From a virus (taxonomy: Duplodnaviria; Heunggongvirae; Uroviricota; Caudoviricetes), in IMG/VR virus record IMGVR_UViG_2721755721_000001: DNA of 64,000 nucleotides. One strand, 5' to 3'. Both the position numbers and the translations under genes were made by a program. Below are positions 1-64,000 of this stretch, one piece after another. How positions within the stretch are numbered: position 1 is the stretch's first letter; each line of letters starts with the position of its first letter. The notes under the pieces are model-generated. The model saw only the letters and a list, made by a program, of their open reading frames with translations. It ran no database searches and was not told the DNA's origin.

Positions 1-849
1 TTAGTCTAAATGTTGAATGTCTTTTAAGAAATCCATGGCGCGGATTCTTGATTGACCATTTATCAGGAAAATATAAGATGATAGTTCTCTTTCTGCAGTG
101 TCATTTTTCATTATTTCGTTTTCATTTTTGCGTAACTTAGTTGACTCTATAGTTTTTATCAGACTATTAATTTTTTCATCAAAACCGATAGGTTTTTTTG
201 TTAATGAAATCTTATTTTTTTCAATAGCGCGACGGATCTTTGCTAGAATTTTGTTGCGGATATTTTCAGGGACATTTTCTGAACTTGAGATAAAGTTATG
301 ATTGCCATTTTTTAATGCTTCATTAATTGCATCATAAGGAGATATATATAAATTACTAGGAGTATTATAGGCTGTTTTGGCGTCACCCAGTGTATTGTTC
401 ACAAAATCTGTGCTCTTAGAAATATAAACTACTCCAACTAGCCCCGAAAAATTCTCCCAGAAAACAGATTCAAGATTCTTGTTGTTTGCATTGACCGCTC
501 TTTTGGCAATGGTCTTTTGTTTATTTAGTTCATTTAAAGTTTTTCTTAGTTCAGAATTTATTGAATTTAATTTTTCTTCTGATTCTTTGTATTGTAAATC
601 AAGTTTGGCAATGCTTCCCTCCAATTCTTTTCGTAAGATTTTATTATTCTCTATAAATTTTTGGGAGTTTTCCATTGCAGTTTTTAATTTATTTAATTCA
701 ACTTCTTTTTTTGCAATTTCTTCTGATAAAAGTTCCTTTTGGTAAATTGGTCTTACTGTATAAAAATATCCAAAAATAGCAAATGCCACCAATACAAACT
801 GTGATACATGGCTAACTCGGCTCAAAAAAACATCAACTTTATTTGACAT
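1..849 (-). CDS. hypothetical protein, 282 aa; N-terminal transmembrane helix, long coiled-coil, C-terminal globular region; AT-rich cargo
   Basis: complete ORF (ATG at 847-849, TAA at 1-3); hydrophobic segment VSQFVLVAFAIFGYFYTV; Lys/Glu/Asn-rich heptad-like stretch; no family recognised. Confidence 0.6.
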   Translation of the reverse strand: MSNKVDVFLSRVSHVSQFVLVAFAIFGYFYTVRPIYQKELLSEEIAKKEVELNKLKTAMENSQKFIENNKILRKELEGSIAKLDLQYKESEEKLNSINSELRKTLNELNKQKTIAKRAVNANNKNLESVFWENFSGLVGVVYISKSTDFVNNTLGDAKTAYNTPSNLYISPYDAINEALKNGNHNFISSSENVPENIRNKILAKIRRAIEKNKISLTKKPIGFDEKINSLIKTIESTKLRKNENEIMKNDTAERELSSYIFLINGQSRIRAMDFLKDIQHLD

Positions 850-1210
850 AACGCCTCTATAAGATTCTCTTTTTATCTACAACATTATAATTTTTTAATG
901 AAAAAAATCATCTAAAAATTAGTTCAAAGCAATACGTTCAAACTGATATTGATGCTTAGGAGCTAATCGGTACGTATTGATGGTACAACAGAAAAGAACA
1001 ATAGAAAGCTTGGGGGCTGACGTTGCTACTGGCGCACATACCCATGTCGTACTAAAAGAGTTCATTTGATTTTATAACTATATCAGCCCGTTATTTTTAT
1101 GTTGATGCGAACAGCCCCGCACGCCTGCCCGCTTCGCTTAACAGACTGGTTTTCATGCACCTCATAAATCGTCTCAGAAGCCACCACACAAGGGCTTTCT
1201 CGTCAAAAAT

Positions 1211-1262
1211 GGTGCATAAGGTTCATGCGTTTTCATGCGCTATAGACATGCACTCATGCGCT
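1211..1262. repeat. cluster of TCATGCG / CATGCAC direct repeats at about 10-bp spacing
   Basis: TCATGCG at 1223, 1233, 1254 and CATGCAC at 1247, between ogr-like gene and the 282-aa gene. Confidence 0.35.
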
Positions 1263-1285
1263 CTCAGGCCAGCCAGGGAAAAGGT

Positions 1286-1311
1286 GTTAAAAATCCCGGT
1301 ACTCGACCGGG
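1286..1311 (-). terminator. putative intrinsic terminator after ogr-like gene
   Basis: hairpin CCCGGTCGAGTACCGGG then ATTTTTAA on minus strand, 23 nt past the ogr stop. Confidence 0.45.
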
Positions 1312-1333
1312 ATTACGTGGGCGTTTTTTCTAA

Positions 1334-1615
1334 TCAGACAGGAATCTGCTGACGGCTTGACAGTTTTGACGCGGAGCCATAGCGATTGAGCGTTTGCTGT
1401 TGTTTTACCGGGGGGTGTGATTTGTCTGGTTCCTGTTCATTGCGCCGGGGTTTCATGATTATCTTATCCACACTCTCCAGTGCCGTAAATGTGCAGGAAC
1501 ATTCCAGATTCTGGCACTGATACCACGAGCGTTTAACTGACGGAGCTTCATAGGCTGCTGTTCTGGCGTGTGCAACTGTACCGCATTCCGGACATTTAAG
1601 TGCCATTAAAATCAC
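1334..1615 (-). CDS. ogr: Ogr/Delta-family zinc-finger late transcription activator
   Basis: motifs CPECG...HART...YQCQNLECSCTF...ESV...KP match P2 Ogr / P4 Delta as recalled; true start may be internal Met at 1606. Confidence 0.8.
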   Translation of the reverse strand: MILMALKCPECGTVAHARTAAYEAPSVKRSWYQCQNLECSCTFTALESVDKIIMKPRRNEQEPDKSHPPVKQQQTLNRYGSASKLSSRQQIPV

Positions 1616-2163
1616 TCCTGTATATCGTTAATGTCATTCAGGCGTTGCTGAAAATGCAGATGTTGTGCCGGGGTGTAAGAGTCCTGGCAATCACGAATCA
1701 TCCCGGGGTCAGGTATCAAACCGGATTCATCCAGGATCTCACGATAATCCCCGGCAATTTCAGGCGGTGTTATTGCCAGCTGGCGAACCAGAGCACTGCG
1801 TAATATACGGGACGCAACGTCAACCCCTCCGCGCCCCTTCAGGAACGGAGCCAGTGCAGATGTCAGGGCTGCCCCATTCGCCTGCATAAAATTGCTGAGA
1901 GCGGCTTCTGTGCAGGCCTCCATCAGTAAATGCTGCGCGTAAATGCATTCGCGCGCAGCACAGTTAATTTGCCATTTCAGCACATCCAGACGTTCCCGCA
2001 GTAATTCGAGCTGTCGGGCATAATCTGCTGGTTTTTCTGTGGCAGCGAGGAGAGATGTTATCTGTTGTTCAACGGCTTTTCGGCTCTCACTATGTCCGGC
2101 CCACAGAATACGGGCATTCCGAAAACTGGTAAGTGCCTGGTCAGGCGTGCCTCGGGCCGTCAT
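1612..2163 (-). CDS. hypothetical helical protein, 183 aa (Psu-like by size/position only)
   Basis: ORF translationally coupled between upstream 247-aa ORF and ogr; no motif recognised. Confidence 0.45.
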   Translation of the reverse strand: MTARGTPDQALTSFRNARILWAGHSESRKAVEQQITSLLAATEKPADYARQLELLRERLDVLKWQINCAARECIYAQHLLMEACTEAALSNFMQANGAALTSALAPFLKGRGGVDVASRILRSALVRQLAITPPEIAGDYREILDESGLIPDPGMIRDCQDSYTPAQHLHFQQRLNDINDIQE

Positions 2164-2903
2164 ACTGCTTTCTCCTTCTCAGCGAGTTCCTGACGAACCT
2201 TAATTTTATGCATAGCTGCCGGAGAGAGTTGATTACTGAAATCCAGACGCGCCGCATAATCCGGGGCAACTCCCGCCAGTTTAAACACCGGGTCCTGCTC
2301 AGGCATCGCATCGTTAGCCAGAGCCGGTCTGGTGATATGTTTATGAATAAAGTCTTTCAGCACTGTGTCCGGGTCATTAACTGAATTCACCACACCCACA
2401 ACGGCACTGGCTTCCCGGCCCATTGTGGATTTAAGCAGGCTCAGCGTCTGAATAAGCGCTTTTCCATGCGACTGCATAAAATCCTCCCAGATTTGTTTTG
2501 CGCGAATATCCACAAGAATGTTATGCGCGTGGATATACTTTCCGGCTAATTCTGCAGCTTTCTGCGGCAAAAGTGCATTTTCGCTTTCCTGAGCCGCCAG
2601 CAGCTCATCAAAATCCTCAAGCGTTTCTCGTCCCAGCGCAATTTCCGTGCGCAGTTTTTTCATTTCCTTTGAGACCACGCCCTGACTTTCACGAAACAGC
2701 GTGCGCCACTCCTCATTCAGTGTGTTCGTCGTGGCTTCCATTTCAGCGCGACGCTGGCGGATTGTCGCAATATTATCCGCTGCCGCTTTCTGCTGACGAC
2801 GTGCTTCAAGCCATGCGTTTCTGGCTGTGTTCATGGTTTCCAGTGCCCGCTGCGTTACAGCCGGAAAAGTGGAAAGGTTGTTATTTACTGCGGTATTGTT
2901 CAT
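2160..2903 (-). CDS. hypothetical coiled-coil protein, 247 aa (Sid-like by size/position only)
   Basis: ORF downstream of iteron/promoter region and primase; predicted helical/coiled-coil; no motif recognised. Confidence 0.45.
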   Translation of the reverse strand: MNNTAVNNNLSTFPAVTQRALETMNTARNAWLEARRQQKAAADNIATIRQRRAEMEATTNTLNEEWRTLFRESQGVVSKEMKKLRTEIALGRETLEDFDELLAAQESENALLPQKAAELAGKYIHAHNILVDIRAKQIWEDFMQSHGKALIQTLSLLKSTMGREASAVVGVVNSVNDPDTVLKDFIHKHITRPALANDAMPEQDPVFKLAGVAPDYAARLDFSNQLSPAAMHKIKVRQELAEKEKAV

Positions 2904-2941
2904 GACTTCTCCTGTCGGGTTGGTTCGTTACGTCAATTGTG

Positions 2942-3269
2942 TCGTGGCTGACACAAGCACACTATCGGTGCTCAGTGTGTGGTGGCTGGCACAACGGGCG
3001 CTTGCGGTTATTCAGACGTGGCTATGAAAGCCAGCCAGATAAAAATGCCCTCTGTTTCAGTCTGCTTTATGTCCCTGATGCGGTGGAACAGGTGAAACAT
3101 GTGTTACAGCTTTGTTTTATAAGGCATTTATATACACTGCACCGGTGGAACATCGCGGGTAACAAGGTGAAACAGCGGATTGGCTGGCGTTACATCTGTT
3201 CCACCTCACTATTTCAGAAGGTGGAACAGGTTCAGCCCTGTAAAATACGGTTGTTCCACCTGTTTCACC
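2942..3269. repeat. iteron cluster resembling P4 ori/crr-type repeats
   Basis: GGTGGAACAGGTGAAACA at 3083-3100; GGTGGAACA at 3144 and 3220; GGTGAAACA at 3166; inverted copies TGTTCCACC at 3197 and 3252 and TGTTTCACC at 3261; GTGGCTGNCACAA at 2942 and 2981. Confidence 0.55.
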
Positions 3270-3303
3270 TGTTACCCTTAATAAATAAGACTCACGCAAA
3301 GCC

Positions 3304-5976
3304 TTAACCCGGCACCTCGCTGTTGAAGACATAGAGCCTGCGGGGATTCATCTCTGGCGGGCGAATGGTTGTCTGGAGTTTGCCATCAGTGGAGGGCAGC
3401 AGGTATCCACGATCTGCGCACAGACGCGCCACCTTGCGCGGGTCAAATCCCCTGCAGATTTCTTTCCAGCCGGACGGCATGACATAGAACGTAGTGACAG
3501 CTTCCGTGCCCTGCGCGGTACTGCCTTTCTCCACCCTTCGCCAGCCCACCATATTGCCGGGGCGGTTGCGCTCGTCATACCAGTCTGCAAAGCGGCTGTA
3601 CTGATTCGCGGTAAAGAAACTGCGAACCTGCTCCAGTGCGGCGATATCTTCCTGATTGGCGGTGTGCCCGCGATCTTTCAGCCATGCGTTCAGGCAGACG
3701 CGGGTTGCCCGCAGTGCTTCACCCTCAGGCCAGCCGGTGATACCCAGACGGGTTGCCAGTTCACCTGCCATCGCCACCAGTGCAAAGCGGTTCACAGCCC
3801 GGCCCACCTGATTGCCTGCATCTTTCGGAGTCAGGGCGGCAGCATATTCCTTCATCAGCGATTTTGCCTGTGCCGTTAGTCCGTTAAGATCAGCGGTCAG
3901 TGCTTTCAGCCACTCCCGGAACGGCGAACCGTAGTAGCAGGACGTGGCCCATTCAAGATGCTCTGCCAGAGCCTTGCCGCTGTCGAAGCCGTGCAGCTCC
4001 TCAAAAACGCCAAACTTCCCGGAATCGCTGGGGATCTGGATCATCCTGACTTCCATCCCGGCAAAAGTACGCTCACCGGCCTTTGCCGCATGTTCGGTCA
4101 GAGACAATTCGCCAGTTGAAAAGAACAACAGGCGCCACTGCTTACGGGTACGCAGCTCACCGTCCGTACCGGCACGGCCCTTGCCCTGACCGTTTGCCAG
4201 CATGTAGGCGATATTGCCTGCCTCGCGTCCGTCAACTTCCCGGATCTCATCAAGCATCATGGCGGCATCGTTGCGGCGGCTGGCGCATCCCTCCAGTGCG
4301 TTGCCGGTGGCCCGCCATGTCTGCCAGTAGTCAGGCCCGCCGCAGACGGAGGTTGCTGCTTTCATGGTGGTGGTCTTACCGTCTGTCGATTCCCCTTTGA
4401 GGTGGTAGCCGCCGCCGTCCATACCAACCAGCCGTAACAGTGGTGCAGCAAAGGCCAGGCTGACAGCAAATGCCACGCGGGAGTTGCCGGTACAGTAGCG
4501 GGATACATGCTCCCGCCATTCCTCTGTTGTGCCCGACACGCGGAAATCACGCCCCTGCACGGAAGTGGTCTGGAGAATGACACCCTCTGCACCTTCACCG
4601 CTGACCTCATCCTGCAGGACGTAAACCTGACCATGCCAGCCAGTACGACTGACGCAGGTCACGCGGCGTTCCGGTTTACACAGTGAGATATATTCCATCA
4701 GGCGTGCGCGTGCCTCACCGGTGGTGCTGATATAAGACAGCCCGTTAACCAGCAGTACCCGGCGCAGTTCCTCACCACTGCCGCTCAGCATTTCCATCGG
4801 CATCGCCCAGCGGCGACACTCACCCCACGTATCTTCCCATTCCAGCAGTCGTCCGAAGTTACCGCCATCGGCATCGCAGGTGATTGCCGTCACGCGCAGC
4901 GGGCTGCATATTTTGACGTTCTGGATCTCCGTCTCACCGTTGCGCTGTACCTGCTTTTCATACCAGAGATATTCCTGGGTAAGACGGAACCCGTGCGGCA
5001 GTTGCGTGCGGCTTTCCCCGCAGAGTACCAGACCGTTGCGAAAGGCTTCACGGGCACGGGTAATACCGTGCTCCCGATGAAAGTCATTCCAGTCAGCCTT
5101 AATCTCTTCTGGTGGCAGCGTCATCCAGCCGCCAACAGCTTTTGCCGCCCGTTCAGCAAAGGCTCTGCCGGGATTCTCACCCCCGTCCTGAAAATCGTTA
5201 TCACCGGCGATGATAATTTTTACCTCAGGCCAGCGTGCCCGCAGCGACTGCGCCACATTGGGCAGGTTGCCCGCAGATATGGCAGCCACTACGCATCCGG
5301 CAGTGAGCTGGCTTACCGTCAGCGCCGTAGCGTAACCTTCGGTAATCACCACCTGTATCGGTGGTTCAGACGGTAACGGGCTGAGCGACACAAACGCGCC
5401 TTTCATCGTGCTGCCGGGCAGTATGCTTTTTTCACCCGTCGGGGCGATAAGCTGTGCACCGGTCACGGCTCCGGTGTTGGTCGTGAGTGGTAACAGCAGG
5501 GAACCGGCAGGAAAATCCTTACCGCTGATATGCTGTACGCTTCCGGTCAGAGAGGCCGGGTATCCGGCGAACCCTTTTCCTGTCAGATAGGCGCTTTCTC
5601 CCGTGTGGCTCTCTTTCATCAGCGCCGCCACGGTAAGACCCATGTCGCGTTTAGGGGCTTTTTGTCTGGCAGGCTTAACAGGCAGTTCCTGCATATCCGG
5701 CACATTAAGCACCTGCGCCACCTCCTGCGCAGCCTTTCTGACGTTGTAACCGGTTACGAGCTTAACCAGATCCAGACCGTCACCATTGCCACACTGGCTG
5801 CAGATCCACGTCCCGCGCCCGTCAAGGTCATCAAGGCGAAAACGATCCTTGCCCCCACATTTCGGGCAGGGACCGTGCCTGCCGTTTTCAGGTACATCAA
5901 TACGCAGCATCTGCAGAATAACGGGCCATTTCCCCCGTGCGGCGGCTGAAACCTGCGTAACCGTCTGTATTGTCAT
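3304..5976 (-). CDS. DNA primase/helicase, P4 alpha-like
   Basis: 890 aa; N-terminal zinc motif CPKCGG...CSQCG; acidic primase-like cluster IIIAGDNDFQDGGENPG; P-loop GESTDGKTT in C-terminal half. Confidence 0.85.
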   Translation of the reverse strand: MTIQTVTQVSAAARGKWPVILQMLRIDVPENGRHGPCPKCGGKDRFRLDDLDGRGTWICSQCGNGDGLDLVKLVTGYNVRKAAQEVAQVLNVPDMQELPVKPARQKAPKRDMGLTVAALMKESHTGESAYLTGKGFAGYPASLTGSVQHISGKDFPAGSLLLPLTTNTGAVTGAQLIAPTGEKSILPGSTMKGAFVSLSPLPSEPPIQVVITEGYATALTVSQLTAGCVVAAISAGNLPNVAQSLRARWPEVKIIIAGDNDFQDGGENPGRAFAERAAKAVGGWMTLPPEEIKADWNDFHREHGITRAREAFRNGLVLCGESRTQLPHGFRLTQEYLWYEKQVQRNGETEIQNVKICSPLRVTAITCDADGGNFGRLLEWEDTWGECRRWAMPMEMLSGSGEELRRVLLVNGLSYISTTGEARARLMEYISLCKPERRVTCVSRTGWHGQVYVLQDEVSGEGAEGVILQTTSVQGRDFRVSGTTEEWREHVSRYCTGNSRVAFAVSLAFAAPLLRLVGMDGGGYHLKGESTDGKTTTMKAATSVCGGPDYWQTWRATGNALEGCASRRNDAAMMLDEIREVDGREAGNIAYMLANGQGKGRAGTDGELRTRKQWRLLFFSTGELSLTEHAAKAGERTFAGMEVRMIQIPSDSGKFGVFEELHGFDSGKALAEHLEWATSCYYGSPFREWLKALTADLNGLTAQAKSLMKEYAAALTPKDAGNQVGRAVNRFALVAMAGELATRLGITGWPEGEALRATRVCLNAWLKDRGHTANQEDIAALEQVRSFFTANQYSRFADWYDERNRPGNMVGWRRVEKGSTAQGTEAVTTFYVMPSGWKEICRGFDPRKVARLCADRGYLLPSTDGKLQTTIRPPEMNPRRLYVFNSEVPG

Positions 5977-6356
5977 ACTTCCCCCTCATACAACGTCACA
6001 CCGGTACTGCAGAAGTCATCAAATGCCGCCGGAAGCGTGCGGTACATCTCCGCCATCACTTCACAGCCGCGCGCGGTCAGTACCGGCGGCGCGGTCAGCA
6101 GTGACGGCTCCAGCATGTCAGTCAGCAGTGCCAGCGCGGCAGCGGCGCCCTGCACTTCGCCGTACTCGTTAATCAGTACGCACTCGATATGCAGCGCAAT
6201 GGCCATTTCAATACGCTCCACCGTCAGGCTGTGCGGACCATACTGATCACTGCCAGTTTCGTTCAGCATTTTCTGCCGCCATGCTGAAGCAATAGCCCGC
6301 CGGTAAAGCGCGGTGGTCATTTCTACCGGGAAAATGGAAACCTGCGGCTGGTTCAT
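5973..6356 (-). CDS. hypothetical protein, 127 aa
   Basis: ORF overlapping primase start by 4 nt in satellite early operon. Confidence 0.45.
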   Translation of the reverse strand: MNQPQVSIFPVEMTTALYRRAIASAWRQKMLNETGSDQYGPHSLTVERIEMAIALHIECVLINEYGEVQGAAAALALLTDMLEPSLLTAPPVLTARGCEVMAEMYRTLPAAFDDFCSTGVTLYEGEV

Positions 6357-6637
6357 CTGGCACCTCCTTCAATCAGTGCGCAGCTGTGTGCAATATCCGT
6401 CAAATCTGCCAGCAGGTACTCCATCAGCGCGGCGACACCAGGCGCACAGCCTGCGTCCAGTGCTCCGGCCTGAGACGGGTATTCAGAAAAGAGAAGCTGG
6501 AGCATGTCGCAGGCATTTCTTGCGCGGGTCAGCTTTCCGAAACTGTCCTCTGACAACCCATAGGCAAAAGCACCGGTATTGTGTTTTTCAGGCAAAGTGT
6601 GGCCCTGAGCACCGTTGTGCCCGTTTGAAATATTCAT
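6353..6637 (-). CDS. hypothetical protein, 94 aa
   Basis: ORF translationally coupled within the same operon. Confidence 0.4.
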   Translation of the reverse strand: MNISNGHNGAQGHTLPEKHNTGAFAYGLSEDSFGKLTRARNACDMLQLLFSEYPSQAGALDAGCAPGVAALMEYLLADLTDIAHSCALIEGGAR

Positions 6638-6668
6638 CGTGGATTACTCCGTTTTCAGCGGTATTTTG

Positions 6669-7058
6669 TCAGAGAAACTTTGAATAGTGACCGTCGTCAG
6701 GCTCAGCAGAACGCCGTATGCTACGCTCCCGCCAGCGGATAAATAGCACAGACGGATGCAGTGTCAGCGGGCCGGAACCACTACCGCCAGCAGGAGCTGG
6801 TGCAGGCTTCAAGAGCGGTACATCAAACAGGCGCGTATACCGCTGTTCAAACCATGCCAGAGGGCAGGAAGAAAGCTTGTTGTCGCTGTCATGACGTATC
6901 AGCACTTCACAGCTGAATTCAGGATTAACCAGCGCCACAGAGGGCGAGGCTTCTATTAATCGGATAATCGTGACCGTCCAGCCACGTTCATGCTGCCAGC
7001 GTTCGCCGGGGTGCGGATAATTACGCATGTTCACCTCCGCAGGGAATGCGCCCGGCAA
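6669..7058 (-). CDS. hypothetical protein, 129 aa (start uncertain)
   Basis: ORF in satellite early operon; alternative internal start MRNYPHP. Confidence 0.4.
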   Translation of the reverse strand: MPGAFPAEVNMRNYPHPGERWQHERGWTVTIIRLIEASPSVALVNPEFSCEVLIRHDSDNKLSSCPLAWFEQRYTRLFDVPLLKPAPAPAGGSGSGPLTLHPSVLFIRWRERSIRRSAEPDDGHYSKFL

Positions 7059-7251
7059 AGCTCAGTACATAGTCCGGGGCAAGTCTGCGCCGCGCTGATC
7101 GTTCGTTATCTGCGGTGATCCTTAACATCACAGGACGGGCATTGCGTTGACTGCGGTTGATCGCCGCAAATAACCAGGTACACTTCTGTTTAGCCATCTT
7201 CGTTACCTCATATAACGTGCTGGTCAGACGCCTCGGTGCTGCTGCAAACAC
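7021..7251 (-). CDS. hypothetical small basic protein (likely starts at MAKQKC, position 7197)
   Basis: ORF immediately downstream of the palindromic operator region. Confidence 0.35.
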   Translation of the reverse strand: MFAAAPRRLTSTLYEVTKMAKQKCTWLFAAINRSQRNARPVMLRITADNERSARRRLAPDYVLSFAGRIPCGGEHA

Positions 7252-7279
7252 TCCGGGGCGTTGCTATTTTGTTTTTCTG

Positions 7280-7300
7280 TGTGTAATGTGTCATTACACA
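7280..7300. promoter_or_regulatory. perfect 9-3-9 palindrome TGTGTAATG-TGT-CATTACACA, putative operator
   Basis: located 14 bp upstream of the plus-strand RHH-like ORF and upstream of the minus-strand primase operon; ATTACA...TGTAAT half-sites recur at 7308-7326. Confidence 0.5.
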
Positions 7301-7313
7301 TAAATACATTACA

Positions 7314-7508
7314 ATGGGTGTAATTGACGTGTCAACACACAAAAATGAAAGACGTGGGAATCCGCCATTCCAGTTCCGACTTGACCCTGAACTGCGTGAA
7401 CTGATGGAACAAGCACAACAGCAGGATGGCGATGAATCGCTAGCGGCTTGGATCAAGCGCATTCTACGCAAAGAGTTACAAAGCCGAGGTTTAGAACCAA
7501 AGAATTGA
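7314..7508 (+). CDS. putative ribbon-helix-helix DNA-binding protein, 64 aa
   Basis: FQFRLDPELRELMEQA...SLAAWIKRILRKEL fits strand-helix-helix pattern; only plus-strand gene in the module; followed by hairpin GGGGAG-loop-CTCCCC at 7517-7540. Confidence 0.45.
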   Translation: MGVIDVSTHKNERRGNPPFQFRLDPELRELMEQAQQQDGDESLAAWIKRILRKELQSRGLEPKN

Positions 7509-7557
7509 TTAATACGTTGGGGAGGCTTTTTTCTCCCCAGCTTTGTTAATATTGTCA

Positions 7558-7773
7558 TTACACTACTTCCTCCAATCCTGCTGATTGAGCTTTAACCCAC
7601 TGCCTAATTTCTTGTGCATCGTAAACAGATACCCGTTTTGAAATGCGTATAGATTTGGGAAATTCAGGATTGTTCTTTTCCCAGCGCCAGAGAGTAACCG
7701 TACTTATTTGCAAAAAGTCAGCAGTAGCTCGTGGGCGGGCATGTCCAGTGATAGGATAAGTTTTTAATGTCAT
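7558..7773 (-). CDS. alpA: AlpA-family helix-turn-helix regulator
   Basis: 71 aa with AlpA-like pattern (LQISTVTLWRWEKNNPEFP...VYDAQEIRQW). Confidence 0.7.
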   Translation of the reverse strand: MTLKTYPITGHARPRATADFLQISTVTLWRWEKNNPEFPKSIRISKRVSVYDAQEIRQWVKAQSAGLEEVV

Positions 7774-7875
7774 GAAATTACCTGCCGTATTATGTAATGA
7801 ACACGGCAGATACTATGGGGATATCAAAATGCTGTGAAGGTAGTGTAATCAACTCTACCTGTAGATTGTTTCAGT

Positions 7876-8757
7876 CTACCCCTTTTGTTTTAATCCCGCA
7901 TGATTAACCGCTAATCGTAATTTTCTTAAGATTTCTTGTTCATTAGTGATAAATATTGGAGGTAGCTCTCCTAAATGTTTAATTATGGCGTTAGTCCACT
8001 TTTCAGGACTTATCTCTTTTCTTTCACCACGACATTCGCTTGGGTATTTTGCTAATATATATATGGCTGCATTTAATAACCCCTCCCTATTTTTTGCATG
8101 ATGCTCAGCAGTGTTATTTAATCGCTTGGGGATTTTAGGTTCAGATGAAATTCTTTTCGTAAGTAAACTTGGCATAGGAATTCCAGTTTTTACTGATTTC
8201 CATATTAACTCTAAATCTCTTCGCATGATAAGAAGATCTTCAAATGGAATCTTAATTACCTTATTTCCTTCATATGAGGCCGTTGCCATCAAAACATTAT
8301 CTCGTATTTTTACCGGTTTAAGCCTGAATTCATAATCTGGATCTATAGCTAATCCATTTTTTATGTCACTTATCATATCATCGGCGTACCAAATACCACA
8401 GGCAAATCCTATAATTTGAAGCCCATTTTCAAAATGTTCAAAGGAATCATCTTTAAGGTCATACCATATTGTTGAAAATTCCATCTCTAGTGATTGATTA
8501 GTTAATACGGGATGAATTAAGTCAATTTCCATTTTCTGATTTTTATTGAGGAAATTAACATTAAATCTAACTGCAAGTCCATCCGCCTTGAATGCGATAT
8601 TAAAAGCGCCTATTTCGTATAGATGTAATAAATCATCAATCTCGCATTCTAATAGTCTTGAAGCGCGTTCAAATGAACAATATTCTAATGGTGGTATTTT
8701 TTTGTCAATCCATAGATTTCCTAAGAATATAGTTTCATTCTCTGTTGAATGCTGCAT
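7876..8757 (-). CDS. hypothetical protein, 293 aa; AT-rich cargo between int and alpA
   Basis: complete ORF starting 30 bp after the int stop; GC well below flanking genes; no family recognised. Confidence 0.6.
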   Translation of the reverse strand: MQHSTENETIFLGNLWIDKKIPPLEYCSFERASRLLECEIDDLLHLYEIGAFNIAFKADGLAVRFNVNFLNKNQKMEIDLIHPVLTNQSLEMEFSTIWYDLKDDSFEHFENGLQIIGFACGIWYADDMISDIKNGLAIDPDYEFRLKPVKIRDNVLMATASYEGNKVIKIPFEDLLIMRRDLELIWKSVKTGIPMPSLLTKRISSEPKIPKRLNNTAEHHAKNREGLLNAAIYILAKYPSECRGERKEISPEKWTNAIIKHLGELPPIFITNEQEILRKLRLAVNHAGLKQKG

Positions 8758-8787
8758 TATGACCTCTGTTTTAAATTATAAGAGTAT

Positions 8788-10122
8788 TTAATTGATAATG
8801 TTAATACCTGATAAGTCATAAGGAGCATGGAATTCGTCCTTATTTAGTTCCAGATAATTAGACCACCATTGCATCATTCTGCGGCGTTCCTGCATGTGCT
8901 GCGCAAGATGCACATATGCTGCCCGCACTTCGTTTCTTTCTTGGTGACTCATCTGCCGTTCAACTGCATCGCGTGACCAGAGTCCTGATTCGGTCAGTGC
9001 AGAGCAGGCCATCGCCCTGAACCCATGCAAGCAAACATCAGTTTGAGTGTCGTAACCCATCGTTCGCAGTGCTTTATTAACTGTGTTTTCGCTCATCGGT
9101 TTATATGGGTTGCTGTCACCGGGAAAAACCAGCAGATATTCACCACTGATTTTCCTTATATCCTCCAGTACCCCGATAGCCTGACTAGATAGCGGGACAT
9201 AATGAGCAGCCCCCATCTTTGCACCCCGATCTGAGAATTTAACCCCTGCGATCTCTTCACGTTGTCCTGGTATCGTCCATAGCCCATTTTCAATGTCGAT
9301 CTCCTCCCATCTGGCATGTCGTAGTTCGCTGGATCGCACAAAAGTGTGCAGGGAAAAGAGAACTGCTAGGCGAGTCAATGGTCTTCCCGTGTAACTTCTC
9401 GTTTTCGCTAACAGTTCAGGTAAACGTTCGAGAGGTAGTGCGGGGCGATGTCGTACTTTGGGGGCCGTAATTGCACCTTTTAGATCGTGGGCAGGGTTGT
9501 AATCGACAATTCCACGTTGCACGGCATAACGGAAGATGCTCGTCATAGTGGTTTTTACACGGCTCGTTGTGGCACCAATTCCTTTCTCAGTCATCTCAAC
9601 CAGCATCGGCATCAAGTCACGGGTTTTGAGCGTATCGATAGGCTTTGAACCGATGGCAGGAAAGAGGTGGTTTTCCATTTCTCGGAGAATTTTTTTACGG
9701 GTGATCTCTTTCCACTCAGGATGCCCCATCGTTCCACTATGCCACTCTCTGGCAACACTCTCGAACGTGGGGGAAATTGGGTCTTCCTTTTTGGGTTTCT
9801 TTGCTTCGCGAGGATCACGACCATCGGCTAGTAGTTGCCTGGCTTCATCACGCCGTTTCCGCGCTGTTGCAAGTGAGACATCTGGGTAGACCCCTAATGC
9901 CAATGTCACTTGTTTTCCATCAAAACGATAATTCATACGCCAGTATTTTCCACCAGTCTTTCGTACCAGTAGATACAAACTCCCTCCATCGGTAAGTTTG
10001 TAATCATTGGTCTTCGGCTTGGCGTTTTCTATCTGTTTGGGGGAAAGCACATTAATGGCCATATCTGTACTCATTTTGGTAAATTGATGGTATCTGCATA
10101 TCGAACTGGGGAATACCATCAC
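8788..10122 (-). CDS. int: tyrosine integrase, P4-type
   Basis: 444 aa; N-terminal arm-binding-like region (LTDGGSLYLLVRKTGGKYWRMNYRFDGK); C-terminal catalytic region with HGFRAMACSAL and late Tyr. Confidence 0.9.
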   Translation of the reverse strand: MMVFPSSICRYHQFTKMSTDMAINVLSPKQIENAKPKTNDYKLTDGGSLYLLVRKTGGKYWRMNYRFDGKQVTLALGVYPDVSLATARKRRDEARQLLADGRDPREAKKPKKEDPISPTFESVAREWHSGTMGHPEWKEITRKKILREMENHLFPAIGSKPIDTLKTRDLMPMLVEMTEKGIGATTSRVKTTMTSIFRYAVQRGIVDYNPAHDLKGAITAPKVRHRPALPLERLPELLAKTRSYTGRPLTRLAVLFSLHTFVRSSELRHARWEEIDIENGLWTIPGQREEIAGVKFSDRGAKMGAAHYVPLSSQAIGVLEDIRKISGEYLLVFPGDSNPYKPMSENTVNKALRTMGYDTQTDVCLHGFRAMACSALTESGLWSRDAVERQMSHQERNEVRAAYVHLAQHMQERRRMMQWWSNYLELNKDEFHAPYDLSGINIIN

Positions 10123-10334
10123 TTATACCATCACGAGGTTGTAATGTCATGAAATTAACTGAAATGAAAATCAGGCCGATTCGGTGATAACTTACTGTTT
10201 TTTTAAGTGGTTATGTAATGAAGTGAAATGTAGAGAAAGGTCTTTAAAGTGTCCCCTGCAGACATCTACTTGAGGCAGCAGGGGATTGATTGGAATGGTG
10301 TTTTTTAGGTGTGAGAAATATTTTACCCGCTATT

Positions 10335-10535
10335 TTACCCATTGGCGCGGCTTAAGAGCTTATTTTTGAATTCACAATGGTCACGATATAACCATCTTGC
10401 TCGACCGTGGATAACTTTGGCTTTTGGCAGGTCGCCGGACTTAATCCGGTCGTAGATGAAGGTTTTACCAAAGCCAGTATCGGCCATGATGAATTTCAAA
10501 TCAACCAGTGAATCAGGTTGTAGTTCGTGTTGCAT
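10335..10535 (-). CDS. AlpA/Xis-family excisionase-like HTH protein
   Basis: 66 aa, FIMADTGFGKTFIYDRIKSGDLPKAKVIHGRARWLYRD pattern; immediately upstream of int. Confidence 0.6.
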   Translation of the reverse strand: MQHELQPDSLVDLKFIMADTGFGKTFIYDRIKSGDLPKAKVIHGRARWLYRDHCEFKNKLLSRANG

Positions 10536-10577
10536 GAGTGCTATCTCCGAATAGGGAATCGAACCTGCAAATCAGGC

Positions 10578-10600
10578 AAGAAAAAACCGCCATCAGGCGG
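10578..10600 (-). terminator. intrinsic terminator between early-left genes and xis-like gene
   Basis: minus strand CCGCC-TGAT-GGCGG then TTTTTTCTT. Confidence 0.55.
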
Positions 10601-10666
10601 CTTGGTGTTCTTTCAGTTCTTCAATTCGAATATTGGTTACATTGTTTTCATATATGAATAAATAAA

Positions 10667-10879
10667 TTAGCTTTTTTCGTTGCCTTCGCGTTCTTTATTA
10701 ATTTTGACAAAATCGTTTTTACCACGCTCTCCAAATGCGTCTTTAGAGTCGTTGTATCCGCAATCGCAGCACACATAATCATCAGACCATCCACGCATTG
10801 TTTTTTCTTTTGCAATATTTCCAGAACCGCATTTTGGACAAGACATATCACTACCTCCAAAGCATGAGAGAGATGACAA
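10667..10879 (-). CDS. small zinc-ribbon protein
   Basis: CPKCGSG...CCDCGY four-Cys motif; start may be internal MSCPKCG. Confidence 0.5.
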   Translation of the reverse strand: MSSLSCFGGSDMSCPKCGSGNIAKEKTMRGWSDDYVCCDCGYNDSKDAFGERGKNDFVKINKEREGNEKS

Positions 10880-10942
10880 CGTAACATTGATTGGAGATTA
10901 ACAATAGATTGCTGATGTAAAAGATATGTATAAGCTTAGCTA

Positions 10943-11317
10943 TCAAAGGGGAGGCTCTGGTAGCGGCATCCAGTGTGACGGTTTCCACGACGCACCAGGA
11001 ATTATCCACCCATCATTAGCGTCAGGATGCCCCGGGATGTAAGTCGCCCATTTCATTCGCCAGTCACCTTTCCTGTCAAACTCCCTGGCAACAAGAACGG
11101 CTGTTTTGGTATCCGGCATTCGCTCACTACAGCTTATCCAACCATCAGGAGTTACCGGAGAGTTGCCGGGTTCTTTAATGTGCAAGCGAGGCTCACCATC
11201 TTTTGGCTCAGGCCACTGGCGCTCCATGTTGATCTTCAATTTATCTTCCATAGCAGCGGTAATTTCAGCATCGCTGATGCCAGCACGGCGCTGTGCATCC
11301 CACAACAGGAAATGCAT
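10943..11317 (-). CDS. DUF551-like phage protein
   Basis: Trp-rich C-terminal pattern as recalled for DUF551; in frame with the upstream ORF across a TAG. Confidence 0.5.
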   Translation of the reverse strand: MHFLLWDAQRRAGISDAEITAAMEDKLKINMERQWPEPKDGEPRLHIKEPGNSPVTPDGWISCSERMPDTKTAVLVAREFDRKGDWRMKWATYIPGHPDANDGWIIPGASWKPSHWMPLPEPPL

Positions 11318-11326
11318 ATCAGCCCA

Positions 11327-11572
11327 CTAGCTGAGATCGTCTGGTTCGGCTGCGGCTTCCAGAGCCTCTTTTGAGAGGTGTTTCAGTGGACCAATGGGGC
11401 CAACGCAGCCAAATGTGGAGTCAGACCATTTGGCATGCTCGTGGCGAATCAGTTCGCGTTCCAGTGATGCCAGTGCAATTCGTGCCAGTTCCATTTGTTC
11501 GCCACGAGTAAGCCCGTTTTCAAGCGGATTTTTAATGAACAATTCAATACGTTCTTTGGTAATAGTGGTCAT
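11327..11572 (-). CDS. hypothetical protein, 81 aa (possibly N-terminal part of a gene interrupted by an amber codon)
   Basis: ORF ends at TAG 11327-11329; same frame continues 9 nt later into the DUF551 ORF. Confidence 0.4.
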   Translation of the reverse strand: MTTITKERIELFIKNPLENGLTRGEQMELARIALASLERELIRHEHAKWSDSTFGCVGPIGPLKHLSKEALEAAAEPDDLS

Positions 11573-11582
11573 TTGTTAGTCC

Positions 11583-12338
11583 TTAAACTGCTAGTTGCAA
11601 TTGCATTTCAAAGCGGTCGCGTTGTTCACAATACGCAAGAGAACCAGGGCTATTGTGTGCCTCAATCCGTTCTACCATTAATGCTGCGCGTGTCTCTTTA
11701 CTTGCAGGTGCATAAGCCCCAGACCAGGCTTTATCAATACCGATGTTTCGAGCGACGTTCGTACTATCTGCGCTGGCTAAGGGTAATTTTGTGAATATCA
11801 GCGGATTTAACATGCGCAATCCATGTAGTTTCGTAACCGGCTGACCATGCCCATCAACAATGTGACGAATCAGGTCTTTCATTCTGGCTACCGCAAGAGT
11901 TGGGCGCTTTACGTCATAGTCGCCACAACTACCGATAGCCACTCGCGGAAACTCATTGCACAAATGAATAAATCGCGCGTCACTTTCATTCATGTGCCAC
12001 ACTGGAACGCCAGCTAGTTTTCCGTGAGGCCACTCATTCAGAAGCGCATCATTTTCCTCCTCTCCGCCATCAATAATATCCGGGATAATGGCAAAATCGA
12101 ATCCTGGGTGATTCTTCCAGCGAGCAACAAACTCGTAGTAATCGCTCCAGTCGATTTTGTTTTTGCCAGCTGCTTTCCAGGCGGTGAATGCACCGTTGTC
12201 CAGCGCGAACGACTGACAGTATTCAGCCGCGAGATTGATCTGGCCTGAATGCGCAAAACTGATAAACGCATGTCGCCCTTTCCATGCTCTCATTGCGCAC
12301 GTATCAGGAGTAATAGGCCCACCGTGGTAGTGAATCAT
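11583..12338 (-). CDS. conserved hypothetical early-left protein, about 251 aa
   Basis: ORF; likely start MIHYHGGPITP at 12338; family not recognised. Confidence 0.5.
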   Translation of the reverse strand: MIHYHGGPITPDTCAMRAWKGRHAFISFAHSGQINLAAEYCQSFALDNGAFTAWKAAGKNKIDWSDYYEFVARWKNHPGFDFAIIPDIIDGGEEENDALLNEWPHGKLAGVPVWHMNESDARFIHLCNEFPRVAIGSCGDYDVKRPTLAVARMKDLIRHIVDGHGQPVTKLHGLRMLNPLIFTKLPLASADSTNVARNIGIDKAWSGAYAPASKETRAALMVERIEAHNSPGSLAYCEQRDRFEMQLQLAV

Positions 12339-12339
12339 C

Positions 12340-12747
12340 TCACTCTCCTTTGATGCGAATGCCAGTAGCGCGGATTGCATCGATGACTTCAGAAACTTTG
12401 TATGCCATTACCGTTTGGTAATCATCGTGAAAATCTGTTCGATGAAGCATGCTGCTACGTTCCGGGAGCAGTATTTCCCGCGCTTCCAGTTCTGCAATGC
12501 GCTTTTTTGCTGCTTCCAGTTCATCCAGTAATTCCAGCACGGTAGCCGGATTAGCCTTGGCAACAAAATCCCGGACTGGCTTACAATCAATCTCCGCAAT
12601 GGGTTGATACGATGTGTAGCCATGCTGTCTTGTATAACTACCGTGACGAATAACGAAAAAATCACCATTTATTTTTTTAGCCTGCCACTTATCTTCACCG
12701 GCTTTCTCTGCCGCTTCACGCAGTGCCTGAGAGTTAATTTCGCTCAC
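12340..12747 (-). CDS. Ead/Ea22-like protein
   Basis: PATVLELLDELEAAKKRIAELEA coiled-coil motif typical of Ead/Ea22-like proteins as recalled. Confidence 0.5.
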   Translation of the reverse strand: MSEINSQALREAAEKAGEDKWQAKKINGDFFVIRHGSYTRQHGYTSYQPIAEIDCKPVRDFVAKANPATVLELLDELEAAKKRIAELEAREILLPERSSMLHRTDFHDDYQTVMAYKVSEVIDAIRATGIRIKGE

Positions 12748-12965
12748 TTCGAACCTCTCTGTTTACTGATAAGCTCCAGATCCTCCTGGCAACTTGCACA
12801 AGTCCGACAACCCTGAACGGCCAAGCGTCTTCGTTCATCTATCGGATCGCCACACTCACAACAATGAGTGGCAGATATAGCCTGGTGGTTCAGGCGGCGC
12901 ATTTTTATTGCTGTGCTGCGCTGTAATTCTTCAATTTCTGATGCTGAATCAATGATGTCTGCCAT
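12744..12965 (-). CDS. TraR/DksA-type C4 zinc-finger protein
   Basis: CCECGDPI...CRTCASC motif. Confidence 0.6.
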   Translation of the reverse strand: MADIIDSASEIEELQRSTAIKMRRLNHQAISATHCCECGDPIDERRRLAVQGCRTCASCQEDLELISKQRGSK

Positions 12966-13063
12966 CTTTCATTAATCCCTGAATTGTTGGTTAATACGCT
13001 TGAGGGTAAATGCGAGCAATAAAAAAGGAGCCTGTAGCTCCCTGATAATTTTGTTTTTCATGT

Positions 13064-13345
13064 TCATCGTTCCTTAAAGACGCCGTTTAACATGCCGATT
13101 GCCAGGCTTAAATGAGTCGGTGTGAATCCCATCAGCGTTACCGTTTCGCGGTGCTTCTTCAGTACGCCACGGCAAATGTCATCGACGTTTTTATCCGGAA
13201 ACTGCTGTCTGGCTTTTTTGATTTCAGAATTAGCCTGACGGGCAATACTGCGAAGGGCGTTTTCTTGCTGAGGTGTCATTGAACAAGCCCCATGTCGGCA
13301 AGCATAAGCACACAGAATATGAAGCCCGCTGCCAGAAAAATGCAT
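13064..13345 (-). CDS. hypothetical protein
   Basis: ORF in early-left operon; start likely internal. Confidence 0.35.
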   Translation of the reverse strand: MHFSGSGLHILCAYACRHGACSMTPQQENALRSIARQANSEIKKARQQFPDKNVDDICRGVLKKHRETVTLMGFTPTHLSLAIGMLNGVFKER

Positions 13346-13355
13346 TCAGTGGTTG

Positions 13356-13547
13356 TCATACCTGGTCTCTCTCATCTGCTTCTGCTTTCGCCACCATCAT
13401 TTCCAGCTTTTGTGAAAGGGATGTGGCTAACGTATGAAATTCTTCGTCTGTTTCTACTGGTATTGGCACAAACCTGACTCCAATTTGAGCAAGGCTATGT
13501 GCCATCTCAATGCTCGTTCTTAACTCAACAGGAGATGCTTTGTGCAT
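13356..13547 (-). CDS. hypothetical small protein
   Basis: ORF in early-left operon. Confidence 0.35.
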   Translation of the reverse strand: MHKASPVELRTSIEMAHSLAQIGVRFVPIPVETDEEFHTLATSLSQKLEMMVAKAEADERDQV

Positions 13548-13708
13548 ACAGCCCCTCGTTTATTATTTATCTCCTCAGCCAGCCGCTGGGCTTTCAGTGG
13601 ATTTTGGATAACAGAAAGGTCGGGAAATACCCAGCCTCGCTTTGTAACGGAGTAGACGAAAGTGATCGCACCTACCCGGATATTATCGTGAGGATGCTTC
13701 ATCGCCAT
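13520..13708 (-). CDS. hypothetical small protein
   Basis: ORF directly upstream of exo. Confidence 0.35.
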
Positions 13709-14379
13709 TGCTCCCCAAATACAAAACCAATTTCAGCCAGTGCCTCGTCCATTTTTTCGATGAACTCCGGCACCATCTCGTCAAAACCCGCCATGTACTT
13801 TTCATCCCGCTCAACCACGACATAATGCAGTCCTTCACGCTTCATACGCGGGTCATAGTTGGCAAAGTACCAGGCATCTTTTCGCGTCACCCACATGCTG
13901 TACTGCACCTGGGCCATGTAAGCTGACTTTATGGCCTCGAAACCACCGAGCCGGAACTTCATGAAATCCCGGGAGGTAAACGGGCATTTCAGTTCAAGGC
14001 CGTTGCCGTCACTGCATAAACCATCTGGAGAGCAGGCGGTACGCATACTTTCGTCGCGATAGATGATCGGTGATTCAGTAACATTCACGCCGGAAGTGAA
14101 CTCAAACAGGGCTCTGGCGTCGTTCTCGTACTGTTTTCCCCAGGCCAGCGCTTTAGCGTTAACTTCCGGAGCCACACCGGTGCAAACCTCAGCAAGCAGG
14201 GTGTGGAAGTAGGACATTTTCATGTCAGGCCACTTTTTTCCGGAGCGGGGTTTTGCTATTACGTTATGAACTTCTGAAGCTGTGATGACGCCGAGCCGTA
14301 ATTTGTGCCACGCATCATCCCCCTGTTCGACAGCTCTCACGTCGATCCCGGTACGCTGCAGGATAATGTCCGGTGTCAT
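13699..14379 (-). CDS. exo: lambda exonuclease (Red alpha)
   Basis: 226 aa, near-identical to lambda Exo as recalled ([40 protein letters not shown]...). Confidence 0.95.
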
Positions 14380-15161
14380 GCTGCCACCTTCTGCTCAGTG
14401 GCTTTCTGTTTCAGGAATCCAAGAGCTTTCACTGCTTCGGCCTGTGTCAGTTCTGACGATGCGCGAATGTCGCGGCGAAATATCTGGGAACAGAGCGGCA
14501 ATAAGTCGTCATCCCATGTTTTATCCAGGGCGATTAGCAGAGTGTTAATCTCCTGCATGGTTTCATCGTTAACCGGAGTGATGTCGCGTTCCGGCTGGCG
14601 TTCTGCAGTGTATGCAGTATTTTCGACAATGCGCTCGGCTTCATCCTTGTCATAGATACCAGCAAATCCGAAGGCCAGACGGGCACACTGAATCATGGCT
14701 TTATGCCGTAACATCCGTTTAGGATGCGACTGCCACGGCCCCGTGATTTCTCTGCCTTCGCGAGTTTTGAATGGTTCGCGGCGGCATTCATCCATCCATT
14801 CGGTAACGCAGATCGGATGATTACGGTCCTTGCGGTAAATCCGGCATGTACAGGATTCATTGTCCTGCTCAAAGTCCATGCCATCAAACTGCTGGTTTTC
14901 ATTGATGATGCGGGACCAGCCATCAACGCCCACCACCGGAACGATGCCGTTCTGCTTATCAGGGAAGGCGTAAATTTCTTTCGTCCACGGATTAAGGCCG
15001 TACTGGTTGGCGACGATCAACAATGCGATGAACTGCGCATCGCTGGCATCGCCTTTAAATGCCGTCTGGCGAAGAGTGGCGATCAGTTCCTGTGGGTCGA
15101 CAGAATCCATGCCGACACGTTCAGCCAGCTTCCCTGCCAGCGTTGCGAGTGCTGTACTCAT
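14376..15161 (-). CDS. bet: lambda Bet single-strand annealing protein (Red beta)
   Basis: 261 aa, near-identical to lambda Bet as recalled. Confidence 0.95.
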
Positions 15162-15185
15162 CCGTTTTATACCTCTGAATCAATA

Positions 15186-15584
15186 TCAACCTGGATGGTG
15201 AGCAATGGTTTCAACCATGTACCGGATGTGTTCTGCCATGCGCTCCTGAAACTCAACATCGTCATCAAACGCACGGGTAATGGCTTTTTTGCTGGCCCCG
15301 TGGCGTTGCAAATGATCGATGCATAGCGATTCAAACAGGTGCTGGGGCAGGCCTTTTTCCATGTCGTCTGCCAGTTCTGCCTCTTTCTCTTCACGGGCGA
15401 TCTGCTGGTAGTGACGCGCCCAGCTCTGAGCCTCAAGACGATCCTGAATGTAATAAGCGTTCATGGCTGAACTCCTGAAATAGCTGTGAAAATATCGCCC
15501 GCGAAATGCCAGGCTGATTAGGAAAACAGGAAAGGGGGTTAGTGAATGCTTTTGCTTGATCTCAGTTTCAGCATTAATATCCAT
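15186..15584 (-). CDS. gam: lambda Gam (RecBCD inhibitor) with altered C-terminus
   Basis: near-identical to lambda Gam up to ...ETIAHH, then PG-stop instead of QVDIDSEV; 1-nt insertion in a GG run near 15193 explains it. Confidence 0.85.
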
Positions 15585-15682
15585 TTTTTATAAGCGTCGA
15601 CGGCTTCACGAAACATCTTTTCATCGCCAATAAAAGTGGCGATAGTGAATTTAGTCTGGATAGCCATAAGTGTTTGATCCAT
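15539..15682 (-). CDS. kil: Kil host-killing protein
   Basis: 47 aa [47 protein letters not shown] matches lambda Kil. Confidence 0.85.
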
Positions 15683-15815
15683 TCTTTGGGACTCCTGGCT
15701 GATTAAGTATGTCGATAAGGCGTTTCCATCCGTCACGTAATTTACGGGTGATTCGTTCAAGTAAAGATTCGGAAGGGCAGCCAGCAACAGGCCACCCTGC
15801 AATGGCATATTGCAT
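15651..15815 (-). CDS. cIII: cIII (FtsH inhibitor)
   Basis: 54 aa [54 protein letters not shown] matches lambda cIII. Confidence 0.9.
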   Translation of the reverse strand: MQYAIAGWPVAGCPSESLLERITRKLRDGWKRLIDILNQPGVPKNGSNTYGYPD

Positions 15816-15887
15816 GGTGTGCTCCTTATTTATACATAACGAAAAACGCCTCGAGTGAAGCGTTATTGGTATGCGGTAAAGCCGCAC

Positions 15888-16256
15888 TCAGGCGGCCTTG
15901 ATAGTCATATCATCTGAATCAAATATTCCTGATGTATCGATATCGGTAATTCTTATTCCTTCGCTACCATCCATTGGAGGCCATCCTTCCTGACCATTTC
16001 CATCATTCCAGTCGAACTCACACACAACACCATATGCATTTAAGTCGCTTGAAATTGCTATAAGCAGAGCATGTTGCGCCAGCATGATTAATACAGCATT
16101 TAATACAGAGCCGTGTTTATTGAGTCGGTATTCAGAGTCTGACCAGAAATTATTAATCTGGTGAAGTTTTTCCTCTGTCATTACGTCATGGTCGATTTCA
16201 ATTTCTATTGATGCTTTCCAGTCGTAATCAATGATGTATTTTTTGATGTTTGACAT
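15888..16256 (-). CDS. ea10: Ea10-like early protein
   Basis: 122 aa, same size and position as lambda Ea10. Confidence 0.7.
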   Translation of the reverse strand: MSNIKKYIIDYDWKASIEIEIDHDVMTEEKLHQINNFWSDSEYRLNKHGSVLNAVLIMLAQHALLIAISSDLNAYGVVCEFDWNDGNGQEGWPPMDGSEGIRITDIDTSGIFDSDDMTIKAA

Positions 16257-16436
16257 CTGTTCATATCCTCATAGATAAAAAATCGCCCTCACACTGGAGG
16301 GCAAAGAAGATTTCCAATAATCAGAACAAGTCGGCTCCTGTTTAGTTACGAGCGACATTGCTCCGTGTATTCACTCGTTGGAATGAATACACAGTGCTGT
16401 GTTTATTCTGTTGTTTATGCCAAAAATAAAGGCCGA

Positions 16437-17060
16437 CTATGCGGCCTCGGAAGGAAGTCCAATCATCTTATTCAAATCTTCTACCCGTAAAGCAGGAAGT
16501 GCTGTACTTGCTTTATCTGCTTCTTTTGGTAGCAATTCTTTGCTTTCAGGCCAAACTTCAATAAGTCGCTTAACTGTTGTTACTGAGTTCAAAGCAGCCC
16601 ATACATTTGATTCGATATCCTTTTTCCTGGCTTCAAGTTTTTGTTGCAATGCGCAGATTTCATCAAACCTTTTTGTTATTTCGTGTTCTGCGTTAAACAT
16701 GCATTTATCTCTGTTAGGAGTAGGGAGCAATATATCTTCGCCGTTACCGTCTTTTCCATATGAATACCAGCCAACCCTTCTGCCAGATACAGTCAGATAA
16801 ATTGAAGTAGAACGAACATCGTATGAGTAAAATGAACATCCCATCTTTTCAAGTTCTTCACTTATAGCCATTAATCTGGATGATAACTGATCCACTTCTT
16901 CAGTTTTCTTTTTACCGCCAAACGCAACAACTCTGGCGTCAAGTGCAAGCCGGTTCTTTAACTTTGTTACTTCTTCAAGTTCGGTGAAAACCCCGGACTT
17001 AATTAAAGCGTTACGAGCGATATCCTCTTTCATTCTCGTAGTTAAGCGGATTGATGACAT
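16437..17060 (-). CDS. hypothetical protein, about 207 aa, in the ral/sieB slot downstream of N
   Basis: ORF; ATG at 17058-17060 with RBS GAGAGG is preferred over the TTG at 17120; no TM segment; no family recognised. Confidence 0.55.
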   Translation of the reverse strand: MSSIRLTTRMKEDIARNALIKSGVFTELEEVTKLKNRLALDARVVAFGGKKKTEEVDQLSSRLMAISEELEKMGCSFYSYDVRSTSIYLTVSGRRVGWYSYGKDGNGEDILLPTPNRDKCMFNAEHEITKRFDEICALQQKLEARKKDIESNVWAALNSVTTVKRLIEVWPESKELLPKEADKASTALPALRVEDLNKMIGLPSEAA

Positions 17061-17121
17061 ATTAATTCCTCTCAAATAAGTGGTTTGCTGCCTGATTTCA
17101 TTTTCTGGTGACCAACACAAG

Positions 17122-17505
17122 TCATCTTGCTGTCAGTTGTTTTGATTTCCGGTAGCCTGCCGCGTAAATGGCTACGTTTGGAAGACATACACCAGTTTCT
17201 GGTTGCTTATGTCCAAACTCATTCGCGTACACAATGGCCGCTCGCTCCAGATTGCGTCTGTATTCTTTCTGTTGCCAGATCACGTCCTGTGCCATGAACT
17301 TAATTGGCTTAGCGTCTTCTATGCGCTCAGGCGTTTCGTGAGTACCTTTAGCCTGAATCTGCGCTCTGCTTAGAGTAGGGCGGTGTAATACTTCTGAACT
17401 TATTGCTTCTTCGCGGGCCAGTACGCCGTTAGCTAATGCCTTTGCCTTTAAACGCTCACGACGACGAGAACGTGAATTGCCTTTGAACTGAGTTCTGCGT
17501 GTCAT
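17122..17505 (-). CDS. N: N-like antitermination protein
   Basis: Arg-rich N-terminal motif GNSRSRRRERLKAKA resembling the lambda N ARM; first gene leftward of the pL region. Confidence 0.7.
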   Translation of the reverse strand: MTRRTQFKGNSRSRRRERLKAKALANGVLAREEAISSEVLHRPTLSRAQIQAKGTHETPERIEDAKPIKFMAQDVIWQQKEYRRNLERAAIVYANEFGHKQPETGVCLPNVAIYAAGYRKSKQLTAR

Positions 17506-17761
17506 ATAGACCTCCTGATGAACTTTGGTGGTGTGGTAGGTGGGAGACCCATTTCGACCTGTTTCGGCCTACTTCAATTCGGCAATAGTCCCGCAGGCCT
17601 CGCCGCTTTACGTGCGACATATTCCCGTCCATGAACCCTTCACCACACCCCAAAGTTCACTTTGGTTATTGCGCTTTGTCAGCGCCGTAGATTCATATTC
17701 GAATCGTTGTATATTCACCGCCCTGGTGAGTAATGCGTCCTGCTGACGACGATAATAATGA

Positions 17762-17794
17762 ACCAATAGTTCGACATTATTAAGAACTATTGGT
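17762..17794. promoter_or_regulatory. 33-bp palindrome (11-bp perfect arms ACCAATAGTTC / GAACTATTGGT, 11-bp spacer) in the pL/oL region
   Basis: perfect inverted repeat between N and the rex-slot gene. Confidence 0.4.
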
Positions 17795-17969
17795 ACGAAT
17801 TTTGGTGATTTATTAACTCTACGAAGTATGATTCTGATATATAAGGAAATTTATTTTTGAAAATGTGGCTGATGAAGGTTATGCGGCAGGGATCATAACT
17901 GCATGGTTTAGCGAGTTACATCAACAAATACAATTGGTTATGGTGTTTTTAGGTGGGGGATCGAGAGGC

Positions 17970-17995
17970 AAAGAAAACCCGGCTCGGTGGCCGGG
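17970..17995 (-). terminator. intrinsic terminator after the rex-slot gene
   Basis: minus strand CCCGGCCACCGAGCCGGG then TTTTCTT, 14 nt past the ORF stop. Confidence 0.55.
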
Positions 17996-18008
17996 GTTAG
18001 ATTTTCTG

Positions 18009-19034
18009 TTATGGGCGAGTGATGGTTGATGCGTTTCCGTTTTCTATTACACCTGCTCGTATCGTGTAGCTTCCCAAGATTTTTACTGTCCTGTTTTCTT
18101 TCATTGCATCAAACAGTATGGCGATCTCGTCTTTATCATCTATGAACGACGTGTCCACCGAAACAGGGAAACTGTCTTCACTAGATGGTTCGCGGCAGCT
18201 TAGGGTTATCTTTTCCGCAGTACGCTTGATTCCATCAATGACTAATTCAAGGTTTCTTTCTTCTTTTTTTGCTTTTTCGATAGGGTTCTTGATTAGTTCG
18301 TGGATTTCTTTGTTAGACAGTTCAACTGTGCTTGCGCCTGATATGACAATTTTGTCAGCATCAGACGCGCCTTTTAATACCCCTGTATACGCTTTTGCAG
18401 TATGCTCTTGAATCCCTTCGGCGCGCTCTACTGCATCTATGCCCGCTTTAGCTCTAATCGCCTCAAGCATTCCGTCCCTTAATATCGTCATGCGCTCGTT
18501 TTCTGATTTAATCTTGGCTTCTTCGAGCTTTGTTTCTTCTTGCTTGACTTCTACTTCGGCTTTTTTCTCTAAGTATGATGTACCAACCCATGCACCGCCT
18601 ATAACGGTGACAGCAAACAAGAAGCATAATGTTTTTTGGCTAGGACTCATACCGTGTGTTACCTTCTCAAAGGCTTTACCGAATGCTTCAAAAAGCTTTG
18701 TTAATGCAGCAAGTATATCAGTACAACCTTCATTAATGGTAAAGATGATCTCTGCTTCCTCTTTATCTTTACCAGTTAACCTTTGAAGGTTGTCAGTTTT
18801 ATATTTTATTAGTGTGAAAACTTTATAAATTTCAGTCTGAAATTCGCATAAACCCTGAGCTAGAGGAGATGGAAGCGTTCCGTTGTAGCGAGAAGGATCA
18901 CCATAAATCTTAAAATTCACATTATTGAAGAGGTCTAACTTGATCCTGTCGATAGTGATCTCTTCGCCACCATCTAACCTTGCAAACAAAGATTCAATGT
19001 CGTCCAGACTTGAAACATTAATAATATCTTTCAT
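18009..19034 (-). CDS. hypothetical protein, 341 aa, one central TM helix; occupies the rexAB position
   Basis: complete AT-rich ORF between cI and pL; hydrophobic TLCFLFAVTVIGGAWVGTSYL; TATAAT (minus, 19065-19070) upstream; no family recognised. Confidence 0.6.
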   Translation of the reverse strand: MKDIINVSSLDDIESLFARLDGGEEITIDRIKLDLFNNVNFKIYGDPSRYNGTLPSPLAQGLCEFQTEIYKVFTLIKYKTDNLQRLTGKDKEEAEIIFTINEGCTDILAALTKLFEAFGKAFEKVTHGMSPSQKTLCFLFAVTVIGGAWVGTSYLEKKAEVEVKQEETKLEEAKIKSENERMTILRDGMLEAIRAKAGIDAVERAEGIQEHTAKAYTGVLKGASDADKIVISGASTVELSNKEIHELIKNPIEKAKKEERNLELVIDGIKRTAEKITLSCREPSSEDSFPVSVDTSFIDDKDEIAILFDAMKENRTVKILGSYTIRAGVIENGNASTITRP

Positions 19035-19114
19035 TACAACACCTTCGGCACAACCTTGCTAGTTAAATTAGTGATTATAAAAATTGGATACTTACCAGCT
19101 ATGTGACGATGAAG

Positions 19115-19822
19115 TCACGAACTTTTCAGCCACTCCCTTGCCTCGATGTCATCCAGATGGCGAGATTGCTTCAGAATACCAGCTACATACTCCACCTTTG
19201 CTACTTGATGATAAGGCAACGTTATAGGCCTGTGATCCTGGTTAATGCTTGTAAATTGGTATTCTCCATCTCTGTCATAGCCAAGAACCTTAATCATGTT
19301 GTGTCCTTCAACGGTTCTGACAAACACCTCATCACCCGGGAATACTTTGGTGTTAGGCTCAATGAGTACATATTCTCCTGATTTTATTCTGGGCCACATG
19401 CTGTCTCCTTTCACACGAAGACCAAAGGCATCTGGATCATCGCTATAAATTTTGAGCCACCCATCGCGCTCTTCGGTCATCTCGATGGCACCATCAACAC
19501 CAAGAATTGCCTCACCAACCACGCGCACTAACCCTTTTTTTAATTTGCCAACAAATGAAAGAGTATCTTCATCATTCGCTCCATTTAACGAAGTGCCGTG
19601 CTGAAGCCAAACAACATCAACGTTTAGAAATTTCGCAAGCGCATTCATTTTTTCCTGACGCGGTAAAGACTCAGCATTAAACCATTTGCTAACGCCTTTG
19701 GACGAAAGAGAAAGGGCACGGGCTATAGCCATTCCCCTACCATGTTCATCAAGACCAGCTTCTTTACAGGCTTGCGCTAGCCGCTGGGCGAATTCTTTGC
19801 GCACTTTTTCATTCTGAACCAT
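19115..19822 (-). CDS. cI: cI-type prophage repressor (HTH plus S24 LexA-like peptidase domain)
   Basis: 235 aa; N-terminal HTH region; C-terminal GDSMWPRIKSGEYVLIEPN and Lys motif typical of autocleaving repressors. Confidence 0.85.
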   Translation of the reverse strand: MVQNEKVRKEFAQRLAQACKEAGLDEHGRGMAIARALSLSSKGVSKWFNAESLPRQEKMNALAKFLNVDVVWLQHGTSLNGANDEDTLSFVGKLKKGLVRVVGEAILGVDGAIEMTEERDGWLKIYSDDPDAFGLRVKGDSMWPRIKSGEYVLIEPNTKVFPGDEVFVRTVEGHNMIKVLGYDRDGEYQFTSINQDHRPITLPYHQVAKVEYVAGILKQSRHLDDIEAREWLKSS

Positions 19823-19900
19823 GAGTACGATACTAAAGCACTTGCAAAAACTTTCAGTTCAACCATAATACGTACTGAAAGTACGAAAAAGGATATTCCT
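19823..19900. promoter_or_regulatory. cI-cro divergent promoter/operator region (OR-like)
   Basis: palindrome GTACTGAAAGTAC at 19872-19884; related ACTTTCAGT at 19850-19858; AGTACGATACT at 19824. Confidence 0.5.
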
Positions 19901-20128
19901 ATGCAAAATCTTGATGAGCCGATTAAAGGTGTCGGCATCCCTGAAGTTGCGAAGGCTTGTGGAGTTAGCGAAAGGGCTGTCTATAAGTGGCTCAAAAACG
20001 GCTTCCTCCCTAAGACTGAGTTTTTTGGGAAAACTAAATACGCATCAAAAATCGAAGAGATTTCTGGTGGCAAATATCAAGCAAGCGAAATGCTTGAAAT
20101 AAGCAAAAAGAACCTTCTGGCTGCATAA
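19901..20128 (+). CDS. cro: Cro-like HTH repressor
   Basis: 75 aa HTH protein divergent from cI. Confidence 0.7.
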   Translation: MQNLDEPIKGVGIPEVAKACGVSERAVYKWLKNGFLPKTEFFGKTKYASKIEEISGGKYQASEMLEISKKNLLAA

Positions 20129-20266
20129 GTAACACCGCTATTTTCACAATGGACATTCGTCCTACGTCGCTGACAAAGCGAGTCCCAATATATCTGACCA
20201 ACTAAGGCCATATGCGTTTCCACGCATACCTTTCAACTAGCTATTCGCTATTGGAAATCTTAAGAA

Positions 20267-20563
20267 ATGGAACAAACAAGTTACAGCAAACTATCACAGC
20301 GAGAAATTGATCGCGCTGAAACTGATTTACTCATCAACCTGTCAACGCTTACCCAGCGCGGTCTGGCAAAGATGATTGGCTGTCATGAATCGAAGATAAG
20401 CAGAACAGACTGGAGGTTTATAGCTTCGGTCTTGTGTGCTTTTGGCATGGCATCAGACATCAGTCCGATTAGCAGAGCTTTTAAGTATGCGCTTGATGAA
20501 ATCACAAAGAAAAAATCCCCGGTGGCCGCCGGGGACTCTAAGCAAATTGATATGCAATTCTGA
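20267..20563 (+). CDS. cII: cII-like transcriptional activator
   Basis: 98 aa; HTH and C-terminal ...KKKSPVAAGDSKQIDMQF resembling lambda cII. Confidence 0.7.
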   Translation: MEQTSYSKLSQREIDRAETDLLINLSTLTQRGLAKMIGCHESKISRTDWRFIASVLCAFGMASDISPISRAFKYALDEITKKKSPVAAGDSKQIDMQF

Positions 20564-20595
20564 GGGAATTACTGGATCAATCCACAGGAGTCATT

Positions 20596-21534
20596 ATGAC
20601 AAATACAGCAAAAATACTCAACTTCGGCAGAGGTAACTTTGCCGAACAGGAGCGTAATGTGGCAGATCTCGATGATGGTTACGCCAGACTATCAAATATG
20701 CTGCTTGAGGCTTATTCAGGCGCAGATCTGACCAAGCGACAGTTTAAAGTGCTGCTTGCCATTCTGCGTAAAACCTATGGGTGGAATAAACCAATGGACA
20801 GAATCACCGATTCTCAACTTAGCGAGATTACAAAGTTACCCGTCAAACGGTGCAATGAAGCCAAGTTAGAACTCGTCAGAATGAATATTATCAAGCAGCA
20901 AGGCGGCATGTTTGGACCAAATAAAAACACCTCAGAATGGTGCATCCCTCAAAACGAGGGAGGTTCCCCTAAAATGAGGGACATCCCTCAAAACGAGGGA
21001 AAATCCCCTAAAACGAGGGATAAAACATCCCTCAAATTAGGGGATTGCTATCCCTCAAAACAGGGGGACACAAAAGACACTATTACAAAAGAAAAAAGAA
21101 AAGATTATTCGTCCGAGAATTCTGGCGAATCCTCTGACCAGCCAGAAAACGATCTTTCTGTGGTTAAACCGGATGCTGCAATTCAGAGCGGCAGCAAGTG
21201 GGGGACAGCAGAAGACCTGACCGCCGCAGAGTGGATGTTTGACATGGTGAAGACCATCGCGCCATCAGCCAGAAAACCGAATTTTGCAGGGTGGGCTAAC
21301 GATATCCGCCTGATGCGTGAACGTGACGGACGTAACCACCGCGACATGTGCGTGCTGTTCCGCTGGGCATGCCAGGACAACTTCTGGTCCGGTAACGTGC
21401 TTAGCCCGGCCAAACTCCGCGACAAGTGGACCCAGCTCGAAATCAACCGTAACAAGCAACAGGCAGGCGTGACAGCCAGCAAACCAAAACTCGACCTGAC
21501 AAACACTGACTGGATTTACGGGGTGGATTTATGA
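20596..21534 (+). CDS. O: replication initiator O
   Basis: near-identical to lambda O as recalled, with a 13-aa insertion in the iteron-binding region. Confidence 0.95.
   Translation: MTNTAKILNFGRGNFAEQERNVADLDDGYARLSNMLLEAYSGADLTKRQFKVLLAILRKTYGWNKPMDRITDSQLSEITKLPVKRCNEAKLELVRMNIIKQQGGMFGPNKNTSEWCIPQNEGGSPKMRDIPQNEGKSPKTRDKTSLKLGDCYPSKQGDTKDTITKEKRKDYSSENSGESSDQPENDLSVVKPDAAIQSGSKWGTAEDLTAAEWMFDMVKTIAPSARKPNFAGWANDIRLMRERDGRNHRDMCVLFRWACQDNFWSGNVLSPAKLRDKWTQLEINRNKQQAGVTASKPKLDLTNTDWIYGVDL
20944..21069. repeat. ori-lambda-type iterons within O (six units)
   Basis: six 18-19-bp repeats of ATCCCTCAAAACGAGGGA type, versus four recalled for lambda. Confidence 0.8.
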
Positions 21535-22232
21535 AAAACATCGCCGCACAGATGGTTAACTTTGACCGTGAGCAGATGCGTCGGATCGCCAACAACATGC
21601 CGGAACAGTACGACGAAAAGCCGCAGGTACAGCAGGTAGCGCAGATCATCAACGGTGTGTTCAGCCAGTTACTGGCAACTTTCCCAGCGAGCCTGGCTAA
21701 CCGTGACCAGAACGAACTGAACGAAATCCGCCGCCAGTGGGTTCTGGCTTTCCGGGAAAACGGGATCACCACAATGGAACAGGTTAACGCAGGAATGCGC
21801 GTAGCCCGTCGGCAGAATCGACCATTTCTGCCATCACCCGGGCAGTTTGTTGCATGGTGCCGGGAAGAAGCATCCGTTACCGCCGGACTGCCAAACGTCA
21901 GCGAGCTGGTTGATATGGTTTACGAGTATTGCCGGAAGCGAGGCCTGTATCCGGATGCGGAGTCTTATCCGTGGAAATCAAACGCGCACTACTGGCTGGT
22001 TACCAACCTGTATCAGAACATGCGGGCCAATGCGCTTACTGATGCGGAATTACGGCGCAAGGCTGCCGATGAACTGACCTGTATGACAGCGCGAATTAAC
22101 CGTGGTGAGACGATACCTGAACCAGTAAAACAACTTCCTGTCATGGGCGGCAGACCTCTAAATCGTGTTCAGGCGCTGGCGAAGATTGCAGAAATTAAAG
22201 CTAAGTTCGGACTGAAAGGAGCAAGTGTATGA
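21531..22232 (+). CDS. P: replication protein P (DnaB loader)
   Basis: 233 aa, near-identical to lambda P as recalled. Confidence 0.95.
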   Translation: MKNIAAQMVNFDREQMRRIANNMPEQYDEKPQVQQVAQIINGVFSQLLATFPASLANRDQNELNEIRRQWVLAFRENGITTMEQVNAGMRVARRQNRPFLPSPGQFVAWCREEASVTAGLPNVSELVDMVYEYCRKRGLYPDAESYPWKSNAHYWLVTNLYQNMRANALTDAELRRKAADELTCMTARINRGETIPEPVKQLPVMGGRPLNRVQALAKIAEIKAKFGLKGASV

Positions 22233-22519
22233 CGGGCAAAGAGGCAATTATTCATTACCTGGGGGCGCATAATAGCTTCTGTGCGCCGGACGTTGCCGCG
22301 CTAACAGGCGCAACAGTAACCAGCATAAATCAGGCCGCGGCTAAAATGGCACGGGCAGGTCTTCTGGTTATCGAAGGTAAGGTCTGGCGAACGGTGTATT
22401 ACCGGTTCGCTACTAGGGAAGAACGGGAAGGAAAGATGAGCACGAACCTGGTTTTTAAGGAGTGTCGCCAGAGTGCCGCGATGAAACGGGTATTGGCGGT
22501 ATATGGAGTTAAAAGATGA
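22229..22519 (+). CDS. ren: Ren
   Basis: 96 aa, near-identical to lambda Ren as recalled. Confidence 0.9.
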   Translation: MTGKEAIIHYLGAHNSFCAPDVAALTGATVTSINQAAAKMARAGLLVIEGKVWRTVYYRFATREEREGKMSTNLVFKECRQSAAMKRVLAVYGVKR

Positions 22520-22592
22520 CCATCTACATTACTGAGCTAATAACAGGCCTGCTGGTAATCGCAGGCCTTTTTATTTGGGGGAGAGGGAAGTC

Positions 22593-23033
22593 ATGAAAAA
22601 ACTAACCTTTGAAATTCGATCTCCAGCACATCAGCAAAACGCTATTCACGCAGTACAGCAAATCCTTCCAGACCCAACCAAACCAATCGTAGTAACCATT
22701 CAGGAACGCAACCGCAGCTTAGACCAAAACAGGAAGCTATGGGCCTGCTTAGGTGACGTCTCTCGTCAGGTTGAATGGCATGGTCGCTGGCTGGATGCAG
22801 AAAGCTGGAAGTGTGTGTTTACCGCAGCATTAAAGCAGCAGGATGTTGTTCCTAACCTTGCCGGGAATGGCTTTGTGGTAATAGGCCAGTCAACCAGCAG
22901 GATGCGTGTAGGCGAATTTGCGGAGCTATTAGAGCTTATACAGGCATTCGGTACAGAGCGTGGCGTTAAGTGGTCAGACGAAGCGAGACTGGCTCTGGAG
23001 TGGAAAGCGAGATGGGGAGATCGGGCTGCATGA
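22593..23033 (+). CDS. ninB: NinB recombination protein
   Basis: 146 aa from MKKLTFEIRSPAHQQNAIHAV, matches lambda NinB. Confidence 0.9.
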   Translation: MKKLTFEIRSPAHQQNAIHAVQQILPDPTKPIVVTIQERNRSLDQNRKLWACLGDVSRQVEWHGRWLDAESWKCVFTAALKQQDVVPNLAGNGFVVIGQSTSRMRVGEFAELLELIQAFGTERGVKWSDEARLALEWKARWGDRAA

Positions 23034-23557
23034 CTATCAAATCAAATACGCCAGCACACGACAAGGACTGCTGGCAAACGCCGCTTTGGCTTTTTGATGC
23101 ACTGGATATTGAGTTTGGATTCTGGCTGGATTCGGCAGCGAGCGACAAAAATGCTCTGTGTGCTCACTGGCTAACTGAGGCCGACGACGCGCTCAATTCT
23201 GAGTGGGTAAGCCACGGTGCAATCTGGAATAACCCACCGTACAGCAATATCAGGCCGTGGGTGGAAAAAGCCGCTGAGCAGTGCATACAACAGCGACAGA
23301 CGGTAGTTATGCTTGTGCCAGAGGATATGTCAGTCGGATGGTTCAGCAAGGCTCTGGAGAGTGTCGACGAAGTTCGCATTATCACTGATGGACGGATTAA
23401 TTTTATCGAACCATCGACAGGGCTGGAGAAGAAGGGAAACAGCAAAGGCTCCATGCTGCTGATTTGGCGACCGTTCATCAGTCCTCGACGGATGTTTACT
23501 ACCGTATCCAAAGCGGCATTGATGGCGATCGGGCAGGGCGTCAGGAGGGCGGCATGA
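23030..23557 (+). CDS. phage DNA N6-adenine methyltransferase (Dam-like)
   Basis: NPPY motif (IWNNPPYSN); ATG at 23030 overlaps ninB stop. Confidence 0.7.
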
Positions 23558-23736
23558 GGCGACAGCGACGAAGTTTCACCGACATAATCTGTGAAAACTG
23601 CAAATACCTTCCAACGAAACGCTCCAGAAATAAACGCAAGCCAATCCCAAAAGAATCTGACGTAAAAACCTTCAATTACACGGCTCACCTGTGGGATATC
23701 CGGTGGCTAAGACATCGTGCGAGGAAAACAAGGTGA
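23554..23736 (+). CDS. ninE: NinE
   Basis: 60 aa [60 protein letters not shown], matches lambda NinE. Confidence 0.9.
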
Positions 23737-24010
23737 TTGACGCGATGATTTATTCGGGGCTATATTCCTCACGCGCCAGCAAAATCTGGCGTCGGGATTG
23801 GCGTCCTGGATAGAGACCGCGACAGATACACGCCGCGAGCGTGTTTTTTATTGTCGTATGCACGCGCACATCTGAATTATGGTGGGCTGTGTGGGGGCGG
23901 AGAGATCCGCGCCGGTCGGTTTCCCGGTTACGCCAACCCTGCACAGTTCACCACCAGACGATTGGCGTCGTCGGTGGTGAGTTATTAAGAAACCACCAGA
24001 GGGCGTCATT

Positions 24011-24745
24011 ATGACAACTCAAATTTCTGTTGAAACTCTCTCCCCGATCACCCATAACCAGATTCCTGTTATTACCACCGAACTTTTGGCGCAGCTTTAC
24101 GGCACTGAGCCGGTGCGTATTCGCCAGAATCATCATGAGAACAAAGTACGCTTCGTTGAAGGGAAACACTTTTTCAAAGTTGTTGGTAATGACCTTAAAG
24201 AATTGCGGGTAGCTTTAAACTACTCACAAAATTTGCGGGTTACTTTAAGTAACTCACAAAATTTGCAACCATCTTTAAGAGGGTTACAAATTTCCCCGAA
24301 AGCCCGCTCCCTCATACTCTGGACAGAACGAGGCGCAGCCCGTCACGCAAAAATGCTCGAAACTGATCAGGCGTGGGATGTGTTCGAAAAACTGGAAGAC
24401 TGCTATTTCAGCCAGTGCGAGAAAAATACTGGCAAACAAGAGAAGAAGCTCAACGGGCTTTCCGCAAAAGAAACAGACAGCCTTGTATGGCTGTGGGATT
24501 ATGCCAACCGCTCACAGGCATTGTTCCGTGAGTTGTATCCCGCATTAAAACTGATTCAGTCTGGCTATTCCGGCATATGCCACGACTACGGCTATGAGTT
24601 CTCGTATATCATCGGGAGGGCGAGGGGCGTTTTAATTAATCACACGCGGGATATAGATATTTATGAGCCTGACGGGCCGACGAACCTTCTGGCATGGGAA
24701 AGGCTTAAGAACAAAGAGTTGCCGCCTTCACTGCATCGCTACTGA
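24011..24745 (+). CDS. Roi-like / antirepressor-like DNA-binding protein
   Basis: N-terminal [21 protein letters not shown] pattern; internal tandem DNA repeats at 24196-24300. Confidence 0.5.
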
Positions 24746-24813
24746 CAATTGACAACTTAACAAACCCAGCTTCGGCTGGGTTTTTTATTGCTGAATTTTC
24801 AATGTGAGAGGAC

Positions 24814-25542
24814 ATGACAATGAATGAGCTGATAAATAGCAATGCCATCAAAATGACAAGCATTGAAATCGCTGAGTTGGTGGGAAGCCAACACGGTAAT
24901 GTCAGAATATCAATAGAACGTCTGGCAAAGCGTGGGGTGATTCAACTTCCTTCAATGCAAAAAGTTGAAAATAAACAAACAATTAGCCCTAACAAATTCA
25001 CAAGCGTGTATATATTCGAAGGCGAACAAGGTAAGCGAGACAGCATTATTGTCGTCGCTCAGTTGTCGCCGGAATTCACCGCTCGCCTTGTTGACCGCTG
25101 GCGAGAACTCGAAGGGGCAACCGCGAAAATACCACAAACCTTTTCTGAGGCATTGCGCCTTGCGGCCGACCTTGAAGACCAGAAGGCTGAACTGGAGAAA
25201 CAGCTTGCTCTCGCAGCACCTAAAGTTGAGTTTGCCGATCGCGTTGGCGAGGCCAGCGGAATTTTGATTGGAAACTTTGCAAAGGTTGTTGGTATTGGTC
25301 CAAACAAACTGTTTGCGTGGATGCGCGATCACAAAATCCTTATTGCTTCAGGTGCCCGGCGCAATGTGCCAATGCAGGAATATATGGATCGCGGCTATTT
25401 CACAGTGAAAGAAACAGCGGTCAATACAAATCACGGAATACAGATATCGTTCACCACAAAAATCACCGGGCGTGGTCAACAGTGGCTGACAAGAAAGCTG
25501 CTAGATAACGGAATGCTTAAAGTAACAGGGGAGGCTGCTTAA
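24814..25542 (+). CDS. Rha-family regulatory protein with KilAC-like C-terminal domain (antirepressor)
   Basis: N-terminal Rha-like region ([30 protein letters not shown]) and antirepressor-like C-terminal region. Confidence 0.6.
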
Positions 25543-26147
25543 TGGCTAAACCAGCGCGAAGGAAATGCAAAATCTGTAAGGAATGGTTTCACCCGGCATT
25601 CTCAAATCAGTGGTGGTGCAGCCCGGAACACGGAACTAAATTAGCGCTCGAACGACGAAATAAAGAACGCGAAAAGGCGGAAAAAACAGCAGAGAAGAAA
25701 CGACGACGAGAGGAGCAGAAACAGAAAGATAAACTTAAGATTCGAAAACTCGCCTTAAAGCCCCGCAGTTACTGGATTAAACAAGCCCAACAAGCCGTAA
25801 ACGCCTTCATCAGAGAAAGAGACCGCGACTTACCATGTATCTCGTGCGGAACGCTCACGTCTGCTCAGTGGGATGCCGGACATTACCGGACAACTGCTGC
25901 GGCACCTCAACTCCGATTTGATGAACGCAATATTCACAAGCAATGCGTGGTGTGCAACCAGCACAAAAGCGGAAATCTCGTTCCGTATCGCGTCGAACTG
26001 ATTAGCCGCATCGGGCAGGAAGCAGTAGACGAAATCGAATCAAACCATAACCGCCATCGCTGGACTGTCGAAGAGTGCAAGGCGATCAAGGCAGAGTACC
26101 AACAGAAACTCAAAGACCTGCGAAACAGCAGAAGTGAGGCTGCATGA
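25542..26147 (+). CDS. ninG: NinG (Rap) recombination endonuclease
   Basis: 201 aa, near-identical to lambda NinG as recalled. Confidence 0.9.
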
Positions 26148-26809
26148 ATATCTACGAAAGAATTGATGGCAGCAAATACCGAAATATTTGGGTAGTTGGC
26201 GATCTGCACGGATGCTACACGAACCTGATGAAAAAACTGGAGACGATAGGATTCGACACCAAAAAAGACCTGCTTATCTCGGTTGGCGATTTGGTTGATC
26301 GTGGTGCAGAGAACGTTGAATGCCTGGAATTAATCACATTCCCCTGGTTCAGAGCTGTACGTGGAAACCATGAGCACATGATGATTGATGGCTTATCAGA
26401 GCGTGGAAACGTCAATCACTGGCTGCTTAATGGCGGTGGCTGGTTCTTTAATCTCGATTACGACAAAGAAATTCTGGCTAAAGCTCTTGCCCATAAAGCA
26501 GATGAACTTCCGTTAATCATCGAACTGGTGAGTAAAGGAAAAAAATATGTCATCTGCCACGCCGATTATCCTTGTGATGAATACGAGTTTGGAAAGCCAG
26601 TTGATCATCAGCAGGTAATCTGGAACCGCGAACGAATCAGCAACTCACAAGACGGGATCGTGAAAGAAATCAAAGGCGCGGACACGTTCATCTTTGGTCA
26701 TACGCCAGCAGTGAAACCACTCAAGTTTGCCAACCAGATGTATATCGATACCGGCGCAGTGTTCTGCGGAAACCTCACATTGATTCAGGTACAGGGAGAA
26801 GGCGCATGA
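26144..26809 (+). CDS. ninI: NinI Ser/Thr protein phosphatase
   Basis: 221 aa; GDLHG and GNHE metallophosphatase motifs; near-identical to lambda NinI. Confidence 0.9.
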
Positions 26810-27429
26810 GACTCGAAAGCGTAGCTAAATTTCATTCGCCAAAAAGCCCGATGATGAGCGACTCACCACGGGCTACGGCTTCTGACTCTCTTTCCGGTAC
26901 TGATGTGATGGCTGCTATGGGAATGGCGCAATCACAAGCCGGATTCGGAATGGCTGCATTCTGTGGTAAGCACGAACTCAGCCAGAACGACAAACAAAAG
27001 GCTATCAACTATCTGATGCAATTTGCACACAAGGTATCGGGGAAATACCGTGGTGTGGCAAAGCTCGAAGGAAATACTAAGGCAAAGGTACTGCAAGTGC
27101 TCGCAATATTTGCTTATGCGGATTATTGCCGTAGTGCCGCGACGCCGGGCGCAAGATGCAGAGATTGCCACGGTACAGGTCGGGCAGTTGATATAGCCAA
27201 AACAGAGCTGTGGGGGAGAGTTGTTGAGAAAGAATGCGGAAGATGCAAAGGTGTCGGCTATTCAAGAATGCCAGCAAGCGCCGCATATCGCGCTGTAACG
27301 ATGCTAATCCCAAACCTTACTCAACCCACCTGGTCACGCACTGTTAAGCCGCTGTATGACGCTCTGGTTGTGCAATGCCACAAGGAAGAGTCAATCGCAG
27401 ACAACATTTTGAATGCGATCACACGTTAG
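26806..27429 (+). CDS. Q: Q late antiterminator
   Basis: 207 aa, near-identical to lambda Q as recalled. Confidence 0.95.
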
Positions 27430-27473
27430 CGCCATGATTGCCACGGATGGCAACATATTAACGGCATAATATT

Positions 27474-27502
27474 GACTTTTTGAATAACTTTGGGGAAACT
27501 TG
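27474..27502 (+). promoter_or_regulatory. pR'-like late promoter with overlapping qut region
   Basis: TTGACTTTTTGAATAACTTTGGGGAAACTTGAC resembles lambda pR' TTGACTTATTGAATAAAATTGGGTAAATTTGAC. Confidence 0.55.
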
Positions 27503-27665
27503 ACACCAATAATGGGCGTTTTTTACATGTCATTGATGAGCTCAATAACCTGCCGCCGAGTAGTTTTTATGCTCTGAATTGTATTTGTGTAGTAAACATG
27601 CTGACTGCAATGTAATAGAGTTTTTTTAGCCTGTAACCTCTTGACGGCATTGAATTGCTTTTGTT

Positions 27666-28424
27666 ATGAGTTGTAAGCCAATGTTATCATCTTGTATTGG
27701 GGTGGTTATGAAGGATGGTGCGCTGCTCAGGAGTTCTTCACTTTTTATTGCCTACATGGGATGCCTTGGATGGGGGAGTGCTTATTTCTATGGATGGGGT
27801 ACTTCTTTTTACTACGGCTTCCCATGGTGGATTGTAGGTGCAGGTGTTGATGATGTTGCCAGAAGTTTATTTTTTGCAGTTATCGTCATTGCTATATTTC
27901 TTATCGGTTGGGGTATTGGTGTTGTATTCTTTTTCGCAGTGAAAAGAAAACATTCTATGCAAGAGCTAAATGTATTTCGCCTTTATTTTGCTGTGGAATT
28001 ATTGTTTGTGCCGGCAATTATTGAGTTTTCTATATTGAGACAGAAGATTCAGGTACCTCTTTTGCTACTGTCAGCAGCGATTGCGCTGGCGGTTACAATT
28101 TCGATAAGATCTTATGGGCGATTTTTATCGGTATCATGCTTCTATGATAAGCCATTTATAAAAAAACATTTTTTTGAGATTGTGATGATTGCTTTTGTGG
28201 CATATTTCTGGCTTTTTTCATTTCTGACAGGATATTACAAACCACAGTTTAAGAAAGAATATGAAATGATTAATTATAATGATGATTGGTATTATGTTCT
28301 TGCTCGTTATGATAATTGTCTGGTTTTGTCTACTTCTTTCAATGCAGGTAGTAAAAGGTTTGTCATTTATCAATCAGCACAAGATAAGAATCTTCAGGTT
28401 GATATTGTAAGGACCAGAATTTAA
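27666..28424 (+). CDS. hypothetical multi-pass membrane protein (about 238-252 aa) in the stx/moron slot
   Basis: AT-rich ORF with at least five hydrophobic helices; likely start ATG 27709 after RBS GGGGTGG; possible own promoter TTGACG at 27641. Confidence 0.55.
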   Translation: MSCKPMLSSCIGVVMKDGALLRSSSLFIAYMGCLGWGSAYFYGWGTSFYYGFPWWIVGAGVDDVARSLFFAVIVIAIFLIGWGIGVVFFFAVKRKHSMQELNVFRLYFAVELLFVPAIIEFSILRQKIQVPLLLLSAAIALAVTISIRSYGRFLSVSCFYDKPFIKKHFFEIVMIAFVAYFWLFSFLTGYYKPQFKKEYEMINYNDDWYYVLARYDNCLVLSTSFNAGSKRFVIYQSAQDKNLQVDIVRTRI

Positions 28425-28557
28425 TTGGCTGCATAAATAATATTTTAAGTTGCAAGTTGGCTATTCGTAGGAATAGAACCTCAGGCATGCTGAATGCGTT
28501 TTCTGAACATTGTTTTATAAACTGTGTCTGCTTGCTGTTGTGATCCTGCTTTTAGTG

Positions 28558-28668
28558 ATGGTGATGATGGATTTCACCAGCAGGATAATGTTGGTACTGA
28601 CTGATGGCGCTCTGGTCTGCGGCATTGTGGTATTGCTGTGGCCGATGATGAAAGAACAGAATGAATAA
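28558..28668 (+). CDS. small hydrophobic ORF, 36 aa, not in supplied ORF track
   Basis: ATG 28558, TAA 28666-28668; MVMMDFTSRIMLVLTDGALVCGIVVLLWPMMKEQNE; 134 bp after the membrane protein gene. Confidence 0.3.
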   Translation: MVMMDFTSRIMLVLTDGALVCGIVVLLWPMMKEQNE

Positions 28669-28854
28669 TTCTTGACTTTTTTGTTTACTGTTTATTAAAA
28701 AACCAACCGCATGGTGAATCCTCCTTGGAGGGGCTAAATGATCGAGTTTTAAGGGCACGTAGCGAGTTCTGTTTGATCATTGCAGAACTTAGCGGGAGGC
28801 GCCATGCGTACATCACTAGTGTTATTCCTTTTATCATTTTCCTTGTGAGTTCTG

Positions 28855-28880
28855 GCTGCGCATTGCGCAGCTTTTTTTTA
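28855..28880 (+). terminator. intrinsic terminator upstream of nanS-p
   Basis: perfect hairpin GCTGCGCA-T-TGCGCAGC then TTTTTTTTA; preceded by a 14-codon ORF at 28804-28848. Confidence 0.6.
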
Positions 28881-28965
28881 TGACCTGCCACTGGCAGATG
28901 GTCATCCTGTGATTTGATTCCGGTTCCGGCTTTTTAACTCTGTTCCTGTACACGGGAGAAATTCG

Positions 28966-30816
28966 ATGTCGATTAAACATTACGATGTTGTCAGGGCGGC
29001 GTCGCCGTCAGACCTTGCGGAAAAGCTGACACACAAACTGAAAGAGGGCTGGCAGCCATACGGCGGACCGGTTGCCATTACGCCGTACACACTGATGCAG
29101 GCGGTGGCTATTGAAGGAGAGCCACAGGTCGGCCCTTCATCTGAGCCGGATTGGTACTACGTCATCGTACTGGCCGGGCAGTCCAATGCCATGGCTTACG
29201 GTGAAGGGCTTCCGCTGCCGGATTCATACGATGCTCCGGATCCGCGCATTAAACAGCTGGCGCGCCGCAGTACAGTGACGCCGGGCGGGGCTGCCTGCAG
29301 ATATAACGATATTATTCCGGCTGACCACTGTCTGCATGATGTGCAGGATATGAGTACGCTGAATCATCCGAGGGCTGACCTGAGCAAAGGGCAGTACGGC
29401 TGTGTCGGCCAGGGTTTACATATTGCCAAAAAACTGCTCCCGTATATCCCGAATAACGCGGGGATCCTGCTGGTACCATGCTGTCGTGGTGGTTCGGCAT
29501 TTACCCAGGGCGCGGAGGGGACATTCAGCGAGTCCACGGGGGCCAGTCAGGATTCGGCACGCTGGGGGGTGGGCAAGCCGTTATATCAGGATCTGATTTC
29601 CCGCACAAAAGCGGCATTGCAGAAAAATCCCAAAAACGTTCTGCTGGCCGTCTGCTGGATGCAGGGTGAGTTTGACATGAGCGCCGCCACCCACGCACAG
29701 CAACCTGCGCTGTTTACAGCCATGCTGACACAGTTTCGTGCTGACCTCTCCGTGTTTAACGCGCAGTGCCATGGTGGCAGCGCTGCAGATGTGCCGTGGA
29801 TTTGTGGTGACACGACGTATTACTGGAAAAATACATACGCTACCCAATACGACACCGTGTACGGCGGGTATAAAAACAGGGAGAGTGAGGGCGTTTATTT
29901 TGTGCCCTTCATGACAGACGGTAACGGCGTCAATACCGCCACTAACGCGCCGGCAGAAGATCCGGATATTCCGGCATCAGGATATTACGGTGCGGCATCG
30001 AGAACGAATGGAAACCAGGTATCATCAAACCGCCCGACACATTTCAGTTCATGGGCGCGCAGGAGCATTATTCCGGATCGTCTGGCAACCGCTATTCTGA
30101 ACGCAGCCGGGCGCACCTCAGCCTTCATCAGTGGTAAGGCACCGGAAATCAAACCCTCGCCCGGCGGCAACACACCATCGGGTCCGTCTGCAGATACGTC
30201 CGTTCGCACAATCTCCCTGCTGCCGACAGCCGGAGAGGCTGCTGCGCAGGGCTGGACCATTAAGGACGGCGGAATTCAGTTGTCGGGTGGTGTATTTAAG
30301 ATCGCCAAGCAGAGCAATAAAACCTGGTCCCTGACGCATCCGGTGGATGACGCAATTACCCTGCTGACACAGGGCGGCAGACTGACCTGTAAGTTCCGCC
30401 TGTCAGGCGCACTGACCAACAATCAGTTCGGGCTGGGGATTTATCTGTATACGGATGCTCCCGTTCCTGATGGTGTGGCGATGACGGGTACCGGTAATCC
30501 GTTCCTGATGTCGTACTTCACTCAGACCACTGACGGCAGAGTGAATCTGATGCATCACAGGAAAGCCGGAAACACGAAGCTGGGGGAGTTCGGCGATTAC
30601 GGTAACGACTGGCAGACGCTGGAGCTGGTGTTCACCGCCGGCAGTGCCACGGTTACTCCGAAACTGAATGGAGTGGCTGGCCCGGCATTCCAGGTTATAA
30701 AAGACAGTCTGACACTGGGACTGAATGCGCTGACGCTGACGGATGTTACAAAAAATGCAGCGTATGGCGTTGAGATAGAAAGTCTGGTGCTGGAGATAAA
30801 TGCACCGGCAGCATAA
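28966..30816 (+). CDS. nanS-p: NanS-p-type prophage esterase (N-terminal DUF1737-like plus SASA/sialate O-acetylesterase-like domain)
   Basis: 616 aa; architecture and position (between Q/stx slot and holin) as recalled for EHEC prophage nanS-p genes. Confidence 0.65.
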   Translation: MSIKHYDVVRAASPSDLAEKLTHKLKEGWQPYGGPVAITPYTLMQAVAIEGEPQVGPSSEPDWYYVIVLAGQSNAMAYGEGLPLPDSYDAPDPRIKQLARRSTVTPGGAACRYNDIIPADHCLHDVQDMSTLNHPRADLSKGQYGCVGQGLHIAKKLLPYIPNNAGILLVPCCRGGSAFTQGAEGTFSESTGASQDSARWGVGKPLYQDLISRTKAALQKNPKNVLLAVCWMQGEFDMSAATHAQQPALFTAMLTQFRADLSVFNAQCHGGSAADVPWICGDTTYYWKNTYATQYDTVYGGYKNRESEGVYFVPFMTDGNGVNTATNAPAEDPDIPASGYYGAASRTNGNQVSSNRPTHFSSWARRSIIPDRLATAILNAAGRTSAFISGKAPEIKPSPGGNTPSGPSADTSVRTISLLPTAGEAAAQGWTIKDGGIQLSGGVFKIAKQSNKTWSLTHPVDDAITLLTQGGRLTCKFRLSGALTNNQFGLGIYLYTDAPVPDGVAMTGTGNPFLMSYFTQTTDGRVNLMHHRKAGNTKLGEFGDYGNDWQTLELVFTAGSATVTPKLNGVAGPAFQVIKDSLTLGLNALTLTDVTKNAAYGVEIESLVLEINAPAA

Positions 30817-31183
30817 TAAAAAAAGAGCCAGCGACTGACCTGAAAGAAGACGCTGGCTAAAAGGCCTTATATGTTTGTAGAGACTTATTTTTCACAGACA
30901 GCAATGATGCCTGTCAATATATTATCAATATGCGGATTGTTTCAGTTACAGATGCTTTATTAAGGAAAAAAACAGCCAGCACTGACTTTCGGTGGAGAGG
31001 TGCTGGCTCAGAAGGATAGTTGGATTTCACATGATACTTATGCCTGGCGGTATATTTTCTGACAGACAGTGACGGGTGTTGTCAAGATATTGTGTCATTT
31101 ATAACCTGAATCAGGGGAGGCCGGAATGTTATCTGGCATTTTTAGCAGAGCCTGAATGCCATAATCACGGCTCCCGGAGTTGG

Positions 31184-31215
31184 CCGTCAGTGGGTGACAC
31201 TGGCGGTTTTTTTGT
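31184..31215 (+). terminator. hairpin/T-tract upstream of holin
   Basis: CCGTCAGTG-loop-CACTGGCGG then TTTTTTTGTTTTT. Confidence 0.45.
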
Positions 31216-31263
31216 TTTTCTTTACTTTCATTTTCTGTCGGCGGTGACGGAGACATACATCAG

Positions 31264-31470
31264 ATGGAAAAAATCACAACGGGTGTGTCATACACCACGT
31301 CAGCGGTGGGGACGGGATACTGGTTACTGCAGCTGCTGGACAAAGTCTCTCCGTCCCAGTGGGTGGCAATCGGTGTGCTGGGGAGTCTGCTGTTTGGCCT
31401 GCTGACGTATCTGACTAACCTTTATTTCAAGATTAAAGAAGATAAGCGTAAGGCGGCGCGGGGAGAGTAA
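31264..31470 (+). CDS. S: holin, phage 21 S-type (pinholin-like)
   Basis: 68 aa; [37 protein letters not shown] resembles S21 as recalled. Confidence 0.8.
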
Positions 31471-31474
31471 AGCG

Positions 31475-31819
31475 ATGAAGAAAAAATACGAACTGGTTGT
31501 TAAAGGGATAAATAATTACCCGGATAAGATTACTGTTACTGTGGCACTGGAAATTGGTGGGTATCCGTCACTGTTGTTGCCAAATGTGGCGATTAGTCTT
31601 GACCGTACTGAAGGTGCCACGCTGGAGTTTTACGAAGCGGAGGCGAAAAAGCAGGCGAAGCAGTTTTTCATGGATGTTGCTGCCGGGTTATGTGAAGGGG
31701 ATGGTCCGTTGCCGGAAAAGCGGCCCATCATTTTAGAGGCGCAGGATGTGTTGATAACCTACAGAGGAAAACTACCGGGAATAATTACTGGTTCTCTGAA
31801 GACTCCACCGCTGGCCTGA
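31475..31819 (+). CDS. DUF1327-like lysis-cassette protein
   Basis: 114-aa ORF between holin and endolysin; family assignment from memory. Confidence 0.45.
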   Translation: MKKKYELVVKGINNYPDKITVTVALEIGGYPSLLLPNVAISLDRTEGATLEFYEAEAKKQAKQFFMDVAAGLCEGDGPLPEKRPIILEAQDVLITYRGKLPGIITGSLKTPPLA

Positions 31820-31869
31820 AGACTTAACATATCCAGGGATTTGAAATCGATAAACCCTGATAAATATCC

Positions 31870-32403
31870 ATGAACACCAAAATCAAATACGGCCTGTCGG
31901 CTGCCGTTCTGGCGCTGATTGCCGCAGGTGCGCCTGCGCCTGAAATCCTCGACCAGTTTCTGGATGAAAAGGAAGGTAACCACACCACGGCATACCGTGA
32001 TGGCGCGGGTATCTGGACCATCTGCCGCGGTGCCATCCTGGTGGATGGTAAACCTGTCGTTCCGGGCATGAAGTTGTCGAAGGAAAAATGCGACCAGGTT
32101 AACGCCATTGAACGTGATAAGGCGCTGGCATGGGTGGAGAAAAACATCAAAGTGCCACTGACCGAACCCCAGAAAGCGGGGATCGCGTCATTCTGTCCGT
32201 ACAACATTGGTCCCGGTAAATGTTTCCCGTCGACGTTTTACAGACGAATTAATGCAGGTGATCGCAGGGGAGCGTGTGAGGCGATTCGCTGGTGGATTAA
32301 GGACGGTGGCAGAGACTGCCGTATTCGCTCAAATAACTGTTACGGTCAGGTATCCCGTCGCGACCAGGAGAGTGCGCTGGCGTGCTGGGGAATTGACAGA
32401 TAA
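31870..32403 (+). CDS. R: SAR endolysin (T4-lysozyme-like, signal-anchor-release type)
   Basis: 177 aa; N-terminal weakly hydrophobic SAR segment YGLSAAVLALIAAGAPA; lysozyme-like body. Confidence 0.8.
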   Translation: MNTKIKYGLSAAVLALIAAGAPAPEILDQFLDEKEGNHTTAYRDGAGIWTICRGAILVDGKPVVPGMKLSKEKCDQVNAIERDKALAWVEKNIKVPLTEPQKAGIASFCPYNIGPGKCFPSTFYRRINAGDRRGACEAIRWWIKDGGRDCRIRSNNCYGQVSRRDQESALACWGIDR

Positions 32404-32701
32404 GCAGAATATTTTGCTGAAAAATGCGGTTTGCTCACACGGACGGATAACACGAAATCCTGAGAACTGACAAAAACTAAGTGAATAAAAGTAAAAACCC
32501 CATTTGTTGGCTGCAAGCGGGGTTTTGTGTTTCCTGACTCCGGAAAAGTCAAAGGAGAAAGTGTGTTTGATTTTAGCAAACTGATTCGGGAGATTCGAGT
32601 GATGGCTGAAAAATTATCCACCTGGAAGTTCATCCTTATCTGGCTGGTGTTTGTGATTATGGCCTCCGGTTATTTCATCGGTCAGATACGCTGGTGGTGA
32701 A

Positions 32702-33196
32702 ATGAACCGCGTACTGTGCGTGGTCATCATTGCCCTGCTGGTGGCCTGTGGTGCGCTTAGTCTGGGGCTGAATCATTACCGTGATAACGCCATAACCTAC
32801 AAAGAGCAGCGCGATAAAAAAGTCAGTGAGCTGGAGCTGGCAAATGCAACCATTACTGATATGCAGCAGCGCCAGCGTGATGTTGCTGCACTTGATGCCA
32901 GATACTCGAGGGAATTAGCCGATGCGAGAGCTGAAAATGAAACTCTTCGCGCTGACGTTGCCGCTGGTCACCGCAGCCTGCGGATCAACGCCACCTGTCC
33001 AGGTCCCGTGCGTGAAGCCACCGGCACCGCCCGCGTGGATAATGCAACCGGCCCCCAACTGGCAGACACCGTTACACGGGATTATTTCACCCTCAGAGAG
33101 CGGCTGATGACGATGCAGAAGCAACTGGAAGGGGCACAGGACTATATCCGCACTCAGTGTACTAAGCAGGCTTTTTATTATCCGGAGGATGTATGA
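32702..33196 (+). CDS. Rz: Rz i-spanin
   Basis: 164 aa; N-terminal TM, coiled-coil periplasmic domain; Rz1 embedded in +1 frame. Confidence 0.8.
   Translation: MNRVLCVVIIALLVACGALSLGLNHYRDNAITYKEQRDKKVSELELANATITDMQQRQRDVAALDARYSRELADARAENETLRADVAAGHRSLRINATCPGPVREATGTARVDNATGPQLADTVTRDYFTLRERLMTMQKQLEGAQDYIRTQCTKQAFYYPEDV
32937..33107 (+). CDS. Rz1: Rz1 o-spanin lipoprotein embedded in Rz
   Basis: [15 protein letters not shown] lipoprotein signal; Pro-rich mature part; nested in Rz. Confidence 0.7.
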   Translation: MKLFALTLPLVTAACGSTPPVQVPCVKPPAPPAWIMQPAPNWQTPLHGIISPSESG

Positions 33197-33417
33197 AGAA
33201 ATTACAGGTAACGGTAAAACCTTTTCAGGGAACAATTCCGTTCCGTGTTTTGCAACATGGCCGTGTTCTGCTTGAAGAGGTGTTCAGAGGTAAATGCACT
33301 GAATGTTATTCACGAACATATGAAGTGAATGCCACGCATGAAGAATTCACCGTTGAGTGTGTGATGAATACTGATAAATGCCGAATGGTATCCGCTGAAT
33401 TACAGCCAGTGTGTTGA
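33193..33417 (+). CDS. hypothetical small Cys-containing protein downstream of Rz
   Basis: 74-aa ORF conserved in both lysis cassette copies. Confidence 0.45.
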   Translation: MKKLQVTVKPFQGTIPFRVLQHGRVLLEEVFRGKCTECYSRTYEVNATHEEFTVECVMNTDKCRMVSAELQPVC

Positions 33418-33776
33418 GCGACCTTATTATCCATGCGCGGTATTGTCGCCGTATTCCTGCATTAACAGAGACCGCAGCCCGACAGGGCGACTCCTCTGCG
33501 GGAGTGTGCGGGGATAATCAAAAACGATACACACCGGGGTTTACCGCGTAAACGGAGCGCGGCGTTCTCCCCTCATGGTCGCCCGTCCGGTGCGATGGTG
33601 GAAGAAACTGGAATCTGTTCAATAAAAAAAACTGCCGTGTTGGAGTCACAGCAGTAATGTACTGATTGGGTAGAAGATTATTATTGTTATGCTTTATTCT
33701 TATTCTATATGGCTGATTATTTGGTAACCGGCTCATTTAAACCGTCTGGTCTGTTTCCTCCGGCTCTACAAAAATA

Positions 33777-34454
33777 ATGTCCATCATTTTTAATGGACAC
33801 TATCGTATGAAACACCGGACCTGGATCACTGAAGCTTTACGTCTTCACTTTGAAGAACATTTACCCCGGGTTGTGGCCGGGCGTCGCCTGAGTGTACCAA
33901 AATCAACAGTTTGTAGTATGTTCGTGCGCTTTCGGAGAGCTGGCCTTTCGTGGCCTTTGCCCGCAGGCATGTCGGAGCAGGAACTTGATGCCTGCCTTTA
34001 CGGACAATTTTCCACGGTACCAGTCGTACGTCCTGAAAGCACCGTTATATCCGAAGCCCCCGTGGTAAAAAAACGTCCCCGGCGGCCCAACTTCCCTTAT
34101 GAGTTTAAAATCGCCTTAGTGGAGCAGTCACTACAGCCCGGAGCCTGTGTGGCGCAGATCGCCCGGGAAAACGGAATCAACGATAACCTGCTCTTCAACT
34201 GGCGCCATCAATACCGGAAAGGTGGCCTGCTGCCTTCCGGAAAAAATATGCCGGCACTGCTTCCCGTGACGTTAACGCCGGAGCCGGATAATAAAATCCC
34301 GGCCCCCGCACAGGAACCAGAGCAGATAAATACACCGTCCGACAGTCTGTGTTGTGAGCTGGTTCTGCCGGCCGGAACTCTCAGGCTTAAAGGTAAACTG
34401 ACGCCGGCGTTATTACAGACACTTATCCGCGAAATAAAAGGGAGCAGCCACTGA
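33777..34454 (+). CDS. IS66-family accessory protein (orfA-like)
   Basis: first ORF of IS66-type unit; start possibly at MKHRT (33807). Confidence 0.6.
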   Translation: MSIIFNGHYRMKHRTWITEALRLHFEEHLPRVVAGRRLSVPKSTVCSMFVRFRRAGLSWPLPAGMSEQELDACLYGQFSTVPVVRPESTVISEAPVVKKRPRRPNFPYEFKIALVEQSLQPGACVAQIARENGINDNLLFNWRHQYRKGGLLPSGKNMPALLPVTLTPEPDNKIPAPAQEPEQINTPSDSLCCELVLPAGTLRLKGKLTPALLQTLIREIKGSSH

Positions 34455-34801
34455 TGATATCTCTCCCTGCAGGTTCGCGTATCTGGCTGGTTGCAGGTAT
34501 CACCGATATGCGAAATGGCTTTAACGGCCTGGCATCAAAAGTTCAGAACGTCCTGAAGGATGACCCGTTCTCCGGACACCTGTTCATCTTCCGCGGACGC
34601 CGGGGTGACCAGATAAAAGTGTTGTGGGCTGACAGTGACGGACTGTGCCTCTTCACCAAACGCCTGGAGCGGGGCCGCTTCGTCTGGCCAGTCACCCGTG
34701 ACGGCAAGGTGCACCTTACTCCGGCTCAGTTATCCATGCTTCTTGAAGGTATCAACTGGAAGCACCCGAAACGAACGGAACGCGCTGGAATCCGCATATA
34801 A
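34454..34801 (+). CDS. IS66 Orf2-like protein (TnpB)
   Basis: 115 aa MISLPAGSRIWLVAGITDMRNGFNGLASKVQ..., characteristic IS66 orfB. Confidence 0.85.
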   Translation: MISLPAGSRIWLVAGITDMRNGFNGLASKVQNVLKDDPFSGHLFIFRGRRGDQIKVLWADSDGLCLFTKRLERGRFVWPVTRDGKVHLTPAQLSMLLEGINWKHPKRTERAGIRI

Positions 34802-34820
34802 CCCGTTGTAAAGTGAGGAT

Positions 34821-36392
34821 ATGGACACCTCACTTGCTCATGAGAACGCCCGCCTGCGGGCACTGTTGCAGACGCAACAGGACACCATCCGCCAGATGGC
34901 TGAATACAACCGCCTGCTCTCACAGCGGGTGGCGGCTTATGCTTCCGAAATCAACCGGCTGAAGGCGCTGGTTGCGAAACTGCAACGTATGCAGTTCGGT
35001 AAAAGCTCAGAAAAACTTCGTGCAAAAACCGAACGGCAGATACAGGAAGCACAGGAGCGAATCAGCGCACTTCAGGAAGAAATGGCGGAAACGCTGGGTG
35101 AGCAATATGACCCGGTACTGCCATCCGCCCTGCGCCAGTCTTCAGCCCGTAAACCGTTACCGGCCTCACTTCCCCGTGAAACCCGGGTTATCCGGCCGGA
35201 AGAGGAATGCTGTCCTGCCTGTGGTGGTGAACTCAGTTCTCTGGGATGTGATGTGTCAGAGCAACTGGAGCTTATCAGCAGCGCCTTTAAGGTTATCGAA
35301 ACACAACGTCCGAAACAGGCCTGTTGCCGGTGCGACCATATCGTGCAGGCACCAGTACCTTCAAAACCCATTGCACGCAGTTATGCCGGAGCGGGGCTTC
35401 TGGCCCATGTTGTCACCGGGAAATATGCAGACCATCTGCCGTTATACCGCCAGTCAGAAATATACCGTCGTCAGGGAGTGGAGCTGAGCCGTGCCACACT
35501 GGGGCGCTGGACAGGTGCTGTTGCTGAACTGCTGGAGCCGCTGTATGACGTCCTGCGCCAGTATGTGCTGATGCCCGGTAAAGTCCATGCTGATGATATC
35601 CCCGTCCCGGTCCAGGAGCCGGGCAGCGGTAAAACCCGGACAGCCCGGCTGTGGGTCTACGTCCGTGATGACCGTAACGCCGGTTCACAGATGCCCCCGG
35701 CGGTCTGGTTCGCGTACAGTCCGGACCGGAAAGGTATCCATCCACAAAATCACCTGGCCGGTTACAGCGGTGTGCTTCAGGCCGATGCTTACGGTGGTTA
35801 CCGGGCGTTATACGAATCCGGCAGAATAACGGAAGCCGCGTGTATGGCTCATGCCCGGAGAAAAATCCACGATGTGCATGCAAGAGCGCCCACCTACATC
35901 ACCACGGAAGCCCTGCAGCGTATCGGTGAACTGTATGCCATCGAGGCAGAGGTCCGGGGCTGTTCAGCAGAACAGCGTCTGGCGGCAAGAAAAGCCAGAG
36001 CCGCGCCACTGATGCAGTCACTGTATGACTGGATACAGCAACAGATGAAAACACTGTCGCGTCACTCAGATACGGCAAAAGCGTTCGCATACCTGCTGAA
36101 ACAGTGGGATGCACTGAACGTGTACTGCAGTAATGGCTGGGTGGAAATCGACAACAACATCGCAGAGAACGCCTTACGGGGAGTGGCCGTAGGCCGGAAA
36201 AACTGGATGTTCGCGGGTTCCGACAGCGGTGGTGAACATGCGGCGGTGTTGTACTCGCTGATCGGCACATGCCGTCTGAACAATGTGGAGCCAGAAAAGT
36301 GGCTGCGTTACGTCATTGAACATATCCAGGACTGGCCGGCAAACCGGGTACGCGATCTGTTGCCCTGGAAAGTTGATCTGAGCTCTCAGTAA
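34821..36392 (+). CDS. IS66-family transposase (TnpC)
   Basis: 523 aa; N-terminal leucine-zipper-like region, CPACGG zinc motif, conserved catalytic core. Confidence 0.85.
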
Positions 36393-36422
36393 ATATCAAT
36401 ACGGTTCTGACGAGTCGCTTAC

Positions 36423-36713
36423 ATTACTGTTACTGTGGCACTGGAAATTGGTGGGTATCCGTCACTGTTGTTGCCTGATGTGGCGATTAGTCTTGACCGT
36501 ACTGAAGGAGCCACGCTGGAGTTTTACGAAGCTGAGGCGAAAAAGCAGGCGAAGCAGTTTTTCATGGATGTTGCTGCCGGGTTATGTGAAGGGGATGGTC
36601 CGTTGCCGGAAAAGCGGCCCATCATTTTAGAGGCGCAGGATGTGTTGATAACCTACAGAGGAAAACTACCGGGAATAATTACTGGTTCTCTGAAGACTCC
36701 ACCGCTGGCCTGA
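36423..36713 (+). pseudogene. 5'-truncated second copy of DUF1327-like gene (starts at IS66 junction)
   Basis: sequence after the IS right end aligns with 31527 onward of copy 1; N-terminal 22 codons missing. Confidence 0.7.
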
Positions 36714-36763
36714 AGACTTAACATATCCAGGGATTTGAAATCGATAAACCCTGATAAATATCC

Positions 36764-37297
36764 ATGAACACCAAAATCAGATACGGCCTGTCGGCTGCCG
36801 TTCTGGCGCTGATTGCCGCAGGTGCGCCTGCGCCTGAAATCCTCGACCAGTTTCTGGATGAAAAGGAAGGTAACCACACCACGGCATACCGTGATGGCGC
36901 GGGTATCTGGACCATCTGCCGCGGTGCCATTCTGGTGGATAGTAAACCTGTCGTCCCGGGCATGAAGTTGTCGAAGGAGAAATGCGACCAGGTTAACGCC
37001 ATTGAACGTGATAAGGCGCTGGCATGGGTGGAGAAAAACATCAAAGTGCCACTGACCGAACCCCAGAAAGCGGGGATCGCGTCATTCTGTCCGTACAACA
37101 TTGGTCCCGGTAAGTGTTTCCCGTCGACGTTTTATAAACGAATTAATGCAGGTGATCGCAGGGGAGCGTGTGAGGCGATTCGCTGGTGGATTAAGGACGG
37201 TGGCAGAGACTGCCGTATTCGTTCAAACAACTGCTACGGTCAGGTATCCCGTCGTGACCAGGAGAGCGCGCTGGCGTGCTGGGGTATCGACAGATAA
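36764..37297 (+). CDS. R: SAR endolysin, second diverged copy
   Basis: 177 aa, about 98 percent identical to 31870-32403 product. Confidence 0.8.
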   Translation: MNTKIRYGLSAAVLALIAAGAPAPEILDQFLDEKEGNHTTAYRDGAGIWTICRGAILVDSKPVVPGMKLSKEKCDQVNAIERDKALAWVEKNIKVPLTEPQKAGIASFCPYNIGPGKCFPSTFYKRINAGDRRGACEAIRWWIKDGGRDCRIRSNNCYGQVSRRDQESALACWGIDR

Positions 37298-37778
37298 GCA
37301 GAATATTTTGCTGAAAAATAAAGCATGGCCACGCGGGCGGATAACATGAAATCCTGCGAACTGGCGAAACGTAAGTGAATAAAAGTAAAAACCCCGTTTG
37401 TTGGCACCAAGCGGGGTTTTGTGTTTCTGACCTTGAGTAAGGCAAGGGAGAACATGGCGAAGTATAAACGAATTCTGTTGAGGTTGACCATGAAAAACGG
37501 CCTTGAACTGAAAGCGCCTGTAACTGATGACATCAGCAGAGCACTGGCTTTTGCCATTAAGTGGGTGGCGGTCGGTGTTGCTGTGTCCCCGATGCTGTAT
37601 GGGCTGGCAAAACTGGTCATTGCGTTGAAATCGTGAAGGGAGGATTAAGCATGTCAGACAAACTCATAACGCTGGCGAAGATCCTCTGTGTAATTGTCGG
37701 CATTTCATTTTCACTAATGCTGGTTGCTCTTTTTCTTTCCATGGCCTGGATGATGTTGTCTTCGTCGGGGCTGCTGGG

Positions 37779-38279
37779 GTGAACATAAACCGAATGCTTT
37801 CCGCGTTTATCGTTATTCTGCTGGTGGCCTGTGGTGCGCTGTGGATGGCAACAGACCATTACCGTGATAACGCGATTACCTACAAAGCGCAGCGCGATAA
37901 CAAAGCCAGTGAACTGAAGCTGGCGAACGCAACCATTACTGATATGCAGGTGCGCCAGCGCGATGTTGCTGCGCTCGATGCAAAATACTCGAGGGAATTA
38001 GCCGATGCGAGAGCTGAAAATGAAACTCTTCGCGCTGACGTTGCCGCTGGTCGTAAGCGCCTGCGGATCAACGCCACCTGTCCAGGCTCCGTGCGTGAAG
38101 CCCCCACCACCTCCGGCGTGGATAATGCAACCGGCCCCCGACTGGCAGACACCGCTGAACGGGATTATTTCATCCTCAGAGAACGGTTGATGACAATGCA
38201 GAAGCAGCTGGAAGGGGCGCAGGAATATATCCGCACTCAGTGCACTAAGCTGGCTTTTTATTATCCGGAGGATATATGA
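37779..38279 (+). CDS. Rz: Rz i-spanin, second copy (diverged N-terminus)
   Basis: 166 aa; C-terminal two thirds near-identical to copy 1, N-terminus differs. Confidence 0.75.
38020..38190 (+). CDS. Rz1: Rz1 o-spanin, second copy
   Basis: [15 protein letters not shown] lipoprotein signal, embedded in Rz copy 2. Confidence 0.7.
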
Positions 38280-38500
38280 AGAAATTACTGGTAACCGTAA
38301 AGCCTTTTCAGGGAACAATTCTGTTCCGTATTTTGCAGCGTGGTCGTGTTCTTGTTGAAGGTTCGTTCAGTGGTAAATGTACGCAATTACACTCCCGGAC
38401 CTTTCAGGTGAATGCCACGAATGAAGAGCTAACCGTTGAGTGTACGATGAATGCCGCTAAATGCCGCATGGTATCCGCTGCATTACAGCCAGTGTGTTGA
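38276..38500 (+). CDS. hypothetical small Cys-containing protein, second copy
   Basis: homolog of 33193-33417 product. Confidence 0.45.
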
Positions 38501-38823
38501 GCGACCTTATTATCCATGCGCGGTATTGTCGCCGTATTCCCGCATTAACAGAGACCGCAGCCCGACCGGGAGACTCCTCTTCGCGAGTGTGCGGGGATAA
38601 TCAAAAACGATACACACCGGGGTTTACCGCGTTAACGGAGCGCGGCGTTGCCCCTCATAGTCGCCTGTCCGGTGCGATGGTGGAAGAAGCCGGACGATGT
38701 GTTACCTCGCAAGCCCTGTTATGTGTCTGATTTGTGATTTAAGTCGGATAATTGTCGTTGCCATCAAGCAGAGGATTGATGACCGACAGGGTGGCATTGT
38801 TAGAATAAGACTTATTCTTATCT

Positions 38824-39165
38824 GTGCCGGGAATGAAAATGAAAAGAAATCTTCCGTTAATTATTTTGTTGTCTTCTCTGGTTATGGGCTGTACGCAACA
38901 TAAAACAGATATGCCCCGACAATTGGTGAAGGCATTACCACAATATCCGGCCTATGCAGCGGCAAATTATATAAAGGGACGGGTTGATGTGAAGTTTGAT
39001 ATTGGTGCTGATGGTACTGTCACCCGAATTGAGTTTATCCGTTCAGAGCCGCACCATCTGTTTGATGAGCAGGTTGTAAAGGCGATGGCAAAATGGCGAT
39101 TTGAGAAGGACAGGCCGCGTAAAGGCGTGAAGAAAACGTTTATCTTTAGTCCTTCTGCACCCTGA
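38824..39165 (+). CDS. lipoprotein consisting of a TonB C-terminal-like domain (in bor position)
   Basis: lipobox LVMGC; PQYPAYAAANYIKGRVDVKFDIGADGTVTRIEFIRSEPHHLFDEQVVKAMAKWRFE parallels the E. coli TonB C-terminal domain as recalled. Confidence 0.65.
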   Translation: MPGMKMKRNLPLIILLSSLVMGCTQHKTDMPRQLVKALPQYPAYAAANYIKGRVDVKFDIGADGTVTRIEFIRSEPHHLFDEQVVKAMAKWRFEKDRPRKGVKKTFIFSPSAP

Positions 39166-39296
39166 TTATTTCATCAGAAATTAATTATCACTCTGTTGTT
39201 ATTCTGTACATCCCGGCTGGGTAAGTCTTGTTCCGCCGGGTATGAAGATGAAATATTGTTGGAGGACAGTGGGTACCTGCTCCTGTAACCGAACGT

Positions 39297-39497
39297 TCAT
39301 TTCTCGTTATTTGTCATGCTGGCCGTACGCAGATGCGTTGCATCTGTTGCCAGCCTTCTCCTGCAGGCTTCAATAACCCACGCTGAAAAGTTACCGGACC
39401 CTTTATGCTCAAGGGCGATGTTGATCTGTTCAATCATCTGGTTTGGAAATCGGATGTTGCGGGTTGTTGTTCTGCGGGGCCGGTTTTTCGATGACAT
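39297..39497 (-). CDS. YlcI/DUF3950-like small RHH-type protein
   Basis: 66 aa, RNIRFPNQMIEQINIALEHKGSGNFSAWVIEACRRRL; same relative position as ylcI in DLP12 as recalled. Confidence 0.45.
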   Translation of the reverse strand: MSSKNRPRRTTTRNIRFPNQMIEQINIALEHKGSGNFSAWVIEACRRRLATDATHLRTASMTNNEK

Positions 39498-39538
39498 TTT
39501 CTTTCCTCTGGTGACAAGCTATATGGCGAGGATTTTAC

Positions 39539-39904
39539 ATGGCTGTGCTTCGTACGTTACCGGGCAGAATCAAAACTCTGAACACCCGGCGGGTGAATGT
39601 CCTGAAGGGTGAACAGCGTCGTGTCAGTGGCAGTGCACGTGTTTCCCTCAAGCGTCATATCTGGCTCAGGGATGCCGGGCAGTGCTGTCTCTGTGGTCGT
39701 GTGGTTGACCTCTGTGACAGTGAACTCGATCACCGAATTGCACTTCAGTTCGGTGGTGGTAATGAGGAGACGAATCTCTGGACGCTCTGTACCGAATGCC
39801 ATCGACAAAAGTCTGCTCGTGAAGCGGCGGGTGGTATGCCGGACCCGACGCTGCCGGAGGTGTCCGGAGGTCATGGCAGGGCAGACGATATCATCGGACT
39901 GTGA
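39539..39904 (+). CDS. HNH endonuclease (packaging-associated)
   Basis: CCLCGRV...DHRIALQFGG...NLWTLCTECH HNH motif; immediately upstream of terminase genes. Confidence 0.8.
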   Translation: MAVLRTLPGRIKTLNTRRVNVLKGEQRRVSGSARVSLKRHIWLRDAGQCCLCGRVVDLCDSELDHRIALQFGGGNEETNLWTLCTECHRQKSAREAAGGMPDPTLPEVSGGHGRADDIIGL

Positions 39905-40007
39905 CCCGCCCCGGGGGGGGGATCATCCGGCGAAAAAAACGATCGCTCCGGACACCGCCCCCCCTCTCATGCAGAGAAAAAATTCCTGTTTCAGGGCAGT
40001 TAACATG

Positions 40008-40124
40008 TTAACTGGCTGCCCGGGCATTTTTGCGGTTTTTATCTTTATTATTCAGTTTGTTGTGCGAAAAAAATGTTAACTGGCTTTTTCAGCAAATGTT
40101 AACCAAGCAGCAGTTAACATTTGC
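40008..40124. repeat. GTTAAC-containing palindromes/repeats between HNH and terS (candidate cos/terminase recognition or regulatory site)
   Basis: 14-bp palindrome GTTAACATGTTAAC (40008-40021); ATGTTAACTGGCT twice (40014, 40073); 12-bp-arm inverted repeat GCAAATGTTAAC-9bp-GTTAACATTTGC (40092-40124); G9 tract at 39913-39921. Confidence 0.45.
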
Positions 40125-40194
40125 GGCATGAGACGCCGGGAAAAATGGGCTGAACCATACCCGGCTGAGTGCGTTCTGGACCCGGGAGGAGGCT

Positions 40195-40758
40195 GTGCTG
40201 ACAACGCAAAAACGAAAATTTGCGCTGGCGCTCATGTCCGGGAAAAACAAAACAGCGTCAGCCATTGCCGCCGGTTATTCGGCGAAGACCGCCAGGGTTA
40301 AAGGCTCGCAGCTGGCAAAAGATCCGGAGGTGCTCGCGTTTATAGCCCGTAAACAGTGCGAGACGGTGGAGGTGGATGAGGTTCCTGTTTACCGGCAGAA
40401 AAAATCAGAGCAGGAGGATAAACCCCGTCGCCGTGAGGTGGCTGCAATACCACAGCCGGACGAAAACAATCCGGAGATGCCACCGTCCGCGGTGATGTCT
40501 CCTGGTATTGAATATATGGAGGATGGTCTTCCCGATCCGGTGAAAGCCATGGGGCGGATCCTGGTGGAAAACCTCTGCATTGATCCGAAACTGGCACTGG
40601 ATGCGGCCTGGCGTCTGGCGCAGTTCACGCACCATAAAAAAGGCGATGCCGGTAAAAAATCGGCAAAAGGTGATGCCGCGAAAAAAGCGGCTAACCGTTT
40701 TGCGGTGCCACCACCTCCCCGGCTGGTGGTGAATAACCAGAATGAGGAAAGCGGATGA
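40195..40758 (+). CDS. terminase small subunit
   Basis: 187-aa ORF directly upstream of and overlapping terminase large subunit. Confidence 0.65.
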   Translation: MLTTQKRKFALALMSGKNKTASAIAAGYSAKTARVKGSQLAKDPEVLAFIARKQCETVEVDEVPVYRQKKSEQEDKPRRREVAAIPQPDENNPEMPPSAVMSPGIEYMEDGLPDPVKAMGRILVENLCIDPKLALDAAWRLAQFTHHKKGDAGKKSAKGDAAKKAANRFAVPPPPRLVVNNQNEESG

Positions 40759-42416
40759 TACCTGTATGGAGCACGGCATGTCCGGACTGGGCAGAGCGCC
40801 TGCAAAAGGGACTGTCGATTATTCCGGCTCCGATTTATCCGGACCAGGCTGCACATGCCCTGGCGATTTTTAAACAACTGCGGATTGTGGATGCACCGGG
40901 TAGCCCGACGTTCGGGGAGTCCTGCGCACCGTGGGTGTTTGACCTGGTGGCGGCCCTGTTTGGCTCCTATGATGCGCAGACCGGTGTACGCCATATCAAG
41001 GAAGTGTTTATCCTTATCCCCAAGAAAAACAGTAAGTCCACGCTGGCCGCGGGGATCATGATGACGGCGCTGTTACTGAACTGGCGGCAGGCGGCGGGCT
41101 ACACCATTCTGGCCCCGACCGTGGAGGTGGCGGCCAACGCCTTCAACCCTGCCAGGGATATGGTGCGACGGGACGATGATCTGGATGACCTCTGTCAGGT
41201 GCAGACACATATCCGGACCATCACCCATCGGGTGACGGACACCACCCTGAAGGTGGTGGCAGCCGATCCGAATACGGTGTCCGGTATCAAGTCCGTGGGG
41301 ACACTGATTGATGAACTGTGGCTGTTTGGCAAGCAGTACAAAGCGGAAGACATGCTACGTGAAGCCATCGGCGGGCTTGCCTCCCGTCCGGAAGGATTTG
41401 TGGTGTACACAACCACCCAGTCGAATGAGCCGCCAGCCGGGGTGTTCAGACAGAAACTGCAGTACGCCCGGGATGTCCGTGACGGCAAAATTCATGATCC
41501 GCACTTTCTGCCGGTGATATTTGAACACCCTCCTGAAATGGTGGAAAGCGGGGCTCACCTGCTGATGGAAAACCTCGCCATGGTTAACCCGAATCTCGGT
41601 TATTCGGTGGATGAGGCTTTTCTGTACCGGGAGTACCGTAAAGCCCGGGAGGCTGGTGAGGAAGCATTTCGTGGCTTCATGTCAAAACACGCCAATGTGG
41701 AAATCGGTCTTGCCCTGCGTTCTGACCGCTGGGCGGGCGCGGATTTCTGGGAGCAGCAGGGCAGGCGCGTCAGCCTGGACGATATCCTGCAGCGCGCTGA
41801 TGTGGTGACGGTGGGGATTGACGGCGGGGGCCTGGATGATCTGCTGGGAATGTACGTGACTGGCCGTGACAGGGAAACCCGCGAATGGCTGGGCTGGGGC
41901 CATGCCTGGGTGCATGAAACCGCGGTGGTCAGACGGAAGAGTGAGGCATCCCGGTTTCAGGATTTTGTGGCCTGTGGAGACATGACGATTGTCCGTCGGG
42001 TCGGGGATGACACGGCGGAAGTGGCGGAGTATGTGCGTCGTATTCATGAGGCTGAGTTACTGGACCATATCGGTATTGACCCGTCAGGGGTGGGGCAGAT
42101 TCTGGATTCACTGGCGGAAGCCGGGATCCCCGATGAGAGTGTGGTGGGGATAAGCCAGGGCTGGAAGCTGGGCGGGGCCATCAAAACCACCGAGCGCAAA
42201 CTGGCTGAAGGGGTGCTGATTCACGGTGATCAGCCCCTGATGGCCTGGTGTGTCGGTAATGCCCGGGTGGAGCCTAAAGGTAACGCCATTCTTATCACCA
42301 AACAGGCCAGCGGACGGGGAAAAATTGACCCGCTGATGGCGCTCTTCAATGCGGTGTCCCTGATGTCCCTTAACCCGGAACCGAAAAAGAAAGCGTATGA
42401 GGTTTTTTTCATATAA
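40755..42416 (+). CDS. terminase large subunit
   Basis: 553 aa; typical size and position; ATPase/nuclease-type acidic motifs. Confidence 0.8.
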   Translation: MIPVWSTACPDWAERLQKGLSIIPAPIYPDQAAHALAIFKQLRIVDAPGSPTFGESCAPWVFDLVAALFGSYDAQTGVRHIKEVFILIPKKNSKSTLAAGIMMTALLLNWRQAAGYTILAPTVEVAANAFNPARDMVRRDDDLDDLCQVQTHIRTITHRVTDTTLKVVAADPNTVSGIKSVGTLIDELWLFGKQYKAEDMLREAIGGLASRPEGFVVYTTTQSNEPPAGVFRQKLQYARDVRDGKIHDPHFLPVIFEHPPEMVESGAHLLMENLAMVNPNLGYSVDEAFLYREYRKAREAGEEAFRGFMSKHANVEIGLALRSDRWAGADFWEQQGRRVSLDDILQRADVVTVGIDGGGLDDLLGMYVTGRDRETREWLGWGHAWVHETAVVRRKSEASRFQDFVACGDMTIVRRVGDDTAEVAEYVRRIHEAELLDHIGIDPSGVGQILDSLAEAGIPDESVVGISQGWKLGGAIKTTERKLAEGVLIHGDQPLMAWCVGNARVEPKGNAILITKQASGRGKIDPLMALFNAVSLMSLNPEPKKKAYEVFFI

Positions 42417-42479
42417 CCCTGCTCACCCTGTAACCATCATGAACCGCTGCGGCGGTTTTTTTATTTTCAGGAGGCTGAT

Positions 42480-42960
42480 GTGACTCTTAAACGGGCCTGT
42501 TCCCTGCTGACGGTGAAATCCTTCAGTGAGGATGAGCGGGTGATCACCGGGATTGCGTCAACGCCTTCTCCGGATCGGGATGGTGACATCCTGGAGCCGG
42601 AGGGCGCGGAGTTTGGCAGTGCGATCCCGTTTCTCTGGCAGCATGACCATTCCCGCCCGGTGGGGCAGTGTACGGTGCGCCGGGTCAGCGAAGGGCTGGA
42701 AATCACGGCAACACTGGCGAAGCCCGTGCCGGATATGCCATCGCAACTGGTTGCCCGGCTGGATGAGGCCTGGGCGGCCATTAAGACCGGGCTGGTCAGG
42801 GGGCTTTCCGTGGGCTTCCGTCCCCATGAATACACCTTTCTGGACGGAGGCGGACTGCATTTTCTGCGCTGGGAACTGATGGAGGTGTCTGCCGTCACCG
42901 TGCCCGCGAATGCGGAATGCACCATCCGGACCATTAAATCTTACGACCGCCCGTTTTCTG
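42480..42960 (+). pseudogene. prohead protease N-terminal fragment truncated at tandem-duplication junction
   Basis: identical start to the 44309 ORF, diverges after 42959 where sequence re-enters terminase (copy of 41136 onward). Confidence 0.7.
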
Positions 42961-44245
42961 CACTAACGCCTTCAACCCTGCCAGGGATATGGTACGACGG
43001 GACGATGATCTGGATGACCTCTGTCAGGTGCAGACACATATCCGGACCATCACCCATCGGGTGACGGACACCACCCTGAAGGTGGTGGCAGCCGATCCGA
43101 ATACGGTGTCCGGTATCAAGTCCGTGGGGACACTGATTGATGAACTGTGGCTGTTTGGCAAGCAGTACAAAGCGGAAGACATGCTACGTGAAGCCATCGG
43201 CGGGCTTGCCTCCCGTCCGGAAGGATTTGTGGTGTACACAACCACCCAGTCGAATGAACCGCCTGCCGGGGTGTTCAGACAGAAACTGCAGTACGCCCGG
43301 GATGTCCGTGACGGCAAAATTCATGATCCGCACTTTCTGCCGGTGATATTTGAACACCCTCCTGAAATGGTGGAAAGCGGGGCTCACCTGCTGATGGAAA
43401 ACCTCGCCATGGTCAATCCGAATCTCGGTTATTCGGTGGATGAGGCTTTTCTGTACCGGGAGTACCGTAAAGCCCGGGAGGCTGGTGAGGAAGCATTTCG
43501 TGGCTTCATGTCAAAACACGCCAATGTGGAAATCGGTCTTGCCCTGCGTTCTGACCGCTGGGCGGGCGCGGATTTCTGGGAGCAGCAGGGCCGTTGTATC
43601 AGCCTGGACGATATCCTGCGTCGTGCTGATGTGGTGACGGTGGGGATTGACGGCGGAGGGCTGGATGATCTGCTGGGAATGTACGTGATTGGGCGTGACC
43701 GGGAGACCCGCGAATGGCTGGGCTGGGGCCATGCCTGGGCGCATGAAACCGCGGTGGTCCGACGGAAGAGCGAGGCGTCCCGGTTTCAGGATCTTGTTGC
43801 CTGTGGAGATATGACCATTGTCCGGCGTGTCGGGGATGACACGGCGGAAGTGGCGGAATATGTGCGTCGCATTCATGAGGCTGAGTTACTGGACCATATC
43901 GGTATTGACCCGTCAGGGGTGGGGCAGATTCTGGATTCACTGGCGGAAGCCGGGATCCCCGACGGAATTGTGGTGGGGATAAGCCAGGGCTGGAAACTGG
44001 GCGGGGCCATCAAAACCACCGAGCGCAAACTGGCTGAAGGGGTGCTGATTCACGGTGATCAGCCCCTGATGGCCTGGTGTGTCGGTAATGCCCGGGTGGA
44101 GCCTAAAGGTAACGCCATTCTTATCACCAAACAGGCCAGCGGACGGGGAAAAATTGACCCGCTGATGGCGCTCTTCAATGCGGTGTCCCTGATGTCCCTG
44201 AATCCGGAACCGAAAAAGAAAGCGTATGAGGTTTTTTTCATATAA
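42961..44245 (+). pseudogene. duplicated 3' two thirds of terminase large subunit gene
   Basis: 42966-44245 aligns with 41136-42416 at about 97-98 percent identity; lacks N-terminal third. Confidence 0.7.
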
Positions 44246-44308
44246 CCCTGCTCACCCTGTAACCATCATGAACCGCTGCGGCGGTTTTTTTATTTTCAGG
44301 AGGCTGAT

Positions 44309-46246
44309 GTGACTCTTAAACGGGCCTGTTCCCTGCTGACGGTGAAATCCTTCAGTGAGGATGAACGGGTGATCACCGGGATTGCGTCAACGCCTTCTCC
44401 GGATCGGGATGGTGACATCCTGGAGCCGGAGGGGGCTGAGTTTGGCAGTACGATCCCGTTTCTCTGGCAGCATGACCATTCCCGCCCTGTAGGACAGTGT
44501 ACGGTGCGTCGGGTCAGGGAAGGGCTGGAAATCACGGCAATGCTGGTGAAGCCGGAGCCGGGGATGCCCTCCCAGATGGCAGCCCGGCTGGATGAGGCCT
44601 GGGCTGCCATTAAGACCGGGCTGGTCAGGGGGCTTTCTGTGGGCTTCCGGCCCCATGAATACACTTATCTGGACGGAGGCGGACTGCATTTTCTGCGCTG
44701 GGAGCTGATGGAGGTGTCTGCCGTCACCGTGCCCGCGAATGCGGAATGCACCATCCGGACCATTAAATATTTCGACCGCCCGTTTTCTGCCGCGTCCGGC
44801 AACCGGAAACCGGTGGTGAAAATCGCATCTTCTGCCGGCGCTGCGGCACAGTCAATAACCTCTTTTCATAAGGAAAAGTCAGCAATGAATACTGGTGAAC
44901 AGATTAAAAGTTTTGAAAACAAGCGTGCGGCGCTGGCAGCCTCCCTTGAGGAGATCATGAACAAAGCCGCAGAGGAAGGCCGCACACTGGATGTGGAAGA
45001 GGAAGAGCACTACGACAACACCGCAGCGGAAATCCGTCAGGTGGATGCGCACCTGAAGCGTCTGCGTGAACTGGAAACCAGTAAGGCCGCCACGGCACAG
45101 CCGGTGAAACAGGCCGGTAACGGGAATGTGGCCACGGTGGCTTCAGCGCCGGTGATCCGTGTTGAGCAGAAACTGGAGAAGGGGATTGGTTTCGCCCGCT
45201 TTGCCAAATCACTGGCCGCGGCTAAAGGTGTCCGCTCTGAAGCCCTGGAAGTGGCCCGTCGTCAGTATCCGGATGACAGCCGTCTGCATCATGTCCTGAA
45301 ATCGGCGGTGGGGGCAGGGACCACCACGGACCCACAGTGGGCAGGCAGCCTGTCTGAATATCAGGAATATGCGCAGGACTTTATTGATTACCTGCGTCCG
45401 CAGACCATTATCGGGCGATTTGGTCAGGGCGGGATCCCTGCACTTCGTCAGGTGCCGTTCAATATCCGCGTGCATGCCCAGGTGTCCGGCGGTGCTGCCA
45501 GCTGGGTGGGGGAGGGTAAGGCCAGACCCCTGACGAAGTTTGATTTTGAGTCCATCACCTTCAGTCATGCGAAGGTGTCGGCCATTGCGGTACTGACGGA
45601 AGAGCTGATCCGTTTTTCCAGTCCGGCAGCTGATGCGCTGGTCCGTAATGCGCTGGCAGAAGCGGTGGTGGCGCGTCTGGACACAGACTTTGTGGACCCG
45701 AAAAAAGCCGCAGTGGCAGATGTCTCCCCGGCGTCCATCACCCATGATGTGAAGGGCACGGCATCAACCGGTAACCCGGATGCGGATGCCGAGGCGGCGT
45801 TTGGCCAGTTTGTGGCAGCAAACCTGCAGCCCACCGGTGCGGTCTGGCTGATGTCCAGCACCAATGCCCTGGCACTGTCCATGCGTAAAAATGCGCTGGG
45901 TCAGAAGGAATACCCGGACATGACCCTGCTGGGTGGCTCCTTCCAGGGGCTGCCGGTGATTGTCTCCCAGTACGTGGGTGACCAGCTGGTGCTGGTGAAT
46001 GCCCCGGATATTTATCTGGCGGATGACGGCGGTGTGGCAGTGGATATGTCCCGTGAAGCGTCACTGGAAATGCAGTCTGAGCCGGGCGGCGACAGCACCA
46101 CACCGTCGCCGGTGGAGCTGGTTTCCATGTTCCAGACCGGCAGCGTGGCCATCCGTGCGGAGCGCTGGATCAACTGGCGTCGTCGCCGTACTGCGGCGGT
46201 GGCTGTGATCACCGGTGTGAACTACGGCAGTGCGTCCGGCGGCTGA
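44309..46246 (+). CDS. prohead protease - major capsid protein fusion (HK97-like)
   Basis: 645 aa; N-terminal protease-like region followed by capsid-like domain. Confidence 0.7.
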   Translation: MTLKRACSLLTVKSFSEDERVITGIASTPSPDRDGDILEPEGAEFGSTIPFLWQHDHSRPVGQCTVRRVREGLEITAMLVKPEPGMPSQMAARLDEAWAAIKTGLVRGLSVGFRPHEYTYLDGGGLHFLRWELMEVSAVTVPANAECTIRTIKYFDRPFSAASGNRKPVVKIASSAGAAAQSITSFHKEKSAMNTGEQIKSFENKRAALAASLEEIMNKAAEEGRTLDVEEEEHYDNTAAEIRQVDAHLKRLRELETSKAATAQPVKQAGNGNVATVASAPVIRVEQKLEKGIGFARFAKSLAAAKGVRSEALEVARRQYPDDSRLHHVLKSAVGAGTTTDPQWAGSLSEYQEYAQDFIDYLRPQTIIGRFGQGGIPALRQVPFNIRVHAQVSGGAASWVGEGKARPLTKFDFESITFSHAKVSAIAVLTEELIRFSSPAADALVRNALAEAVVARLDTDFVDPKKAAVADVSPASITHDVKGTASTGNPDADAEAAFGQFVAANLQPTGAVWLMSSTNALALSMRKNALGQKEYPDMTLLGGSFQGLPVIVSQYVGDQLVLVNAPDIYLADDGGVAVDMSREASLEMQSEPGGDSTTPSPVELVSMFQTGSVAIRAERWINWRRRRTAAVAVITGVNYGSASGG

Positions 46247-46290
46247 GTCTGATGAGGAGGGCGGGAGGTAAGAGCGTCCCGCAGTAACTG

Positions 46291-46512
46291 ATGGCAAAAA
46301 TCCGATATCTGCAGGGTACACATGATGCCCGGCCCGGGGATATCCGGGATGTCGCACAGCCGTGTGCGGAGGTGCTGGTTCGCCTGAGGAAGGCGGAGTA
46401 CATCACAGTGCGACGTCCGGCAGGTCAGAAAAAGAAACGTGATGCGGAGCATGGCGAATGTGGAACCTTTTGCGGCGAACCCGAAAAAACCAGAAATCAG
46501 GACGTGACGTAA
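46291..46512 (+). CDS. hypothetical small protein
   Basis: ORF between capsid and portal genes; overlaps portal ORF start. Confidence 0.3.
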   Translation: MAKIRYLQGTHDARPGDIRDVAQPCAEVLVRLRKAEYITVRRPAGQKKKRDAEHGECGTFCGEPEKTRNQDVT

Positions 46513-47822
46513 GAGAAGTGGGCTGGCGGTCCCTGTTTCAGGCGGTGGCTGAGCCTTTTGCCGGTGCCTGGCAGCAGGGTGTGAAAGCCGATCCGGAAAC
46601 CGTTTTGTCCTTTCACGCGGTGTTTTCATGCATTTCGCTGATATCCCAGGATATTGCCAAAATGCGGCTTCGCCTGATGCAGACTGATGTACAGGGAATA
46701 CGCCGGGAAAAGCGGCAGGGAGATACTGCCCGTCTCTGTCGTCGTCCTAATGCACAGCAGAATCGCATCCAGTTTTTTGAACTGTGGCTGAATTCCAAAT
46801 TGCGTCACGGCAATACGGTGGTGCTGAAAATCCGCAACCACCGGGGGCAGATCAAAGAACTGCGTATTCTGGACTGGAGCCGGGTTGAACCTCTGGTGGC
46901 GGATGACGGCGACGTGTTCTACCGCATCACGCCGGACCGGAACTGTGGGATCACGGAGGCGGTGACGGTGCCTGCCCGGGAGGTGATCCACGACCGTTTT
47001 AACTGTTTTTTTCATCCGCTTGTGGGGCTGCCGCCGGTGTATGCCGCAGGACTGGCCGCCATGCAGGGGCATCATATTCAGGCAAATTCGACGTATTTTT
47101 TCAGAAATGGCGGGCGACCATCAGGCGTGATTGAGGTCCCCGGCAGTATTACGGAAGAAAACGCGAAAAAACTGAAGGGGAACTGGGACAGCGGATATAC
47201 GGGCGAAAATGCGGGGAAAACGGCCATACTGAGCAACGGGGCAAAATACAGCCCTACGACGTTTTCACCGGTGGATGCGCAGACGGTGGAACAACTGAAA
47301 ATGACGGCTGAAATTGTCTGTTCGGTGTTCCGTGTCCCGGCCTACAAGATTGGCGTTGGCCACCCGCCTTCCAGTGACAACGTGGAGGCGCTGGAGCAGC
47401 AGTATTATTCCCAGTGTCTGCAGACGCTGATTGAGTCCATTGAGCTGTTACTGGATGAGGCGCTGGAAACGGGGGAAAACGAGAGCACGGAGTTTGACGT
47501 CACCACGCTGCTGAGAATGGACAGCGAACGGCGCATGAAAACACTGGGTGAATCGGTGAAAAATACGCTTCTCACGCCCAATGAGGCCCGTAAACGTGAG
47601 AACCTGCCGCCCCTTGCGGGAGGTGATGCACTGTATCTTCAGCAGCAGAACTACAGTCTGGAGGCGCTGTCCCGTCGTGATGCCCGTGAAGATCCGTTTG
47701 CGTCGTCCGGGAAAAGAGTTTCAGCCCAACTGCCTGACGGCGCATCTGACGGTAATAAGGCAATCAGTGAAACAGAGCATGGTGCGTTGAAAGCGATGTT
47801 GAGGGGGATACTGCGAAAATGA
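46458..47822 (+). CDS. portal protein
   Basis: 454 aa, size and position; start uncertain. Confidence 0.65.
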   Translation: MWNLLRRTRKNQKSGRDVREVGWRSLFQAVAEPFAGAWQQGVKADPETVLSFHAVFSCISLISQDIAKMRLRLMQTDVQGIRREKRQGDTARLCRRPNAQQNRIQFFELWLNSKLRHGNTVVLKIRNHRGQIKELRILDWSRVEPLVADDGDVFYRITPDRNCGITEAVTVPAREVIHDRFNCFFHPLVGLPPVYAAGLAAMQGHHIQANSTYFFRNGGRPSGVIEVPGSITEENAKKLKGNWDSGYTGENAGKTAILSNGAKYSPTTFSPVDAQTVEQLKMTAEIVCSVFRVPAYKIGVGHPPSSDNVEALEQQYYSQCLQTLIESIELLLDEALETGENESTEFDVTTLLRMDSERRMKTLGESVKNTLLTPNEARKRENLPPLAGGDALYLQQQNYSLEALSRRDAREDPFASSGKRVSAQLPDGASDGNKAISETEHGALKAMLRGILRK

Positions 47823-48556
47823 CGGAACGGGAACTGTCCATTATTCGTGCACTGGGCGAAGAATTCGCCACGGTGCTGGCGGATTTACAGCACACATTTG
47901 AGGAGAAGATGGCCGCGCAGGCACAAGCGTTTGAAGAGAAACTGGCTTCCCTGTCGGCGGTATTACAGAAGCATGTGACGGTGGATGAGGTACATCCGGT
48001 TCTGCAGGCGATGGTGGATGACGCTGTGGGGGCCATTTCGGTACCGCGTGATGGTCGTGACTACGATCCCGATGTTCTGCGGAAGGCGGTTCTGGAGGCG
48101 GTGAATGCCCTTCCGGCTCCGCAGGACGGGCGTGATGCCACGGCACTGGAAGTGCTCCCCGCTATTGACGATCAAAAATCCTTTCCCCGGGGCACGTATG
48201 CCACACACCTGGGTGGACTCTGGCGGGCGTATGAAAAAACGCACGGGATGCGGGGATGGGAATGCCTGGTTGACGGGGTGGCGGATATCGACGTCAGCAT
48301 GACGGATGAGCGGTTGTTCTCTGTGGTGATCCGGCAGAGCAGTGGCCAGTGTACGGAAAAAACATTTTCCCTGCCGGTGATGCTCTACCGCGGTGTGTTC
48401 AGAGCCGGTGAAACCTACCACCCCGGCGATACGGTGACGTGGGGGGGCTCGCTGTGGCACTGCAACAGTATGACCGGTGATAAACCCGGAGAAGCTCATT
48501 CATCAGGCTGGACCCTGGCTGCAAAACGTGGACGGGATGCAGGAGGCGGAAAATGA
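47819..48556 (+). CDS. hypothetical head-associated protein
   Basis: 245-aa ORF coupled to portal gene. Confidence 0.4.
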   Translation: MTERELSIIRALGEEFATVLADLQHTFEEKMAAQAQAFEEKLASLSAVLQKHVTVDEVHPVLQAMVDDAVGAISVPRDGRDYDPDVLRKAVLEAVNALPAPQDGRDATALEVLPAIDDQKSFPRGTYATHLGGLWRAYEKTHGMRGWECLVDGVADIDVSMTDERLFSVVIRQSSGQCTEKTFSLPVMLYRGVFRAGETYHPGDTVTWGGSLWHCNSMTGDKPGEAHSSGWTLAAKRGRDAGGGK

Positions 48557-48879
48557 CGGCATTACTGACACTGGAAGAGATCAAGGCACATCTGCGTGTT
48601 GACCATGACGCGGATGATGACATGCTGATGGACAAGGTTCGTCAGGCTACCGCCGTGCTGCTGGCCTACATTCAGGGTAGCCGGGATAAAGTGATTCGTG
48701 AGGACGGTGAGCTGATCCCGGGCGAGGCATTAACCCGGATGAAGGGGGCTGCCATGCGACTGACCGGGATGCTGTACCGGAATCCGGATCTTGCTGAGCG
48801 GGAAGACCTCGTGCAGGGGGAACTGCCGTTTTCTGTGTCCGTGCTGATTTACGATTTGCGTTGTCCGACGGTGTTATGA
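48553..48879 (+). CDS. head-tail connector protein (gp6-like)
   Basis: MTALLTLEEIKAHLRVDHDADDDMLMDKVRQATA pattern typical of gp6-like connectors. Confidence 0.65.
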   Translation: MTALLTLEEIKAHLRVDHDADDDMLMDKVRQATAVLLAYIQGSRDKVIREDGELIPGEALTRMKGAAMRLTGMLYRNPDLAEREDLVQGELPFSVSVLIYDLRCPTVL

Positions 48880-48889
48880 GGAGGGAGGA

Positions 48890-49240
48890 ATGGCAATATC
48901 TGCAGGTCGTCTGACACAGATGATAAGTGTTCTGAAGCCGGTGTTAACCCGTAATGCTGCCGGAGAAATGACGGAAGAATGGGTGTCATGCGGGAAAATT
49001 CATGCGGATATCCGTGGCAGGAGCAGCCGGGAGCGGATGCAGTCCGGTGCGGAAATGGCGCAGGCGGAAATCCGCATCTGGGTGCGCGGTCAGTCCGGTC
49101 GGGAAATCACGGCAGCGTCACGACTTCATGTGCTGAGTGGTCCCTGGCGTGACCGGATCCTGAACGTTGTCGGGCTGCCCGTGCCGGATGCGACCGGTGG
49201 GCGTCTGGAAATTCTCTGTCGGCTGGGAGGGGAAAAATGA
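48890..49240 (+). CDS. head closure / head-tail adaptor protein
   Basis: 116-aa ORF in conserved position. Confidence 0.5.
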   Translation: MAISAGRLTQMISVLKPVLTRNAAGEMTEEWVSCGKIHADIRGRSSRERMQSGAEMAQAEIRIWVRGQSGREITAASRLHVLSGPWRDRILNVVGLPVPDATGGRLEILCRLGGEK

Positions 49241-49683
49241 TCGAAACCCTGCTGGATTTTTCGGGGCTGGAGGACATCAGCCGCGATTTGCAGCTTCTGA
49301 GTGGTGCAGAAAATAACCGGGTGCTGCGTGAGGCAACCCGTGCGGGTGCGAATGTGCTGAAAGAAGAAGTGGTGTCACGGGCACCGGTACGCAGGGGAAA
49401 ACTGCGCCGCAATGTGGTGGTCCTTTCCCGGCGCTCCCGCGATGGCGGGATGGAATCCGGTGTCCATATCCGTGGTGTTAATCCGGACACCGGTAACAGC
49501 GATAACACCATGAAGGCGGATAACCCGCGCAATGCTTTCTACTGGCGGTTTGTGGAAATGGGGACCGTGAATATGCCACCGCACCCGTTTGTGCGCCCGG
49601 CATTTGATGTGCGCAGTGAACAGGCAGCTCAGGTGGCGATTGCGCGGATGAACCGGGCCATTGATGAGGTACTGAGACGATGA
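49237..49683 (+). CDS. HK97 gp10-family tail component
   Basis: 148 aa; FYWRFVEMGTVNMPPHPFVRPAFD pattern. Confidence 0.55.
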   Translation: MIETLLDFSGLEDISRDLQLLSGAENNRVLREATRAGANVLKEEVVSRAPVRRGKLRRNVVVLSRRSRDGGMESGVHIRGVNPDTGNSDNTMKADNPRNAFYWRFVEMGTVNMPPHPFVRPAFDVRSEQAAQVAIARMNRAIDEVLRR

Positions 49684-50024
49684 CGGAGGCGGATTTGTAT
49701 CCTCATCTGGCACATCTTGCCGGCGGGCAGGTGTACCCGTATGTGGTCCCCCTGCTGGATGGCAGGCCGTCGGTGGCGCTTCCGTGGGTGGTTTTCAGCC
49801 TGATTTCATCGGTGTCTGCGGACGTGATGGGCGGGCAGGCGGAGTCCTCAGTGTCGGTGCAGATCGACGTTTATGCCGGGACTGTGACGCAGGCGCGTCA
49901 GATACGTCAGGACGCCCGTGAAGCCATAATGCTGCTGGCCCCGGGATCCGTCAGTGAAATGCAGGACTATATTCCGGAAAACCGCTGTTACCGTGCAACC
50001 CTGGAGTTTCAGGTCACGGTGTGA
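49680..50024 (+). CDS. tail completion protein
   Basis: 114-aa ORF immediately upstream of major tail gene. Confidence 0.45.
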   Translation: MTEADLYPHLAHLAGGQVYPYVVPLLDGRPSVALPWVVFSLISSVSADVMGGQAESSVSVQIDVYAGTVTQARQIRQDAREAIMLLAPGSVSEMQDYIPENRCYRATLEFQVTV

Positions 50025-50090
50025 CTTTTTCTTTTTTTCTACAAAACCCATACCCCGCCGCGAGCGGGTTTTTTATTATCAGGAGGCAGA

Positions 50091-50807
50091 ATGTCTGCTT
50101 TGTATGAACGCTCACAGCTGACGCAGGTGATGATTTCATCTGCCCCGGCGACTGCTGAAACCATGGATAAGGCGGAATATCTGCGCCTGGACTGCACCAT
50201 CAAGGAAGTCCAGTTCACCGCCGGTCAGAAACAGGATATTGATGTGACCACGCTCTGCTCCACAGAGCAGGAGAACATCAACGGTCTGGGGGCGTCGTCC
50301 GAGATTTCCATGTCGGGTAATTTTTATCTGAATCAGGCCCAGAACGCCCTGCGTGATGCCTATGACAATGACACGGTGTATGCGTTTAAGGTGCAGTTTC
50401 CGTCCGGTAAGGGCTTTAAGTTCCTGGCGGAAGTGCGTCAGCACACCTGGTCATCCGGTACCAACGGCGTGGTGGCTGCAACGTTCTCACTTCGCCTGAA
50501 GGGTAAACCGGTGTCCTATGTGGTACCGCTGGCGTTTGTGAAAAATCCGGAGAAGACACTTACCGTGAATACCGGTGCGCTGCTGACAATGTCAGTCAGT
50601 GTCAACGGGGGAACGCCGCCTTATAAACACGCCTGGAAGAAGGATGGTCAGCCGGTAGAGGGACAGACTACTGACACTTTCAGTAAAGCCAATGCGCAGT
50701 CAGGTGATAAGGGGGCTTATACCTGCGAGGTAACGGATTCTGCAGAACAGCCGCAGAGCATTACCTCTGATGCGTGTACAGTAACGGTTAATGGTGCGGG
50801 CGGATAA
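50091..50807 (+). CDS. major tail protein with C-terminal Ig-like domain
   Basis: 238 aa; C-terminal TLTVNTGALLTMSVSVNGGTPPYKHAWKKDGQPV...YTCEVTDS Ig-like segment. Confidence 0.7.
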   Translation: MSALYERSQLTQVMISSAPATAETMDKAEYLRLDCTIKEVQFTAGQKQDIDVTTLCSTEQENINGLGASSEISMSGNFYLNQAQNALRDAYDNDTVYAFKVQFPSGKGFKFLAEVRQHTWSSGTNGVVAATFSLRLKGKPVSYVVPLAFVKNPEKTLTVNTGALLTMSVSVNGGTPPYKHAWKKDGQPVEGQTTDTFSKANAQSGDKGAYTCEVTDSAEQPQSITSDACTVTVNGAGG

Positions 50808-50812
50808 GGCTT

Positions 50813-51187
50813 ATGGCAAAAGATCTGAAAACACTGGCGCTGGCCAGACTGTCGGGGTTCCGTCATAAAACGGTGAAGGTGCCGGAATGGGGAAATGTCA
50901 GCGTGGTGCTGCGGGAGCCTTCGGCAGAGGCCTGGTATCTGTGGCAGGAAGTGCTCAATGGTGATGGAGAGGATGACGATACCCTGTCGGTGGTGGCGAA
51001 AACCCGCCGTAACCTGGAAGCGGATGTGACGCTGTTCTGCGATGTCCTGTGTGATACGGACCTGCAACGGGTGTTCACTCCGGACGACCGTGAGCAGGTG
51101 CTGGCCGTCTATGGTCCGGTACATGCCCGGTTGCTGCGTCAGGCACTGGAACTGATCGCTGATGCAGAGTCGGCCAGAAAAAAGTAG
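50813..51187 (+). CDS. G: tail assembly chaperone G
   Basis: 124-aa ORF ending at slippery site AAAAAAG. Confidence 0.75.
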   Translation: MAKDLKTLALARLSGFRHKTVKVPEWGNVSVVLREPSAEAWYLWQEVLNGDGEDDDTLSVVAKTRRNLEADVTLFCDVLCDTDLQRVFTPDDREQVLAVYGPVHARLLRQALELIADAESARKK

Positions 51188-51492
51188 CCCGCCCGGAAAT
51201 TCGCTTTCTGATGCGACTTGCGCTCCGTCTGGGGCGCACCTTATCCGAACTGCGGCACAGCCTGAGTGCGAGCGAGGCGATGATGTGGATGGAGTTCGAC
51301 AGGGTATCCCCGCTGGGTGATGAGCGCGGGGATATCCGTAATGCACAGATCGTGAAAGCGGTTTTCGGGGCACAGGGGATGAATGTTGCACTGAAGGACG
51401 CCATGCTCTGCTGGGGCGAGGATGAGGATAAGCCGGAGGTGGATCCGTTTGCGGCGCTGGAAGACGCGCTGAGCTTTGCAGCACAGTCATGA
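50813..51492 (+). CDS. GT: tail assembly chaperone GT (frameshift fusion product)
   Basis: G frame joined to 51188-51492 by -1 shift at 51178-51184, as in lambda G/GT. Confidence 0.65.
51178..51184 (+). promoter_or_regulatory. programmed -1 ribosomal frameshift slippery heptamer A-AAA-AAG (G/GT)
   Basis: heptamer at the 3' end of G; -1 frame continues into ORF 51211-51492. Confidence 0.7.
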
Positions 51493-51539
51493 ATGATGAG
51501 AACCGCTGAGGCGGTTTTTTTACGCCCGGAGAAAGGTGA

Positions 51540-54500
51540 ATGGCGACGTTACGTGAACTGATTATCAAAATTTCGGCAAATTCACAGTCATTCCAGTCGG
51601 AGATCCAGCGGGCTTCCCGTATGGGCAGTGAATATTACCGGACCCTGCAGAATGGCGGGCGTCAGGCCGCTGCGGCAGCCCGGGAGCAGCGACGTGCCCT
51701 GGCAGAACTGAACAGCCAGTTGACGGAAATCCGCGCTTCGGCTGTCGGAATGGCTGGCGCATTTGCCGGTGCCTTTGCCACCGGACACCTGATTTCACTG
51801 GCTGATGAGTGGAGTTCCGTGAATGCCCGTCTGAAACAGGCATCACAGTCATCCGATGAATTTTCGTCATCACAGAAAGTGCTGATGGATATCAGTCAGC
51901 GGACAGGTACCGCTTTTTCGGATAATGCGGCCCTGTTTGCCCGTTCGGCTGCCTCGATGCGTGAATATGGTTACAGTGCCGGTGATGTACTGAAGGTGAC
52001 GGAGGCCATTTCCACGGGGCTGAAAATCTCCGGTGCCAGTACGGCTGAGGCGGGTTCGGTGATCACCCAGTTCAGCCAGGCGCTGGCACAGGGTGTGTTG
52101 CGCGGTGAGGAATTTAATTCGGTCAATGAAAGTGGTGACCGGATCATTCGTGCACTGGCTGCAGGCATGGGCGTGGCCCGTAAAGATCTGAAGGCGATGG
52201 CGGACGATGGTCAACTGACGGCGGATAAAGTCGTGCCCGCGTTAATCAGCCAGCTGGGGACATTGCGTGATGAATATGCCGCCATGCCAGAAACGGTCTC
52301 TGACGGGATCACAAAGGTGGAAAACGCCTTTATGGCCTGGGTGGGCGGTGCGAATGAGGCCAGCGGAGCGACGAAAACGCTCTCCGGCGTGCTGAACGGT
52401 GTTGCCGGTAATATTGATAATGTGGCAACAGCCGCGGGGGCGCTGGTTGCCGTCGGGGTTGCCCGGTACTTTGGCAATATGGCCTCCGGAGCGATGTCTG
52501 CCACGGCAGGACTTGTGACGGCTGCACGTAATGAAGTTGCACTGGCGGAAGCACAGTTCAGGGGAACGCAGATTGCCACGGCGCGGGCAAGGGCAGCCGT
52601 GTACCGTGCTCAGCAGGCCGTGGCGGCAGCCCGCGGGACGGAGATGCAGATTGCTGCAGAGGCCCGTCTGGTGGCCACACAGGAACGCCTGAACAGAAAT
52701 ATTGCTGCCAGAAGCGCCGCCCAGAATGCGCTGAACAGTACAACGGCGGTGGGCTCACGTCTGATGAGCGGTGCGCTGGGGCTGGTTGGTGGCGTACCCG
52801 GACTGGTGATGCTGGGGGCTGCAGCATGGTACACGCTGTACCAGAATCAGGAGCAGGCCAGGGAGTCTGCGCGCCAGTATGCACTGACGATAGATGAAAT
52901 CGCGCATAAAACGCCGTCAATGTCTTTGCCTGAAGCCTCAGATAATGAAGGACGAACACGGGCGGCTCTGGCAGAGCAGAACCGGCTGATTGATGAACAG
53001 GCCAGCCGGGTGAAATCCCTGCAGGAAAAAATCGCTGGATATCAGTATGTTCTGGCTAACCCTGGCTGGACAACCGGTGACGGATTCATGATAAACCATC
53101 TGACCTCGGTGAAGACCGTAACGGAAGGGCTTTCTCAGGCAACAGAGCAGCTTGCCGTTGAGCAGTCCCGTCTGGCACAGATGCAGGAAAAAGCGCAGTC
53201 CATTCAGGATGTGCTTGCCGGGCTGGAAGACCGTCGTGTGGCGTTAATTCGTCAGCAGGCGGCAGAGCAGAATAAGGTGTACCAGTCCATGCTGGTTATG
53301 AACGGTCAGTATACGGAATTCAACCGTCTGCTGGGGCTGGGGAATGAACTGCTTCAGCAGCGGCAGGGACTGGTGAATGTGCCGTTACGGCTGCCACAGG
53401 CCACTCTGGATGATAAACAGCAGAGTGCCCTGACAAAAACAGAGCGTGAGCTGGCCCTGTCCAGACTGAAAGGGGAAGAAAAAGAGCGCGTCCGGCTGGG
53501 GTATGCGGCGGATGACCTCGGTTTTGTGGGTGAACCGTATCAGGAGGCGAGACAACGTTATATCAGTAATGCCCTGGAAGCCTGGCGCAATAACGAGGCG
53601 AATAAACCCAAATCCCGGGGTGGAAAATCAGAGACGGAAAAAGCGGAAGACAGTTTTTCCCGGCTGCTGAAGCAGCAGAAAGAGCAACTGGCACTTGCGG
53701 GGCAGAATACAGAGCTGGCGAAGCTGAAATACCAGACTGCGCAGGGCGAACTGAAAACCCTGACGGAGATGCAGAAGCAGGAACTGCTGCGCAATGCGGC
53801 CCTGATTGACCAGCAAAAAATCCGGGAACAGTTGCGGTCCCGGGAAGAGACCCTGAAGAATGATAATGTGGCTGCGCGTGCATCAAATGAAGCGGAACTG
53901 CTGGGGTACGGGCAGGGAGAGCGGCTCCGTGAACGCATGCGGGAGTTGCAGCAGATCCGCGACAGTTTCCGCCAGAAGGATGCGGACCTTCAGTCTCAGT
54001 ATCAGACCGGGGATATCAGTGAGGATTTTTACAGACAGGCGCTGGCACAGAACGCGCAGTATCTGAGTGAACGTCTGAAAGAGCAGGAAGCCTTTTATGC
54101 CGAATCGGATGTGCAGCGTGCGGACTGGCAGAAAGGGCTGCAGGAGGGATTCAGTAACTGGGTGGATAATGCGTCCGATTACGCCTCACAGGCAGCACAG
54201 CTTGCGACGGAGGGTATCTCAGGGATGGTGAATAACATCACGGAGATGCTGAACGGAAATAAAGTGGAATGGCGCAGCTGGGCCTCATCAGTGCTGCAGG
54301 AAATATCAAAAGTTCTTATGAATGCCGCGATTGTCAACGGAATTAAGACGGCGGCAAACGGTATGTCCGGTGCGGGAGGATTTCTCGGCAGCATTGGTGA
54401 CTGGCTGGGCGGGGCGGTGGCCAATGCAAAAGGCGGCGTGTATACCTCGGCAAACCTGAGTGCGTACAGCAACAGTATTGTGGATACGCCCACGTACTTT

Positions 54501-54782
54501 GCCTTTGCAAAAGGGGCGGGACTGATGGGGGAGGCCGGACCTGAAGCCATTATGCCTCTGACGCGGGCGGCGGATGGCTCGCTGGGTGTGCGAGCGGTGG
54601 GCAGTATGTACGGCAGTGCGGGTCTGGTGTATTCCCCGGTCTACCATATCGCCATTCAGAATGACGGGACTAATGGCCAGATAGGGCCGGAGGCGGCAGG
54701 CAGCCTTGTGCAACTGATTGACCAGCGGGTGCAGGCGGTGATGCTGTCCATGCGACGTGACGGAGGAATGCTGAGTGGCTGA
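51540..54782 (+). CDS. H: tail tape measure protein
   Basis: 1080 aa, helix-rich with repeats, position after G/GT. Confidence 0.85.
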   Translation: MATLRELIIKISANSQSFQSEIQRASRMGSEYYRTLQNGGRQAAAAAREQRRALAELNSQLTEIRASAVGMAGAFAGAFATGHLISLADEWSSVNARLKQASQSSDEFSSSQKVLMDISQRTGTAFSDNAALFARSAASMREYGYSAGDVLKVTEAISTGLKISGASTAEAGSVITQFSQALAQGVLRGEEFNSVNESGDRIIRALAAGMGVARKDLKAMADDGQLTADKVVPALISQLGTLRDEYAAMPETVSDGITKVENAFMAWVGGANEASGATKTLSGVLNGVAGNIDNVATAAGALVAVGVARYFGNMASGAMSATAGLVTAARNEVALAEAQFRGTQIATARARAAVYRAQQAVAAARGTEMQIAAEARLVATQERLNRNIAARSAAQNALNSTTAVGSRLMSGALGLVGGVPGLVMLGAAAWYTLYQNQEQARESARQYALTIDEIAHKTPSMSLPEASDNEGRTRAALAEQNRLIDEQASRVKSLQEKIAGYQYVLANPGWTTGDGFMINHLTSVKTVTEGLSQATEQLAVEQSRLAQMQEKAQSIQDVLAGLEDRRVALIRQQAAEQNKVYQSMLVMNGQYTEFNRLLGLGNELLQQRQGLVNVPLRLPQATLDDKQQSALTKTERELALSRLKGEEKERVRLGYAADDLGFVGEPYQEARQRYISNALEAWRNNEANKPKSRGGKSETEKAEDSFSRLLKQQKEQLALAGQNTELAKLKYQTAQGELKTLTEMQKQELLRNAALIDQQKIREQLRSREETLKNDNVAARASNEAELLGYGQGERLRERMRELQQIRDSFRQKDADLQSQYQTGDISEDFYRQALAQNAQYLSERLKEQEAFYAESDVQRADWQKGLQEGFSNWVDNASDYASQAAQLATEGISGMVNNITEMLNGNKVEWRSWASSVLQEISKVLMNAAIVNGIKTAANGMSGAGGFLGSIGDWLGGAVANAKGGVYTSANLSAYSNSIVDTPTYFAFAKGAGLMGEAGPEAIMPLTRAADGSLGVRAVGSMYGSAGLVYSPVYHIAIQNDGTNGQIGPEAAGSLVQLIDQRVQAVMLSMRRDGGMLSG

Positions 54783-55116
54783 GATAAAAACGCTGCATCT
54801 GGTCCCGCGTGAAGGGATGCAGGTGAGTGAGAAGCCGTCGGTGGTGAGGGTGCGGTTTGGTGACGGTTATGAACAGCGCCGCCCCACAGGGCTGAATCCT
54901 CAACTGAAGACGTTTCAGGCGGTGTTCCGGGTGACGGATGAGTCAACCCGGCGCTGGCTGGAAGAGTTTTTATCGTGGCATGGTGGTTACCGTGCCTTTT
55001 TGTGGCGACCGCCGAAACATAACCGGACGGTGAGGGTTGTGTGCCGTGAGTGGAGTGTCACGGATAATGCCCGGTACAGTGATTTCAGTTGCACGATAGA
55101 GCAGGTGGTGAACTGA
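54775..55116 (+). CDS. M: minor tail protein M
   Basis: 113 aa; VRFGDGYEQRRPTGLN...FLW...EQVVN resembles lambda M. Confidence 0.85.
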   Translation: MAEIKTLHLVPREGMQVSEKPSVVRVRFGDGYEQRRPTGLNPQLKTFQAVFRVTDESTRRWLEEFLSWHGGYRAFLWRPPKHNRTVRVVCREWSVTDNARYSDFSCTIEQVVN

Positions 55117-55814
55117 TGCAGGATATTCACGAAGAAAGCCTGAACGAGTCGGTTAAATCAGAGCAGTCACCGCGGGTGGTACTCTGGGAAATCGACCTGA
55201 CGGTACAGGGCGGTGAGCGGTATTTTTTCTGCAATGAGCTGAATGAAAAAGGGGAGCCGGTGACCTGGCAGGGGCGGAAGTACCAGGCATACCCGATTGA
55301 CGGCAGTGGCTTTGAGATGAACGGGAAGGGCAGCAGTGCCCGCCCGTCGCTGACGGTGTCGAATCTGTTTGGTCTGGTCACCGGGATGGCGGAGGACCTG
55401 CAGAGCCTGGTGGGGGCCACGGTGGTCCGCCGCCGGGTGTATGCCCGTTTTCTGGATGCGGTGAATTTTGTGGCAGGCAATCCGGAAGCGGACCCGGAGC
55501 AGGAGCTGAGCGACCGCTGGGTGGTGGAGCAGATGTCATCGCTGACGGCCATGACGGCCTCGTTTGTGCTGGCGACACCGACGGAGACGGACGGGGCGCT
55601 GTTTCCCGGTCGCATCATGCTGGCGAATACCTGTATGTGGACCTACCGCTCTGATGAGTGTGGTTACACGGGCGGGGCTGTGGCGGATGGGTTCGATAAA
55701 CCCACCACCGATATCCGTAAGGACAGATGCAGCAAGTGCATGCGCGGGTGTGAGATGCGCGGCATGGTGGCTAATTTTGGCGGTTTCCTTTCCATTAATA
55801 AACTTTCGCAGTAA
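55116..55814 (+). CDS. L: minor tail protein L
   Basis: starts MQDIHEESLN; high similarity to lambda L (FVLATPTETDGALFPGRIMLANTCMWTYR). Confidence 0.85.
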   Translation: MQDIHEESLNESVKSEQSPRVVLWEIDLTVQGGERYFFCNELNEKGEPVTWQGRKYQAYPIDGSGFEMNGKGSSARPSLTVSNLFGLVTGMAEDLQSLVGATVVRRRVYARFLDAVNFVAGNPEADPEQELSDRWVVEQMSSLTAMTASFVLATPTETDGALFPGRIMLANTCMWTYRSDECGYTGGAVADGFDKPTTDIRKDRCSKCMRGCEMRGMVANFGGFLSINKLSQ

Positions 55815-55824
55815 ATCCCGGTTT

Positions 55825-56568
55825 ATGACACAGACTGAATCAGCGATTCTGGCGCATGCCCGGCGGTGTGCGCCTGCGGAGTCGTGCGGCTTCGTGATAA
55901 GCACGCCGGAGGGGGAGCGGTATATCCCTTGTGTGAATATTTCCGCAGAGCCGGAGGCGTATTTTCGTATCGCACCGGAAGACTGGCTGCGGGCAGAGAT
56001 GCAGGGGGAGATTGTGGCACTGGTCCACAGTCATCCCGGTGGGCTGCCCTGGCTGAGCGAGGCTGACCGGCGGCTGCAGATAAAAAGTGCACTGTCCTGG
56101 TGGCTGGTCTGCCGGGGGGAAATTCACAAATTCCGCTGCGTGCCGCACCTGACCGGGCGTCGTTTTGAGCACGGGGTGACGGACTGTTACACCCTGTTCC
56201 GGGATGCCTACCATCTGGCGGGGATAACGCTGCCGGATTTTGTGCGTGAGGATGACTGGTGGCGCAACGGTCAGAACCTTTACCTGGACAATATGGCGGT
56301 CACCGGCTTTTACCGGGTGCCCCTGTCCTCTGCACAGGCGGGCGATATCCTGCTGTGCTGCTTTGGCGCATCGGTGGCCAATCATGCCGCCATTTACTGC
56401 GGCAACGGTGAACTGCTTCACCATCTGCCTGAACAACTGAGTAAACGGGAGAGGTATTCCGAAAAATGGCAACGACGAACGCATTCTGTCTGGCGTCACC
56501 GCCACTGGCACGCATCTGCCTTCACGGGGATTTACAACGATTTGGCCGCCGCCTCAGCCTGTACGTGA
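55825..56568 (+). CDS. K: tail assembly protein K (JAB/MPN plus NlpC/P60-like)
   Basis: starts MTQTESAILAHARRCAPAESCGF; HSHPGG motif; near-identical to lambda K as recalled. Confidence 0.85.
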   Translation: MTQTESAILAHARRCAPAESCGFVISTPEGERYIPCVNISAEPEAYFRIAPEDWLRAEMQGEIVALVHSHPGGLPWLSEADRRLQIKSALSWWLVCRGEIHKFRCVPHLTGRRFEHGVTDCYTLFRDAYHLAGITLPDFVREDDWWRNGQNLYLDNMAVTGFYRVPLSSAQAGDILLCCFGASVANHAAIYCGNGELLHHLPEQLSKRERYSEKWQRRTHSVWRHRHWHASAFTGIYNDLAAASACT

Positions 56569-57146
56569 ACACGGCAGCGGAAGCCATCCGGGCGCTGTCG
56601 TTACAGGTGCCGGGATTCCGCCGTCAGATGAACGAAGGCTGGTACCAGATACGTATTCGCGGTGAGGACACGGCACCGGAGGCGGTGTACGCCCGTCTTC
56701 ACGAACCTCTGGGTGAGGGGGCGGTCATCCATATTGTGCCGCGACTGGCCGGAGCCGGAAAGGGCGGACTGCGGATTGTGCTGGGGGCGGCAGCCATCGT
56801 GGGCTCTTTCTTCACTGCCGGAGGCTCGATGGCGTTATGGGGTACAGCCCTGAGTGCCGGTGGTTTTTCTGCCACCACGATGCTGTTTTCACTGGGTGCC
56901 AGCATGATTCTGGGTGGTGTGGCCCAGATGCTGGCACCGAAGGCAAAAACACCGGATTACCGCGCAACGGATAACGGTAAACAGAACACGTATTTTTCGT
57001 CACTGGACAATATGATTGCCCAGGGTAACCCGATGCCGGTGCCTTACGGGGAAATGCTGGTTGGTTCACGACGGATATCCCAGGACATCAGCACCCGTGA
57101 TGAAGGCGGGGGCGGAAAGGTCGTGGTTATCGGGCGGCAGGGGTAA
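56466..57146 (+). CDS. I: tail assembly protein I
   Basis: 226 aa; ARICLHGDLQRFGRR...NGKQNTYFSSLDNM resembles lambda I. Confidence 0.8.
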   Translation: MATTNAFCLASPPLARICLHGDLQRFGRRLSLYVNTAAEAIRALSLQVPGFRRQMNEGWYQIRIRGEDTAPEAVYARLHEPLGEGAVIHIVPRLAGAGKGGLRIVLGAAAIVGSFFTAGGSMALWGTALSAGGFSATTMLFSLGASMILGGVAQMLAPKAKTPDYRATDNGKQNTYFSSLDNMIAQGNPMPVPYGEMLVGSRRISQDISTRDEGGGGKVVVIGRQG

Positions 57147-57381
57147 AAAGAATAAAAAAATCCCGCAGAGTTGCGGAACTGAGGGAGCGTTACGAAGATT
57201 AAGTGTAAGGAATTATTCTTATGTCACGACAAAAAACATTAACGCAGAGAAATTATTAGCACCACAGTCAGTTTGTAAAAATGTGAAGATATTCAGAAGT
57301 TTTATTCAGTGATGATACAGGCATCCTCAGGGATGCCTGTTGTTTTTGTGCGTAACAGTTATCACAGTAAAGGGTGAGACA

Positions 57382-60300
57382 ATGGGCAAAGGTGGCGGCA
57401 AGGCGCACACACCGCGCGAGGCGAAGGACAATCTCAAATCCACGCAGATGATGAGTGTGATTGATGCGATTGGTGAGGGACCGATAGAAGGCCCGGTGAA
57501 AGGCCTGCAGAGTATTCTGGTGAACAAAACCCCGCTGACGGACACGGACGGTAATCCCGTGATACACGGTGTGACGGCGGTCTGGCGCGCCGGGGAGCAG
57601 GAGCAGACACCACCGGAAGGCTTTGAGTCCTCCGGAGCTGAAACCGGACTGGGCGTGGAAGTGACGAAGGCAAAACCGGTGACGCGCACCATTACGTCTG
57701 CGAACATTGACCGCCTGCGGGTTACCTTCGGGGTGCAGTCACTGGTGCAGACCACGTCAAAGGGCGACCGTAATCCTTCCTCTGTCCGGATTCTGATTCA
57801 GTTACAGCGTAATGGCCGCTGGGTGACGGAAAAGGACGTCACCATTAACGGCAAGACCACCTCACAGTTCCTGGCCTCGGTGATTCTGGAGAATCTGCCT
57901 CCCCGGCCCTTTAACATCCGGATGGTCAGGGAGACGGCGGACAGCACCACGGACCAGCTGCAGAATAAGACGCTCTGGTCGTCATACACCGAAATCATCG
58001 ATGTGAAACAGTGCTACCCGAACACGGCCATTGTGGGGCTGCAGGTGGATGCGGAGCAGTTCGGCGGCCAGCAGATGACGGTGAACTACCATATCCGCGG
58101 TCGCATCATTCAGGTACCGTCAAACTATGACCCGGAAAAACGCACGTACAGCGGCATCTGGGACGGCAGCCTGAAACCGGCATACAGCAACAACCCGGCC
58201 TGGTGCCTGTGGGACATGCTGACTCACCCGCGCTACGGCATGGGAAAACGCCTGGGGGCCGCGGATGTGGACAAGTGGGCGCTGTATGCCATCGGGCAGT
58301 ACTGTGACCAGCGTGTCCCGGACGGCTTCGGAGGGACAGAGCCGCGGATGACCTTTAATGCGTACCTGTCACAACAGCGTAAGGCGTGGGACGTTCTCAG
58401 TGATTTCTGCTCGGCGATGCGCTGTATGCCGGTATGGAACGGCCAGACGCTGACGTTCGTTCAGGACCGCCCGTCGGATGTGGTGTGGCCGTACACCAAC
58501 AGCGATGTGGTGGTGGATGATAACGGCGTGGGGTTCCGCTACAGCTTCAGCGCCCTGAAGGACCGCCACACGGCGGTGGAGGTGAATTACACCGACCCGC
58601 AGAACGGCTGGCAGACCTCCACGGAACTGGTGGAAGACCCGGAAGCCATACTGCGCTACGGGCGCAACCTGCTGAAGATGGATGCGTTCGGTTGCACCAG
58701 TCGCGGTCAGGCCCACCGTGCCGGGCTGTGGGTGATAAAGACCGGACTGCTGGAAACGCAGACGGTGGATTTCACGCTCGGGTCACAGGGGCTGCGTCAC
58801 ACACCCGGTGACATTATTGAAATCTGTGATAACGACTATGCCGGGACCATGACCGGCGGACGTATCCTGTCCATCGATGCCGCCAGCCGCACCCTGACAC
58901 TGGACCGTGAGGTGACCCTGCCGGAGACCGGTGCCGCCACGGTGAACCTGATTAACGGCAGCGGTAAGCCGGTGAGTGTGGACATCACCGCACACCCCGC
59001 GCCGGACCGGATACAGGTCAGCACCCTGCCTGATGGTGTGGAGACATACGGTGTATGGGGACTATCCCTGCCGTCACTGCGCCGTCGCCTGTTCCGCTGT
59101 GTCTCCGTCCGGGAAAACACGGACGGCACCTTTGCCATCACGGCGGTGCAGCACGTACCGGAAAAAGAAGCCATCGTGGATAACGGTGCCCGCTTTGAGC
59201 CGCAGTCAGGCACCCTGAACAGCGTCATCCCTCCGGCAGGTGCAGCACCTGACGGTGGAGGTGAGCGCAGCTGACGGCCAGTATCTGGCGCAGGTGAAAT
59301 GGGACACGCCGCGGGTGGTGAAGGGCGTGCGCTTCAGTCTGCGCCTGACCAGTGGAAGCGGTCAGGACAGCCGTCTGGTGACCACCGCCATCACCGCGGA
59401 TACAGAGCACCGTTTCAGCGGTCTGCCGCCGGGGGAATACACCCTGACGGTCAGGGCGATTAACAGTTATGGCCAGCAGGGGGAACCGGCCACCACCACG
59501 TTCAGGATTAATGCACCTGCGGTACCCGCCACGATTGAGCTGACACCGGGCTATTTTCAGATAACAGCGGTCCCGCGTCTTGCGGTGTATGACCCGACGG
59601 TACAGTTTGAGTTCTGGTTTTCGGAGACAAAAATCGCAGATACATCTCAGGTGGAAACCTCTGCCCGTTATCTGGGGACCGGCAGTCAGTGGAGTGTATC
59701 CGGCCCGCACATTAAGCCCGGGAAGGATTTCTGGTTTTACGTGCGCAGCGTCAACCTGGTGGGGAAATCTGCTTTTGTGGAAGCCAGTGGCCGGGCCAGC
59801 AATGATGCAGAAGGGTATCTGGGGCTGTTTCGGGAAAAAATAGGAAAACTGCATCTGGCTCAGGGGCTGTGGGAGCTGATAGACAACAGCCAGCTTGCGG
59901 ATGAGATGGCGGAGATGAAGACCACCATCACAGAAACCCGCAATGAAATCACGCAGACGGTCAGTAAAACCCTGGAAGACCAGAGTGCCACCATACAGCA
60001 GATACAGCGGGTGCAGACAGACACAAATAACGACCTGGCTGCGCTGTATATGCTGAAGGTGCAGAAAACGAAAAACGGCATTCCGTATGTTGCCGGTATA
60101 GGTGCGGGGATTGAGGATGCTGATGGCCAGCCCCTGAGCAATATTCTGCTGCAGGCAGACCGTATCGCGATGATTAACCCGGAGGACGGCAACAGCACGC
60201 CGTTATTTGTGGCGCAGGGGAATCAGTTGTTCATGAACGATGTGTTCCTGAAGCGGCTGTTTGCGGTGAGTATCACCTCGTCCGGCAATCCCCCGACGTT

Positions 60301-60856
60301 TTCCCTGACGCCGGAGGGCAGGCTGACCGCAAGAAATGCTGATATCAGCGGTAACGTGAATGCGAATTCCGGGACGCTCAACAACGTCACGATTAACGAG
60401 AACTGTCGGGTTCTGGGAAAACTGTCCGCGAACCAGATTGAAGGCGATCTCGTTAAAACAGTGGGCAAAGCTTTCCCCCGGGATTCCCGTGCACCGGAGC
60501 GGTGGCCATCAGGGACCATTACCGTCAGGGTTTATGACGATCAGCCGTTTGACCGGCAAATTGTTATTCCGGCGGTGGCATTCAGCGGCGCTAAACATGA
60601 GAGAGAGCATACTGATATTTACTCCTCATGCCGTCTGATAGTGCGGAAAAACGGTGCTGAAATTTATAACCGTACCGCGCTGGATAATACGCTGATTTAC
60701 AGTGGCGTTATTGATATGCCTGCCGGTCACGGTCACATGACGCTGGAGTTTTCGGTGTCAGCATGGCTGGTAAATGACTGGTATCCCACAGCAAGTATCA
60801 GCGATTTGCTGGTTGTGGTGATGAAGAAAGCCACCGCAGGCATCAGTATCAGCTGA
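57382..60856 (+). pseudogene. J: host specificity protein J, split by a frameshift near 59238
   Basis: two ORFs (57382-59274 and 59240-60856) in different frames together span a lambda J homolog; frames switch at CCGGCAGGTGCAG. Confidence 0.75.
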
Positions 60857-60874
60857 ATTTTATAACCCATATAC

Positions 60875-60900
60875 GGGCGCCAGAAATGGCGCCTTTTTTA
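60875..60900 (+). terminator. intrinsic terminator after J
   Basis: GGGCGCC-AGAAAT-GGCGCC then TTTTTTA. Confidence 0.6.
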
Positions 60901-60923
60901 TTGCAGAAAAGCGAGAGGTAATT

Positions 60924-61523
60924 ATGCGTAAACTTTATGCCGCCATTTTGTCCGCAGCCATTTGTCTGGCCGTATCCGGTGCGCCTGCATGGGCGTCTGA
61001 ACATCAGTCCACGCTGAGCGCGGGGTATCTTCATGTCTCGACGAACGTTCCTGGCAGCGATAATCTTAACGGGATTAACGTGAAATACCGTTATGAATTC
61101 ACGGACACGCTGGGGCTGGTGACGTCATTCAGCTATGCAGGAGACAGGAATCGCCAGCTGACCCGTTACAGCGATACCCGCTGGCATGAAGATTCCGTTC
61201 GTAACCGCTGGTTCAGCGTGATGGCGGGGCCCTCTGTGCGCGTGAATGAATGGTTCAGTGCGTATGCGATGGCGGGCGTGGCTTACAGCCGTGTGTCGAC
61301 TTTTTCCGGGGATTATCTCCGCGTAACTGACAACAAGGGGAAAACGCATGATGTGCTGACCGGAAGTGATGACGGTCGCCACAGCAACACGTCTCTGGCG
61401 TGGGGAGCTGGCGTGCAGTTTAACCCGATCGAATCCGTGGCCATTGATATTGCTTATGAAGGCTCCGGCAGTGGCGACTGGCGCACTGACGGGTTCATCG
61501 TGGGTGTCGGTTATAAGTTCTGA
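60924..61523 (+). CDS. lom: Lom outer membrane protein (Ail/Lom family)
   Basis: 199 aa; signal peptide; beta-barrel pattern ending GFIVGVGYKF. Confidence 0.85.
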   Translation: MRKLYAAILSAAICLAVSGAPAWASEHQSTLSAGYLHVSTNVPGSDNLNGINVKYRYEFTDTLGLVTSFSYAGDRNRQLTRYSDTRWHEDSVRNRWFSVMAGPSVRVNEWFSAYAMAGVAYSRVSTFSGDYLRVTDNKGKTHDVLTGSDDGRHSNTSLAWGAGVQFNPIESVAIDIAYEGSGSGDWRTDGFIVGVGYKF

Positions 61524-61548
61524 TTAGCCAGGTAACACAGTGTTATGA

Positions 61549-61576
61549 CAGCCCGCCGGTTCAGGCGGGCTTTTTT
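61549..61576 (+). terminator. intrinsic terminator after lom
   Basis: AGCCCGCC-GGTTCA-GGCGGGCT then TTTTTT. Confidence 0.6.
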
Positions 61577-61581
61577 GTGGG

Positions 61582-62901
61582 GTGAATATGGCAGTAAAGA
61601 TTTCAGGTGTACTGAAAGACGGCACAGGAAAACCGGTAGAGAACTGCACCATTCAACTGAAAGCCAGACGGACCAGCAGCACGGTGGTGGTGAACACGGT
61701 GGCCTCTGAAAATCCGGATGAAGCCGGTCGTTACAGCATGGACGTTGAGTACGGTCAGTACAGCGTCATTCTGTTGGTGGAGGGCTTCCCGCCGTCACAT
61801 GCCGGGACCATCACCGTGTATGAAGATTCTCAACCCGGTACGCTGAATGATTTTCTCGGTGCCATGTCGGAGGATGACGTCCGGCCGGAGGCACTGCGCC
61901 GTTTTGAACTGATGGTGGAAGAGGTGGCGCGTCACGCCGGGGAGGCGAAGAAGAATGCCGGAGAAGCAGAGACGTCCGCGAGGAATGCCGGCATATCAGC
62001 CAGTAAGGCAGAAGAGAGCGCTGCACATGCTGACACTTCAGCAGGGGATGCATCGGAGTCAGCCCGGCAGGCGGCAGAAAGTGCAGCCGCTGCAAAGAAG
62101 TCAGAGGAAGCGTCCTCGTCCTCGGCCTCTGAGGCCGCTCAAAAAGCCAGTGAGTCATTACAAAGTGCAGCAGATGCTGAGTTGTCAAAAAAGACGGCAG
62201 AAAGTGCAGCCGGTAATGCAGCCAGGGATGCAACGACCGCAACAGAAAAAGCCCGGGAGTCAGCAGAAAGCGCACAGTCAGCGGAACAAAGCAGGATAGC
62301 GGCGGAAGAGGCCGTAAACCGAATCCCCACCGTGGTGGGACCTCCCGGGCCAAAGGGGGAACCGGGGCCCGTGGGTCCTCAGGGGCCGAAGGGTGATAAG
62401 GGAGAGCGCGGTGACACCGGCCCTGTCGGGGCAACCGGCGAACGGGGACCGGCAGGTGATGCTGGTCCGGCAGGCCCGCAGGGGCCGAAAGGCGACAGGG
62501 GAGAGCGGGGAGAGACCGGGCTGACAGGAAGTACAGGTCCACAGGGGCCAAAGGGAGATACCGGGGCAACAGGCCCGGCAGGCCCACAGGGACCGAAAGG
62601 AGAAACAGGTGCGGCTGGCCCGGTGGGGGCAACCGGACCTCAGGGACCAAAGGGCGACCCGGGGGAGACACAAATCCGTTTTCGTCTGGGGCCGGGAAAC
62701 ATTATTGAGACAAACAGCAATGGCTGGTTCCCGGATACAGATGGTGCGCTCATCACCGGACTGACCTTTCTTGACCCCAAAGATGCCACACAGGTTCAGG
62801 GGCTGTTTCAGCATTTGCAGGTCAGATTTGGTGACGGGCCGTGGCAGGATGTTAAGGGGCTGGATGAAGTGGGCAGTGATACAGGCAGAACAGGAGAATG
62901 A
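61582..62901 (+). CDS. stf: side tail fibre protein (Stf-like) with collagen-like Gly-X-Y repeats
   Basis: N-terminus [26 protein letters not shown] like lambda Stf; long GPxGxKG collagen-like repeat run; only 439 aa. Confidence 0.8.
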
Positions 62902-62903
62902 CA

Positions 62904-63172
62904 TGAATATACTAAAAAAACTTATGCAGCGTCTGTGTGGTTGCGGAAAGCATGATGACCGTGAACACGGGGAGTTACTTACAGCACAGCTGCGGCTGGG
63001 ACCGGCAGACATTCTGGAGTCAGATGAGAATGGCATTATCCCGGAGCAGGCCAGGGTAATCACGCAGGTGGTGATACTGGATGCGGATAAAAAGCAGATA
63101 CAGTGCGTGGTAAGACCGCTGCAAATCCTGCGTGCTGACGGGACGTGGGAAAATATTGGCGGAATGAAATAG
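62904..63172 (+). CDS. hypothetical protein downstream of tail fibre
   Basis: 89-aa ORF from ATG 62904 (MNILKKLMQRLCGCGK...). Confidence 0.4.
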
Positions 63173-63189
63173 CCGACAGCTTCACAAAA

Positions 63190-63215
63190 ACCGGAGTCCG
63201 GCTCCGGTTTTTTGT
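63190..63215 (+). terminator. intrinsic terminator after tail-fibre region
   Basis: CCGGAGTCCGGCTCCGG then TTTTTTGTTG. Confidence 0.6.
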
Positions 63216-63314
63216 TGTCATGTCAGGTGGATGTTTGTTAGGAATGTTCAGACAGGTTTATTTTGAATTTACACAGAATCCTAAACAGGTTCTAGAATTA
63301 AGAAAGAGGTTGTA

Positions 63315-63377
63315 TGTTTAGCATAAGAACCCTACTACCTATTAGCGCCAGTGTATCAGTTCCGACAAAACAATCTC
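63315..63377 (+). pseudogene. 5' end of an ORF (MFSIRTLLPISASVSVPTKQS) interrupted by IS1
   Basis: ATG with RBS AAGAAAGAGG at 63315; reading frame runs into the IS1 left end after 21 codons. Confidence 0.3.
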
Positions 63378-64000
63378 GTAATGCTGCCAACTTACTGATT
63401 TAGTGTATGATGGTGATTTTAAGGTGCTTGCGTGGCTTCCATTTCCATCAGATGTCCTTCCTGCTCCGCTACTGAAGGCGTGGTGCGTAACGGCAAAAGC
63501 ACTGCCGGACATCAGCGCTATCTCTGCTCTCATTGCCGTAAAACATGGCAACTACAGTTCACTTACACCGCCTCTCAGCCCGGTACGCACCAGAAAATCA
63601 TTGATATGGCCATGAATGGCGTCGGATGTCGCGCCAGTGCACGCATTATGGGCGTTGGCCTCAACACGGTTTTACGTCACTTAAAAAACTCAGGCCGCAG
63701 TCGGTAACCTCGCGCATACAACCGGGCAGTGATGTGATTGTCTGCGCTGAAATGGGCGAACAGTGGGGCTACGTCGGTGCTAAATCACGTCATCGCTGGC
63801 TGTTTTACGCGTATGACAGGATACGGAGGACGGTTGTGGCGCACGTCTTCGGTGAACGCACTCTGGCCACACTGGAGCGTCTTCTGAGCCTGCTGTCGGC
63901 CTTTGAGGTCGTGGTATGGATGACGGATGGCTGGCCGCTGTATGAATCACGCCTGAAGGGAAAGCTGCACGTTATCAGCAAGCGTTACACTCAGCGCATT
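63378..64000 (+). mobile_element. IS1-family insertion sequence, left part (continues past window end)
   Basis: left end GTAATGCTGCCAACTTACTGATTTAGTGTATGATGGTG matches the IS1 terminal repeat as recalled; insA followed by insB-like frame. Confidence 0.9.
63432..63707 (+). CDS. insA: IS1 InsA
   Basis: 91 aa [45 protein letters not shown]..., about 95 percent identical to InsA as recalled. Confidence 0.9.

Follow-up and report, generated by a model that had tools for sequence, protein, structure and literature searches.

The locus considered here raises a question of ownership. In a 64,000-nucleotide stretch of DNA, referred to as the window, a tyrosine integrase gene lies between the genes of a small satellite and the early-left operon of a lambdoid prophage, and it has to be asked to which of the two it belongs and where one element ends and the other begins. 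A first-pass annotation had put forward a tandem arrangement with one integration module lost, an integrase shared by both elements, or a composite element. We conclude that the integrase belongs to a P4-like satellite which adjoins the prophage yet is separate from it, and we are highly confident that the two are independent integrative elements in tandem at one tRNA gene, argW, an arrangement of an already known kind. Each has its own recombination machinery, Int and AlpA in the satellite and IntS and TorI in the prophage, and the locus as a whole holds three att copies, two integrases and two excisionases (AlpA and TorI), none of them lost and none shared. Directly observed were the anatomy of the locus, the points at which homology breaks off, the identities of the genes, and other genomes with this arrangement or an equivalent one.

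The window is the reverse complement of positions 423804-487803 of CP010238.1, with which it agrees over 10,849 nt at its left end and 12,413 nt at its right end, with 0 mismatches in either. It is by this identity of the window ends that features lying outside the 64 kb, namely the far-end IntS, argW and the distal att of the satellite, were placed at the locus. Read along the plus strand of the window, csc genes are followed by the satellite distal att, the 11.6-kb satellite, a 13-nt hybrid core at 10249-10261, and torI with the prophage; after about 56 kb of lambdoid prophage come intS, the complete argW and yfdC, 1.4-2.8 kb to the right of the window (Table 1). Within the window ARAGORN detected no tRNA gene and tblastn no second integrase homologue, and a search of positions 1-21000 against Rfam returned the cIII thermoregulator alone. 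None of the complete E. coli genomes in the collection contained at least 80% of window 1-20000 or of 10262-33000. Beyond the IS1 in CP010238.1 lies a gene for an OspG/NleH-like kinase, followed by intS, argW and yfdC. The prophage also bears an IS66 insertion besides this IS1.

Table 1. Features of the satellite, the junction and the prophage, in window coordinates.
Feature	Position	Strand	Evidence or remarks
Distal cargo gene of satellite, 282 aa	1-849	-	No Pfam or PADLOC match
Ogr/Delta zinc finger (P4-like late gene)	1334-1615	-	Pfam; tblastn 41% to P4 delta
Psu (P4-like late gene)	1612-2163	-	Pfam
Sid-like Psu-family protein	2160-2903	-	Pfam
Alpha-type primase/helicase, 890 aa	3304-5976	-	Zn_Ribbon_Prim, Toprim_3, DUF927; 38% to P4 alpha N-terminus
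DUF5375 gene, homologue of P4 ORF106, preceding primase gene	5973-6356	-	
AlpA-family protein, presumed excisionase/regulator of satellite, counterpart of P4 Vis	7558-7773	-	Pfam PF05930, E = 1.6e-7
Satellite cargo gene, 293 aa	7876-8757	-	No family match; in every satellite copy examined
P4-type tyrosine integrase, 424 aa from annotated ATG	8788-10062	-	Longest ORF 8788-10122
Int-proximal att arm (P' arm and int upstream region)	10063-10248	-	Identical to genomes where arm adjoins argW directly
Hybrid att core, true satellite/prophage boundary	10249-10261	-	CTGCAGGGGACAC on minus strand
torI-side arm of prophage att site (attR P arm)	10262-10334	-	98% to K-12 KplE1 attR and HK620 attP
torI, recombination directionality factor of IntS/TorI module, last prophage gene	10335-10535	-	66/66 identical to PDB 1Z4H
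16-mer identical to argW T-arm segment, phage-internal	10555-10570	-	Same stretch in HK620 annotated as cII-dependent 'phage integration' promoter
Terminator-like hairpin between early-left genes and torI	10584-10603	-	
Lambdoid early-left operon to cI-like repressor	10648-19822	-	DUF551, Ea22-like, exo/YqaJ, bet/RecT, cIII thermoregulator, N, repressor
cIII thermoregulator	15770-15828		
N	17122-17505		
cI-like repressor	19115-19822		
IS1, cut by window end, near prophage right end	63377-64000	+	

Much of the first-pass description of the genes was confirmed. The integrase ORF, the 293-aa gene that follows it after 30 bp, the AlpA gene and the primase-like gene are positioned as described (Pfam), and upstream on the same strand are indeed a small gene, of 66 aa, and a lambdoid early-left operon running from DUF551 to the cI-like repressor. 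The integrase is also P4-type as proposed: it has the Arm-DNA-bind_3, Phage_int_M and Phage_integrase domains of Pfam, and across 96% of its length it shows 52% identity to P4 Int; apart from one contig of a Salmonella genome in the collection, no integrase in the phage records that were searched comes nearer.

The satellite had been considered PICI-like, and it does resemble PICIs in being a small island, in carrying int, alpA and a primase gene, and in lying beside a prophage. However, a PICI would be expected to have its own type of capsid-redirection or packaging module and to have no psu, sid or delta, and all three P4 hallmarks (sid as a sid-like gene) are present here together with the P4-type integrase, the alpha primase/helicase and AlpA/Vis (Pfam, tblastn); the satellite is thus P4-like, not PICI-like. 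A DUF5375 gene and an icd-like region are further points in common with P4. The two Psu-family genes are 29% and 25% identical to P4 psu by tblastn; blastn found no nucleotide-level match between P4 and the satellite. Window 1-10261 and about 1.35 kb leftward to the distal att make up about 11.6 kb in all, which fits the 10-12 kb P4-like class, and as in P4 both ends are direct repeats of the 3' end of the target tRNA. The target itself differs, argW here and leuX in P4, as does the gene order, which is int, cargo, alpA ... alpha, sid, psu, delta on a single strand. Neither cargo gene (282 and 293 aa) had a match in PADLOC or Pfam. By analogy, the expected helper of such a satellite would be a P2-like phage and not the neighbouring lambdoid prophage.

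Genomes holding the satellite by itself proved informative about its ends. Among 5,426 complete E. coli genomes, the satellite int lies beside argW and yfdC in 74, and torI and the prophage are absent there. The satellite repeat in satellite-only genomes is 21 nt long and its identity block corresponds to tRNA positions 54-74, the first base being the start of the T-loop; the annotated P4 attP core likewise starts in the T-loop of its target-like sequence. P4-type integrases typically cross over in the T-loop. Since the block ends at C74, the CCA encoded by argW becomes CTT in satellite-only lysogens. The distal att (window-equivalent -1349 to -1329) was found by comparing two genomes with different flanks, a repeat search of one satellite-only locus having missed it. 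All copies in the csc context have a 1-nt deletion; in the dsdC context (L017) the distal att reproduces 23 nt of the tRNA 3' end. With its distal core deleted for one nucleotide in CP010238.1, the satellite may be immobile there whether the prophage is present or absent.

The boundary between the elements, for which 10540-10640 had been proposed as a place to look, lies between int and torI, in the 13 nt at 10249-10261 (GTGTCCCCTGCAG), 73 nt downstream of the torI stop codon. These 13 nt are a piece of the argW 3' end. To their left the sequence is identical to genomes with the satellite alone beside argW, and comparison genomes H2-H7 match window 1-10261 at 99.6-100% (H2 at 100%), ending 12 nt inside tRNA-Arg. 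To their right is the HK620 attP / K-12 attR arm, and window 10249-11000 is colinear with HK620 1371-2122, beginning inside the annotated attP core (1368-1383). This core is a hybrid: the 13 nt belong to the KplE1 core, which has 16, and are at the same time the right-hand part of the 21-nt satellite identity block; in place of the last 3 nt stands the satellite arm, and the outer flank is also satellite DNA and not the native flank. Exact and fuzzy searches found only one core copy within the window because its partners are outside it, in CP010238.1 1.33 kb beyond its left edge and 2.7 kb beyond its right, and it is for this reason that no repeat had been noticed. The view that the junction has neither a tRNA nor an att repeat was therefore correct as to the tRNA and mistaken as to the att site. 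The two integrases target overlapping parts of the 3' half of argW, that of the satellite from the T-loop onward (54-74) and that of the phage the asymmetric 3' end (the 16-nt core). Another candidate for the junction, the 16-mer at 10555-10570, was rejected since it is also present, and colinear, in K-12 KplE1 and in the HK620 genome.

The small gene beside the junction had been labelled an AlpA-family xis-like gene. It is torI, and is annotated as such in comparator genomes; when its product was scored against Pfam, Phage_AlpA gave no score and the sole match was a sub-threshold HTH_17. In KplE1 (CPS-53), the module of which was described by Panis, Ansaldi and co-workers, intS is the first gene and torI the last, and the module is conserved in phages that integrate at argW (PMC2951348, PMC3509656). 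Its 16-nt core, CTGCAGGGGACACCAT, is given in PMC2951348, and the minimal extent of attR was inferred from primer sequences in PMC3509656. In the KplE1/HK620/Sf6 family attP lies between xis and int, so that IntS and TorI come to be at opposite ends of the prophage.

The other half of this module is present in CP010238.1, where IntS is intact, has 385 aa with Arm-DNA-bind_3, Phage_int_M and Phage_integrase domains, and shows 99.0% identity to its K-12 counterpart and 97.7% to HK620 Int. Next come a complete tRNA-Arg(CCU), oriented as intS is, and yfdC. The core at the argW end is kept at 16/16 nt, the attL region agrees with that of K-12 at 97.5%, and the intS side matches HK620 1-1383, stopping at the same core; the two halves of the annotated HK620 attP thus map to the two ends of this prophage. 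In all of this, as in the 100% identity of TorI and the 98% identity of the attR arm to K-12, and with intS adjoining argW and torI at the other end, the module agrees with that of KplE1. It differs in the torI-side site, which here has 13 of the 16 core nt and a satellite arm as its outer flank in place of the dsdC-side chromosome, and in its carrier, here a 56-kb lambda-like prophage with an HK97-type head and lambda-type tail; HK620 and Sf6 are phages of P22-like type, and KplE1 survives as a defective remnant. The order int, xis, ea, exo had been taken as a lambda-like signal, and the apparent gene order and strand in the window do resemble lambda (attP-int-xis-ea-exo). In lambda, however, the int and xis genes are neighbours and attP is to one side of both, whereas in the window they come from different elements and are separated by an att core, so the likeness is a coincidence of position. 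The order in HK620 is ea genes, torI, attP core, intS, and the satellite int therefore takes the place and strand that intS would have in the excised phage.

This coincidence is one reason why an integrase serving both elements, with the P4-type Int acting downstream of torI on the same strand, might be entertained: the order torI, att, int mimics excised HK620, no terminator-like site was found between torI and the satellite int, and the two integrases have the same domain architecture and overlapping targets in argW. We nevertheless consider it very improbable. The satellite Int and IntS are only 30% identical, arm-type sites are element-specific in this recombinase family, the prophage has a cognate IntS, and TorI/IntS modules occur in many phages that have no satellite. 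The 74 genomes in which the same Int accompanies the satellite against argW, with no torI at that position, indicate that it is not shared. A prophage left without its own integrase and stranded by the satellite would explain a window with one integrase homologue and no tRNA, and the IS66 and IS1 insertions suggest some decay. Of this proposal the tandem arrangement stands, but there is hardly any likelihood that a module was lost, given an IntS in CP010238.1 that is intact and 99% identical to the experimentally active K-12 enzyme, the well-conserved attL region with complete argW and yfdC to the right of the IS1, and a satellite that retains its own Int and AlpA. The very observation that the first-pass annotation had named as its refutation was in fact made by way of CP010238.1: a second integrase, with an att pair marking off two separate elements.

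It is a feature of the locus that the core is present in three directly repeated copies, of which the outer pair could in principle recombine, and the junction is common to ten genomes; satellite and prophage might then have fused and move as a unit. The partner prophage varies, however, being lambda-like here and P22-like in CUVET17-972, where this satellite is succeeded by the core, torI, a prophage of P22-like type, intS, argW and yfdC, and the satellite is also found alone. A unit of about 68 kb would also exceed the capacity of lambdoid and P4/P2 capsids, and at the outer sites one arm is that of the phage and the other that of the satellite, so that neither integrase has both of its arms there. 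A composite element is, in our opinion, improbable in the extreme. Two independent elements in series is what is seen in tandem arrays at one tRNA gene, where each is bounded by copies of the tRNA 3' end; the present case differs in that the sublocations are not the same (T-loop and 3' end), so the repeats overlap only partly. The ten genomes with the tandem junction, out of 5,426, probably represent few independent events. The argW-dsdCXA island of E. coli is reportedly a variable one, as Moritz and Welch are said to have described in 2006 (cited in PMC2808357).

Which element arrived first leaves no trace in the resulting sequence, which is the same for either order; both give the observed junctions if crossover took place within the shared 13 nt. 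The satellite probably came first and the phage then entered the tRNA-proximal copy. The same tandem with the opposite history, in which a satellite entered the torI-side att copy of a resident phage, seems unlikely. The identity block starts exactly at the T-loop, as in P4, and so favours a crossover in the T-loop, which the torI-side site lacks, with a match at only 4 of 8 positions. A late satellite would then be expected at the genuine tRNA copy, beside the intS arm, and a search with a synthetic junction found this reciprocal order, with the satellite distal arm beside the intS arm, in 0 of 5,426 genomes. The csc-context satellite, moreover, has the 1-nt distal deletion in stand-alone copies as well as in tandem ones, suggesting that it was in place before the phage.

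IntS, TorI and IHF are predicted to recombine the argW-side site with 10249-10261 and excise the prophage; the satellite would then adjoin argW, the state seen in satellite-only genomes. The prophage may at present separate the satellite from its T-loop crossover site: if the satellite crosses over in the T-loop, that site and the satellite arm would now be parted by the prophage, and excision of the satellite would be impossible until the prophage had gone. It is possible, though we put it forward only tentatively, that the prophage is a non-neutral neighbour, and that an excision lock and read-through from pL couple satellite release to prophage induction. The lock would follow from a phage at the 3'-end sublocation of argW holding the satellite until it is itself excised, with a fixed order of excision as the outcome. 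As to read-through, the phage early-left operon and torI are followed immediately, on one strand, by int, cargo and alpA of the satellite, with no terminator-like site from torI to int, so N-antiterminated transcription from pL on induction could activate these satellite genes.

These findings matter mainly for annotation. Prophage and satellite callers that take the closest integrase and the closest xis for partners would merge the two elements or misplace their bounds, and a naive search for direct repeats would likewise go astray, as accepting 10555-10570 for the junction would assign torI to the satellite. Ownership is settled once it is recognised that int and xis of IntS/TorI phages come to lie at opposite ends of the prophage. 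The use by two integrases of different sublocations in one tRNA gene also predicts an order of excision, which can be tested. One further tandem genome, NZ_CP148579, was unsuitable as a comparator for the far end, being rearranged; the other end of its prophage adjoins ybhB-bioA, the lambda attB region, from which it can be seen that rearrangements between prophages do occur at this locus.

The locus is a plain tandem, in which two elements, each of a known kind, occupy an established integration hot spot, and nothing in it has been lost or is shared. Positions 1-10261 of the window match many E. coli genomes at 99-100% identity and the match then stops; in the satellite-only genome NZ_CP148374 (L001) it ends 12 nt inside the 3' end of a tRNA-Arg, and the tRNA-Arg and then yfdC come next. 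The satellite integrase directly adjoins argW and yfdC in 74 of the 5,426 complete E. coli genomes. On the other side, 10249-11000 is colinear with phage HK620 1371-2122 (98%) from inside the annotated attP core, and the K-12 torI-attR alignment reaches the same point. The satellite-side and phage-side homologies overlap only in GTGTCCCCTGCAG (10249-10261; minus strand CTGCAGGGGACAC), where these alignments place the junction, with the int-proximal arm of the satellite to the left and the torI-side arm of the phage to the right. The boundary accordingly falls between int and torI, and not at 10540-10640, the region that the first-pass annotation had singled out for a search. That annotation had seen neither tRNA nor att direct repeat at the junction. 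The window indeed holds no tRNA, but an argW 3'-end core is present at the junction, with its partner copies outside the window. No second integrase homologue was found within the 64-kb window.

Features of the satellite, the prophage and their flanks, in window coordinates or (WE) window-equivalent positions outside it
Feature	Position	Strand	Remarks
Satellite distal att copy	-1349 to -1329 (WE)		L012 (source record left of window) 12179-12199
Sid-like Psu-family protein, then Psu, Ogr/Delta zinc finger, 282-aa cargo gene	cargo gene 1-849		after primase
Primase-type protein, 890 aa			Zn_Ribbon_Prim, Toprim_3, DUF927; after DUF5375 gene
icd-like region and DUF5375 gene			P4 ORF106 homologue; after AlpA
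AlpA	7558-7773	-	PF05930
Cargo gene, 293 aa	7876-8757	-	starts 30 bases downstream of integrase; without family match
Satellite tyrosine integrase ORF	8788-10122	-	RefSeq-type start gives 8788-10062, 424 aa
torI, 66 aa	10335-10535	-	upstream of integrase, same strand
argW-like 16-mer GGAATCGAACCTGCAA	10555-10570		minus strand reads TTGCAGGTTCGATTCC; 20 nt upstream of torI start codon
Lambdoid early-left operon	beyond torI	-	DUF551, Ea22-like, YqaJ exonuclease, RecT/Bet, N
cIII thermoregulator RNA	15770-15828		within early-left operon
S24/HTH repressor	19115-19822		end of early-left operon
Right flank, in order	right of window		rest of IS1, OspG/NleH-like kinase gene, intS, tRNA-Arg(CCU), yfdC, mlaA, fadL
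intS	about 65363-66520 (WE)		
argW	66682-66756 (WE)		

The genes of this region all lie on the minus strand, and ORF positions and Pfam matches confirm the order read earlier from the sequence (integrase, cargo gene after 30 bp, alpA, primase). The integrase carries Arm-DNA-bind_3, Phage_int_M and Phage_integrase domains and, across 96% of its length, shares 52% identity with P4 Int. The label "PICI-like" does not hold for a set that includes psu, a sid-like gene, delta, an alpha-type primase and a P4-type Int; the element is a P4-like satellite. The two low-GC cargo genes, which found no match in Pfam or PADLOC, stand at positions that often hold anti-phage systems in P4-like satellites. Just left of position 1, the source genome carries a frameshifted form of a 234-aa gene that other satellite copies have beside the 282-aa cargo gene (L012 10866-11570).

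Upstream of the integrase, the 66-aa product is identical to PDB 1Z4H ('Tor inhibition protein') at 66 of 66 residues, and the gene is annotated torI in K-12, HK620 and comparator genomes. On this sequence evidence it is TorI, which serves the KplE1 (CPS-53) module as recombination directionality factor. Its earlier description as an AlpA-family xis-like gene was right in position and strand, but Pfam did not confirm the family, TorI being below the Phage_AlpA threshold. The KplE1 module is flanked by a duplicated 16-nt core, CTGCAGGGGACACCAT, with intS as first and torI as last gene of the prophage and the own promoter of intS inside attL; it is kept in HK620, Sf6, CUS-3 and many argW prophages (PMC2951348, PMC3509656). 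The HK620 annotation gives, on one strand, ea genes, torI (1457-1657), attP core (1368-1383) and int (50-1207). Since attP lies between torI and int, integration puts these genes at opposite prophage ends. The lambdoid early-left operon noted upstream of the integrase is real, as its gene identities show, and the apparent lambda order (int, xis, ea, exo) comes from the satellite int occupying the place that intS has in the excised phage.

An exact protein match to the tail fibre pointed to CP010238.1, with which the window agrees at its right end over 12,413 bases without mismatch; its first 10,849 bases equal that record too. Judged by these alignments, the window is the reverse complement of CP010238.1 423804-487803. 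The integrase to its right (385 aa) shares 99.0% identity with K-12 IntS and 97.7% with HK620 Int, and the tRNA-Arg(CCU) is complete with the full 16-nt core. This intS side matches HK620 1-1383, ending in the same attP core. Left of the window, two satellite-bearing genomes, one with csc and one with dsdC flanks, part exactly after a tRNA 3'-end copy, so that looking beyond position 1, as had been advised, yielded the distal att copy of the satellite. Its position gives an element of about 11.6 kb, as large as P4. The copy is intact (TTCGATTCCTGCAGGGGACACCA) in the dsdC context (L017) and is one G short (CTGCAGGGACACCA) in the source genome and every csc-context copy examined (L001, L002, L012-L016), with the satellite alone or in tandem.

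A second integrase, IntS, and att copies therefore mark off two elements, the very result that the first-pass annotation had named as refuting its reading: three att copies derive from argW, the two integrases are 30% identical to each other, and there are two excisionase candidates, AlpA and TorI. The first-pass annotation had considered a tandem in which one integration module was lost, a shared integrase, or a composite element. The tandem stands, in the order satellite, core, torI, prophage, intS, argW. Loss is contradicted by the presence of Int and AlpA in the satellite and IntS and TorI in the prophage, and sharing by a separate IntS so distant from the satellite enzyme. Satellite and IntS/TorI-type prophage each also occur separately, and strain CUVET17-972 has the same tandem with a P22-like prophage. 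The tandem junction was found in 10 of the 5,426 complete E. coli genomes and the reciprocal order (argW, satellite, then intS to torI; satellite distal arm beside intS arm), queried as a synthetic junction, in none of them, so that the IntS/TorI phage stands invariably between the tRNA and this satellite. NZ_CP148579.1 (L002/L003; 4463892-4530000) has the same satellite-torI junction, beyond which comes a lambdoid prophage whose other end adjoins ybhB-bioA (the region of lambda attB) instead of intS-argW; this implies a large rearrangement through recombination between prophages.

The 16-mer at 10555-10570 equals the T-arm segment of argW, which in the tRNA is immediately next to the core, so that torI has on either side a piece of the argW 3' half, the two pieces being contiguous in the tRNA. 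It was rejected as the junction: being present and colinear in K-12 KplE1 and in HK620, whose annotation overlaps it with a cII-dependent 'phage integration' promoter, it is phage-internal and a trap for boundary calling by repeats. The satellite identity block ends at tRNA C74 (L001 16242-16262; same sequence at window 10242-10261), and the encoded 3' CCA of argW therefore becomes CTT in satellite-only lysogens, in which argW is annotated as 72 nt, not 75 nt. Insertion of an IntS/TorI phage brings back the encoded CCA.

The hybrid site at 10249-10261 keeps the entire torI-side arm and 13 of the 16 core nucleotides, with a foreign outer flank. Judging from primer sequences in PMC3509656, the 135-bp attR substrate published for in vitro work has an arm that begins within the last codons of torI. 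IntS, TorI and IHF would recombine the argW-side site with the hybrid site and release the prophage, which would restore the argW-satellite junction of satellite-only genomes. The identity block shared by satellite and tRNA (21 nt) starts exactly at the first T-loop base, and the attP core of P4 also begins in the T-loop. According to bioRxiv 10.1101/2020.11.02.365908 (citing Williams 2002), integrase subfamilies use either symmetric sublocations (anticodon-loop, T-loop) or the asymmetric 3' end. If the satellite crosses over in the T-loop, it probably arrived first and the phage next integrated into the tRNA-proximal copy. The prophage would now part the satellite arm from its crossover site, and prophage excision would have to come first for the satellite to leave; the distal att copy, with its 1-nt deletion, may further impair satellite excision. 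No terminator-like site was found between torI and the satellite int, so read-through from the early-left operon into int is possible. This and the predicted excision order are the only parts perhaps worth an experiment.

At 31529-38688 in the prophage, an IS66-family element (ORFs 33777-34454, 34454-34801, 34821-36392) separates two lysis-region copies that have diverged: 31529-32538 and 36423-37431 match at 96%, 32690-33606 and 37773-38688 at 87.5%. Two lysozyme genes are present. This suggests that two lambdoid phages recombined to give the prophage. IS1 (63377-64000, running past the window end) sits after the tail-fibre genes, and between it and intS the OspG/NleH-like kinase effector gene forms cargo at the prophage end (interval 12414-13308 of L006, the source record right of the window, for this flank).

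Follow-up and report, generated by a model that had tools for sequence, protein, structure and literature searches.

A low-GC mosaic cassette encoding an Nmad5-family protein stands in place of ral, orf28, and sieB beside N in a lambdoid phage

The family name Nmad5 goes back, as cited by later papers, to a founding paper by Iyer et al. in 2013, and the label presumably reflects guilt by association with modification genes in a single phage clade. In YuA-like phages, an Nmad5 gene lies within a thymidine hypermodification cluster, between the genes for a 5-hmdU DNA kinase (HMUDK) and a dUMP hydroxymethylase, and ADDT/aGPT-Pplase also flanks it in YuA/M6-like phages; the cluster of these phages has been described (PMC9476957). 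In vitro, gp54, gp51, gp53, and gp52 were enough to rebuild the 5-NedU pathway of phage M6, and the Nmad5 protein was not among them (PMC8989533). A link to antiphage defence comes from Dhillonvirus, in which escape from the Tmn system was mapped to a substitution in Nmad5, K216E in SM_A8, equivalent to K296E in SM_S22; reverting the change restored Tmn sensitivity, and introducing it conferred escape (PMC11846954). Deletion of nmad5 in Dhillonvirus gave viable phage that did not escape Tmn, and the gene was not clonable and apparently toxic (PMC11846954). Tmn is also triggered directly by the early protein RIIB of T2, according to a 2026 preprint (PMC13001434). Phage lambda is without an Nmad5 gene altogether; between N and ea10 it carries ral, orf28, and sieB, the last annotated on the strand opposite to N (NC_001416).

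Here we describe an Nmad5-family gene located next to N in a lambdoid phage, within a 64,000-nucleotide stretch of IMG/VR virus record IMGVR_UViG_2721755721_000001 (the window). A preliminary description of the window had reported an open reading frame (ORF) without recognisable motif at this site. That statement was wrong: the ORF almost certainly encodes a full-length, single-domain Nmad5-family protein (Pfam PF18757, InterPro IPR040835, PHROG 1965). Residues 4 to 203 of 207 match the Pfam Nmad5 profile from end to end (positions 1 to 206 of 206; 242.1 bits against a cut-off of 27; E=7.6e-72), this is the sole Pfam match, and the protein also matches PHROG 1965 at E=2.1e-81. Searches of NCBIfam with the protein gave no match, and neither did searches of the PADLOC-DB defence HMMs at E<=0.1. 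A 100%-identical protein is present in IMG/VR, homologues bear the NCBI name “Nmad5 family putative nucleotide modification protein,” and a gene so named occurs in 211 of 5,426 complete Escherichia coli genomes at 90 to 96.5% nucleotide identity. The Nmad5 gene beside N is an already catalogued kind of gene, not a new one; PGAP annotates it automatically, and sequenced model lambdoid phages carry it. The preliminary description would have been refuted by a lambdoid early protein that is conserved and whose function is known; this one is conserved and catalogued, but our search of the literature on carrier phages and on the family identifiers found nothing on function.

The family is large and spread over many phage groups. 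When 1.84 billion representative proteins were searched with a profile of the family, 2,293 clusters (50% identity) passed E<=1e-3 and 146 passed E<=1e-30. Of the best 150 representatives, nearly all are about 190 to 215 amino acids long, and PF18757 is the only Pfam domain among the 120 matches listed. Sequenced phages that carry Nmad5 include lambdoid and Stx phages, Vibrio phages, N4-like Schitoviridae, YuA/M6-like Pseudomonas phages, Bordetella phages, and Dhillonvirus. When bacterial genome contigs were searched, the five loci recovered were all Enterobacterales prophages, in a sample that is thin outside E. coli.

The coding sequence lies on the minus strand at 16437..17060, from an ATG at 17060 to a TAG stop at 16439..16437, as the ORF list, the Pfam and PHROG matches, and a conserved N terminus all indicate. 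A longer form of the ORF begins with a TTG (16437..17120, minus; 227 amino acids), and the 17060 ATG is internal to it. We read a ribosome-binding site (RBS), GAGAGG, at 17068..17073 (minus), with the Shine-Dalgarno core GAGG at 17071..17068, 7 nt 5' of the 17060 ATG. Homologues, some with only about 30% identity, share the N-terminal M-x-R-L-T start of the 207-amino-acid form, and homologue starts down to about 25 to 30% identity all fall within one to four residues of the conserved R-L-T. The 207-amino-acid extent is also the one annotated in PhiR12_1 and mEp235, and 18 of 80 related loci lose DNA homology at 17080-17099, a boundary that leaves the RBS in and the TTG out. The preliminary description had favored the 17060 ATG, and this evidence bears it out as the start; N-terminal conservation and the mosaic boundaries together rule out the TTG at 17120. 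The same description gave a 2-bp gap between N and the TTG, which is in fact a single base (17121); from the N stop to the 17060 ATG the distance is 61 nt.

Differences among 59 distinct alleles fall mostly on the third codon position (302 at the first position, 363 at the second, and 888 at the third; 1,553 in total). This bias, together with the 2,293 family clusters, establishes that the ORF is a real gene under coding constraint. Opposite it, on the plus strand, lies an antisense ORF of 133 amino acids (16399..16800) that is probably spurious. The Nmad5 protein has a pI of 7.6 and a net charge of +0.6 at pH 7, compared with a family median pI of 7.0. It contains no transmembrane segment, as had been stated before (the maximal Kyte-Doolittle mean over 19 residues is 0.61).

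We then compared the position of the gene with that of its lambda counterparts. Directly upstream is the gene for the N antiterminator (17122..17505, minus), a non-lambda allele recognized by Pfam N_peptide (E=2e-15) and PHROG 271 and annotated as N in PhiR12_1. The downstream neighbour is ea10 (DUF2528; 15888..16256, minus), whose product is 100% identical to lambda Ea10; in most related loci ea10 falls outside the cassette and is an independent module. In an alignment with lambda, kil, cIII, and ea10 are near-perfectly identical, and identity runs on to window position 16434, 3 nt past the Nmad5 stop codon; beyond this point the sequences are unrelated. The preliminary description's placement of a non-lambda gene in the ral/sieB slot after N is therefore exact, since the Nmad5 cassette stands where lambda has ral, orf28, and sieB. 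The likeness to Ral and SieB ends with position, that is, with the N-ea10 interval and the pL operon. Lambda Ral is 66 amino acids long, compared to 207 for the Nmad5 protein, which resembles neither Ral nor SieB in sequence or predicted structure. Unlike lambda sieB, the Nmad5 gene is on the same (minus) strand as N, its product is soluble, and a consensus scan found no promoter-like site of its own.

The expression signals around the gene are compact. The 61-nt spacer between N and Nmad5 (17061..17121, minus) is unstructured (fold, -6.7 kcal/mol; z=+1.34), and a pattern scan found no terminator-like site within it. The first terminator-like site 3' of N is a hairpin with the sequence GAGGCCG-CATAGT-CGGCCTT followed by a T-tract (16420..16448, minus; pattern scan), which overlaps the Nmad5 stop codon. 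The hairpin itself (16448..16429) folds at -13.2 kcal/mol, and its 3' arm and T-tract consist of lambda-identical DNA (from 16434). A second terminator-like hairpin (16283..16304, minus; -13.0 kcal/mol) lies in lambda-identical DNA upstream of ea10. Both calls come from consensus-type scans, with modest z-scores of -1.6 and -2.2, and a scan for the sigma-70 consensus found no promoter-like site upstream of the Nmad5 gene on the minus strand. Because there is no terminator between N and Nmad5, and the first hairpin comes only after the Nmad5 stop, we infer that the two genes are co-transcribed from pL; on this arrangement Nmad5 would be an immediate-early gene, probably expressed before antitermination is needed.

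We examined 80 IMG/VR loci that encode a protein 93 to 100% identical to the Nmad5 of the window. The N allele of the window was found in 29 of the 80, and 25 share no other probed neighbour with the window. On the left, homology ends at 16270-16279 in 46 loci, just past the second hairpin, and at 16390-16409 in 17 loci, just past the first. The right boundary is at 17120-17129 in 47 loci, at the N stop codon, and at 17080-17099 in the 18 loci already mentioned, just 5' of the RBS, which these loci keep. Clustering of the boundaries at four sites implies a minimal unit made up of the RBS, the ORF, and the hairpin. GC content is 39.9% here, compared to 51.7% for the window. The Nmad5 gene sits on a small mosaic cassette, low in GC, that consists of the RBS, the ORF, and the hairpin terminator.

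Close orthologues of equal length, 93 to 96% identical in protein sequence, occur in mEp235 (mEp235_037), HK542/HK244, Kapi1 (Kapi1_018), PhiR12_1 (XSB41589), and Stx1a phages. They occupy the same slot in lambdoid and P22-like genomes, with N or N-Nun upstream and cIII/kil and a recombination module downstream, and they share the cassette and its boundaries with the window; the carriers differ from it in N allele, immunity region, and recombination system. Both mEp235 and Kapi1 place Nmad5 after the repressor gene, N, and a Nun-like gene and ahead of cIII, kil, and the recombination module. Beside the slot, lambdoid carriers have recombination modules of three types: Red, Rad52/SSB/Exo, and RecT. 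The records of these orthologues (mEp235, HK542, Kapi1, PhiR12_1, and Stx1a) all read “hypothetical protein,” and Kapi1_018 carries a CDD Nmad5 tag.

Other features of the window were noted as well. A P4-like satellite (1..10122, minus) abuts the lambdoid early-left arm and comprises Psu-family ORFs (1612..2163 and 2160..2903), a P4 alpha-type primase with Zn-ribbon, Toprim, and DUF927 domains (3304..5976), a DUF5375 gene (5973..6356), and a P4-type integrase (8788..10122). We saw no lambdoid integrase between 10122 and the Ea22-like gene (12340..12747). In the rexAB slot, between N and cI, is an ORF of 341 amino acids (18009..19034, minus; GC, 40.4%) that matches PHROG 6191 and gave no Pfam, PADLOC, or NCBIfam match; its PhiR12_1 equivalent is annotated “T2SS GspM containing protein,” and we see in it a candidate for an accessory or defence gene expressed in lysogens. 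A direct duplication (31529..33200 and 36423..38280) covers ORFs of 127 and 177 amino acids, with 99% identity over 300 nt at a spacing of 4,894 and a second block of 83% identity at a spacing of 5,083. The ORFs that it brackets (225, 115, and 523 amino acids; 33777..36392) could be an inserted mobile element.

The family name is based on a genomic association with genes that modify nucleotides or DNA bases. The YuA/M6-like homologues (YuA gp15; SN1_019) belong to the same family, with 44% identity over the C-terminal 87 residues, and sit amid thymidine hypermodification genes, whereas none stands beside the gene of the window. None adjoins Nmad5 in the lambdoid carriers examined (PhiR12_1, mEp235, and Kapi1) either, and no modification enzyme was found among 104 neighbour proteins from 15 further distinct loci. 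Within 4 kb, these 15 loci hold CI-type repressors (9), SSB (4), DUF3799/PD-(D/E)XK exonucleases (4), DUF2800 (3), RecT (3), Enc34 ssDNA-binding proteins (3), N (2), AAA_24 (2), and PolA (2). Individual contexts in virulent phages place Nmad5 between ThyX and primase; beside AAA_24, MazG, and RuvC; beside an SNF2 helicase and a ParB-like protein; beside a helicase and PolA, with PolA downstream; or beside a DUF2800 nuclease, an Enc34 ssDNA-binding protein, and PolA. In some phages the gene stands alone, moron-like, among head genes. Modification genes flank Nmad5 only in YuA/M6-like phages; elsewhere the gene is found mostly in early replication/recombination modules. The window encodes a Dam-type N6-adenine methyltransferase in the nin region (22970..23557), 6 kb from Nmad5 and in another operon, and an ORF at 10943..11317 in which DUF551 is joined to the C-terminal half of a dATP/dGTP pyrophosphohydrolase domain. 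Neither stands out among lambdoid accessory genes, and neither is linked to the Nmad5 cassette.

The motifs of the family, followed in alignments down to about 25% identity, are all present in the protein of the window: R5-L6-T7, G48-G49, T162 to P178, and L196 to P203. The best-conserved motif is T-x-K-[K/R]-L-x3-W-P-E-x2-E-L-L-P, and a conserved C-terminal tail reads L-P-A-x-x-V-x-x-L-N-x-x-I-G-L-P. Invariant across the family are L166, W170, P171, and N197, and near-invariant are R5, I14, G48, G93, T162, E172, P178, G201, and P203; a wider list of invariant and near-invariant positions adds A18, R43, E175, L176, P189, and L196. As judged from the alignments, this set does not resemble a catalytic constellation, and E172 with basic residues could form an unrecognised active site.

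We modelled the protein twice with AlphaFold2, from 21 and from 71 sequences, and the models agree (mean pLDDT, 85.4 and 88.2; pTM, 0.70 and 0.76), with residues 1 to 180 above 85. The model is a helical bundle to which a small beta-sheet is added; its elements are an N-terminal strand, three long helices (residues 8 to 72), a small beta-meander (86 to 121), a long helix (127 to 158), and three short helices (163 to 183). The tail (183 to 207) has a pLDDT below 50 in both runs of the monomer. The most conserved stretches of the protein are residues 161 to 180 and 191 to 203. Foldseek searches of BFVD matched only other Nmad5 proteins (top TM scores, 0.57 to 0.73). The check by remote homology and structure prediction that the preliminary description had suggested thus yielded the Nmad5 family and a confident fold but no functional neighbour: no structural neighbour of known function was found for the model, and neither an enzyme fold nor a DNA-binding fold was detected in it. 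A full-length Nmad5 profile had no match among PDB sequences. A ribbon-helix-helix N terminus was considered and rejected, as a profile of 41 N termini gave noise against PDB sequences (best E=0.57, not a ribbon-helix-helix protein). The helical model without enzyme fold and the conserved yet low-pLDDT tail point to a soluble, non-enzymatic protein that would act by binding or by forming oligomers, and the model suggests that the tail probably becomes ordered only on a partner or in an oligomer.

The lysine changed in Tmn escape aligns with R165 in the window motif T162-V-K-R165-L-I-E-V-W-P-E. This alignment places the site where a gain-of-function change alters defence sensing on what is predicted to be the most conserved surface of the family. 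Dhillonvirus Nmad5 (SM_A8 XEC67403; SM_S22 CDS0006; Yamashita et al. 2025, PMC11846954) resembles the protein of the window in family, C-terminal motifs, and dispensability. It differs in having only about 25% identity, a length of 254 amino acids with an insertion of about 50 residues, and a gene that lies on the opposite strand amid head genes of a virulent siphovirus; the Tmn phenotype was obtained there only, from a gain-of-function allele. The deposited SM_S22 Nmad5 coding sequence (PP627283, 2006..3010) has 334 amino acids, including an unconserved N-terminal extension of 80 residues that overlaps a head scaffolding gene on the other strand. From sequence comparison, the true start is probably M-R-L-T, as in SM_A8 and Bas83, which gives 254 amino acids and makes K296 equal to K216. 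Two further connections to defence were examined and rejected: hhalign gave a probability of 0.8% for homology of Nmad5 to T4/T2 RIIB, and the “NMAD” domain in a validated defence system of DefensePredictor is Nmad2, not Nmad5.

Nmad5 is dispensable. In 48 Stx2a phage records, an IS3-family element breaks the gene some 36 residues in, premature stops occur in 2 of 61 alleles, the Dhillonvirus deletion is viable, and lambda does without the gene. In Stx2a phage LC616058 (1238..2451; also in LC616031), the IS3-family element encodes an OrfA of 108 and an OrfB of 296 amino acids and leaves a C-terminal Nmad5 ORF of 152 amino acids.

What, then, does the protein do? An Nmad5 that modified nucleotides or DNA bases, or served as an obligatory cofactor in doing so, would account for the homologue inside the YuA/M6-like thymidine hypermodification cluster (PMC9476957), and some N4-like phages put Nmad5 beside ThyX or MazG; the window phage also has the Dam methyltransferase in its nin region. 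However, modification genes adjoin Nmad5 in neither the window, nor the lambdoid carriers, nor the 15 other loci, the Dam gene is 6 kb off in another operon, the models and alignments offer neither an enzyme fold nor a catalytic constellation, and the M6 5-NedU pathway was reconstituted without the protein (PMC8989533). We regard this role as improbable. The exact occupancy of the lambda ral-orf28-sieB interval raises a different idea, namely, that Nmad5 does the work of what it displaced, alleviating type I restriction as Ral does or excluding superinfecting phages as SieB does. The low GC content and mosaic distribution are accessory traits that fit it, and the predicted early expression would suit anti-restriction. 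The protein nevertheless has no sequence relation to Ral or SieB, Nmad5 being its sole Pfam match and PADLOC giving none; with a pI of 7.6, it is not an acidic DNA mimic of the Ocr/ArdA type; and it has neither the transmembrane segment nor the upstream promoter-like site for expression in a lysogen that a SieB-like protein would call for. That the family is widespread in virulent Vibrio, Pseudomonas, Bordetella, and N4-like phages argues against an exclusion role expressed in lysogens. A Ral- or SieB-like role is therefore just as unlikely as one in modification, and a broader role in counter-defence is possible.

It is harder to set aside a direct part in phage replication or recombination, for example, as an organiser or mediator on ssDNA, SSB, or the replisome. 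SSB, exonuclease, DUF2800, RecT, Enc34, AAA_24, and PolA are among the neighbours at the 15 further loci; virulent phages place Nmad5 by ThyX/primase, by AAA_24/MazG/RuvC, by helicases, and by PolA; and the lambdoid gene heads an operon with gam/bet/exo, Rad52/SSB/exo, or RecT. Where the gene is placed, in replication/recombination modules, is just as well explained by such a direct part in phage DNA metabolism. Yet near-identical lambdoid phages may or may not carry the gene, no more than 211 of 5,426 complete E. coli genomes have it, lambda replicates and recombines without it, it is IS-interrupted in Stx2a phages and deletable in Dhillonvirus, no partner gene is conserved across its contexts, and no DNA-binding fold was detected. 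We consider this role doubtful, and host takeover or counter-defence somewhat more likely.

We prefer to explain Nmad5 as an early accessory protein that travels on a mosaic cassette and binds rather than catalyses, a reading whose chances we judge to be evenly balanced when it is taken as a whole. Its parts differ in strength. Given the models, that the protein works by binding rather than by catalysis is the better supported, and rather likely; that it is a dispensable accessory for host takeover or counter-defence is a tentative proposal. Under this explanation, the cassette swaps for lambda sieB-orf28-ral between N and ea10, and Nmad5 would be made immediate-early on the pL transcript with N, ahead of N-dependent read-through. 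The protein may then dock on a conserved partner that takes part in the DNA replication, recombination, or nucleotide metabolism of the infected cell, and docking may alter how defences such as Tmn perceive the infection. We further speculate, with less confidence, that the family is misnamed and represents a new group of non-enzymatic early effectors of Proteobacteria phages, for counter-defence or host takeover. In that case the invariant TxK[KR]L-WPE surface and the disordered LN..IGLP tail would bind a conserved host or phage component and thereby tune sensors of the Tmn NTPase type.

Nmad5 is thus a large phage family (more than 2,000 clusters) with a genetic link to Tmn defence and a name that implies a modification role not seen in most of its contexts. 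In most of them, that of the window included, the gene heads an early operon by itself and has a non-enzymatic look. The lambdoid cassette is a clean swap for ral/sieB beside N, and isogenic relatives without the gene exist; for these reasons it is the easiest place to learn what the family does. If the binding and counter-defence reading is true, the lambdoid cassette would provide a genetically tractable model.

Follow-up and report, generated by a model that had tools for sequence, protein, structure and literature searches.

RexAB, which occupies the interval between cI and N in lambdoid phages, is the oldest known abortive-infection system. BstA, another occupant of this slot, carries a KilA-N domain, is not known to have a membrane anchor and works where phage DNA is being replicated. 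In the Salmonella prophage BTP1 it is encoded by a single gene (product ~300 aa), and it is tightly linked to repressor genes in diverse Gram-negative prophages (PMC8585504). The stk gene of phage 933W is cotranscribed with cI and aborts infection by HK97 (PMC3564112). The cI-N interval, which holds HicA/HicB/HicC in mEp506, has been described as a mosaic hotspot (Degnan 2007, as cited in PMC8585504). In phage 434 the pRM transcript encodes, downstream of cI, the protein Hex, which has a heterologous-exclusion phenotype; Hex modulates repressor cleavage by inhibiting the RecA-mediated reaction and lowers spontaneous induction. Superinfection exclusion at the envelope is known from proteins such as Sie2009, Ltp, P1 Sim, K139 Glo and HK97 gp15. 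P22 SieA, a protein of the inner membrane 162-164 aa long, has three membrane helices and a FxRYPxEAxxFNK motif, and its gene lies between genes 16 and 9 (PMC10883804).

The window analysed here is the whole 64,000-nucleotide stretch of a Caudoviricetes genome (IMG/VR record IMGVR_UViG_2721755721_000001), and its cI-N interval is filled by a single open reading frame, ORF341. The coordinates, strand and length of 341 aa given for it in a preliminary description were reproduced on the sequence (Table 1), and so was its AT-richness, with 40.4% GC versus 51.7% for the whole window. ORF341 does lie 80 bp downstream of cI on the same strand, and its placement in a slot between cI and pL was confirmed by transfer of OL1, the OR sites, nutL and N from annotated 933W-type records. 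nutL and OL1/OL2 with pL (17671..17796, minus strand) form the left boundary of the slot. By blastn, the ORF341 cassette exactly takes the place of the stk cassette with its four genes in 933W-type phages. In the 933W-like phage vB_EcoS_P22 (KU238069) the same junctions enclose a 2,106-bp cassette of four ORFs including stk. Window positions 19092-20200, which include cI, are 100% identical to the 933W-like phage, and positions 17071-18005, comprising the terminator, OL and the N side, are 98% identical. The positional case for a rexAB-equivalent slot is thus stronger than originally put, as ORF341 precisely replaces an abortive-infection cassette that is cotranscribed from pRM.

Table 1 Features of the immunity region and of ORF341 in the window
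Feature	Position	Strand	Basis or remark
Antiterminator N	17122..17505	-	Pfam N_peptide, E = 2e-15
nutL	17671-17737	-	transferred from annotated 933W-type records
OL1	17759-17774		exact match to annotated site in 933W-type records
OL2, approximate	~17781-17796		placed from inverted repeat; no exact match
Immunity-region terminator (Timm-like GC-rich hairpin and T-run)	17978..17995	-	sequence; 'Timm' in mEp332 record
Cargo cassette, 1,086 bp, ~40% GC	18006..19091	-	blastn boundaries versus 933W-like vB_EcoS_P22 (KU238069), GC content
ORF341	18009..19034	-	341 aa, ATG start, stop codon 18009-18011; PHROG 6191; dN/dS 0.05-0.10
Beta-rich C-terminal domain, residues 228-341, predicted periplasmic	18012..18353	-	AF2 model
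Helical hairpin of two long antiparallel helices, residues 166-222	18369..18539	-	AF2 secondary structure, pLDDT
Transmembrane helix TLCFLFAVTVIGGAWVGTSYL, residues 135-155, with G147xxxG151 motif	18570..18632	-	hydrophobicity across family
Met129 codon	18648..18650	-	within GM[ST]GxQK motif just before membrane helix
Alpha/beta N-domain, residues 1-128, predicted cytoplasmic	18651..19034	-	AF2, domain identities, flank charges
Shine-Dalgarno-like GAAGGTG	19040..19046	-	6-12 nt upstream of ORF341 ATG
TATAAT hexamer inside cassette	19074..19079	-	without -35; not conserved
cI repressor, 933W immunity type	19115..19822	-	HTH_3 and Peptidase_S24
OR3-OR2-OR1 with pRM and pR	19815..19885	.	identical to annotated operators of GQ499363, KU238069

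ORF341 had been credited with a promoter and a terminator of its own. The hairpin and T-run are real, but they are not specific to ORF341: the terminator lies outside the cassette and is common to phages that carry other cargo, i.e. 933W-like phages, mEp506 and mEp332. The TATAAT had been placed at 19065-19070, which is incorrect (Table 1). For the actual hexamer, no more than two of six positions match a -35 element at spacers of 16-18, the promoter scan made no call, and sister cassettes have TTTAAT, TTCAAT or CAACAT at this site. A separate sigma-70 promoter for ORF341 was therefore rejected, and the hexamer may at best be a weak secondary promoter. No terminator was found in the 80-bp gap between cI and ORF341, and the gene is most likely expressed by read-through from pRM past cI. 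Cotranscription of the two genes is compatible with their shared strand, with the terminator-free gap and with a cI/pRM region identical to that of a phage in which stk is cotranscribed. Expression in the lysogen, as originally suggested, thus appears plausible from the orientation, the uninterrupted gap and the good Shine-Dalgarno sequence.

ORF341 is a genuine gene under strong purifying selection. With 59 close homologues, 730 representative clusters and a dN/dS of 0.05-0.10, it is far beyond a chance ORF. That it is spurious or decaying and functionless is hardly credible: its rarity among complete E. coli genomes (5 of 5,426) and one truncated homologue copy (H45; P0039) would fit this idea, and against it stand not only the dN/dS value but also conservation at full length (~310-380 aa) across the ~730 clusters (50% identity), a confident AF2 fold and the good ribosome-binding site. 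The conservation data effectively rule it out.

No named family had been recognised for the protein, and this holds in part. ORF341 is catalogued as a member of PHROG 6191 (hmmscan E = 2.5e-98 over residues 5-340), a profile that also matched all 60 distant relatives; PHROG 6191 carries the label 'unknown function', and Pfam, NCBIfam and PADLOC gave no match. The family extends over Gammaproteobacteria and Betaproteobacteria, with a structural relative in Leptospira phage LE1. The PhiR12 proteins are 99.7% identical to ORF341, mEp33204 of mEp332 is 42% identical and Orf11 of phi458 25%. In PhiR12_1 to _5, mEp332 and phi458 the gene directly follows cI, as does ORF341, and these relatives likewise have no assigned function. 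The GenBank note on mEp33204 names UTI89_C5141 as a similar gene. The linkage to repressors holds across phages. Among 26 upstream-neighbour proteins from 21 homologue loci and this window, 20 contain an HTH domain and 19 Peptidase_S24; most of these repressors are only 10-31% identical to the cI of the window. In the loci inspected, in Enterobacterales and beyond, repressor and homologue are separated by ~20-110 bp, and the same order occurs in phi458, mEp332, Arsenophonus, Oceanimonas and two metagenomic phages. Some of the more distant members stand alone in variable islands adjoining AbiEi/AbiEii, TIR, PIN or recombinase genes, and some occur without a surrounding prophage; no conserved partner gene was found beside distant members in the loci inspected. 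A profile scan of genome contigs with the close-homologue alignment returned three loci. A plasmid-borne family was rejected, as 72,556 plasmids yielded a single doubtful match.

Searches for functional relatives were negative throughout. ORF341 matched nothing in Pfam (E up to 1), NCBIfam or PADLOC, and nothing recurrent was found in these libraries for the 60 distant relatives, among which PADLOC gave only four single-member matches (E 5e-4 to 1e-2). The defence library was PADLOC-DB 2.0; systems described after 2023 lie outside its coverage. Weak lone matches (DUF7947, DegS, an Rz-like spanin PHROG, HP1233) concerned a single member or a helical or hydrophobic segment. Profile searches against PDB sequences gave only matches with E > 0.1, which fell on membrane anchors in unrelated single-pass proteins, including MotB, PBP5, Tom20 and butyrophilin, and the only full-length Foldseek match in PDB and BFVD was an uncharacterised protein of Leptospira phage LE1. 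Homology to RexA or RexB, which the preliminary description had not recognised either, was rejected: hhalign with a 60-sequence family profile gave probabilities of 0.7% for RexA and 0.2% for RexB. The label 'T2SS GspM containing protein' in the records of PhiR12_1 to _5 was not reproduced by Pfam or NCBIfam, and T2SSM is not among the recurrent matches of 60 family members. Searching the literature by accession number and for mEp332, PhiR12, phi458 Orf11, UTI89_C5141 and phrog_6191 brought up no functional study.

The AF2 model of ORF341 (pLDDT 81.6, pTM 0.70) comprises an N-domain, a membrane helix, a helical hairpin and a beta-rich C-terminal domain, with a low-confidence linker at residues 153-167. 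Judged by domain identities, the N-domain is the best-conserved part of the family; conserved residues in it are G45, Y50, Q66, Y78, L86, F98, G103 and S or C at 104. The single central hydrophobic helix noted at the outset, TLCFLFAVTVIGGAWVGTSYL, is genuine: in about 56 of 60 distant members the peak of hydrophobicity (Kyte-Doolittle up to 3.1) occupies one and the same alignment column, and the median length of the stretch free of charged residues is 19 aa. Met129, directly ahead of it, is kept in 59 of 60 distant members. Upstream of its codon, Shine-Dalgarno complementarity is above average in 13 of 14 loci, and a role as internal start codon is conceivable on speculative grounds. The last ~90 residues may resemble an OB-fold, a barrel of five strands whose third and fourth are separated by a helix, with consistent Foldseek matches to OB-folds in PDB and BFVD at probabilities of 0.97-0.99 but E >= 0.06; these include RPA, SSB and tRNA-synthetase anticodon domains as well as SilF and the pertussis toxin B subunit.

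ORF341 is predicted, on statistical grounds, to be a bitopic inner-membrane protein of N-in/C-out orientation. The net charge is +0.63 in the N-flank and -0.38 in the C-flank of the helix, and this orientation is favoured in 39 sequences versus 11. No signal peptide precedes the folded N-domain of 128 aa. Modelled alone, with a shallower alignment, the N-domain came out poorly (pLDDT 63, strands lost). Together with the pTM of 0.70 this might indicate contact between the N and C parts, which would not suit a simple bitopic layout; the poor model may just as well stem from the shallower alignment. A contact of this kind would suit an opposite or monotopic topology with both parts on the same side, in which the OB-like C-domain would face the cytoplasm and attach to phage nucleic acid at the membrane, as reported for lactococcal AbiP, a membrane-anchored, nucleic-acid-binding protein. 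The ssDNA- and RNA-binding folds at the top of the barrel matches fit this arrangement as well. We nevertheless regard it as very improbable, given the flank charges, the difficulty of exporting a folded N-domain of 128 aa that has no signal peptide, and the statistical weakness of the OB matches, which also include the periplasmic or secreted OB-like proteins SilF and pertussis toxin B subunit.

By position and architecture, ORF341 is a good candidate for a new phage-exclusion protein encoded by a single gene, and we put the probability of a defence or exclusion function at about 0.55. No homology, structure match or paper was found that ties the family to a function. ORF341 would be an accessory 'moron' gene in the repressor operon, transcribed from pRM by read-through past cI, with transcription stopping at the immunity terminator. 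The product would combine a cytoplasmic N-domain of ~128 aa, the GM[ST]GxQK motif and one packing helix of the GxxxG type with a periplasmic half made up of the helical hairpin and the OB-like beta-barrel. In the lysogen it would shield the cell from heterologous phages that superinfect it, with its site of action at the inner membrane and its moment during genome delivery or immediately afterwards. Its periplasmic module may engage the DNA-delivery apparatus of the incoming phage or the host conduit that it uses, and the membrane helix together with the N-domain would carry out the block. As to the outcome, we tentatively favour a non-lethal early block of the Sie type, at well below even odds; triggered membrane permeabilisation, amounting to abortive infection, is a possible alternative that we rate slightly lower. 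The rarity of the gene in E. coli weighs against the proposal. Two points count against a block at entry: the characterised coliphage occupants of the slot act after injection, and a pure periplasmic blocker would have no need of a cytoplasmic N-domain, which is here the best-conserved part. It would be improbable, and mechanistically new, if ORF341 represented a class of single-polypeptide transmembrane anti-phage sentinels in which the periplasmic hairpin and OB module detects the delivery apparatus, the GM[ST]GxQK-helix unit and N-domain respond, and two isoforms, the full-length protein and a short signal-anchored form started at the near-invariant Met129, set the activity. The idea of two isoforms is likened to the dual starts of holin/antiholin genes.

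ORF341 could instead be a classical single-protein abortive-infection system whose cytoplasmic N-domain senses a phage product after injection; oligomerisation via the membrane helix would depolarise or permeabilise the inner membrane, and the infected cell would die and the clone be saved. One polypeptide would thereby do what RexA and RexB do as a pair; the mechanism overlaps with the abortive branch of the exclusion proposal, but with cytoplasmic sensing. The characterised cargo of the slot, mostly abortive (RexAB, 933W Stk, BstA, HicAB-type modules), speaks for such a mechanism, as do the strongest conservation in the N-domain, the conserved Gly motif, which suggests helix-helix packing, and the AbiE and TIR genes adjoining distant members. 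We consider it unlikely all the same, since a structured extracytoplasmic half of ~185 aa would be superfluous, neither invariant catalytic-type residues nor a known sensor or effector domain were found in ORF341 and the 60 distant members, and PADLOC gave no match.

Position alone is weak evidence for defence; the slot also holds 434 Hex, a modulator of repressor cleavage. A role outside defence, to which we give still less weight, would make ORF341 a conversion or envelope factor, a Hex-like tuner of induction or a transmembrane input to the genetic switch; benefits to the host could lie in envelope stress, colonisation or bacteriocin tolerance. Hex lowers spontaneous induction from the same position in the pRM operon, and the predicted layout, with a cytoplasmic domain, one helix and a periplasmic domain, recalls transmembrane signalling proteins such as RodZ, anti-sigma factors and ToxR-like proteins. 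UTI89_C5141 was up-regulated in UPEC inside bladder cells in a DFI-seq promoter trap, and strong purifying selection and a family free of any hypervariable domain point the same way. In the DFI-seq set, many prophage genes neighbouring UTI89_C5141 were up-regulated too. Against a role outside defence, distant members occur without a surrounding prophage, and the precise exchange with known anti-phage cargo better fits the pattern of a defence hotspot. A specific partnership of ORF341 with cI is unlikely because the repressors upstream of its homologues are mostly so dissimilar to this cI.

PHROG 6191 is a widespread, constrained family devoid of recognised domains, situated behind many unrelated repressors in the RexAB/Stk/BstA slot. 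If ORF341 is an exclusion protein, the defence repertoire would gain a new fold and probably also an envelope-level mechanism of a new kind, with a bearing on phage therapy against lysogens of E. coli, Klebsiella, Salmonella, Cronobacter and Yersinia. If it serves another purpose, the logic of 'defence hotspots' fails in a conspicuous case. Its function is directly testable, because PhiR12_1 to _5 and mEp332, isolated on K-12 or E. coli C hosts, have been deposited.

Among the known systems, exclusion proteins of the SieA type match what is predicted for ORF341 in being single-gene, prophage-expressed and located in the envelope; several of them are encoded next to a repressor gene. Identity with SieA itself was rejected on architecture, given 341 aa, one hydrophobic segment and a position in the immunity region; no library used revealed sequence similarity of ORF341 to superinfection-exclusion proteins, and no SieA-type protein is known to have a conserved cytoplasmic domain of ~128 aa. 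Hex of phage 434 is small and soluble, and its gene partly overlaps cI; its architecture is unlike that of ORF341 and no similarity was detected. BstA presumably uses the repressor promoter, as ORF341 may do, and is also found with its own terminator; unlike BstA, ORF341 has a membrane helix and matches no Pfam domain or PADLOC model. The 933W Stk cassette is allelic cargo of ORF341: cI/pRM is identical on one side, and the terminator, OL and N are common to both on the opposite side. Stk is a prophage tyrosine/serine-threonine kinase, whereas ORF341 has no Pfam kinase match; its cassette holds one ORF instead of four, and its product is predicted to be membrane-anchored, unlike the soluble Stk. 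Lambda RexA/RexB share with ORF341 the slot from cI to OL/pL, the orientation of cI and the immunity terminator that follows. Lambda rexA-rexB are expressed from pRM up to this terminator, as is probably ORF341. The lambda system consists of two genes with a multi-pass RexB, ORF341 of a single gene with one membrane helix, and either could plausibly act at the membrane.

The window matches the 933W-like Stx phage vB_EcoS_P22 on both sides of ORF341, with 100% identity at 19092-20200 and 98% at 17071-18005, and operator and nut sites were transferred from the annotation of the vB_EcoS_P22 record and of GQ499363. The cassette between these flanks has no counterpart in vB_EcoS_P22, which at identical junctions carries 2,106 bp with four ORFs including the stk kinase. 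Phage mEp506 has HicA/HicB/HicC between related flanks and lambda has rexA-rexB in the corresponding slot. The hairpin with T-run assigned to ORF341 in the preliminary description does exist, but it lies outside the cassette, is annotated as Timm in the mEp332 record and is common to phages with other cargo. In view of this swap at the stk/Hic/rex slot and the shared terminator, ORF341 is an exchangeable cargo of the classical hotspot in the immunity region. The cI-N interval has been described as a mosaic hotspot and counts BstA among its cargo (PMC8585504), and in many lambdoid phages accessory proteins are encoded on the pRM transcript, among them Hex of phage 434 and the 933W kinase, whose gene is transcribed together with cI and which aborts infection by HK97 (PMC3564112).

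The ORF starts and ends where the preliminary description had placed it, 80 bp downstream of the co-oriented cI, and is AT-rich as claimed (40.4% GC versus 51.7% for the window). Its proposed own promoter fared less well: the TATAAT said to lie at 19065-19070 is found at 19074-19079, the best -35 matches only two of six positions (spacers 16-18), the promoter scan did not call the hexamer, and sister cassettes have TTTAAT, TTCAAT or CAACAT instead. These observations give no support to a separate promoter. Compared with sister alleles, dN/dS amounts to 0.05-0.10; ORF341 is a real gene under constraint.

Features of the window and predicted segments of the ORF341 protein
Feature	Position	Strand	Remark
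Psu-like protein	2160-2903		P4-like element
Zn-ribbon/Toprim/DUF927 primase	3304-5976		P4-like element
293-aa ORF	7876-8757		no Pfam match; adjoins integrase
Integrase	8788-10122		P4-like element
lambda cIII thermoregulator element	15770-15828	minus	Rfam, above gathering score, 88.5 bits
227-aa protein	16437-17120	minus	directly downstream of N, pL operon; Pfam Nmad5, E = 1e-71
N antiterminator	17122-17505		downstream of ORF341
nutL	17671-17737		transferred from annotated records
OL1	17759-17774		exact match to annotated site
OL2	about 17781-17796		no exact match; position set from inverted repeat
Terminator	17978-17995	minus	GC-rich hairpin, then T-run
Cargo cassette, 1,086 bp	18006-19091		ORF341, Shine-Dalgarno sequence and 57 bp leader
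ORF341	18009..19034	minus	ATG start, 341 aa
cI repressor, 235 aa	19115-19822	same as ORF341	HTH_3 and Peptidase_S24 domains
OR3, OR2, OR1 with pRM and pR	19815-19885		exact matches to annotated sites
isrK / C4-antisense / a1b1 cluster	23760-23958	plus	Rfam, above gathering score; nin region
616-aa esterase	28966-30816	plus	DUF1737, SASA, DUF6645 domains
Alpha/beta N-domain	residues 1-125		AlphaFold2 model
Helix carrying hydrophobic segment	residues 131-148		AlphaFold2 model
Low-confidence linker	residues 153-167		AlphaFold2 model
Two long antiparallel helices (hairpin)	residues 166-222		AlphaFold2 model
Beta-rich C-domain	C-terminal		AlphaFold2 model; last ~90 residues in OB-fold order

A large protein database yielded 59 homologues with identities down to 44%, every one named 'hypothetical', from Escherichia, Citrobacter, Cronobacter, Klebsiella, Salmonella, Serratia, Yersinia, Dickeya and Pantoea. 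Profile searching of 1.84 billion cluster representatives extended the family to 730 clusters at E up to 1e-3, of which 276 reach E up to 1e-10; proteins of 310-380 aa make up almost the whole set; named members come from Vibrio, Photobacterium, Oceanimonas, Shewanella, Pseudoalteromonas, Chromobacterium and a Pasteurella phage, and with Foldseek a structural relative over the full length turned up in Leptospira phage LE1. The earlier statement that no named family is recognisable needs qualification, as the protein belongs to PHROG 6191; it stands insofar as this family is catalogued without function and Pfam, NCBIfam, PADLOC and PDB sequences gave nothing recurrent for ORF341 or 60 distant relatives. 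No reported function of PHROG 6191 was found in the literature searched. Proteins of the PhiR12 phages are 99.7% identical to ORF341 and labelled 'T2SS GspM containing protein' in GenBank; this label was not reproduced, and ORF341 has no GspM domain. Prevalence in E. coli is low (5 of 5,426 complete genomes) and the family is essentially absent from plasmids.

The association with repressor genes reaches well beyond the window. When 26 upstream neighbours were scanned, i.e., the window's cI plus ORFs at 21 homologue loci in genomes, IMG/VR contigs and the mEp332 record, 20 contained an HTH domain and 19 a Peptidase_S24 domain, at mostly only 10-31% identity to the window's cI. Gaps between repressor and homologue were about 20-110 bp in the loci inspected. 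In phi458 the homologue (25% identity to ORF341) follows CI after 25 bp; mEp332, Oceanimonas and two metagenomic phages have the same arrangement, and in an Arsenophonus prophage the homologue sits between a cI-like gene and N. Three loci (L025, L026 and L029, about 4940-5000) retain a lambda-type cI 3' end (…QWPDEIFG*; …GCCAGTGGCCTGATGAGATATTCGGGTGA) between a different, complete cI and the homologue. This remnant is the scar of cassette exchange by recombination within the cI end, a route that takes the cassette from one immunity type to another. Some distant members reside elsewhere in phages, and others are solitary in variable chromosomal islands, adjoining AbiEi/AbiEii, TIR, PIN or recombinase genes. 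The distant-member loci share no conserved partner gene, and the protein therefore works alone. The GenBank note on the mEp332 protein mEp33204 (42% identity) names UTI89_C5141 of E. coli UTI89 as similar. In a DFI-seq promoter trap this gene was on the up-regulated list of UPEC in bladder epithelial cells (rLogFC 1.65), along with many neighbours from the same prophage.

The AlphaFold2 model of ORF341 (pLDDT 81.6, pTM 0.70) has a C-domain with dozens of OB-fold matches in Foldseek, at probabilities of 0.97-0.99 but individually non-significant (E of at least 0.06). The hydrophobic stretch quoted in the preliminary description was recovered at residues 135-155. In about 56 of the 60 distant members the hydrophobic maximum (Kyte-Doolittle up to 3.1) falls on one alignment position, which stays fixed while the sequence of the helix varies freely; the segment is an uncharged stretch of median 19 residues; a GM[ST]GxQK motif stands ahead of it, and an acidic residue usually comes after it. 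A membrane helix is thus well supported by the alignment. Net flank charges (+0.63 on the N side, -0.38 on the C side) favour N-in in 39 sequences versus 11, and no signal peptide precedes the folded 128-aa domain; the N-domain is therefore predicted to be cytoplasmic and hairpin and barrel periplasmic.

Conservation peaks in the N-domain, with 27% mean pairwise identity versus 15-19% in the hairpin and C-domain. Conserved positions are G45, Y50, Q66, Y78, L86, F98, G103, Ser/Cys at 104, Met129, G147 and D225-A226. Gly103 is 97% conserved, and each of the 60 distant members has either Ser (39) or Cys (21) at residue 104 (codons 18723-18728, minus strand). Such a restriction to Ser or Cys is what one expects of a nucleophile or ligand, yet these members share no His or Asp as a partner for residue 104, and the family alignment contains no invariant acid/histidine set pointing to an enzyme. 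Modelled alone, residues 1-128 fall from about 83-94 to pLDDT 63 and lose strands 38-44, 97-100 and 106-110. This reflects either too shallow an alignment (13 rows) or contact between the N and C parts, and such contact would speak against a simply bitopic arrangement. Met129, which precedes the membrane helix by six residues, is retained by 59 of the 60 distant members. At its codon (18648-18650, minus strand) Shine-Dalgarno complementarity beats most in-frame positions, with a mean percentile of 0.20 and values below 0.5 in 13 of 14 non-independent loci (L002-L058). An internal start yielding a signal-anchored short isoform is a lead, not a finding.

Candidate status with regard to function so far derives only from position and architecture. 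We favour, with a probability of roughly 0.55, a protein that acts in defence or exclusion at the inner membrane: ORF341 would be transcribed from pRM, its product would insert N-in/C-out, and the lysogen would be protected against superinfection. As to how, we tentatively propose that superinfecting phage is stopped at genome delivery or directly after it without death of the cell, because half of the protein would be extracytoplasmic, as in Sie-type proteins. Triggered membrane permeabilisation leading to abortive infection, suggested by known slot cargo of that type and by the cytoplasmic domain being the most conserved, appears slightly more doubtful.

Besides defence or exclusion at the membrane, a role in envelope physiology or a Hex-like tuning of induction is conceivable but unlikely. 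An AbiP-like cytoplasmic nucleic-acid binder would have the orientation opposite to that favoured by most flanks, and we consider it improbable. That a gene under such constraint has no function at all is hardly credible.

Other parts of the window also deserve mention. Its left end, 1-~10500, is a P4-like satellite or integrative element in its own right, and similarity to prophages of the Stx-phage type in other E. coli genomes starts at 10581. P4-like satellites carry defence cargo near such an integrase-adjoining place as that of the 293-aa ORF. The 227-aa protein with its nucleotide modification associated domain 5 also matches PHROG 1965, catalogued without function. The isrK / C4-antisense / a1b1 cluster corresponds to P1/P7-type antisense immunity RNAs. 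The esterase, preceded by a gap of only about 540 bp, is presumably a NanS-p type enzyme, a kind that Stx phages encode downstream of stx.

In our view ORF341 is an accessory or exclusion gene of the repressor operon, built on a combination of folds not described before. As a candidate it is clean and can be tested directly, and isolated phages carrying family members are available. The lack of similarity to RexA/RexB claimed earlier is borne out by profile comparison (probability below 1% for both), Pfam finds no kinase domain, and the size and three-helix architecture of SieA are missing. What ORF341 has in common with RexAB, Stk, BstA and Hex is not membership, but position and regulation.

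What the first reader, a model, noticed from the sequence alone, without database searches (positions are those of the whole stretch)
31475..38688. IS66-family element sits between two diverged copies of the lysis cassette; second copy is 5'-truncated
Sequence 36423-38688 (truncated DUF1327-like gene, SAR endolysin, Rz/Rz1, small ORF) is a diverged duplicate of 31527-33606. The second copy begins exactly at the right end of the IS66-type element (33724-36422), lacks the holin and the first 22 codons of the DUF1327-like gene, and has different small ORFs between R and Rz. The IS has no matching target-site duplication. This is the signature of IS-mediated deletion/recombination joining the early and lysis region of one lambdoid prophage to the late region of another.
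Basis: seen in the sequence. Interest (0 to 1): 0.55.

Follow-up and report, generated by a model that had tools for sequence, protein, structure and literature searches.

The report
Insertion sequence splicing two prophage lysis cassettes
A common E. coli jumping gene (ISCro1) sits exactly where DNA from two related lambda-like prophages has been spliced out of register, leaving one and a half copies of the cell-lysis genes; this is a clear example of a well-known kind of prophage rearrangement, not a new system.

Summary
A complete 2,699-bp ISCro1 (IS66 family; 33724-36422) separates an intact lysis cassette from a second, diverged partial copy. Copy 1 carries the P21-type holin, ydfR/DUF1327, endolysin, Rz/Rz1 and orf74. 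Copy 2 starts exactly at the IS right end and lacks the holin and the first 54 nt (18 codons, not 22) of ydfR. The flanks are ATTATTTG and ATTACTGT, so there is no 8-bp target duplication; four of six other ISCro1 copies have a perfect one.

The two flanks have different ancestry. The left flank is near-identical to an O39:NM prophage with an empty site. The right flank has 0 differences over 3.3 kb to a PS1Thumoskin9 prophage with intact ydfR. The copies therefore did not diverge in place.

It makes an 1,826-bp diverged TerL/capsid duplication. The second-phage DNA may therefore be a 6.5-kb patch rather than a whole late region.

Best reading: a real IS-anchored recombination between two lambdoid phage genomes. 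Assembly chimerism cannot be excluded from one window. The kind of event is known, so interest is low to moderate.

The parts
31264..31470 (+). Class II (P21 S-type) holin, present in copy 1 only
   Evidence: PF04971, E=1e-32; there is no counterpart right of the IS.
31475..31819 (+). Intact ydfR (DUF1327) gene, copy 1
   Evidence: PF07041, E=3e-45; phrog_406, function unknown.
31870..32403 (+). Endolysin R, copy 1 (P21 R / RrrD-type lysozyme with an Ala/Gly-rich hydrophobic N-terminus)
   Evidence: PF00959; matches the P21 lysozyme structures 3HDE/3HDF and RrrD 4ZPU.
32702..33196 (+). Rz spanin, copy 1, with Rz1 embedded at 32922-33107
   Evidence: PF03245, E=1e-47; the embedded 61-aa ORF is listed.
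33193..33417 (+). orf74, a conserved phage ORF of unknown function, copy 1
   Evidence: phrog_2571; annotated as hypothetical in relatives.
33613..33723 (.). Unique tail of segment A up to the IS. It contains a hairpin plus T-run on the minus strand (33631-33655). The last base, G at 33723, differs from the C found in four reference phages.
   Evidence: The empty site in L007/L008/L012/L005 reads ...GGCTGATTATTT|CAATTCGG.
33724..36422 (+). ISCro1 (IS66 family), 2,699 bp, complete: tnpA 33777-34454, tnpB 34454-34801, tnpC 34821-36392. The terminal inverted repeats match at 16 of 22 positions. There is no target-site duplication.
36423..36713 (+). 5'-truncated ydfR' (lacks 54 nt, i.e. 18 codons). 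It is in the tnpC frame but separated from it by stop codons; the first possible start is GTG at 36435.
   Evidence: 0 differences from the intact gene in PS1Thumoskin9.
36764..37297 (+). Endolysin R, copy 2 (intact, 174/177 aa identical to copy 1)
37298..37778 (+). R-Rz spacer of copy 2, carrying small ORFs (37421-37636, 37561-37782) unrelated to the copy 1 spacer ORF (32527-32700)
   Evidence: no alignment; phrog_1115 and phrog_4906 against phrog_6632.
37779..38279 (+). Rz, copy 2 (131/164 aa identical to copy 1), with Rz1 at 38005-38190
38276..38500 (+). orf74, copy 2 (55/74 aa identical to copy 1)
36423..42961 (+). Segment B: a stretch from a second lambdoid lineage carrying ydfR', R, Rz/Rz1, orf74, a TonB_C moron, YlcI, HNH, TerS, an intact TerL and the first ~481 nt of the protease-capsid gene
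   Evidence: 98.2% identical to the PS1Thumoskin9 prophage overall and 0 differences over 36423-39700; domains.
42962..42964 (.). Second out-of-register joint. Capsid sequence ends at 42961, an unexplained A sits at 42962, and TerL sequence (nt ~379 onward) resumes at 42963. There is no microhomology.
   Evidence: the joint is absent from 5,426 E. coli genomes and from the GTDB representative genomes.
42965..44790 (+). Second copy of the TerL 3' part and capsid 5' part, 96.3% identical to 41136-42961. It is followed by the intact capsid gene 44309-46246.

Best explanation
The window holds a chimeric lambdoid prophage in an E. coli chromosome, lying next to a P4-like satellite whose identical copy sits at argW in strain Z1323HEC0108.

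Proposed history:
1. A resident prophage had an O39:NM-like lysis cassette. It carried, or received, ISCro1 in the intergenic stretch just downstream of orf74.
2. A second lambdoid genome, PS1Thumoskin9-like, carried the same IS inside ydfR at codon 19.
3. Recombination anchored in the 2.7-kb IS joined the two out of register. The IS therefore has the left flank of one insertion and the right flank of another, with no target duplication. A holin-less, 5'-truncated second lysis cassette follows it.
4. The second-phage DNA ends 6.5 kb later at an illegitimate joint, capsid nt ~481 to TerL nt ~379. I read the whole block 36423-42961 as one patch that replaced about 1.9 kb of the resident phage (YlcI to TerL nt ~380).
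5. The patch is longer than the gap on both sides, so it leaves a diverged duplication at each end.

Consequences (inferred): no gene is lost, because every lysis and packaging gene has at least one intact copy. The late operon now has to be read through the IS. The genome is about 6.7 kb longer. Both lesions are flanked by 1-1.8 kb direct repeats of 95-96% identity, which could recombine and restore a normal phage.

Shown: the anatomy, the missing target duplication, the separate ancestry of the flanks, and the second joint. Inferred: the order of events, one patch rather than two events, and crossover within the IS rather than transposase chemistry.
For: - IS ends are exact, and 4 of 6 other ISCro1 copies have perfect 8-bp duplications whereas this one has ATTATTTG/ATTACTGT.
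- The left flank 32200-33722 has 1 difference from L007, where the site is empty.
- The right flank 36423-39700 has 0 differences from L009, where ydfR is intact.
- The copies differ by 4.5-13% and have unrelated R-Rz spacers.
- ISCro1 is found in ydfR at two other positions in other strains, as simple insertions. The TSD GTTAAAGG was read directly in L005; for L008 an 8-bp overlap (31654-31661) is inferred from blast coordinates. A ydfR-borne donor copy is therefore plausible.
- At the second joint, similarity to L009 falls from 98.2% to 95.6% while similarity to L013 rises from 94.6% to 97.6%. L013 also resembles the early region at about 97%.
- The second joint has no repeat through which an assembler could mis-join.
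- Precedents: deletion between adjacent O157 prophages through shared repeats, and functional phage production despite an IS629 insertion in the late operon (PMC7430833); measured rates of IS x IS recombination in E. coli (PMC5009759).
Against: - Neither presumed parental insertion is present in 5,426 complete E. coli genomes: not the IS at the orf74-downstream site, and not the IS at ydfR codon 19. Two unobserved insertions must therefore be assumed.
- The base next to the IS left end (G at 33723) is C in all four references. A clean parental insertion does not predict this.
- No single reference phage matches both segment A and segment C at high identity. The one-patch idea rests on modest similarity shifts in a highly mosaic group.
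- The second joint has no microhomology and a 1-nt filler, which is unusual for recombination in E. coli.
- There are no read-level data, so a mis-join through the IS is not excluded.
Confidence: 0.45

Rival explanations
1. A transposase-made joint from a single IS copy. ISCro1 already sat in ydfR of a downstream or co-resident prophage. Its left end then attacked the orf74-downstream site of the other prophage, either as an intramolecular adjacent deletion in tandem prophages at the same att site or as a replicative cointegrate. This fused A-left to IS-B-right. The TerL/capsid joint is a separate, later illegitimate event. This is closest to the first reader's wording.
For: Only one unobserved parental insertion is needed. 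Both IS termini are exact. The locus holds elements integrated in tandem: a P4-like satellite abuts the lambdoid prophage at an att site that is argW in Z1323HEC0108. Collapse of adjacent prophages by deletion is documented in O157 (PMC7430833).
Against: Nothing retrieved here shows intramolecular or replicative transposition for the IS66 family (one search was uninformative). The extra G at 33723 is not expected from direct strand transfer. The model needs two independent out-of-register events within 10 kb. It also needs a third phage lineage for segment C that happens to resemble the early region's relative.
Confidence: 0.25
2. Assembly chimera. The genome has two separate prophages, each with an ISCro1 insertion, and the assembler joined them through the identical 2.7-kb IS.
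For: ISCro1 is multicopy in many E. coli genomes, up to 26 places per genome. Both IS junctions are unique among all collections searched. A mis-join through an IS reproduces a missing target duplication exactly.
Against: A 64-kb contig that runs through a multicopy IS suggests long reads, which normally span 2.7 kb (inference). The second joint (42961/42963) has no shared repeat and is out of register, so a graph mis-join does not explain it. It argues that this prophage really is rearranged.
Confidence: 0.12
3. One-ended or aberrant ISCro1 transposition moved the IS together with 6.5 kb of right-flanking phage DNA (33724-42961) as one unit into the resident prophage, in the manner of ISEcp1 or IS91 mobilising adjacent DNA.
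For: The block begins exactly at the IS left terminus. The block and only the block has the second ancestry. Both of its outer joints carry one unexplained base.
Against: There is no 8-bp duplication around the block (ATTATTTG on the left against ACTAACGC or TAACGCCT on the right). By eye, the block's right end shows no convincing resemblance to the IS right inverted repeat (about 6 of 14 positions). About 1.9 kb of target DNA is missing, which simple insertion does not do. I know of no such behaviour in the IS66 family (own knowledge; one search found nothing).
Confidence: 0.07
4. A tandem duplication of one prophage's lysis region, made in place around the IS, whose copies later diverged by mutation.
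For: The copies are direct repeats in the same orientation.
Against: Each copy is 99-100% identical to a different extant prophage while the copies differ from each other by 4.5-13%. The R-Rz spacers are unrelated sequences. All ORFs are intact, which does not fit long decay.
Confidence: 0.01

Closest known systems
ISCro1 (IS66 family), as annotated in E. coli and first named in Citrobacter rodentium ICC168 (24 copies there; PMC3072379)
   Same: Same element: 2,699 bp, tnpA-tnpB-tnpC, termini GTAACC...GCTTAC. It is 100% identical to the fS25a copy and 98.4-99.9% identical to four other aligned copies.
   Different: This copy has no 8-bp target duplication, and its flanks come from two different phage lineages.
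Simple ISCro1 insertions in the lysis region of lambdoid or Stx prophages: O103:H2 strain 129 Stx1a prophage (ydfR, TSD GTTAAAGG), strain fS25a (mid-ydfR), strain EL361 (upstream of the holin)
   Same: Same IS, same gene neighbourhood, same orientation relative to the late operon.
   Different: Those are single insertions with target duplications and no duplicated cassette. The insertion points differ from the one here; the closest is 30 nt away.
Prophage-prophage recombination and inter-prophage deletions or inversions in EHEC O157 (PMC7430833; PMC2669165 by title and abstract)
   Same: Chimeric prophages formed by recombination between repeats shared by co-resident lambdoid prophages. An IS in the late operon is tolerated.
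   Different: In those cases the crossovers are in register within phage homology. Here the portable homology is an IS at non-equivalent positions, so the product carries diverged duplications.
P21-type pinholin / SAR-endolysin / Rz-Rz1 lysis cassette of Stx-converting phages
   Same: Both cassettes are of this type. The closest phage records are Stx1a-, Stx2a- and Stx2c-converting phages at about 95%.
   Different: There are no stx genes in the window. The second cassette lacks the holin and has a truncated ydfR.

Membership tests
IS66 family insertion sequence (ISCro1) | Three consecutive genes tnpA, tnpB and tnpC, with a DDE_Tnp_IS66 transposase | tested here: met
   PF01527 (tnpA), PF05717 (tnpB), PF03050 plus PF13005, PF13007 and PF13817 (tnpC), E down to 2.5e-103.
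IS66 family insertion sequence (ISCro1) | Terminal inverted repeats beginning GTAA | tested here: met
   GTAACCGGCTCATTTAAACCGT against GTAAGCGACTCGTCAGAACCGT, 16/22 identical. Six other copies have the same termini.
IS66 family insertion sequence (ISCro1) | 8-bp direct target-site duplication flanking the element | tested here: not met
   Flanks are ATTATTTG and ATTACTGT. Four of six comparison copies have perfect 8-bp duplications. This reflects the history of this copy rather than doubt about family membership.
IS66 family insertion sequence (ISCro1) | Near-identity to curated ISCro1 copies | tested here: met
   100% over 2,699 bp to the fS25a copy, which RefSeq annotates as an ISCro1 family transposase.
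IS-mediated recombinant junction (chimeric prophage) | The IS lacks a target duplication and its two flanks are not contiguous in uninterrupted relatives | tested here: met
   The left flank continues into YlcI/HNH in L007, L008 and L012. The right flank is ydfR codon 19 in L009.
IS-mediated recombinant junction (chimeric prophage) | The flanks have different ancestry | tested here: met
   Left flank: 1 difference in 1.5 kb from L007. Right flank: 0 differences in 3.3 kb from L009. The two cassettes differ from each other by 4.5-13%.
IS-mediated recombinant junction (chimeric prophage) | A reciprocal product or second IS copy with the complementary flanks elsewhere in the genome | not testable with these tools
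   Only 64 kb of the genome is available and the window holds no second ISCro1. A search of other genomes with synthetic reciprocal junctions was inconclusive.
IS-mediated recombinant junction (chimeric prophage) | Physical continuity of the junctions on one DNA molecule (not an assembly artefact) | not testable with these tools
   There are no reads. The junctions are absent from all collections searched.
P21-type pinholin / SAR-endolysin lysis cassette | Class II holin of the S21 family | tested here: met
   PF04971, E=1e-32, copy 1 only.
P21-type pinholin / SAR-endolysin lysis cassette | Lysozyme homologous to P21 R with an N-terminal signal-arrest-release domain | tested here: inconclusive
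   Homology to 3HDE/3HDF and RrrD is met. The SAR domain is judged only by eye from the Ala/Gly-rich N-terminus YGLSAAVLALIAAGAPAP; no topology prediction was run.
P21-type pinholin / SAR-endolysin lysis cassette | Rz with Rz1 embedded in another frame | tested here: met
   PF03245 for Rz. Both copies have a 61-aa embedded ORF with a Cys-containing, lipobox-like N-terminus and a Pro-rich body.

The most novel reading that the evidence does not exclude
ISCro1 acts as a portable anchor, or even a one-ended mobiliser. It carried a 6.5-kb lysis-to-packaging module from one lambdoid phage into another in a single event. Both outer joints were made by end joining, each with a 1-nt filler. The product is a prophage that has lost nothing and can revert by recombination between its diverged repeats. 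This would be an IS-driven route for out-of-register module exchange among lambdoid phages, and a behaviour not described for the IS66 family.
Probability: 0.1. Interest if true: 0.5.

Novelty: new member of a known kind. Interest (0 to 1): 0.22.

Why it matters
This is a cleanly resolved example of how an insertion sequence supplies portable homology that lets two mosaic prophages recombine at non-equivalent positions. All of its junctions are unique among 5,426 complete E. coli genomes.

It is useful as an annotation caution: two endolysin and spanin sets do not mean two prophages. It also gives a testable case of a possibly revertible prophage lesion.

It does not reveal a new gene system, and it does not change how lambdoid phages or IS66 elements are thought to behave.

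Tried and rejected
1. Wider IS boundaries. The overrun comes from similar AT-rich target sequences.

2. Source or sister genomes. Exact-match scans of the GTDB representative genomes (IS right joint and second joint) and of the JGI metagenomes (IS right and left joints) found nothing. The E. coli genome searches found no record with any of the three joints.

3. Reciprocal or parental junctions. A synthetic query was inconclusive: the top 15 rows were all two-piece IS-end matches of equal coverage, so a true hit could be hidden below them.

4. A single reference phage matching both segment A and segment C, which would prove one backbone.

5. One-ended transposition. I found no duplication flanking the block 33724-42961 and no IR-like sequence at its right end (by eye).

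6. Function of the small ORFs, orf74 and ydfR. NCBIfam, PHROGs and Pfam returned only families of unknown function.

7. Sequenced phage records. None contains the IS or the duplication.

8. IS66 transposition mechanism. The literature search returned nothing usable.

Full report
**1. What is there**

The region lies in the late operon of a lambdoid prophage in an E. coli chromosome. Bases 1-10261 of the window are 100% identical to a P4-like satellite of strain Z1323HEC0108, where that satellite sits at tRNA-Arg. From about 10250 a lambdoid prophage follows:
- a torI-type end
- exo/bet
- cI 19115-19822
- O/P
- NinG
- Q 26806-27429
- an unknown 252-aa ORF
- a nanS-p-like esterase 28966-30816
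- the lysis genes, then the head and tail genes, running to the end of the window

No tRNA gene is present in the window.

**2. Check of the observation**

Copy 1 of the lysis cassette is complete:
- S21-type holin, 31264-31470
- ydfR/DUF1327, 31475-31819
- endolysin, 31870-32403, homologous to the P21 lysozyme structures 3HDE/3HDF
- Rz, 32702-33196, with embedded Rz1 at 32922-33107
- orf74, 33193-33417

A three-gene IS66-family element follows (tnpA 33777-34454, tnpB 34454-34801, tnpC 34821-36392). RefSeq annotates identical copies as ISCro1.

I therefore aligned six other copies. The apparent overrun comes from similar AT-rich targets.

Four of those six copies have perfect 8-bp target duplications and one has a single mismatch. 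The window copy has ATTATTTG on the left and ATTACTGT on the right.

Immediately after the IS, 36423-37452 repeats 31529-32559 at 95.5%, and 37773-38694 repeats 32690-33612 at 87%. An unrelated spacer lies between R and Rz.

Homology begins at codon 19 of ydfR, so 54 nt (18 codons) and the holin are missing from copy 2. R, Rz, Rz1 and orf74 of copy 2 are all intact.

**3. Ancestry of the flanks**

- *Left flank.* 32200-33722 has one difference from a prophage of O39:NM strain F8704-2 (L007). There the site is empty and reads ...GGCTGATTATTT|CAATTCGG, continuing into YlcI, HNH endonuclease and terminase.
- *Right flank.* 36423-39700 has no differences from a prophage of strain PS1Thumoskin9 (L009), where ydfR is intact and preceded by its holin.

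The two cassettes therefore come from two phage lineages, and the IS has the left flank of one insertion site and the right flank of another. Divergence of a tandem duplicate in place is excluded.

The IS is 100% identical to the copy in strain fS25a. That copy interrupts ydfR at a different position in an A-type prophage. An O103:H2 Stx1a prophage carries ISCro1 in ydfR 30 nt upstream of the position seen here, with the duplication GTTAAAGG. ISCro1 insertions in this gene therefore do occur as ordinary events.

**4.

Self-comparison shows that 41136-42961 and 42965-44790 are adjacent direct repeats, 96.3% identical. The sequence runs through an intact TerL (40755-42416) and the first ~481 nt of the protease-capsid gene. 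After one unexplained A at 42962 it restarts at TerL nt ~379 and continues through an intact capsid gene (44309-46246). There is no microhomology at the joint.

The nearest relative changes across this joint:

| Reference | Before the joint | After the joint |
|---|---|---|
| L009 | 98.2% | 95.6% |
| L013 (a prophage of Z1323HEC0393) | 94.6% | 97.6% |

L013 also resembles the early region at about 97%. This joint is likewise absent from 5,426 E. coli genomes and from the GTDB representatives.

**5. How it most likely arose**

The block from the IS to 42961 can be read as one patch of second-phage DNA. It replaced about 1.9 kb of the resident phage, from just after orf74 to TerL nt ~380.

The patch runs from ydfR codon 19 to capsid nt ~481, so it overlaps the retained resident DNA on both sides. 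One event then explains both diverged duplications. The left joint is anchored by the IS, either by a crossover between two IS copies or by transposase chemistry. The right joint is illegitimate.

The alternative is two successive events. An example is collapse of tandem prophages, first by an IS-mediated adjacent deletion and then by an unrelated deletion. The presence of tandemly integrated elements at this att site, and a documented deletion between adjacent O157 prophages (PMC7430833), make that credible.

I cannot separate these versions here. Lambdoid mosaicism blurs lineage assignment: for example, 40163-41363 is identical to L007 rather than L009.

One detail fits neither cleanly. The base next to the IS left end is G, where four reference phages have C.

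**6. Consequences (inferred)**

- Every lysis and packaging gene has at least one intact copy.
- The IS lies in the same orientation as the late operon.
- Consensus scans find no strong plus-strand terminator inside the IS.
- An O157 Stx2 phage with IS629 in its late operon still makes plaques (PMC7430833).
- The prophage is about 6.7 kb longer than an unrearranged equivalent. It also encodes a truncated protease-capsid fragment (42480-43064) and an N-terminally truncated TerL (42989-44245), so packaging may be impaired.
- Both lesions are bounded by 1-1.8 kb direct repeats of 95-96% identity, and the prophage has its own exo/RecT genes. Recombination could therefore delete 31529-36422 and one 1,829-bp unit and restore a normal genome.

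**7. Artefact?**

A mis-join through a multicopy IS would mimic the missing duplication, and it cannot be excluded without reads. Against it, the second joint has no repeat to mis-join through. In addition, a 64-kb contig that runs through an IS suggests spanning reads. I put this at about 0.12.

**8. Comparison and novelty**

The IS is ISCro1. It fails only the target-duplication criterion, which reflects the history of this copy rather than its identity. The cassettes are the ordinary Stx-phage type.

IS- and repeat-mediated chimerism of co-resident lambdoid prophages is well documented in EHEC (PMC7430833; PMC2669165 by title and abstract), and IS x IS recombination rates in E. coli have been measured (PMC5009759).

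This is a new instance of a known kind of event. Its junctions were not seen in any collection searched. Interest is low to moderate. The only reading that would raise it is IS-driven mobilisation of a 6.5-kb phage module in one step, which the missing flanking duplication and the 1.9-kb replacement make unlikely.

Noticed in passing
window 41136-42961 and 42965-44790 (joint at 42961/42963): An adjacent 1,826-bp direct duplication, 96.3% identical, covering the TerL 3' part and the capsid 5' part. The joint has a 1-nt filler and no microhomology, and the nearest relative changes across it. It leaves a truncated protease-capsid ORF (42480-43064) and an N-truncated TerL ORF (42989-44245).
   Followed up: yes
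window 33723 and 42962: Each outer joint of the block [IS + second-phage DNA] carries one base that neither parental sequence explains. G at 33723 is C in four reference phages. A at 42962 lies between the capsid and TerL sequences.
   Followed up: partly
window 1-10261 and about 10250 onward: A P4-like satellite (integrase 8788-10122, primase 3304-5976, Psu/Delta-like genes) abuts the lambdoid prophage directly. The identical satellite sits alone at tRNA-Arg (argW) in Z1323HEC0108, and a related lambdoid prophage with a torI end occupies the same csc-side locus in strain JB2. The two elements therefore appear to be integrated in tandem at one att site. No tRNA gene and no lambdoid integrase lie inside the window.
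   Followed up: partly
L005 3401-6104; L008 3556-6254; L006 3382-6100: Independent ISCro1 insertions in the same lysis neighbourhood in other strains: in ydfR of an O103:H2 Stx1a prophage (TSD GTTAAAGG), mid-ydfR in strain fS25a, and upstream of the holin in swine strain EL361. All are in the same orientation as the late operon.
   Followed up: partly
window 27666-28424 (+): A 252-aa ORF between the antiterminator Q and the nanS-p-like esterase, the position occupied by stx genes in Stx phages. It has no Pfam or NCBIfam hit and matches only PHROG families of unknown function (phrog_1521).
   Followed up: partly
window 38824-39165 (+): A small moron with a lipoprotein-like N-terminus and a TonB C-terminal domain (PF03544), present only downstream of cassette copy 2. 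PHROGs labels its family 'Rz-like spanin' (phrog_1267), which disagrees with the Pfam assignment.
   Followed up: no
window about 47984-48090; L007 15331-15863: Relatives carry 3.3 tandem copies of a 162-nt (54-codon) unit inside the region RefSeq annotates as a frameshifted portal protein. The window has a single unit, so this is a copy-number-variable, in-frame repeat in a head gene.
   Followed up: partly
L004 (strain EC13) ISCro1 copy: Another ISCro1 copy without a matching 8-bp duplication (GCATATCT against ATATGTTC). TSD-less, presumably recombinant, copies are therefore not rare.
   Followed up: no
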